Source: Paraspadella gotoi
Taxonomy: Eukaryota; Animalia; Chaetognatha
DNA: 64,000 bases
Assembly: GCA_051294375.1 (NCBI GenBank)
Contig: CM119270.1
Span: forward strand, 8,915,213-8,979,212
Direction of reading: 5' to 3'
The translations under genes and the position numbers were made by a program. The notes under the pieces were generated by a model, which was given only the letters and a program-made list of their open reading frames with translations, was not told where the DNA came from and ran no database searches. Every line of letters starts with the position of its first letter. Within the stretch, counting starts at the first letter, position 1. Positions 1-64,000 of this stretch are shown here, piece by piece.

Positions 1-300
1 TCGATTTGTCAAACAGACTTTTCCTCATCTTCAAATCATCGCGGGAAACGGTGAGCGAAACCTAACTTGAAAGGAATGTGAACCCGATTCAGTGATTGTG
101 GAGATAAGGCGACACGTGAGACTATTCGTAAATTCGTTAGCCCCCTCGCGAGCAATGTAGCGGGTCCTCGGTTTGGAAACTGGTATGTGTATTGTGTATG
201 TGTACCGGGATTGTACCCAGAGCTCATGAGCTGATGGCCAAAGTCTGGGTTAACCTGGGCAAAGCCCGCTACAACTCTTCCCCCCCCGTCAACCCCCAAG

Positions 301-3090
<2,790 letters not shown>

Positions 3091-3965
3091 TTGTAACGAC
3101 AACTAAATGGAACAACTTTTGGAAGAAAATGTGAAAAATACAGCTTCAATAAAATTGTAGTCCACTGTGTTCTGATACAGAAATTATATCACAAAAACTG
3201 ATTTTCTATATTTCTTTATCTCGTAGTACATTTATTTACCAACGCTGTAATTTTTAAATTTCTCATTTTTTAGTTTTTGCAAGACAATTTTTGGCACCGA
3301 AACATCCGTTAGAAACGAAGAAATTTAGCTTTATCAATATCTAGATAGTTTAGCGTTGATCTAAAAATAAATAAACCTCTGTACATATTGGTTAGTACCC
3401 TTCTGTTTACTGCGTATCACAAAATCACGAATTCGAGGCTTGGATTTATTCTTTCTGCTCAATAAAATGAGCTCAAAGACGTGTTTTCTTTCACGTTTGT
3501 CCACTAGCATTTCACAAAAGAAGCCTTATCTGCCTCTTCCTCTTCCTCCTCTTTCTACATCGACTTGATAAATGGGCAGTCAGACTGATTGGCCAGAAGA
3601 TCCCTCACGTTTTCTCCAAACTCGTCTTTTCTGTCCATCGAGGGCATTCAATAATAACTCACCTTTATTTACCGATAAATTTGGGCCTTTTTTGCTCGTT
3701 TTGGGTGTTACATCTGCGCTATTATTGATTGGCTATCTTCCGAAAAGTAAGTAGTATTTATAATTTTTTTTATTTTATTTACTTGCTAGTCTTTTTAAAT
3801 TTATTTGGGTCTTAATATGCCGATAAAATTACGTAGCACTTTTTTTTTTCTTTAAAAACGTTTTTTTTATTTTAATCAAATCATAAATATAAAACTTATT
3901 TTTATCACTAAGTTGCTGATTATTTTATGTCCAGATTTAATTTTTAAAATCGAGTTCTTTGATAC

Positions 3966-4617
3966 GGAAGAGACAGTAATATTTGTTATGAGTTAGTGAT
4001 AGAACCGTTCAATATAAGCAGTCCTGAGCTTCGGATCAGGCTGTAACACCATGTTACAGGCGGGTTAAGCGCCCCGTCCCTCTTAACTGCCAGACGACAC
4101 CGGGCTAGAACCCCGGACCTTTGGGTTGGGAGGCGAATGACTTGCCTCCGGCACCAATGGCCGCTGATGAACGGTTGGTGGATTTTAGTCCACCATACAT
4201 CCCCCCTCCCGTAGGAGAAGTCTGTTGCGTCCTCTTCAGTGAATTGTTGTTGGTGGAAGAGTTCGTCACCAAGTTGAGGCATGTCGCCTGATGCGTTGTG
4301 GGCGGAAAGTGCATCGCAGGTTGAGGCATGTTGCCTGAAAGTGTTGTTGTTTGCTGTTGTGTTCGGAAGTCGGGCTCACCAATGAAGAGACAGTAATTAT
4401 TGTTATGAGTTAGTGATAGAACCGTTCAATATAAGCAGTCCCTGAGCTTCGGATCAGGCTGTAAACACCATGTTACAGGCGGGTTAAGCGCCCCGTCCCT
4501 CTTAACTGCCAGACGACCACCGGCTAGAACCCGGACCTTTGGGTTGGGAGGCGAATGACTTGCCTCCGGCACCAATGGCGCGCTGATGAACGGTGTGGTG
4601 GATTTTAGTCCACCATA
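3966..4617 (-). mobile_element. TRIM (miniature non-autonomous LTR retrotransposon), complete copy
   Basis: Two near-identical ~232-bp direct repeats (3966-4197, 4383-4617) flank a 185-bp non-coding interior. On the minus strand a PBS TGGTGAGCCCGAC (4381-4369) follows the 5' LTR and a polypurine tract GGGAGGGGGG (4210-4201) precedes the 3' LTR. 4-bp TSD ATAC at 3962-3965 and 4618-4621. Confidence 0.92.
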
Positions 4618-5233
4618 ATACTTTGTTTTTGATTTGTTTATAGTTAAAATTTTTATTCCTCTATCGCTTATTTGACATAGTTTTCGACACCAATGACTTC
4701 TAATGCAATAGCTATACCTTTCAAAAACTAATTACCTTGGCTAAGAAGAAAATAAAAATCTTTTTTAAAAGCCGTGCACACGTCTTAAAAAGTATGCGAT
4801 AAAAAAACAATTTCACAAAAAGGGTTTGGACAGAGACATGCGAGACATATGTGAAACGAAAGCTTGTGTTGTCTCGTAATAAAAGAATAAAAAAGAAAGT
4901 GAAAGCCGCGTATAAAAAAAAAATTGTATATTAAAAAGAATTACAAAAAATTATCTATGGCGATATATTTTTGTTATCCTCGGTGCCTTTTCCTTGAAAA
5001 CTTTCGTGACTTTGAAGCCGCTGAGTTCTGGATGCCGTCTTTGATTTTCCTTCTGCACGAGTCCTGAAGGAGGAAATTCGGAAAAGAGAAGTCTGTGGTT
5101 GTTGTTAAAATTGTTAAAGAATAAATTCTTTCTTACTCTGAACTTGTTGCGTCCACAAGTCACTACTAAACGATTTGATGAAACTTTTGGAAAGGGAATT
5201 ATCGAGGCCATTTGCTTTCTCTCTCTCTCTCTC

Positions 5234-5243
5234 NNNNNNNNNN
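5234..5243. other. Assembly gap (10 N) inside a (CT)n tract
   Basis: Run of n characters flanked by CT repeats. Confidence 0.99.
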
Positions 5244-6228
5244 TCTCTCTCTCTATCTTTCTTTCTCTTTTTCTCTCATTATATTCTACCTTTTTCTCTC
5301 TGTGCCATATACAGTAATAGTGGAAAGGATTCTATCACATAAATAGAAAGTTACCATGTCGCAACACTTTCTTACTGGTTCATTTTTTCTTGTTACAATT
5401 AAGCAGTAGTAAAAAATAAAAAAAAGTCTTGCAGGCTTGCGATGATAAATTAATTAACATTTGCAGGAAAGTTTGAAATTACTAAAGTTCAAAGAAAAAA
5501 AGTTATTTTTTTTGGGGGGGGGGTGGCGATAAAAACTTTTTGTGATAGCTTTTAGAATTAATCAAATTATCGCTTAAATACTATCTAGGAAAAAAGAATA
5601 TGACATAATTCATTTATTCAATAAAAAGTATATAAAATATGTGTAAAACATTATGATAATATTCTCAATATTTGGTATACCTTTTCTCAGCATCAATTAC
5701 TGCCTGCCTTTGTCTGGGTATGTTTTTATACAACAAATTGAGGTATGACAGTGAAATGTTTTTCGACATCTTTAACGCAATTTTGTGCAGCCCCAATATT
5801 AATGTTTCCCTCTTTTCTGAGAGCTATAATAATACTTTTTTGAACCAGAAAAAGGTGCAAAGCCTTTATTATTGCCAAATTAAAAAAATATTTAAAAAAA
5901 TAACTAACTCTATTTAAAATAAAAACAAATAATTAAATACCAAAAATGGTAGAAAAATAAATCTTTTTTTTTGCTATTTTTTATTTGAAGTAATAATATT
6001 TTTTTGCCTGTAACTTCTAAACGATTTGACCTCTAAAAAAATAGAAGGAAGCTACTGAAAGGAAATTCAATATAGATTCGGAAACATTCTGATTTTTTTT
6101 AAATTAAATAAGTTTTCGAGTAGATATCTTTTATTAAAAATGTAATATACTTTTTTCCTAGATAGTACGACACCTATTTTTCGATAGATATATAGATAGC
6201 AATAGAATGAAAGAATTTACGAACCTTT

Positions 6229-9200
6229 TTAGAAGTTTCTGGTCACAGTCTTCGTCATGCTCATGGAGCTCCCTTGGGAAAAAAGGTGAAAAATATTGTT
6301 TAATACAATAAAAATGTCCGTAATCTTTATGCAACTACTAGACTAGTATTTGTTAATCACCTCCACTCATCTGCATGCCACCTGACGACATTTTGATGCT
6401 AGAGCTGCTGCCGCCTCCGCCGCCGCTGACGCTCATGGACTCATTCCGGCGCCGCCGCCACTGCCTCCAAAGACATGCCACCGCCGCCCACCCAGTGGAC
6501 ATGCCACCGCCGCCTCCCACCCATGGACATGCCCACCGCCGCCTCCACCCACGGACATGCTGGAGCTCTTGATGGACATGCTGCTGGCTGCGCCGGTGGC
6601 CATGGCGGTTGCTGCCTGGAGGAGCCGAGAACCTCGGTGGCGAACCTGGAAGAGCGTATTACGTTAATAAGGTCATCAAAATCACTGACAATGACATCAT
6701 TGTTCAATCGCTCAATCAGTGATCTTATCTCTTATTCTTTTTTCGATCGTCAGTCTTATTATTTACTAAGCCAATCATTTGATCATTCCATCTTCACGTC
6801 CTCCTCCTACTTTCATGACAAATCTTCACCTGGTCTCCTCTCCAGACAGAAGCCTTTGTAGGTGGTGATTTCGACGTCGAGAGCCAGCTTGTGATCGGTG
6901 AGCGCCTTCAGCTCGATCACGTACTCGGCGAGCGAAAGCCCTCAGGCCGGCGATGATTCCGTCGCGCTCTTCGATGGAGAGAGCGGCGGCGGCGGCGGCG
7001 GCCGCCATCTCCGCCCTCAAGAGAGGCCACGCGCTCAGTGGCGGCGGCCAACTGAGCACGCAGGGAGATGAGCTCGGCCTGGAGCGACTGGTATTTGGAC
7101 CTGGAGGCGCTGACCTCGTTGTTTGGCGGCGGCGAGGGTCGCTGGTAGCCCGCTGGGTGGAGCCATGACCTGGAAAGGAGGAGTTGAACAAGATTGGGAG
7201 GATTTGCTAGGAAGAGGCCGGAGAATGTATGAATTACATAAGGATAATAGAAATACAATATGGAAAAAAAAAAAATAAAAGTCATGAATATTAAATATTT
7301 CAAAAATACGAAATACAAGTAATTTTCCAATAAAGCTTTCTTAACGCCCTCATTAGACATCAACCCTAACCAAAGTAAACATTGAAGCCAATATGGTGGA
7401 CTAAAATCCACCAACCGTTCATCAGCGGCCATTGGTGCCGGAGGCAAGTCATTCGCCTCCCAACCCAAAGGTCCGGGGTTCTAGCCCGGTGGTCGTCTCG
7501 CAGTTAGAGGAGGGGGGGCGCTTAACCCGCCTGTAACATGGTGTTACAGCCTGATCCGAAGCTGAGGGACTGCTTATATTGAACGGTTCTGTCATTAACA
7601 CAACAATTATTACTGTCTCTTCACCAACTAAAATTAAATTTAAGCTCTATCCCAACCAAATCTCAATCCGTAATCCAATGCAATACAACAAAATACACCA
7701 ACAAACCAGGAATGCCTAACCCCAAGCCCTCTAACCCCTTACCCCAACTCACCTCGTTGAACTTGGCCTGTACCAGGCGTCGGTGTCCTGAGTCCTGGTC
7801 GCCTCCATGATGGACTCGTACTCTCCCCGGATGTCGCGGAGGGCGGGGCCAACTCGTTGGAGAAGGCGGAGGCGAAGGCGTCGGAGCCGAGGTCGATGGC
7901 CATCAGGGCCTTGACCTTCTCTTCGTACTATGTTGGTGAGGAAGGAGAATCTCGTCGTCCTTGCTCTGGAGTTGGGGTATTATTGATTGATTGATCGGAT
8001 CGATTGATTGATTGATTGGATTGATTGATTGGATCGATTGGTTGTTTGTTTTGTTTCCAAAGGAGTAATTTATTAATTATGGATTGATAAAATGTTTTTG
8101 TTGACTTGTTTGTTTGGTTGACTTGTTTCATTAATTTACTGATCAGTGATCACTCATCGAACAATAATTTACTATTCCTCTGTCGCAATGTCATTTAAAT
8201 GATTTGATCCAGATTTAATGATGAAATTCTCCTAAGCTTGTTCCAAATGATTGATTTGCTGACTCACCGTGACCAAGGACTCGAGCTCGACGCGGGCAAC
8301 AACCTCCGCGTCGCCGGATTGCTTGGCGACGCCGAGATCCTTTTGCAGAGACGCAACCTGCGCCTTCAAGCGGCTGATCTCCATCTTGAAGGTGGAGGGG
8401 TGGGGAGGGGATGGGCGGTAAAGGGGGAAGGGGGAAATTGTGGAGAAAAGAGGTTGGGTCGATGGAGATTAAAAGAACGGTTGAGTGGTTGTAGAATTTG
8501 TCGTTAGATTTCAAGAAAATAACAGAATAAAAAAATAAAAATGAGTGTTTTGGCCTCAGGAAACATTTGTGTCAAAAACAGAAATCAAAATCCAGAAACT
8601 ATTTATTATGAAGAAATAATAATCGAATATAAAACCAAAAAAGTAAATTGAAAAACTTTGGGTCACTTCCTTACCTCCATGGCGGAGACGTTCTTGGTGA
8701 GGAAGTCGACCTGAGCTTCGCGCTCGGACACCATCTTCTCAAGCTTTGGCACCGACTCCTGGTCACGATGTGAGCCTGGTCCTCGGTGTTGTACAGACCC
8801 TGCAGCTCGGTCACCCTCGCCTCGAGACCTGCGACCTGTTAAAGGGTTTCAGCAAGTCAGATGCTCTAATTTTTCCCCAACTATCCCCATGTGACCCCCC
8901 CACCTGTTTTCCACTCACCTTGAGCTCGATGGCGGCCTTGGCGGCGGTGGTCTCATCGAGCGCCTTCCTGGCGGCGAAGAGCTCCGCGTCGTAGATGGCG
9001 CGGAGGGTCGGTCCAACTCCTCAAACTTGACCGTCAGCGTTCGTGATGATTCCTTGGAGACGCTTGTTGTCCGCCTCGAGGAAGTCGACGCGCTCGATGT
9101 AGGAGGCGAACCTTTAAAAGAGAATGGGGTAGTAAATTGTTAAGAATTTATAGTAAGATTAAAACTTCAAATTGTAAAATTTAATAACATTGGTTGTACC

Positions 9201-9723
9201 AATTTCATAACAGATTTGAAAATTTCCAAAAAAATTTATAAAATAATTTTTAATTATAAATTGGTAAGGATTGAGACATGAAACTAACTAAAATCTATTT
9301 AAGATGGCATTTGATTTAAGTCGAATTTCATTTTCAAAATTAGTCTCGGCTAAGTTTTTTTTCAAATTTATTTGTTCAGATTCATTTAGGCATATATATT
9401 TAGATATTTATATATTTAGATATATTTAGATTTAATTTTTTATTCAAATAAAAAAATGAAATTTGGAACAAATTCTTAATAAAGTAAGATTAAAACTTAA
9501 AACCTTTAAAAAACTAAATTTAAATTTAAAAGATGCACCTGTCGTTCAACTCTTGAAGGGCCAACTTTTCCTTTTCCCTGGAAACGACGACCTGGCTCGG
9601 GCTGACGGCCAACTCCTTCGCCACGATTGACGACGATCCCCCGAGAGACATCATCGCCATCTTCAGGGAATTGCTTCCCTGATGGAGGCGGGAAGGGAGG
9701 AAGAAAAAGAATCAGAGGGATTG

Positions 9724-9755
<32 letters not shown>

Positions 9756-10233
9756 AAGAAAAAAAAGAAAAAAAAAGAAAGAAAACAAAAGAAAGCAAAA
9801 TAAAAATCCTAATAAGAAAAAAATAAGAAATAAAAAAACAAAAAAAGAAAGAAAACATTTTTTTAAAAACAATTTTAAAAGTTTTTTAAATTAACTCAAA
9901 ACGAACAATATTTAAATATGAAGCGTTTTTTTAAAGATTGACATAAGGATCTCGATTGAACTTACTCTGGATCCCGACGCAGCGCCGCCTCCGGATCCGG
10001 CTGCAAGGTTCACCGATCTCACTTTGATCGCAGACGAGACTCCAATACCTGACATTCCGCCAAAGGCCATGGCGCTGCCTCCACCGCCGCTGCCATACAT
10101 GGCTTGGGATAGATAGGGTTGGGAGAGAAAGAAGGAGACAGACAGAAAAAGAGAAAGAAAGAAATAATAGAGAAAAAAAGAAATGGGAAAAGAGAGAGAA
10201 AAAAAGAAGAGGGAAAAGAAAGAAAGAAAAAGA

Positions 10234-10301
<68 letters not shown>

Positions 10302-10446
10302 TACGATTTAGTCCAATTGACACGCCTCATATAGTATATATTTTAAATCACACTCGGTTCGCCACACTCCAATGACACTTACCGGCCGAAGAACCACCCC
10401 CGATGGAGGTTGAGGACGATGAGGAGTAATGAACGTGAGATGCCAT
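6229..10446 (-). CDS. Cytoplasmic intermediate filament protein (long coil 1B, Gly/Ser/Met-rich head and tail); several frameshifts as assembled
   Basis: Minus-strand exons 10446-10383, 10102-9966, 9678-9539, 9111-8919, 8835-8675, 8384-8268, 7965-7753, 7169-6830, 6645-6361 and 6272-6229. Coil 1A motif EKEKLALQELNDRFASYIERVDFLEADNKRL; coil 2 start ALRDIRGEYE; rod end KLALDVEITTY(K/R)RLLSGEETR; C-terminus SSMSMTKTVTRNF*. AATAAA on the minus strand at ~6135-6130. Confidence 0.9.
7392..7623 (+). mobile_element. Solo LTR of the same TRIM family, in an IF-gene intron
   Basis: Reverse complement of the 3966-4197 and 4383-4617 repeats (TATGGTGG...CTCTTCA). Flanked by 4-bp TSD CCAA at 7388-7391 and 7624-7627. 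Confidence 0.92.
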
Positions 10447-10507
10447 TTCTTCTCGGATCGCGTGGAGTTTCGAAGTCGTCGTCGTCGTCTTTACAGAGGA
10501 GAGAGGA

Positions 10508-10544
10508 GAGTGAAGCGGCCCGTCAAAGGCTCAACCCTTTTATA
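10508..10544 (-). promoter_or_regulatory. TATA box and Inr-like element of the IF gene
   Basis: Minus-strand TATAAAAG starting at 10544, with TCACTC ~31-33 nt downstream and the start codon at 10446. Confidence 0.6.
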
Positions 10545-13500
10545 GGCTCTTGTCTCGGCGTCTTGGGCCTCGTCGCGTCGGGGGACCCGATAATGGAAAG
10601 AAGAGTGGCTGCGACCTCGAAAGGTTTGAGGTTTTCTTTGTTCGCTCTCGTTATTTTTTCTTCTCTTCCTTTCACGGCTCGCGATTGGTCGGTACCGTCG
10701 CGTGGCGTAGTAAAACTGGTTCGTCATTGGTTGGCGTCAATTCGGCGTTTCCGAAAAAAAAAAAATTACGTGGGATTCCTAGAATTAAAAAAAATAATTT
10801 AAATTTAATTTAAAAAACAAATTTCAAGATGCCCCGAAAATTGAGATTTCATCGTTTCGTAATTTTCTCCCCTTAAAATATTTATTTTTTCATTGACCAA
10901 TTGACCGGAACCCAAATTATCTAATCAGGTTAATTTTTTGTGAGTACACGTAGCGAAACGAGGATACAATTTTTTTTTTCAATTTAAATCTGATTTGATA
11001 ATTTTTATTTCATTTCGTTAGTAAGTGGATTTAAGAAAACATATTTTGATTTTCACAACGAATTTAAATCATATTTTATGGCAACGTGGAGATATGTGTG
11101 AAGCATCTCCAAACATCTTGCGCTCAGGGATTTGGACATGCAGAGTACCACCCCAAATAACTATCGTGTTTTTGCCGAGACTATCACTCTTAACCAGCGT
11201 GACCGTAAGCGGATTGAACCCGGAACTGTCCAAGCAAATGGGACGAGCTGAATTTCACAAAGCTATACGGGAAGCGAATTTCGGATTCGCCACAACCTAT
11301 AATTTAAGTAGTTAACTGGTTAATTTTAAATCGGTTACCAAGTTAGGCGGAGGACCAAATTTACCGGTTAACCGATGAAAAATATGAAACGGAACATCGT
11401 TGAAAAGCGATATGCAAATGAAAATGAATGACCCTTTATTTAAAAGGTGACCGCGGTACATAATGCCTGGAGCTGCTTACCTTGTTCTTGAATTCTTTTT
11501 TCCCATCTGGGTTACCTGTTGTTCGCGTTTACGGTAAAGGGCTAATTTTTTTAATTATGAGTCGTTAAGGAAAATTGAGGTGTGCTTTCTTCTTCTGGTT
11601 CTTTTTTTTTTTTTTAAATTTTATGGCTCTCTACCTTTTTTCGCTCGTGTGAGTGTCTTGTGTGGCGATGGGGGTCAACCGGTGGGCGAAAAGTTCACCT
11701 TTCTTACTAAAGCAAGAAATGAGATAGATTACTTCGGATTTTCGCTGGTTATATCATCGATTGATTAATCTATATTAAATGAGGTCTCAAATATTAAAAT
11801 ATTATATTTTAAAATTTATTTGAATTCATGATCATAAAGATTTTAAAGTATGCCTTATCTATGTAATAAAACAACGTTATGGCGAATTTAATGGACTAAA
11901 ATCGTCCTCTCCAGTGTTTGGATCTTTCTGATTGAAATAAAACCTTTTTTACATTCATATATCGCATAGTCCTATTACTTGGTAATTTTTTATTTAACTA
12001 CATAATTTCCCTTTTTTTCCTGAAATGGTAAACAAATGATTCTTTGAGAGTATAAAGGAATTCAGAAAATCCGAAGGAATGTAGCGTGCTAAAACAATTT
12101 GGATTATTTTTTCGACAAGTCTTTTGTTATTACTAATTTATATCAGTTTAGGCAGAGGGAACTAAAAAAATTATCTTATTAGGCTTCCTATTTTTTCTTT
12201 GTCTTGTCTCCCTTTTCCTTTCTTTCACTTTCCTTTTCTCTCTCTCTATAAATTAAATAAATGTAAAATAATTTTTTCACAGATTTAGTTTTGAATGATT
12301 TTTTAAATACTTGGTACGGAAGGCCGATGCGAGGCTCACGGGCAAAAGAAAGCCCGCAAGACTTGACCTGTAAAAAGACCTGGCCAGGCGAGGAGAACCG
12401 AAAAAGATTGACCCGACCCGATCATCGCCATTTTTTTTCTTTTATTATTTCAGGTTTGTAAAACTTTTTAAAACTTTCTCGCTTTATTTTTTACTTTAAG
12501 TGTAGACAGGATATGAAGTTCACCGACATAATTGTAATTTGTTTTTTTCGTCACCATTACCTGGTTATAAAAAAATTTAAAACGAAAATAGCTGAAACAA
12601 AGGGAGGAGGAGGGGAATTCAGAGTAGCCTCATCTTCGAAAAGAAAATTCAGATAATGTATGTTTTTACTAGTTTGTACGTACTTTTTATTCTAGTTTAC
12701 GTTTAATAATTTTAGTTTCGGGTCATGTTGGTTGTTTATTACAAAAGCGAATTTAAGATCGAACTTTCGTTTTCCGTCTTTGTTGTCGTCGTCGTCGTCG
12801 TCGTCAGAATCGATGATAAATCCCTGCTAACACTTCTCCGTCCATACTTAAGACATAATTCCAAGATCTTCGTATCCATTTTCCACTTCTGAGTAGTGGC
12901 AGAGGCGCCGTACCGTATATTTGCTATACATCCCCTCTTTTGTATGCAAATACGTTGTCTCTCTATTATTTTTTTTTTCTTGTCGTGCTTATTAAATAGT
13001 TTGGACCGTTTATTTCTGTTTGTGTCCTTTGTGTTTCTATAATTTGCTTTGCTTTGCTAACGAATTACATTATTTTTAAAAATATTGTAAAACATTTTTA
13101 TCGTAAGTTTTCACGTTTCCATTGAAGGTTAATCATTTACTCTCAATTAGTTGCTCCTTTCTTTAATTTAAATAGTTTCTGTTTGGCTAGATCTCGCTCC
13201 GGACTGGTGTGCTAACACTAACAAATGACCAACTGCCTATTGGTTGTGATAATTCTGAAAAACCCGTTTATTTTTCGTTTTAAAATACTTTTATTTTTAC
13301 GTTTCAACTTAAAAAAATAGAATAAGTTTTAATTTTTAATTTTCTTTTTTAAAAATAATATATTGACATTAATTACATCAATATATTTTCATTTTACTTA
13401 ATTATGCACGGTTTAATTACCAAAATTCATAAGCGATTATCTAACCCCCTCTCATGATATTTTCTCGATCGGCGAAGTTTCCTCCCGACTGTAATCATAT

Positions 13501-14074
13501 CGGGTTTTTTTTTCCTTTTTTTTAATTTATGATTTTTATAAACATTAGACTCTAATTTAGAGAGGAGAAAAGTAATAAAGAGGAATTCCGATGTCTTTTG
13601 TTATAAACTTAAGTGGGATAAATTGCGGATTCGGAGATTGAAGAGGCCTCAGACGAGGATTTTTTTTCCCGCAGTATTACAGTATTACAAGTTAAAGATC
13701 TTTTGTTTTTAATTTCGTTGCTTCACATTTTCTTGCTACTTTAGGGTTAAGAAATATAGCGGATAGAGAATAAGGGCCAAGGGGTTAGTAAGTAAGTGAT
13801 GGTAATTATTTTTTATGTGTACAAACTTTTAAATCTATCTAAACAATTACAAAGTAATTACAATGATAAGCTGTTTACGGACAGACCAAACTACAAAATG
13901 ACTTTCAAATCTCCTTATTTATGCTACTGAAATATGTCATTATGGAGTCAATCTCGAGTTCATAAATTATTTATAAATAATTTGTTGTTTGTTGTTTGTC
14001 CTTGACAAAAAAATTATAGAAATTTCTTATTCAACCGAATTTATGAGAGAATCATGTTTTTTTTTTTTTTTCAG

Positions 14075-15400
14075 ATGTCATCCGTCCGCCAGCCATGTTT
14101 GAGTTCAAAAGTGATGGAAGAATCAAATGGTTTTTCCGTTGATGCCTGCAACGTTTTGAACGAATCTGAAGATTTAACTCAAGAATCCGATTTTTCTGCT
14201 GAATTTAATTTTTGGACTGAAAAAAAAGATGTAAAAGATGATTGCATCACAATGAGTTTTAACCTCGGAGATTTCTTGGCTCAGGGATATTCCAATTCCA
14301 AAAATGTAGTAAATCTCAGCGAAAATTATGAAGTTGCAAGTAACTTTCTGGATGATTTGGGAAACTCTTCTTCTGAACAGAACGTTTCTGTAAATGACGA
14401 TAAGCTAGACACTAACTTAGAACAAAGTCATTTTAGAAGTAGCCAATTAGAAAATTTGAACGGTTCAAAACAAGAAGAAATGACAATTTACAAGACAAAG
14501 AATTCGGAAAGATTCTTAAACGATAATTATGTAGCGACTTCCAAGCAGATTAATTTTGAAATACACGCCGAAGTTTCGGAAATTTTCAAGCGAGATGATT
14601 TTGTGATTTGCAAGCAAAATGATTTTGACACATGCGAACAAGATGACTTGAAAACTCAAAAACTAGATGATGAAGAAACTTTAATACGAGATAAGTCGGA
14701 AGCTTACCAGAAAGTTGATGGATTTTACCTACCGGATGATGAAGAAGATAACCAAAAAGCTTTTTCAGAACTCTATGAAAGTCATCCCATTGAATTTCCC
14801 AAAACCAAAGATTTTGACTCCCGCCAAAATTTTGGAACAAGGATCTACACAAGCTTATTGGCAAAACCTGGATCAAAAGAAGGTTTACCAGAGGATGAAA
14901 ATTCAAATATAACTGATAAACAGCTTCGGAATCCAGAATTCAATAAATATACTAAAGACGAATACAACTGTACGGAGTTGGATTTTCAAACGAATACCAA
15001 AACTCAAGTTGATAATCATCAAGCGACCCACATTACAAAGAGTATGTGCGAGATTTGTAACTTTATAGGGAATATCAAAGATTTGAGAAAACATTATTTA
15101 GCCGATGAAAAGAGTTCAATTCGGAAATGTTGCAAATGTGATTACACAGCAAAACAACGGGTAAATGTGATTAAACACGCGATGAAAAAACACGGTGTTG
15201 TGATCAAAGAAAGAACTTTGAAATGTAAAGTTTGTTCCTTCAAAACGGACGCGTTAATTAAACTGAAACATCACGTTAAAACTCATATTAAACAAAGCTC
15301 CTACTTGTGTGACCATTGTGGGTTTAAAGTAATAGGATATGATTGTTTTATGACGCACAAAATGATTCACAGTAAAGAAAGCAATGAAGGAACAAGTTAA
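14075..15400 (+). CDS. C2H2 zinc-finger protein (acidic low-complexity N-terminus, 3-4 C-terminal fingers), single coding exon
   Basis: Poly-T/CAG acceptor directly before ATG 14075. Fingers CCKCDYTAKQRVNVIKHAMKKH, CKVCSFKTDALIKLKHHVKTH and CDHCGFKVIGYDCFMTHKMIH, plus a degenerate CEIC...H finger. Confidence 0.88.
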   Translation: MSSVRQPCLSSKVMEESNGFSVDACNVLNESEDLTQESDFSAEFNFWTEKKDVKDDCITMSFNLGDFLAQGYSNSKNVVNLSENYEVASNFLDDLGNSSSEQNVSVNDDKLDTNLEQSHFRSSQLENLNGSKQEEMTIYKTKNSERFLNDNYVATSKQINFEIHAEVSEIFKRDDFVICKQNDFDTCEQDDLKTQKLDDEETLIRDKSEAYQKVDGFYLPDDEEDNQKAFSELYESHPIEFPKTKDFDSRQNFGTRIYTSLLAKPGSKEGLPEDENSNITDKQLRNPEFNKYTKDEYNCTELDFQTNTKTQVDNHQATHITKSMCEICNFIGNIKDLRKHYLADEKSSIRKCCKCDYTAKQRVNVIKHAMKKHGVVIKERTLKCKVCSFKTDALIKLKHHVKTHIKQSSYLCDHCGFKVIGYDCFMTHKMIHSKESNEGTS

Positions 15401-16511
15401 TTACAAGATTTTGCTCCACAATCAAATAAGTAAAACTAAATGAGGTATAAAGAGACCGACAAATTTGCTAACAGTGTTTATAGCTTCCAAAATCTTTGTT
15501 AATTTAAGTTTCATATCCAGTAACTACTATGTACTTAACTTTAATATAATATACACTGTAAAAAATTGTTCCGAGTTACCTTTACCAACATTTTTTATTT
15601 TTATGTCGTATTTGTTGACTAGCTATTGTTAACTGTAAGAAATTTACTAATTTACGTCTGCTGGTAATAAAAACGATTCTTGTATCTCTTTTAATTTTTT
15701 AGCATATTCAAGAAAAATAAAAAGTAACTAGAATATAACTTTGCTGTTTATACTACAATAAAATGTTTCAATAACATGGCGTAAAGGAGTACACGATAAT
15801 CAATATTAGTTATTATCATTATTATTTCCAGTTAGTCATTCTCAAATTGTAAACATAGGAAAATTTCTGAAACTTGATCGAGAATGACGAATCATTACGA
15901 AACGAGACGGGAACTTCAGATAACTAGATAAAGTGGCTGGAGGAAGATAACTACTGCCCGCAGAGTAGGATTCCCTCTTTACCCGAGTGACGCGATGCTT
16001 TTTCTACTCTTTTTACGTATTGTTTACCATTTTTTTTCGCTTCGTTGCGCCCGCAGTCTGCAATAAAATATTGTTGATGCTGCCACACCATTGAGGTTAT
16101 ATAGAATGCCTTCAAGCCATCGTCATTATACTCCAATTTTTGAAAACTGGAAAATTTAATTGAAGTTTCTTCCTTTTTTTTGGTAATTTGAAGATAAAAA
16201 CTAAATAGCTTAAAAATATTATTCAACTTATAAGCTTTGATGCAAAAGTGATATACCGATTCTCAGGTTGGCAGAACCTTTTTGAATTTCGTCAATGCAG
16301 ATATCATGGCGTCGATGATCTCCATAGAAATGAATAGTAAGCGGGAAAAAACTCAAAATTGGTTTAAACAATGACAAAATTGGGTAATTTAACTACCGAT
16401 ATAAATTTTATCATAAAAGACATAATGACAGTTTCGGGTTGCAATTTTTGTTAAGGTGTTTATTAAAGATCGTCAAAATAAAAAAAAATTAAGATTTAGG
16501 ATTTTAGTTAG

Positions 16512-16910
16512 ATGCATGGAAGCTATTTTATATTATCTAAATACTATATAATGTTAAATTTTTTTTTAATAAATTTTAATTTTTTTTAACGGATTCTGAT
16601 AGAACTTTAAAAGTTAGATGAAGGTTATTATTACAACTTTTTAAAATTTTAATGATCTATAAAAATTAACAAAAACTATAAAATTTAATGAATGATGATG
16701 ATGATGATTTTTTAAGTTTTTTTTAATTTTAGCCTCTTTATCATTATTTTTTTAAAAATTTGTAGTACTAACCTTTATCTAACTTTTTATCATAATCCAT
16801 TTTTAAAAATTTAAATTTTCTAAAAAAATTTTTAAGCATTTCTTATATATTGTTAAATATTAAAATCTTCCATGCATGAGGAAAATTAATTTAATAAAAA
16901 TCTAACATCA
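16512..16910 (+). mobile_element. Repeat family B copy with short inverted termini (MITE-like)
   Basis: ATGCATGGAAG (16512-16522) and CTTCCATGCAT (16867-16877) are perfect inverted repeats. A reverse copy lies at ~60445-60860. Confidence 0.65.
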
Positions 16911-17113
16911 TAAATCAATTATGTTGTCAAAGGACAGACAGACTTTTTCATATTGTAAAAAATGTTAAATTCTGGCCCGCCTTAGTACGTATACGTTTGA
17001 GGAAACTTGCCAGAAGGCAATCAAACAGTTTATTGAAAAAAAAAGTTTTTAAATCTGTTGTTAATGTAGGTTGCTGTACAGGTGTTAATAACCAAGAAGA
17101 AACCAAAATTGGG

Positions 17114-20100
17114 ATGAACGAAGACGGGGACGAAAAGCGGGAGATTCACAAAACGGGTATGTAATTAATGTTACGTATATATTTTAATTAATTAAATGTC
17201 CTAACTTTTTTACTTTGTTTTTCTTTTATTAGACACCAAAAAGAATGAAGGATTTATCGGTCAGCGAATTATTGCAATTACTTTTATATGCTGTTTATTT
17301 ATCGTGGTTCTTTATATAGTTCAGCAGTAAGTATTAGAATATGTAACGGTTTTAGTCATGGATCTTCTAACAAAAACATTTTATTTACAAAAAAATTCAT
17401 CTCAAACAGAATGTCATCTACCTCCACGTCAATAATCGCTAACTCGGCAATTTCCGGCGCTCTCACAGGGGGGCTGCCCTCATTAAATTTAGGTAACCTT
17501 TTTTTGTTTGTAAATTCACAACTTAAGTTTCTGTTCTGATAATATTTTCTTTCTTATTTCATTATGGATTGATTTATATTCTGTGAAGTGTCTTGGACCT
17601 CCTTAACAAAATTAGTTATTTCTTGAAATCAGGCATTCGTCAAGATTACGAGCTTCAAGACTGTCGTCCAGAATCGAGTTTGAAACACTCTTTCCCGGAT
17701 TTGGATTATTTTTTCAAAGGCTATAACATTTTTGAGGGTTATCCTTTGACAGACAATGTCGACCCAGGATTCACGCATCAAATATTTAAAGTACGCTTCC
17801 ATGTTAGAACTAGAAAAAAATAGAAGCCTAGAGATTTCGATAATTTTGGCATCTTACTAACATCTAGGAAATTAGAAAGAATTTAATGTTTAAGCTACGT
17901 ACCAAAAAGAATTAATTACTGAGGAAGAATTTATTTTATTATAAAATTAAATAAAATTTAAACACTTAGGTTTCCTTCATTCCGGGCCGACAAACGGCCG
18001 ACTGTCGGTACAGCGTCCCGGAGGGGATCGAATTGATGCCAGCTTTGGCCTGTCGGACGGACTTGGCCTCATCCGTCATCAAGACCCAATCTGAGCTCCA
18101 GTCCTCCATGGGAACTTTTCTCCAGGCTGGGGGAGGCTACGCTGGGTTCAGCTGCAGTGCGAACGCGAACTACAAGCAGGCATGGCGATTTGCATTTGTA
18201 ATTTTAATTGTAACTTTAACTAAAATAGCGAAAAGCCTACAAGTGAAAGTCGCGTACGAAAAAATTACATTTCCGTTTATTGTGTTCATTGATACGTAAC
18301 CATCAGTAAATTTTTATTTTTCTTCCTTTGTTGCGAGACAATTTTATGATTTAAATCATGTTTCTAAAACTTGTTCAAGGTGTTAAAATTGACAGTCACT
18401 GAAATAATTTTTTCATGACATCAGGAATCGGCAATGATGTCAAGCGGTGAGATTGTTATCATCCGCCAAATCGCGAAATGTAATCACTATCAGGCGAAGT
18501 TGGACGAGATTATCGGCCCGGATTTTTCTGATTCCTTTAAGGTAAGATAAATAATTATACATTGTACCTACGTAGTGAAGCTTCGAAAAATGATCCATTT
18601 TGGTTAAAGTCATTTTCCTTTTTTTCATTTTTTTCATTATATTCATTTATTACTCGAAACATAGCAGTTCATATTTTAGCCATATGTATTGTATTGTATA
18701 TATATTTTATATATCATGTTTGGTTTTGACAGAGCTATCATTCTCCATAGTACCTCATTAAATTATATGACGTGGCTTTTAAATTGAGTATTTACTGCTC
18801 TAATGAAATTAGCGGTAGTCTGTTCGACTGACAAAAATAGAGAATGGTTCGTCTCTCAGCTTAATAAGACAGTGTAGTGGCTTAAGCATACATTATACAT
18901 TTATGGATTTCTTCTTTCAATGTTTTTCTGCCTTTTTACCGCATTAAATCTATTAGCACTTGAGTTATATAGTTTTTCGTATTTTTGAATATCATTTTCG
19001 TCTTTTTGTGACCGACGGAGTTAAAAATATCATCCAATCTGCGCAGCCGAGAGTTAAAATTCGTGAAAGCCGCCTCGAGGATTTCCTGCAATAATTAACT
19101 AAATTATCTTTTTAACGTTTGAGTGGAATGTCTTTTTCCTTTTAATCTAAGCTGATGTCTTAATTTTTCCAACAAAGTTAAACGTAACGTTTTGTACTAA
19201 AAAAAAACAAAATACGAAAATTATTGTCACCCTGTTCCGAGGATTTCTTTATGATATTTTATAGTATATTTATAGGATTTAATAAAAAAAATATTTTAAA
19301 AATGCGTAAATCTCTAATACCGTCTTACTCCGACATTACTTTTCTTTTGTAATCGAATATTTCGGCTTTGTGCTTCTTTTTCGGCTCAATTTGGTAAATA
19401 AGACCGTCTTCTAATCGAAAAGGAGAAAGCAAACAAAGGTAAGAAATTTGGAAAAGCAATGTTACTGGAGAAACTGACAAAACAAAGATTCTGTTTAAAG
19501 TCCGTATAATTTTGGCAAATAGTTTAAATATTTTTTATAAATTTTTTTACGCTATTCGACTATTTTAGAAAGATATGTTTAAGTTATAACTACTTTCATC
19601 GATTAAAATTGGAATATAACCCGTGAAACTTCAAGAATTTTTTTGACGTCTGGTAAACATAATGATTTATTTCTATTAAAAAAACACAATGATTTATTTC
19701 TATGAATTAACACACAATACAGCTCAAACATAAGGATTGAAGTAAATATTATTCGGTTGTTCAGAAAAGAAAAATTCTTCTTCAGAAATCGTTCAAAATT
19801 AATATATAATTTTTTATATTGGTTGTTCGAACCCGTAACATTTTGATGTGAAAATCATGCATGAGTAATGGTCTAATTCTACACTCCATTTCTGCTAAGC
19901 ATTAGTGATTTAAAATGATCTTTTGTAACCGAGAATACTTATTTTCCTAAACACAACCGTTAAAAACAACCGAATTATATATTACATATGGATGCCCCTA
20001 CCGTACAGCCGAGTCTTATTTCTTCTCGTATTTTGTTACAGTTTGTAAATTTTAGCGTAAAAGATGGCGTCAACTACAACTCGTCTAAACTCCATCAAAG

Positions 20101-23100
20101 ACGCGATCGGCGGATGCTTGAAAAAATCCAGAGACATCTGCTGTTGCTTCCGTAAAGAAGCTGACCCAGACAAAAGATCTCGTAAGCTGAGTAACGGCGA
20201 ACTAAAAAAAACAAAATTGCAGTTGATCAGACTCGGCGGTACAGTTTGCGGGATCGAATTTTGCTACGCCGCGGAAACTGGTAAGTGGATGCGAATAATA
20301 TGTAATGTAGTATTTTATTATTTTTTTCTAGTTTTATGCTGAGATTCGAGCTCTTCTCAATAATAATTAGACAGGATCAAGATTTATTAAAAAAATTTAT
20401 AAGTCAAGTTTTGAAAATTTAAGGGCACAAAAGGTATTACGTACATTCACGATGAAAGGCAATTTCAAGAGTTTGGAAGTTAAAGGCTTTTATTGAAAAT
20501 CCCAATAGTGAATTTATATTTAAAAATTAATCTCTAAATTAAAAATCGAGAAGAGTACATTTACATCAGGAAGCCTGAAATATTAATTTCAAAGGGAAGC
20601 GTATGACTATATTTAAATTAGGCTGAATAAAACTAATTCCCATTTCCCATCCTAGCCTTCGTCAGCCCCATCCTTCTCAATCTCGGCGTCCCCGTCTACC
20701 TCATGACTCTCGTTTGGTGTCTCTCCCCGATCCTGGGCTTCTTCCTCGGGCCTCTCCTCGGATCCCTCAGCGACAACTGCCGCCTTCGATTCGGTCGTCG
20801 ACGCCCCTTCATCTTCCTCTACTCTTTGGGCATCTTAACCGGTCTCCTCCTCGTGCCGCGAGGGGCGTGGCTCGGGTTTTTGTTGGGCGACGCAGATTCG
20901 TCGATCCAGTCCGCTTCCGAGGCCCTTCAAGCTTCCCAACTTCTCTCCAACACTTCGTCCACTTACTCTCCTGATCGGATTCCGATCTCGGCGCGCCCCT
21001 GGGGCACGGCTCTCACCATAATAGGAGTGATGCTGCTGGACTTTTGCTGCGACTGCTGTCAATCCCCCACCCGCTCCTACCTACTCGACGTGACCGCGTC
21101 GGAGGAGCATCAAGAGGGCCTCTCGACGTTCACCATAATGGCCGGCCTCGGCGGCGCCATCGGCTATGTCATGGGCGGAGTGGATTGGGAATCGGCAGGC
21201 ATCGTCTCCCTCGGCGGCATCGACGAGCCACTTGGCGGCAACGTCTTCCTCTTCGTCTTTTTCGTTTACTTAATCTGCCTGACGGCGACGGTGACGGCGT
21301 TCAAAGAGATTCCCTTGGAGAAGATCGTCGACGGAGAGAAGAGTCCGCTCTTGAAAGACACCTTGGATGACGAGACGAAGAGAGAAACTCCGGAAATTGA
21401 CGCCGGTTTGAGCCAAACGGAGATGATGACGATGGATTCTGGAATTAAGAATGCCGGCTACGGAACCGTAGAGGTCATGGATGGAGAAGCGGCGCCGGAA
21501 ACAGAAGCGACGCCGGTTGACTCTGAACCGGCTTCCGGCGCCACGGAAGAAGCTCGAGGCGACGCCTCTTCCTCTTCTTCTCCCTCTCCTTCTCCCCCTG
21601 AATCTCCAATCCCAGAATTCACCCTCAAGACTTACATCCTCAGCATCTTTAACTTGCCTCGATCCCTTTTCCTCCTATGCCTGACCAACCTATTCTGTTG
21701 GATGTCGCTCGTCAGCTACAGCCTTTACTTTACCGACTTTGTCGGTCAGTCAGTCTTCGGTGGCGATCCCAACGCCCCACCGCTCTCCGACACCCGCGAG
21801 GCCTACGAGTCGGGCGTGCGGACGGGCTCCTTCGCGATGGCGCTCTACTCGATCTCTTGCTCCATCTATTCGTCGAGACTGGAGAGTTTGATCGAGAGGT
21901 TCGGAGCTCAACGACTCTACGTCGGCGGCCAGTTGGTCTACGCGACAGGGGCGTTGTTGATGGCGCTACTTCCATACAAGCCCACCATCTTTCTTCTGTC
22001 CCCGACTGCGGGGATAATGTACGGCACCCTGTTCACCATGCCCTACATCATCTTGGCCAATTACCACTCGCTTCAGGTCTTTGATGAAGGGGGCTCCTCC
22101 AAGCCGCCGCGGAAACGCGGACTCGGCACCGACGTGGCCTTGTTGTCTTCAATGGTGTTCGTAGCGCAGTTTATTCTATCGGGATTCATGGGTGCGGCCG
22201 TTCACGTGACCGGAAGCACGAGGACGGTAATGGGCGTAGCGTCGGTTTGTGCCACCGCGGGTTCGATCGCCGCTTCGAAGGTTTTGTACCTCGACTTGTA
22301 AAGTTTTACGAGGTTCGTCGGCGAACAAAACGTCAACGGGACCAAGATTAAAAATAAAGCGGAAGTGGAGTTCAAATGATTAAGATATTTTAAATATAAA
22401 ACAAACATAAAAACATAAAAATTGAAAATCCTTAATAATGCGGATAGCTAAGTGAAGATACAGATTTAACTTTAATCTTTCGTCCAAAAGATTCAACTTA
22501 TTTCCAATTTGAATTCAATTTGTCTAATTTTTTCACGGATTTTTCATCAAAGATTCAGGATTGTTCAATATTTAAAAAATCTTAAAAGCATAAGGATCGA
22601 GCCACCTTTCGATGGTAACCAAATATTGATGCGATGATAACCAAATATTGATGCGATGATAACCAAATATTGACGCGATGATACCAATAATTGATGCGAT
22701 GATAACAAAATGACTGATTGTGATGATAATCAAATGATTGATGCGATGATAGTCATTCATTGATATGATGATAATCATTCATTGATACGATGATAGTCAT
22801 TCATGGATGCGTTCATTCATTCATCGTAAATAAAACAAACAAATGCGTGTATGAGTGAAAGTCAAAAAACGAACGATCGTACAGAGAGAGAGAGACAGAA
22901 AGACAGAGAGAGAGAGAAAGAGGACAGAAAGAGAAAAAGAGAGACAGAAAGAGACAGAAAGAAGAGAAGCTGGAAGCCAGCTGAACAGTCACTGCAGAAC
23001 CTGAACTCGTTTTTTAAGGGTTCAGAAAAAGCAGCAACTGACAAAATAGGAAAAAAAATATATATATTAATTTAAAAAAATAAAAGAAAGGCAAAAATAT

Positions 23101-26100
23101 GTTACAATTGTTTACAATTGGAAATTTTTCCAATTTTTTCCAATTGCAGCTTGTAAAAGATTTTATTTTTATTTGTATTAAAATTAAGATATAGCTTCTA
23201 TTAAAAAGTTATTTTGAGTTCCCATTTTTATTATAGATTTAAAAAAAAATTTTTTGAATTTCATCTTCAATATTATATAATGCAATATGTAAATTAGATT
23301 AAAGCATTTCTATATACTAATTTGGATATTATAATGAGTACTATAATTTATTTGCATATTGCAGTAAATCATAATGAAGTGGAAATTCAAACAAAAAAAT
23401 ACTTAAATCCAAATGTAATACAAAAATATCAAAGCTATTTCAAGATGAGAAGCCATATCTAAATTTTTAACTTACTATGATTGCACACTTTGTAAAACTT
23501 TATCATAATTCATAATATTTTTATTTAAAAAAAAACGGTAAGTCCCAACCAAACCTATAAAAGCGTGGTAGTTTTTATATAAAAATAGCGTGACGACGAC
23601 GACGACGACGCCGACGACGACGACGACGTCACAAAGAAGCAAATCTAAAACATTATAGAGCCTGAACCGGCTCGCGGTCAATGGCTGCGATAAAAAAAAG
23701 AAGTAAATTATCATGTTGCAATGATGATTGAATAATTGATTGAATGATTGAATAATTTGAAACATTATTTAATATAATTTGTCATTTGACGGTATGATCT
23801 CGGGAATCCATTATTACTGAGGTCATTTTCTCTCTATCTCTCTCTCTCTTTTTTTCTCTCTCTTTCTCTCTCTCCCTTTTTCTCTCTTTCTCTCTCTCTG
23901 ACCTCTTCCATCGGTTTCTGTGATAATTTTCTATATATTAGAACTTTCTGTATTTCAGTATTGTCATTTTATTAATCATTAGCATGTTTTTTAAAAATAG
24001 TTATAGACGTATTTAAAAGGGAAACAGATATTTTAAACAGGTTCAATAAAGAAAATATAATGAATCTTCTATAGTATATTTGATTTTTAAATTTCTCAGT
24101 CGTCAGTCAAACTATTATTGGAGCTAGTTTCCAACGTTTACGAACTCCAGTTATGACTTATGTGAACCAAAAGTCGTGTTCAGGCCTACAAGTGTGTTCC
24201 TCTTACTTTATTATCCTGTATTTTTTGTATTTTATTATTTATTTCTTTTACCTATAGTAAGTAATAAATATAATAATATGTTGTGGCGGTATATTCACCC
24301 CGCCTCACGTCCACCATCATTCAGCCAATACCATTGGCTCAGAGGGTGAACACACCTTCCCAAGCGTTGTGTTCCATCCACTGTCCTAACGACTTCCTTC
24401 TGCAAAGGCCAATGGCCACAGAGGCTCAAATTATAAGCACCACCCTGCAAAATTCCCTAACTCCTCATTCGCCCCGCCAATCTAGTATACACTATACTAT
24501 ATAGAGTAACCGCGCCAGTGACTGGATGCGTCACTGAGGGTCGGAAGCCCCCAAAGCCAACAGTGAGATGCCCCATTCCAAAGGGCATCACAGGCAGCCC
24601 GGCTGTTGCCATAATTTACTAATATTTTTTAGTTTTTAAAGTCTTAAAATAAATTTTGAATGGTAATAATAATTTAAAAATATTTTTTTATGCTTCAGGT
24701 CTCCGTTAAGGAATTCGCCGAAAATCTCCACGATGCCAAGGAACACGCTCGAAAGTTCGTGGACTATTGGGGCACCCACTACTTCAAGAACATGATCTTC
24801 GGTGCCTCCTTCGTAAAAACGGAGGAGAGAACCGTGACCGTGCAGCAACAGAGAGAAGCCCGAGAAGCCAGCGCGAGCGTCCAGGCCAGCGGATGGGGCT
24901 TTTCCGCTGGTGCCGGGGGCAGCTCGAGCTCTTCCGAGAGTCAAATGTCTTCTCAAGCCTCAGGCAAAGTCTCCGTCGTCTCCATCGGCGCCCCTCCACC
25001 GGCCGACAACGACGGTGCGACATGGGCGGCGAGCGCCCAACGCTTCCCCGTCCCCATCAAGTACGAGGTGGAAGTCCTCAGCGAGCTTTTTCGCGAAGAC
25101 GGCTTGGGGTCATCTCTCCGCGTCTCCGCCAAGGACATGAGGATCATGAGAAAAACGGTGGCCGCCGAATTGGAGAGTCGCAAAGTGGGCGGGAACTCTC
25201 TCGCTGTCGACGGATTCTCCGTTCCCAACTTTGAGATCGAGCACAGGGCGATTAGAGTGATAACCACCGATCTCGACATGTGTCGTCAGATTTGCGGCTC
25301 CACTCCCGAGTGCTTCATGATCAGTCATTTGAACAGAACCGAGAGCAATTGCTACTTATTCGGCAATCAGGTTCAGAATCAGCGGAAACGAGAGGGTTGG
25401 AATCAAACCACAATCGTTCTAACATCCAAGATGCGATATTATAAAGCGGACGTCCTGCTCTCGAACATAGTGATCAAAGGCAGCGATATCGGTGACGATC
25501 GAGGATCGAATCGAAACTCTCAATACCTTTGTCTGGTCGAATGCAGAAAGTCCTTCGAATGCGTCGCCTACACTTACTTCCTAAACGAAACCTGTCGGCT
25601 CTTCAGATCCTCGGCGAACGAGAGGGTGGAGCTGAAAGGGTTCGCGATGATCAAGGACGGGCAGGAATCGGACAGGGCGGAGTCCCGCATTTTGCACAGA
25701 ACCGACGACGTGAATCTCGAAGTTTTTGGATTCTTGCTTCAGATGAGAGAGTCACCATCGTTGCCAAAGTTAGATTACGACGAGAAAATTCACGGATCCG
25801 TCCTCGAATTTCAAAAGAAGTGCAGTCAAATCTGCATGGAGGAAAGGAATTGCGTGGCCCTGAGCAAGAGCAGGAATAATTGCACCTTTCACAGCGAGGA
25901 TGATTCGGTTCACGAAATGACTGGAAAGGAAAATAACTTTTTCACTGCCGAGATTCTCTTAGACAAACTGAAGATGATGAAGGAGGTGATTTCCCTGCAG
26001 AAATTTATGGTCTCCGGGTCACCGTTTCAGAATGTCAAGGCCTATTCTCCTTACGGTTGTCAAAATCATTGCAGAGCCTCGCAAAAATGCGATTTGTCAA

Positions 26101-26204
26101 TGTACGCTCGCTCGAATGGTACGTGTTCCTTGTTCTACAGGGGAAAGGTGGTCGGTCTTAAAGCAAATGACGAAACGAACACGTACATGATTGGAAGCAA
26201 TTAG
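17114..26204 (+). CDS. MACPF (perforin-like) domain protein with N-terminal signal-anchor and four PAN/Apple-like modules, ~736 aa
   Basis: Exons 17114-17156, 17233-17326, 17410-17492, 17633-17790, 17970-18179, 18425-18541 and 24699-26204 join in frame (2211 nt). Hydrophobic segment RIIAITFICCLFIVVLYIV; MACPF start FPDLDYFFKGYNIFEGYP...DPGF...IF; signature FVDYWGTHYFKNMIFGA; P.PIKYE..LSEL end; four Cx3C-x5-C...C modules. A possible further upstream exon lies at 16267-16336. Confidence 0.88.
20064..22301 (+). CDS. SLC45-family (MATP/proton-associated sugar transporter, MFS) protein, ~620 aa, nested in the MACPF intron
   Basis: Exons 20064-20280 and 20656-22301 (phase 1, 1863 nt). Family motifs GIEFCYAAETAFVSPILL, GSLSDNC..RFGRRRPFI, LLDFCCDCCQSPTRSYLLDV, YFTDFVGQSVFGGDP and RGLGTDVALLSSMVFVAQ. 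AATAAA at 22353. Confidence 0.95.
22610..22810. repeat. Degenerate ~22-23-bp minisatellite (gatgcgatgataaccaaatatt)
   Basis: About 8-9 diverging tandem units are visible. Confidence 0.8.
23080..23700 (-). mobile_element. Helentron/DINE-like non-autonomous element, copy 1
   Basis: ~600 bp inverted homologue of 34200-34830, with an internal (GAC)n microsatellite and a hairpin next to a terminal T-run. Confidence 0.65.
24282..24613 (+). mobile_element. Putative solo LTR of a second family
   Basis: GC-richer island TGTGGC...GCCATA with imperfect inverted ends and flanks ATGT/ATTT. Its first ~70 bp recur inverted at ~62497-62566. Confidence 0.6.
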
Positions 26205-26306
26205 GTCAATTAAAATGTTCAGATTTCCTTTCCGCCTGTAAAGAGCATAAATATAGAGCTTAAATACGGGTTTGTTTTATTTTAATTATTCGGTTTAATT
26301 TTGGTG

Positions 26307-26832
<526 letters not shown>

Positions 26833-29793
26833 CGATCTCTCTTTTACTCTGTCCGCAGCAGCAATTATCATCGCGTCCGCAGCGACCGCTCTCAGCCGCG
26901 GAGTTTCTGTCCCCCGCAGCAGCCTTAACCCCCAGACTCGCTCCGCCAGTACATCGGAAAATCAAAAATCAGTTACGTTTTTTCTTCTCGTAGCGGAAAA
27001 AAAAGAAGAAAAGTAGAAAAGGATGAATGAAAAGAAGATAAATTAATCTGGCTCGCGAAGGGGAAGAAACAAAAAAACGGAAAAAAAACTTTTTTTTTAT
27101 ATTCACATTAAAAAAAAGAATCGGGCAGATTGACGACGGCGTGGAAAGAAGCATGCTCAACATAAAAAAAAAACCTCAAATGAAACTAATTAAAAATACT
27201 AACGAAACAAAAAAGGAAAACGAGGTCGAAACCGCTCTAAAAACAATGACGAAATAAAAAACAAAACAAAATAACTAAAAAGAAAACAAAATTCTCGTAT
27301 ATTCGATACGATGATTAACGCCGCAAATATTCCCAGATATCGTATTGACTGAAACAAGAAAATATAAAAAGAAAAAGATAAAAAGATTACGAAAGAATGT
27401 AAAATTATATTTTCTTCTCCGTTTCTTTTTTTCTTCTCACTCCTGCTAAATTCTTTTTGAACCCGGATCGAAATTTGCCACAAAATCCGACTCACTTGTT
27501 CTCCGGTTTGCGGCAAATCAAGTCTCCTGCAACTATGACGGGGGAAGGGGCCTTCAAGCCGCACAGGTGGCGGGTGATAGGGTGCGGGGGAGGCAGTGTT
27601 GGGGAAAGAGAGAGAGAAAGATAGAGAGTGAGAGAGTAATTGGCGGCGTGCTCGGTCAATCACGGATGATTCACGACTCGGAATCTGCAAAATCTTTTTT
27701 TCCTTACTCTTACTAAAAACTGCTCACAATACTAGGTACCTAATTTAACAATTAGCGAGATATTTTTATAAAATGGCCAATGCTGTAAGATGATTATTTG
27801 AGGAAAACGAATGTACGAAAAAATTATCACTCTCAACCCTAGAAAGAACAACAACTACATTATCAACAATAACAGCTTTCGAGATCACCGCTACAGTCTT
27901 TCGCGAGATTAACTCTGCTTTCCGTATCTAAATTGATTTGCCTTCATCCGGTGTCTGCTTTCACCCTGTTTACTTTTTTCCTTAAACATCAGCATCCACC
28001 ATCGAGAAACGAGAACGCGATCCCTCGTGGCAGACAGAAGATTGCTGCTACTTAACCAATTCAAGGCCATTCTTTCTCAGACCGGTTGTGGTTCAACGTT
28101 CAATATCTAATTTTGGTTAACCAGAGAAAGAAAGAGTGAAATGAAACTTTTGATTATTGATTAGTGATTAATTGCGAGCGTTTAAATAAACAAATCTCCG
28201 AAAATTTACTTTCTTTACTTTTTGTTGTTTCCACTTCTCATCAACGGCTTCGCTGTGAGGAAGACTTAAATGAAAGAACTCGAGAATGTTAAGCGCATTA
28301 GTAGGCCAACCTATTTAGAGAGAAATAAAGAAAAAGACCGACAGAAAGAAATATCGAGAAAATAAAAAAAAGAAATATTGAGTCGAACCATATCGTTAAA
28401 AGGCAACTCTATTCGACTTGGCGTTTTTTAATCCGAGTCATGATATTTTGATTCGACTTAGAAATTCGATGTTTCTCGATGAGTAAACAAACGAATCATT
28501 GAAAGCAGACCGACCCCCACTCTCTCCCAAGTTTTTCTATTTTCGAAATTTTACTCAAGGCGACAAATTTTAAAAGGTTTGAATCGACTTTATACAGAGC
28601 ACGTCGACCCATGTTTTAATTCGCCTCCTTAATTTTCGATCCTCCGATGCTCTTTTATTTCAAACCATCCCGACATCGCTTTCCACTCTTCTCATCAAAA
28701 CAAAAGACTACCTTCTTTTTACAATTGATTCTAAAGTAAGAAAAAAAAATGGCGTCGGTTGCAAATTGCTTTTTGATTCGGCGCGCGAAAAACAAAAGTC
28801 GCTCGGTTGAAGGGCTTTTTATGGCGACGTTGCGAGTCAAGTTCGACGAGAGGTTTTGCTGCGTTATTTTTATTTCGAACGATTTAGTCGGAAGGTCATA
28901 ACTTTGAGACAAAGCATTACTGCGAGTTAACATGAAGTATTGTTGTCATTTTTTTAAAGAAATAAGAAATAGTAGGAAAGACCGAGAGAATGTTAACAAA
29001 TTAAATATTCTATCCTTTATCTTATTGAACATTTATTTGTTCTCAAAATTCTATCAATGTTCTTAATGTTTTAAATGGTTTTAATAATTTCAATTTTTGC
29101 ATCATCGTTTTGCAAAAACGGTATCGTTGTCACCGTTGCGAGCTTTTACGTGAGACGGAGAGAATTTCAACGAGGAAATCGGCGACAACAACGACGAGAC
29201 ACAGGACTTCAATGCCAACGTGGTGTCGGGATCAAATACGTGACGAACTTTTATCGACCCGTAGGGAGAAAGGGAGAAGAAAGAAAAGGGAGAAAAAGGA
29301 AGATAAAAAGAAAGAGGAAAATTAAAGAGAGAAAGAGAAAAAGAAAGAAAGAAAGAAAGAAAGAAAGATCAAATGAAAGACAGAAATAGGGAGTGAAATC
29401 TAGCTTTCATAATTCCTGCCTATCCAGTATCCACTTTGATCTACTCCAAAGTTTATCACAATCTGTAAAAAAAATAATTTTGTCTATTTGCTTTTTAAGC
29501 TCGCCAATGGTCATAGAATCGTACCAGGCCTAACTAATCATATCCTTAAACAAAAATAATTCTCTTTTCGCTCTTATTTTCGAACCATTTGCCTCTCTTC
29601 CCTTTCTTTACCTCATTTACCTCATTTCTTTTCTATTCCTGTTTTCGTCGTCATTGAGAATTTTTCTAATCGCCTGATATTCATCCCTGTCGAGACCGCC
29701 TGGTTTTTCAGGCGCACGTCTTCCATTTATCGTTATTCAGGCGGTCGAGACTGAGAATCTTTTGTGGAGGCGGAAGCGAACGCCAGCTGCCAT

Positions 29794-52525
<22,732 letters not shown>

Positions 52526-53889
52526 ACTATAGATTGATTGATTTTATGCCTGTTTGATTGTTCGTTTGAATTATTGAATGATTGAGTTATTAATTTGTCT
52601 CACGGATTGAATTAATTTTGTTATTTCGGTTTGATTTTGAATATTTCTTACAGTTACTCATTTTGCAATTATTTCTCCGATATGGGTTTATTCCATTGAC
52701 GTTTGGGTGGGCCTTTATATTTTTTATTCGCGTGGTTTGTATGTAGGGTCTGGATTCACCTTGTCAAAGCTTGCCAAGATGTATACAATTTATATCTCAA
52801 AAGGCGGGAATTTGCTTGTCGAACGCTTTGCCAAGCATCGCTTGTATCTCGTTAAACCTCCACACTCTCATTTTCCAAGTTTTTATTTGTTACTTACTCC
52901 GTTGATTGATGGCGTTCCTCAATTTTTTTTGTGTTGGATTAAATATATTTATTTTTTTTCTTAATTTCTTCACATATAAAAGGGTTTATAAACAATAATT
53001 AGGATAATAATTCAAACGGTAATATATTTTAATTTTATATCGAGATTCAGGTCAGAAAGTCGGTAAAGTTCGGTAAGTTGGGCACGAGGCAAAAAAGCAA
53101 TAAAGATGAAATATAAGTTTAATGATCGAGCGAACGAATTCTTAATCTGTGTCAGTTCGTTGGTGAGACTCGACCAACGTGTCAGACTTTTGGTAACGAA
53201 TCTCTCGGATTTTATGGGGAAGAAAATGAAGAAATCGGAGCTCGTCCTTGAGGCGGCGCCCGAGAGAGATTCCGTTCAAACTCCCACTACGGTGCGATAC
53301 GAGACTTCCTCTTTTTCAGCACGATGGAAACACGGAAGGAATTTGATCTAATCATTTTTGAATGTTTGAATAATAGCTATGATTAATTAATTTAGAAAAA
53401 GATCCGAATTCGCTAGTTGATGCGACGCGCCAGCGCAATTTCGCGTTCTTTCGGAATTAGATACGTGAGGGCGAGATGAACGGTTACCAGGTGGCTACGG
53501 TAATCGTTTGATCGTCCTCTTCGTTGTCGTCGTCGTGGTTGGCGTCGACGTTGTCGTCGTCGTTGTCAGGATTTTTCTGATTTTTCCTCCCTGATATTTA
53601 TTGAAATAATTTAAACTTAGCTTATACTCATACTCACCAAGTATGACCTGTTTAAAATTCGGTTCATTCGAAAGCTGAAATTTTAAGCGAATTTACAAAA
53701 TGGCTTCTGACTTTAACCACAGCCGAGTTTTCGATTGATGAACAATGTTGCTCTTTCAACATCATTTTAACTCCATCAGAAAACGATTAAAACGCCATCT
53801 GAACTGAGAGGGTTCGGGAACTCTCGTGGCGTCTTTAGAGGCGTCAATGGGCAGAAGCGATTCGTTGCGATTAAATCCTAACAATTCCA

Positions 53890-54114
53890 CAGGATGCCCT
53901 CTACAGGGACCCACAAAAACAAAAATAAACAATTGGCCAATGGGCAATTGGCGTTGATTCAGAGGACCTCAGCGATGGGGATGAAGATCAGTCTCATTTA
54001 AGCTAGAACCGTTATACCCAGGGATTGAACACGGGACGGGCGGATGAAAACGAGATGATTTAGCCTGCTCAGCCATTGAAATGAAGCTGAAGACGGCTGA
54101 AGATGGACAACAGT
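53890..54114 (-). mobile_element. tRNA-derived SINE, copy 2
   Basis: atacccagggattgaac...gagatgatttagcctgctcagccattga is shared with 37815-37878. Confidence 0.75.
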
Positions 54115-54823
54115 GTGGAAGCGTCAATATTTAAAATTGAGGAATTCCCCTGACAGTTTTCTACCGTTCGGTCAGTTGCTGCCAAAAAAAAAAGAAAGAA
54201 AACTCATGGTTGCGCCTTTCCTTCCCATTCTCTATCGCCTCTTCCTCCTCCTCCTCCTTCCCATACTCACCCTCCTCCTCATCCACATCTTCGTTGTGCG
54301 TCTTGCGAAAACTAGAAAACAAAAACGCTGTTTCGCTTTTCCAGTCAAAGACCGAAAAAAAATAACAAAAAAAAAAACAAATAAAATGAACAATTTTTTA
54401 AAAAAAGTCACACAAAAAGTCAAATATTAAGATGCCACCCATTTTTAAAAATTGGTTCATGTCTGAACATACCCGCTCATTTTCCAAGGGATAAAAACTG
54501 TTACTACCTCACTCACTCACTCATATTTTCGAGAGCAATTTTTTAATTCTTTCCATTTTTGCGCCAAATTTGCTCCCGTCATCTCTCAATAGATCTCCAG
54601 TGAGTTTGGGCTTCTGTGCTAATTATACCAGAGACAGAGAAGATAATGAAGAATTGAGGATTATGTATCGACTCTATGAGCTCCGCTTTTCCTTCTATCG
54701 TGTCCTCTCTCTCTCTCTCTATCTCTCTCTCTCTATCTCTCTCTCTCTCCTCGTCTCTCTCTCCTCTCATCTTCTGCTCCTCTCTTCTCTATCTCTCTCT
54801 CGCTTTCTATTCAATATTTCCTT

Positions 54824-54860
<37 letters not shown>

Positions 54861-54888
54861 ATCTCTCTCGCTTTCTATTCAATAATTT

Positions 54889-54927
<39 letters not shown>

Positions 54928-55898
54928 TCTCTCTCTCTCTCTCTCTCTCCTCTCTTCTCTCTCTCTCTCTCTTTCTCTCTCTCCGTCCCCTTGTCTATTA
55001 GAGCTGCATATTTTGAATAAAATAAACCTAATTATATTTTTATATACCATTATTTAATTTATCTCTTCATTTGGGATAATGAAGCTTCCACATATCTGGC
55101 CTGATCCAGTAGAATAAAAAAAATTATAACAATTGCAATATATGTAGTTTCTTCAATTTCGACGAAATGTTTCCTATTTAATAACATTATTTAAATAAAT
55201 TTTTATTAATAAAACCTGTTTAAGGATACAAGTTGTAACCCCGTAATCTGTTTAATTTCTGTTGAACTCAGTTAAATTTCAGCTACTCTTTTATTATGAT
55301 CCATCGGCGCCTTTGTTTTAGTAATATATTTTCTTAAAACATCATCGTCTGAGTATAAATCATCAAGGATTTCAGACTCGTATTTTATTGCTATTTTTAA
55401 GAAAAGATAAGAAAAGATAAAAAAAGTTAAGAAAAGATATGAAAAGATAAAAAAAGATAAGAAAAGATAAAAAAAAGATAAAAAGAGATAAGAAAAGATA
55501 AAAAAAGATAAGAAAAGATAAGGAAAAAAAAATTTAGTTGTTTTCATTAGTTTTTATCTTTAATTTTATCTTTTTTTTAATGTTCGCTCGCCATTTGATG
55601 GGCAACTCTATATTAGAATATGGGGTTGTCAATCCTTTTGGAACATTTTGCCATCCACTCAAATCAACCTCATAGTGAACATAGTAACAGTAAATGTTAG
55701 GATTCTTTAGACGTATGTAGAATTGAGTAACAATTGATAACAATTGAGTAACCGGCAAGTCACTCTTTTGCAGATCTTGGACCAATGACTCGTTCTGAGT
55801 TTTCATAATTGTTAAATAAAACTATTTTTGATTCTACTCGAAAACATGGAAAGTTAATTTTGTGTTATTTCAGATTTTTTTCCTACTGGCTCGCAGGG

Positions 55899-63375
<7,477 letters not shown>

Positions 63376-64000
63376 GTAAGGTCTCATTATCTTAATTACA
63401 ATGAATTAATGTAGGTTGAAATGATTATTCAATATTTTGGCCGAGAATACAGTTTCATTCTACACTGTACACTGGACAGTAGAGTGGAGCACTTGGGAAC
63501 ATAAATTTTATTCGAGTGAACAAACAAGGATTTTTAGATGTGAGATCGTATGATTAAGGAGTACAAAAAATATTTTGCTTGTATTGTTTGGGGAAAATTA
63601 TCATTAATTACAATATATTTATAGTAATATCCTTAGAAAATAATAAATTTTCAAAATAATTTTTTTTAAATTTTTATTAAAGATTCTGAATCTTCATAAA
63701 AAGTTAGATCAAAAATATAAAACATGTTAATAAAAATTTCAATGCCTTCAGTATCAAAAATTGAAAAAAATGTTAAAATATCCCCTTTTTTTACGCTCTG
63801 TACTGTAGTAGAAACTATTATATTATTACAGCTTTAACCTAAAAATATTATAAAACATATTTTACAAAAGTTTTTTAGGTTTTTCCGGCGAATCCAAAAC
63901 AGTTCTTAAAATTAAAAAAATATGATTTAGAAATTTTATGATTTTATTAGGATATTACTATAAAGAAAATTCAATTAATGATACTGTTATGCACAATTTA

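What the first reader, a model, noticed from the sequence alone, without database searches (positions are those of the whole stretch)
17114..26204. Complete SLC45 transporter gene nested on the SAME strand inside the intron that splits a MACPF domain
Seen: the MACPF frame stops at a phase-0 donor (18541, ...PDFSDSFK|gtaaga) and resumes 6157 nt later at a phase-0 acceptor (24699, VSVKEFAE...YWGTHY), just before the MACPF signature. Inside that intron is an intact two-exon SLC45 gene (20064-22301) on the same strand, with its own splice sites, a probable 5' UTR donor at 19439 and AATAAA at 22353. Known: most nested animal genes are antisense to the host. Inference: a full MACPF transcript must skip the transporter exons and read through its poly(A) site. 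The two products may therefore be mutually exclusive or co-regulated, for example a pore-former and a transporter of the same acidic secretory granule.
Basis: partly seen in the sequence, partly recalled or inferred. Interest (0 to 1): 0.8.

Follow-up and report, generated by a model that had tools for sequence, protein, structure and literature searches.

The report
Transporter gene nested inside perforin-like gene
In an invertebrate genome a spliced, transcribed SLC45 transporter gene sits on the same strand inside what is very likely one 6.2-kb intron of a perforin-like gene, and each gene likely makes its own clean mRNA from its own start; the layout is a known minority kind of nested gene, with no sign that the two products work together.

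Summary
Real but ordinary in kind. Seven in-phase exons (17114-26204) encode a predicted 736-aa MACPF+PAN protein; exon 6 ends at family-profile position 187 and exon 7 resumes at 189. One RNA data set holds two separate spliced contigs: an SLC45 mRNA of three exons (5' UTR exon confirmed), and a MACPF mRNA that leaves the genome at the 18541 donor with 1635 further letters. Spliced to 24699, these would end 25 nt inside the microsatellite behind exon 7. The junction itself was not seen, because reads were laid only up to 22860. No chimeric splice shows, and mis-splices would be out of frame. Correction: RNA runs on more than 200 nt past the AATAAA at 22353. Same-strand nesting makes up 22-29% of nested pairs in fly, human and mouse; multi-exon cases are about 8% in fly. 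The scan has noted such layouts before in other genomes. Nothing supports a shared granule function. Long shot: if this is an arrow worm (earlier AI note, not verified here), SL trans-splicing could release SLC45 from the MACPF transcript.

The parts
17114..17156 (+). MACPF gene, first coding exon as read from the ATG at 17114 (true start uncertain: the frame is open upstream and the RNA contig has about 250 more letters 5')
   Evidence: phase arithmetic, three-frame translation; record count of contig 17
17233..17326 (+). MACPF exon 2, with a hydrophobic stretch (predicted N-terminal membrane anchor or signal)
   Evidence: RNA bin depth fits this exon to within 6 depth x nt; hydropathy 2.85 over 19 aa
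17410..17492 (+). MACPF exon 3
   Evidence: bin depth fit; phases
17633..17790 (+). MACPF exon 4
   Evidence: RNA contig 17 piece; family profile 38-78
17970..18179 (+). MACPF exon 5, followed by a GC-AG intron
   Evidence: RNA contig 17 piece; profile 83-148; intron ends
18425..18541 (+). MACPF exon 6, ending at the donor of the host intron
   Evidence: RNA contig 17 piece ends at 18543; profile 150-187
18542..24698 (+). host intron 6, 6157 nt, GT-AG, phase 0 (junction inferred, not seen)
   Evidence: its acceptor ranks 2 of 308 AGs under a matrix not trained on it
18833..19043 (.). low-depth (3.1) unspliced contig in the RNA run, upstream of the SLC45 5' end: pre-mRNA, upstream start or outron
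   Evidence: record 18
19200..19438 (+). SLC45 5' UTR exon (5' end unresolved, may begin some 50 nt further up)
   Evidence: RNA contig 19; unexplained depth in bin 19089-19287
20042..20280 (+). SLC45 exon 2, ATG at 20064
   Evidence: RNA contig 19
20656..22597 (+). SLC45 last exon: CDS to 22301, 3' UTR to at least 22396 and likely 22597 or beyond
   Evidence: RNA contigs 19 and 20; homologs
24699..26335 (+). MACPF exon 7: rest of the MACPF domain and PAN domains, CDS to 26204; 3' end predicted from the RNA contig length
   Evidence: Pfam; profile from 189; length arithmetic

Best explanation
An SLC45 transporter gene with three spliced exons lies on the same strand inside what is very likely intron 6 of a MACPF+PAN gene, and the two likely work as independent transcription units, each with its own start and probably in different cells. 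Shown: the exons, their phases, two separate spliced RNA contigs, and the physical order from MACPF exon 1 through the SLC45 gene. Inferred: the MACPF pre-mRNA is cis-spliced from 18541 to 24699, so the SLC45 copy inside it is discarded with the intron. Transcripts from an internal promoter near 18.8-19.2 kb use the SLC45 splice sites and end behind 22.6 kb. Stray cross-splices hit stops within 2-37 codons and are likely degraded. The SLC45 gene likely arrived as an intron-poor copy, so the layout is a tolerated insertion and not a switch.
For: RNA contigs 17 (2596 nt, depth 34.5) and 19 (2219 nt, depth 28.4) are separate and unbranched across every shared splice site. The bins holding the 18541 donor and the SLC45 junctions at 20042, 20280 and 20656 are explained by listed contigs to within 14 depth x nt, as is the bin holding the 19439 donor. 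Contig 17 matches two letters past the donor (GT, also the first two letters of exon 7) and has 1635 letters left, which predicts an end at 26335, inside the CT repeat that starts at 26311. Exons scanned one by one are colinear on a 95-protein profile; in 61 of 62 relatives matched by both exons the extrapolated gap is -7 to +4 residues. No other MACPF piece lies in the window. Run X7 holds 0.55 of sampled words, against 0.50 expected with exon 7 and 0.33 without, repeats not counted. DNA run X1 has one contig over 16958-20765 and one over 20738-22579 with no differences. The SLC45 coding intron is absent from 5 of 5 genomic relatives that cover the site (two look like the same gene), and the gene lacks introns near residues 445 (5 of 10 loci examined) and 489 (7 of 10). 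Same-strand nested genes of flies are intron-poor and often RNA-derived (PMC3814207).
Against: The RNA support is one data set (X7 and X8 are identical) and consists of contigs, which drop rare isoforms and show neither ends nor cell types. X1 may be the assembly's own source, and the independent DNA run X5 has no cover over 19198-19711. The promoter is not located. L004 also has a very long exon, so intron loss need not mean retroposition. Unexplained RNA depth remains at 17895-18093 and 19089-19287.
Confidence: 0.68

Rival explanations
1. One promoter, two fates: the MACPF primary transcript is either cis-spliced to exon 7, or SL trans-spliced near 19152, which releases the SLC45 mRNA and discards exons 1-6 as an outron.
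For: Earlier AI notes call this genome an arrow worm (not verified here). Chaetognaths trans-splice about half of their genes and keep 18% in operons (PMC12460157 passages). Unexplained RNA depth in bin 19089-19287 would fit about 83 nt starting near 19147, beside an AG at 19150-19151 with 13 of 15 pyrimidines upstream; the only intronic RNA contig (18833-19043) lies just upstream of it.
Against: No leader letters were seen: contig 19 begins at record letter 1 in an A run. DNA run X1 also has extra depth in that bin, so a repeat can explain it. The AG ranks only 80 of 308 under a small matrix. The phylum test was inconclusive. Even with a leader, SLC45 could have its own promoter and outron.
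Confidence: 0.12
2. The two genes are a selected, co-regulated functional pair (a pore-former and a transporter of one acidic granule).
For: Both mRNAs are present in one RNA data set. The MACPF donor and the SLC45 UTR donor are the same 9-mer.
Against: A bulk sample says nothing on cell type. None of 24 SLC45-bearing loci holds a MACPF match (most are short and all are distant relatives). Fly nested pairs are less correlated in expression than neighbours, and the same-strand pair OMP/CAPN5 seems negatively correlated in olfactory neurons (PMC6549253 passages).
Confidence: 0.1
3. The nesting is only apparent: the SLC45 block or exon 7 is misjoined in the assembly, or the mRNA joins exon 6 to a last exon from another locus (paralogue or trans-splicing).
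Against: X1 covers exons 1-6 and the SLC45 start in one contig at even depth. The length left in contig 17 fits this exon 7 and its repeat. The profile positions join without overlap.
Confidence: 0.08

Closest known systems
Same-strand nested genes of Drosophila (PMC3814207, PMC5174743; passages)
   Same: A whole protein-coding gene inside one intron of another, same strand, with an intron-poor guest. 28.7% of fly nested genes are same-strand.
   Different: 72.5% of same-strand fly guests are single-exon; this one has two introns (a class of about 8% of fly nested genes, my product of the two figures), and the intron interrupts a single protein domain.
Mammalian host/nested pairs, e.g. OMP in CAPN5 (PMC6549253), and Herc3/Nap1l5-type loci (PMC11694760, PMC8467205; passages)
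   Same: Same-orientation nesting occurs (76 of 296 human and 55 of 248 mouse simple pairs); the host reads through the guest; guest activity can shift host polyadenylation.
   Different: OMP is single-exon. No truncated host isoform was detected here (contigs only), and no imprinting or tissue data exist.
MACPF+PAN proteins of cnidarians and molluscs (P0125 Clytia hemisphaerica, P0126 Sanderia malayensis; Atlas cluster)
   Same: MACPF then PAN domains (21 of 30 relatives scanned have PAN); the GTH motif ends in GA as in 111 of 150 relatives; many have an N-terminal hydrophobic stretch (25 of 32 likely full-length ones).
   Different: Only 22-42% identical over the best stretch. No function is known to me, and searches for MACPF with PAN or apple found no paper on the family.
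SLC45 family (SLC45A4, PDB 9giu; invertebrate 'proton-associated sugar transporter A' / lovit)
   Same: 42-56% identity to 120 listed relatives over much or all of the last exon; MFS profile hits.
   Different: Only one coding intron, at a position not seen in the relatives examined; substrate untested.
C. elegans 'alternative operon' (recalled from memory; not found)
   Same: Would match the rival reading: one promoter, with either cis-splicing over a nested gene or trans-splicing to release it.
   Different: No leader shown here; the recalled case is a lead only.

Membership tests
Same-strand nested gene pair | Guest gene lies wholly between two exons of the host in genomic DNA | tested here: met
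   Window sequence; X1 contigs 16958-20765 and 20738-22579. The stretch beyond 22860 rests on the assembly alone.
Same-strand nested gene pair | Host exons on both sides are joined in one mRNA | tested here: inconclusive
   Strongly implied by contig 17 length, shared GT and profile continuity; junction letters not seen.
Same-strand nested gene pair | Guest makes its own mRNA that shares no exon with the host | tested here: met
   Contig 19 is separate and unbranched; no extra depth in the bins of its junctions except the bin of its 5' end.
Same-strand nested gene pair | Guest has its own promoter | not testable with these tools
   Contigs cannot show a start; no raw reads were offered.
MACPF superfamily | Pfam MACPF above the gathering score | tested here: met
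   58.4 bits against a cut-off of 21.5 for exon 7 alone; PLP1 5oup hit at E 6.5e-8.
MACPF superfamily | Signature (Y/W)G(T/S)H(F/Y)x6GG (recalled) | tested here: inconclusive
   Matches except that it ends in GA; GA is the rule in this subfamily (111 GA, 21 GS, 4 GG, 1 VG, 13 no match, of 150).
MACPF superfamily | Pore formation | not testable with these tools
   Some MACPF proteins do not lyse cells (PMC11090067 passage); the single-sequence model was unusable (pLDDT 34).
SLC45 transporters | Best sequence relatives are SLC45 members over the full length | tested here: met
SLC45 transporters | Twelve transmembrane helices (recalled) | tested here: inconclusive
   A crude hydropathy scan called 7 peaks above 1.5; no structure was predicted.
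SL-resolved (alternative) operon | Spliced leader on the guest mRNA, no guest promoter | tested here: inconclusive
   No loose letters at the start of contig 19; 272 loose-end rows were not shown.

The most novel reading that the evidence does not exclude
In an animal with spliced-leader trans-splicing, one MACPF primary transcript is a two-way switch: cis-splicing over 6.2 kb gives the perforin-like protein, while leader addition near 19152 releases the nested transporter mRNA. This would be an intron-nested operon outside nematodes.
Probability: 0.12. Interest if true: 0.65.

Novelty: new member of a known kind. Interest (0 to 1): 0.3.

Why it matters
It is a compact (9 kb), RNA-supported case of the least favoured class of nesting: same strand, multi-exon guest, and identical competing donors 900 nt apart. 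It could serve to ask how a host transcript ignores a guest's splice sites and poly(A) site. It will also trip gene predictors. It adds a member to an undescribed MACPF+PAN subfamily. It does not reveal a new principle unless the trans-splicing reading holds.

Tried and rejected
No whole genome is held, so paralogues and synteny could not be searched. No listed run is on record as RNA; X7 and X8 were taken as RNA because their contigs skip GT-AG introns exactly, and were counted once because their lengths and depths are identical. A word-based search with exon 7 found no relative among 7996 scored candidates. Metagenome scans found no locus for exon 7 (0 of 99 pattern matches) and only distant SLC45 loci (24 of 112), so synteny is untested. 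An IMPDH exon gave unnamed top hits at 93-95% and did not settle the phylum. Rfam found nothing in 15400-28000. The single-sequence fold of exon 7 failed, so no fold search was run. Rejected: splicing of exon 6 into the SLC45 exons or to the AG|GT at 22077, since contig 17 has no listed piece there and the bin depths leave no room; and the AATAAA at 22353 as the main end. Paper searches with no useful hit: MACPF with PAN domain (0), MACPF+apextrin+apple (0), MACPF+PAN+invertebrate+domain architecture (13, none on this family by title), chaetognath+MACPF (2), nested operon (5; PMC3409270 passages not relevant), alternative operon terms (0). PMC12460157 has no 'nested' or 'MACPF' in its main text; its supplements were not read and may list such loci.

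Full report
Observation. The region was read directly. The window is eukaryotic, with GC-rich exons in AT-rich DNA. Seven MACPF coding exons (17114-17156, 17233-17326, 17410-17492, 17633-17790, 17970-18179, 18425-18541, 24699-26204) have matching phases and sum to 2211 nt, or 736 aa. Intron 6 is 18542-24698, 6157 nt, GT-AG, phase 0, and intron 5 is GC-AG. Exon 7 alone scores MACPF at E 1.5e-15 from profile position 58 and carries PAN domains. The SLC45 CDS (20064-20280, 20656-22301; 620 aa) has 958 relatives at E<=1e-20 among 7987 scored, the best 49% identical, and SLC45A4 as best solved relative.

Do the two MACPF halves belong together? A search of 50% representatives with the first 166 aa of exon 7 gave 242 relatives, 150 of them listed. 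From the 95 of these that are 380-750 aa long I built a profile and scanned each exon on its own. Exon 4 matched positions 38-78, exon 5 83-148, exon 6 150-187 up to its last residue, and exon 7 from 189 at its residue 6. In 61 of 62 relatives hit by both exons 6 and 7, the extrapolated gap was -7 to +4 residues (one was +24). Exons 1-3 matched none at E<0.01. The profile finds no other significant MACPF piece in the window. All 30 relatives scanned have MACPF and 21 have PAN; the 2 named among 10 looked up are cnidarian, and the nearest Atlas cluster is MACPF+PAN, commonest in molluscs (score 0.92).

RNA and DNA evidence. Eleven runs were listed, 9 of which hold the stretch, and none is on record as RNA. 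Four runs were laid on 16900-22860. X7 and X8 give identical spliced contigs and count as one RNA data set. Contig 17 (2596 nt) runs through exons 4, 5 and 6, leaves the genome after 18543, and has 1635 letters that have no listed piece on the stretch. The two extra matched letters (GT) are also the start of exon 7. Spliced to 24699, the contig would end at 26335, 25 nt inside the CT repeat that begins at 26311, where such contigs tend to break. Between 18601 and 30000 only two pyrimidine-rich AG|GT sites exist, 22077 (inside SLC45, excluded) and 24699. Contig 19 (2219 nt) is 19200-19436, 20040-20279 and 20655-22396, which is the SLC45 mRNA with the predicted 5' UTR exon. Depth arithmetic confirms MACPF exons 2 and 3 and leaves residuals within 14 depth x nt in the bins of the 18541 donor and the SLC45 junctions, so no chimeric contig was laid. 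Against a tidy picture, extra depth is unexplained at 17099-17297, 17895-18093, 19089-19287 and 22273-22471 (the first and the last two bins are swamped by repeats). The 22273-22471 excess, with contig 20 (22455-22597, depth 33.7), indicates that the 3' UTR goes past the AATAAA at 22353. DNA run X1 spans 16958-20765 and 20738-22579 without differences but may be the assembly's source. X5, another sample and study, bridges exon 6 to 19197 but has no cover over 19198-19711. Nothing beyond 22860 was laid, so the junction letters and the right flank of the SLC45 block stay unverified.

How it likely works. The MACPF donor and the SLC45 UTR donor are the same 9-mer and rank joint first of 284 GT sites under a matrix built from the 7 donors of these genes. 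The exon 7 acceptor, which was not in the training set, ranks 2 of 308. A host pre-mRNA therefore passes two guest acceptors, two guest donors and the guest 3' end. Cross-splices would be out of frame: exon 6 to 20042 stops after 37 codons, exon 6 to 20656 after 16, and SLC45 exon 2 to 24699 after 2. They are thus likely to be degraded or harmless (inference). The simplest reading is two promoters used in different cells, with some loss of host transcripts tolerated. Such interference (intron retention, exonisation, cryptic polyadenylation) is known for nested genes (PMC3192792 abstract; PMC11694760 passages). The guest looks intron-poor. Its one coding intron is absent from 5 of 5 genomic relatives that cover the site, and among the 10 of 24 loci with several pieces that I examined, introns near residue 445 (5 loci) and 489 (7 loci) are missing here. 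That fits an inserted processed or reduced copy but does not prove it, since L004 also has a long exon. A second SLC45 copy or a divergent allele is hinted by an X5 contig with six differences at 20693-20735, all synonymous.

Rivals. Earlier AI notes on this genome call it an arrow worm. My own test was inconclusive, and the SLC45 hits only say invertebrate animal. If the notes are right, spliced-leader trans-splicing is common (10,197 of 21,072 genes in one species, PMC12460157 passages; PMC2481426 passages and section 12), and the SLC45 mRNA might be released from the MACPF transcript. For this reading: the unexplained depth at the SLC45 5' end would fit a start near 19147, beside an AG at 19150-19151, and the only intronic RNA contig lies just upstream. 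Against it: no leader letters were seen, X1 has extra depth in the same bin, and that AG ranks 80 of 308. A nematode precedent is recalled only (not found; PMC7986045 passages did not mention it). The granule idea has no support from any call; 0 of 24 SLC45 loci carry a MACPF match, a weak test.

Comparison and novelty. [quoted passage not shown] Human has 76 same-strand against 220 opposite, and mouse 55 against 193 (PMC8467205 Table 1). A newer survey finds only a slight bias (PMC11694760 passages). This locus therefore belongs to a minority but well-described class. The scan itself noted same-strand nesting in Euglena, a fungus, a shark and a priapulid-like animal, and heavy antisense nesting elsewhere in this genome; these are unchecked notes. 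Verdict: a new member of a known kind, interest 0.3. The trans-splicing switch is given probability 0.12 and would deserve 0.65.

Noticed in passing
window 18180-18424: MACPF intron 5 has a GC donor with a weak consensus, yet it is spliced exactly in RNA contig 17.
   Followed up: partly
window 20693-20765: Run X5 shows six synonymous third-position differences within 43 nt, and the DNA contigs of X1 and X5 break at 20738-20765: a second SLC45 copy or a divergent allele.
   Followed up: partly
window 17895-18093: Extra depth in the RNA run that is absent from DNA run X1 and not explained by listed contigs; possibly another isoform or a related transcript.
   Followed up: no
window 22581-22817: A 22-nt tandem repeat of very high depth in all four runs sits in or just behind the SLC45 3' UTR.
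   Followed up: no
window, 3' part of intron 6 (hairpin arms 23250-23294 and 23350-23394): A 45-nt inverted repeat, and complementary purine- and pyrimidine-rich microsatellites about 900 nt apart, lie downstream of SLC45; they do not flank the guest gene.
   Followed up: no
window about 6300-10400, minus strand: An intermediate-filament-like gene (label from my reading of the translations) has frame breaks, e.g. an in-frame stop at about 9021-9023: assembly error or pseudogene.
   Followed up: no
window 17235-17324: The MACPF protein has a hydrophobic stretch about 25 residues from the presumed start; 25 of 32 likely full-length relatives have one in their first 90 residues, several at positions 40-70, suggesting a membrane-anchored subfamily.
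   Followed up: partly
window 141-2650 and 14076-15400: Neighbours: IMPDH exons and a zinc-finger-like ORF about 1.7 kb upstream of the MACPF gene on the same strand.
   Followed up: no
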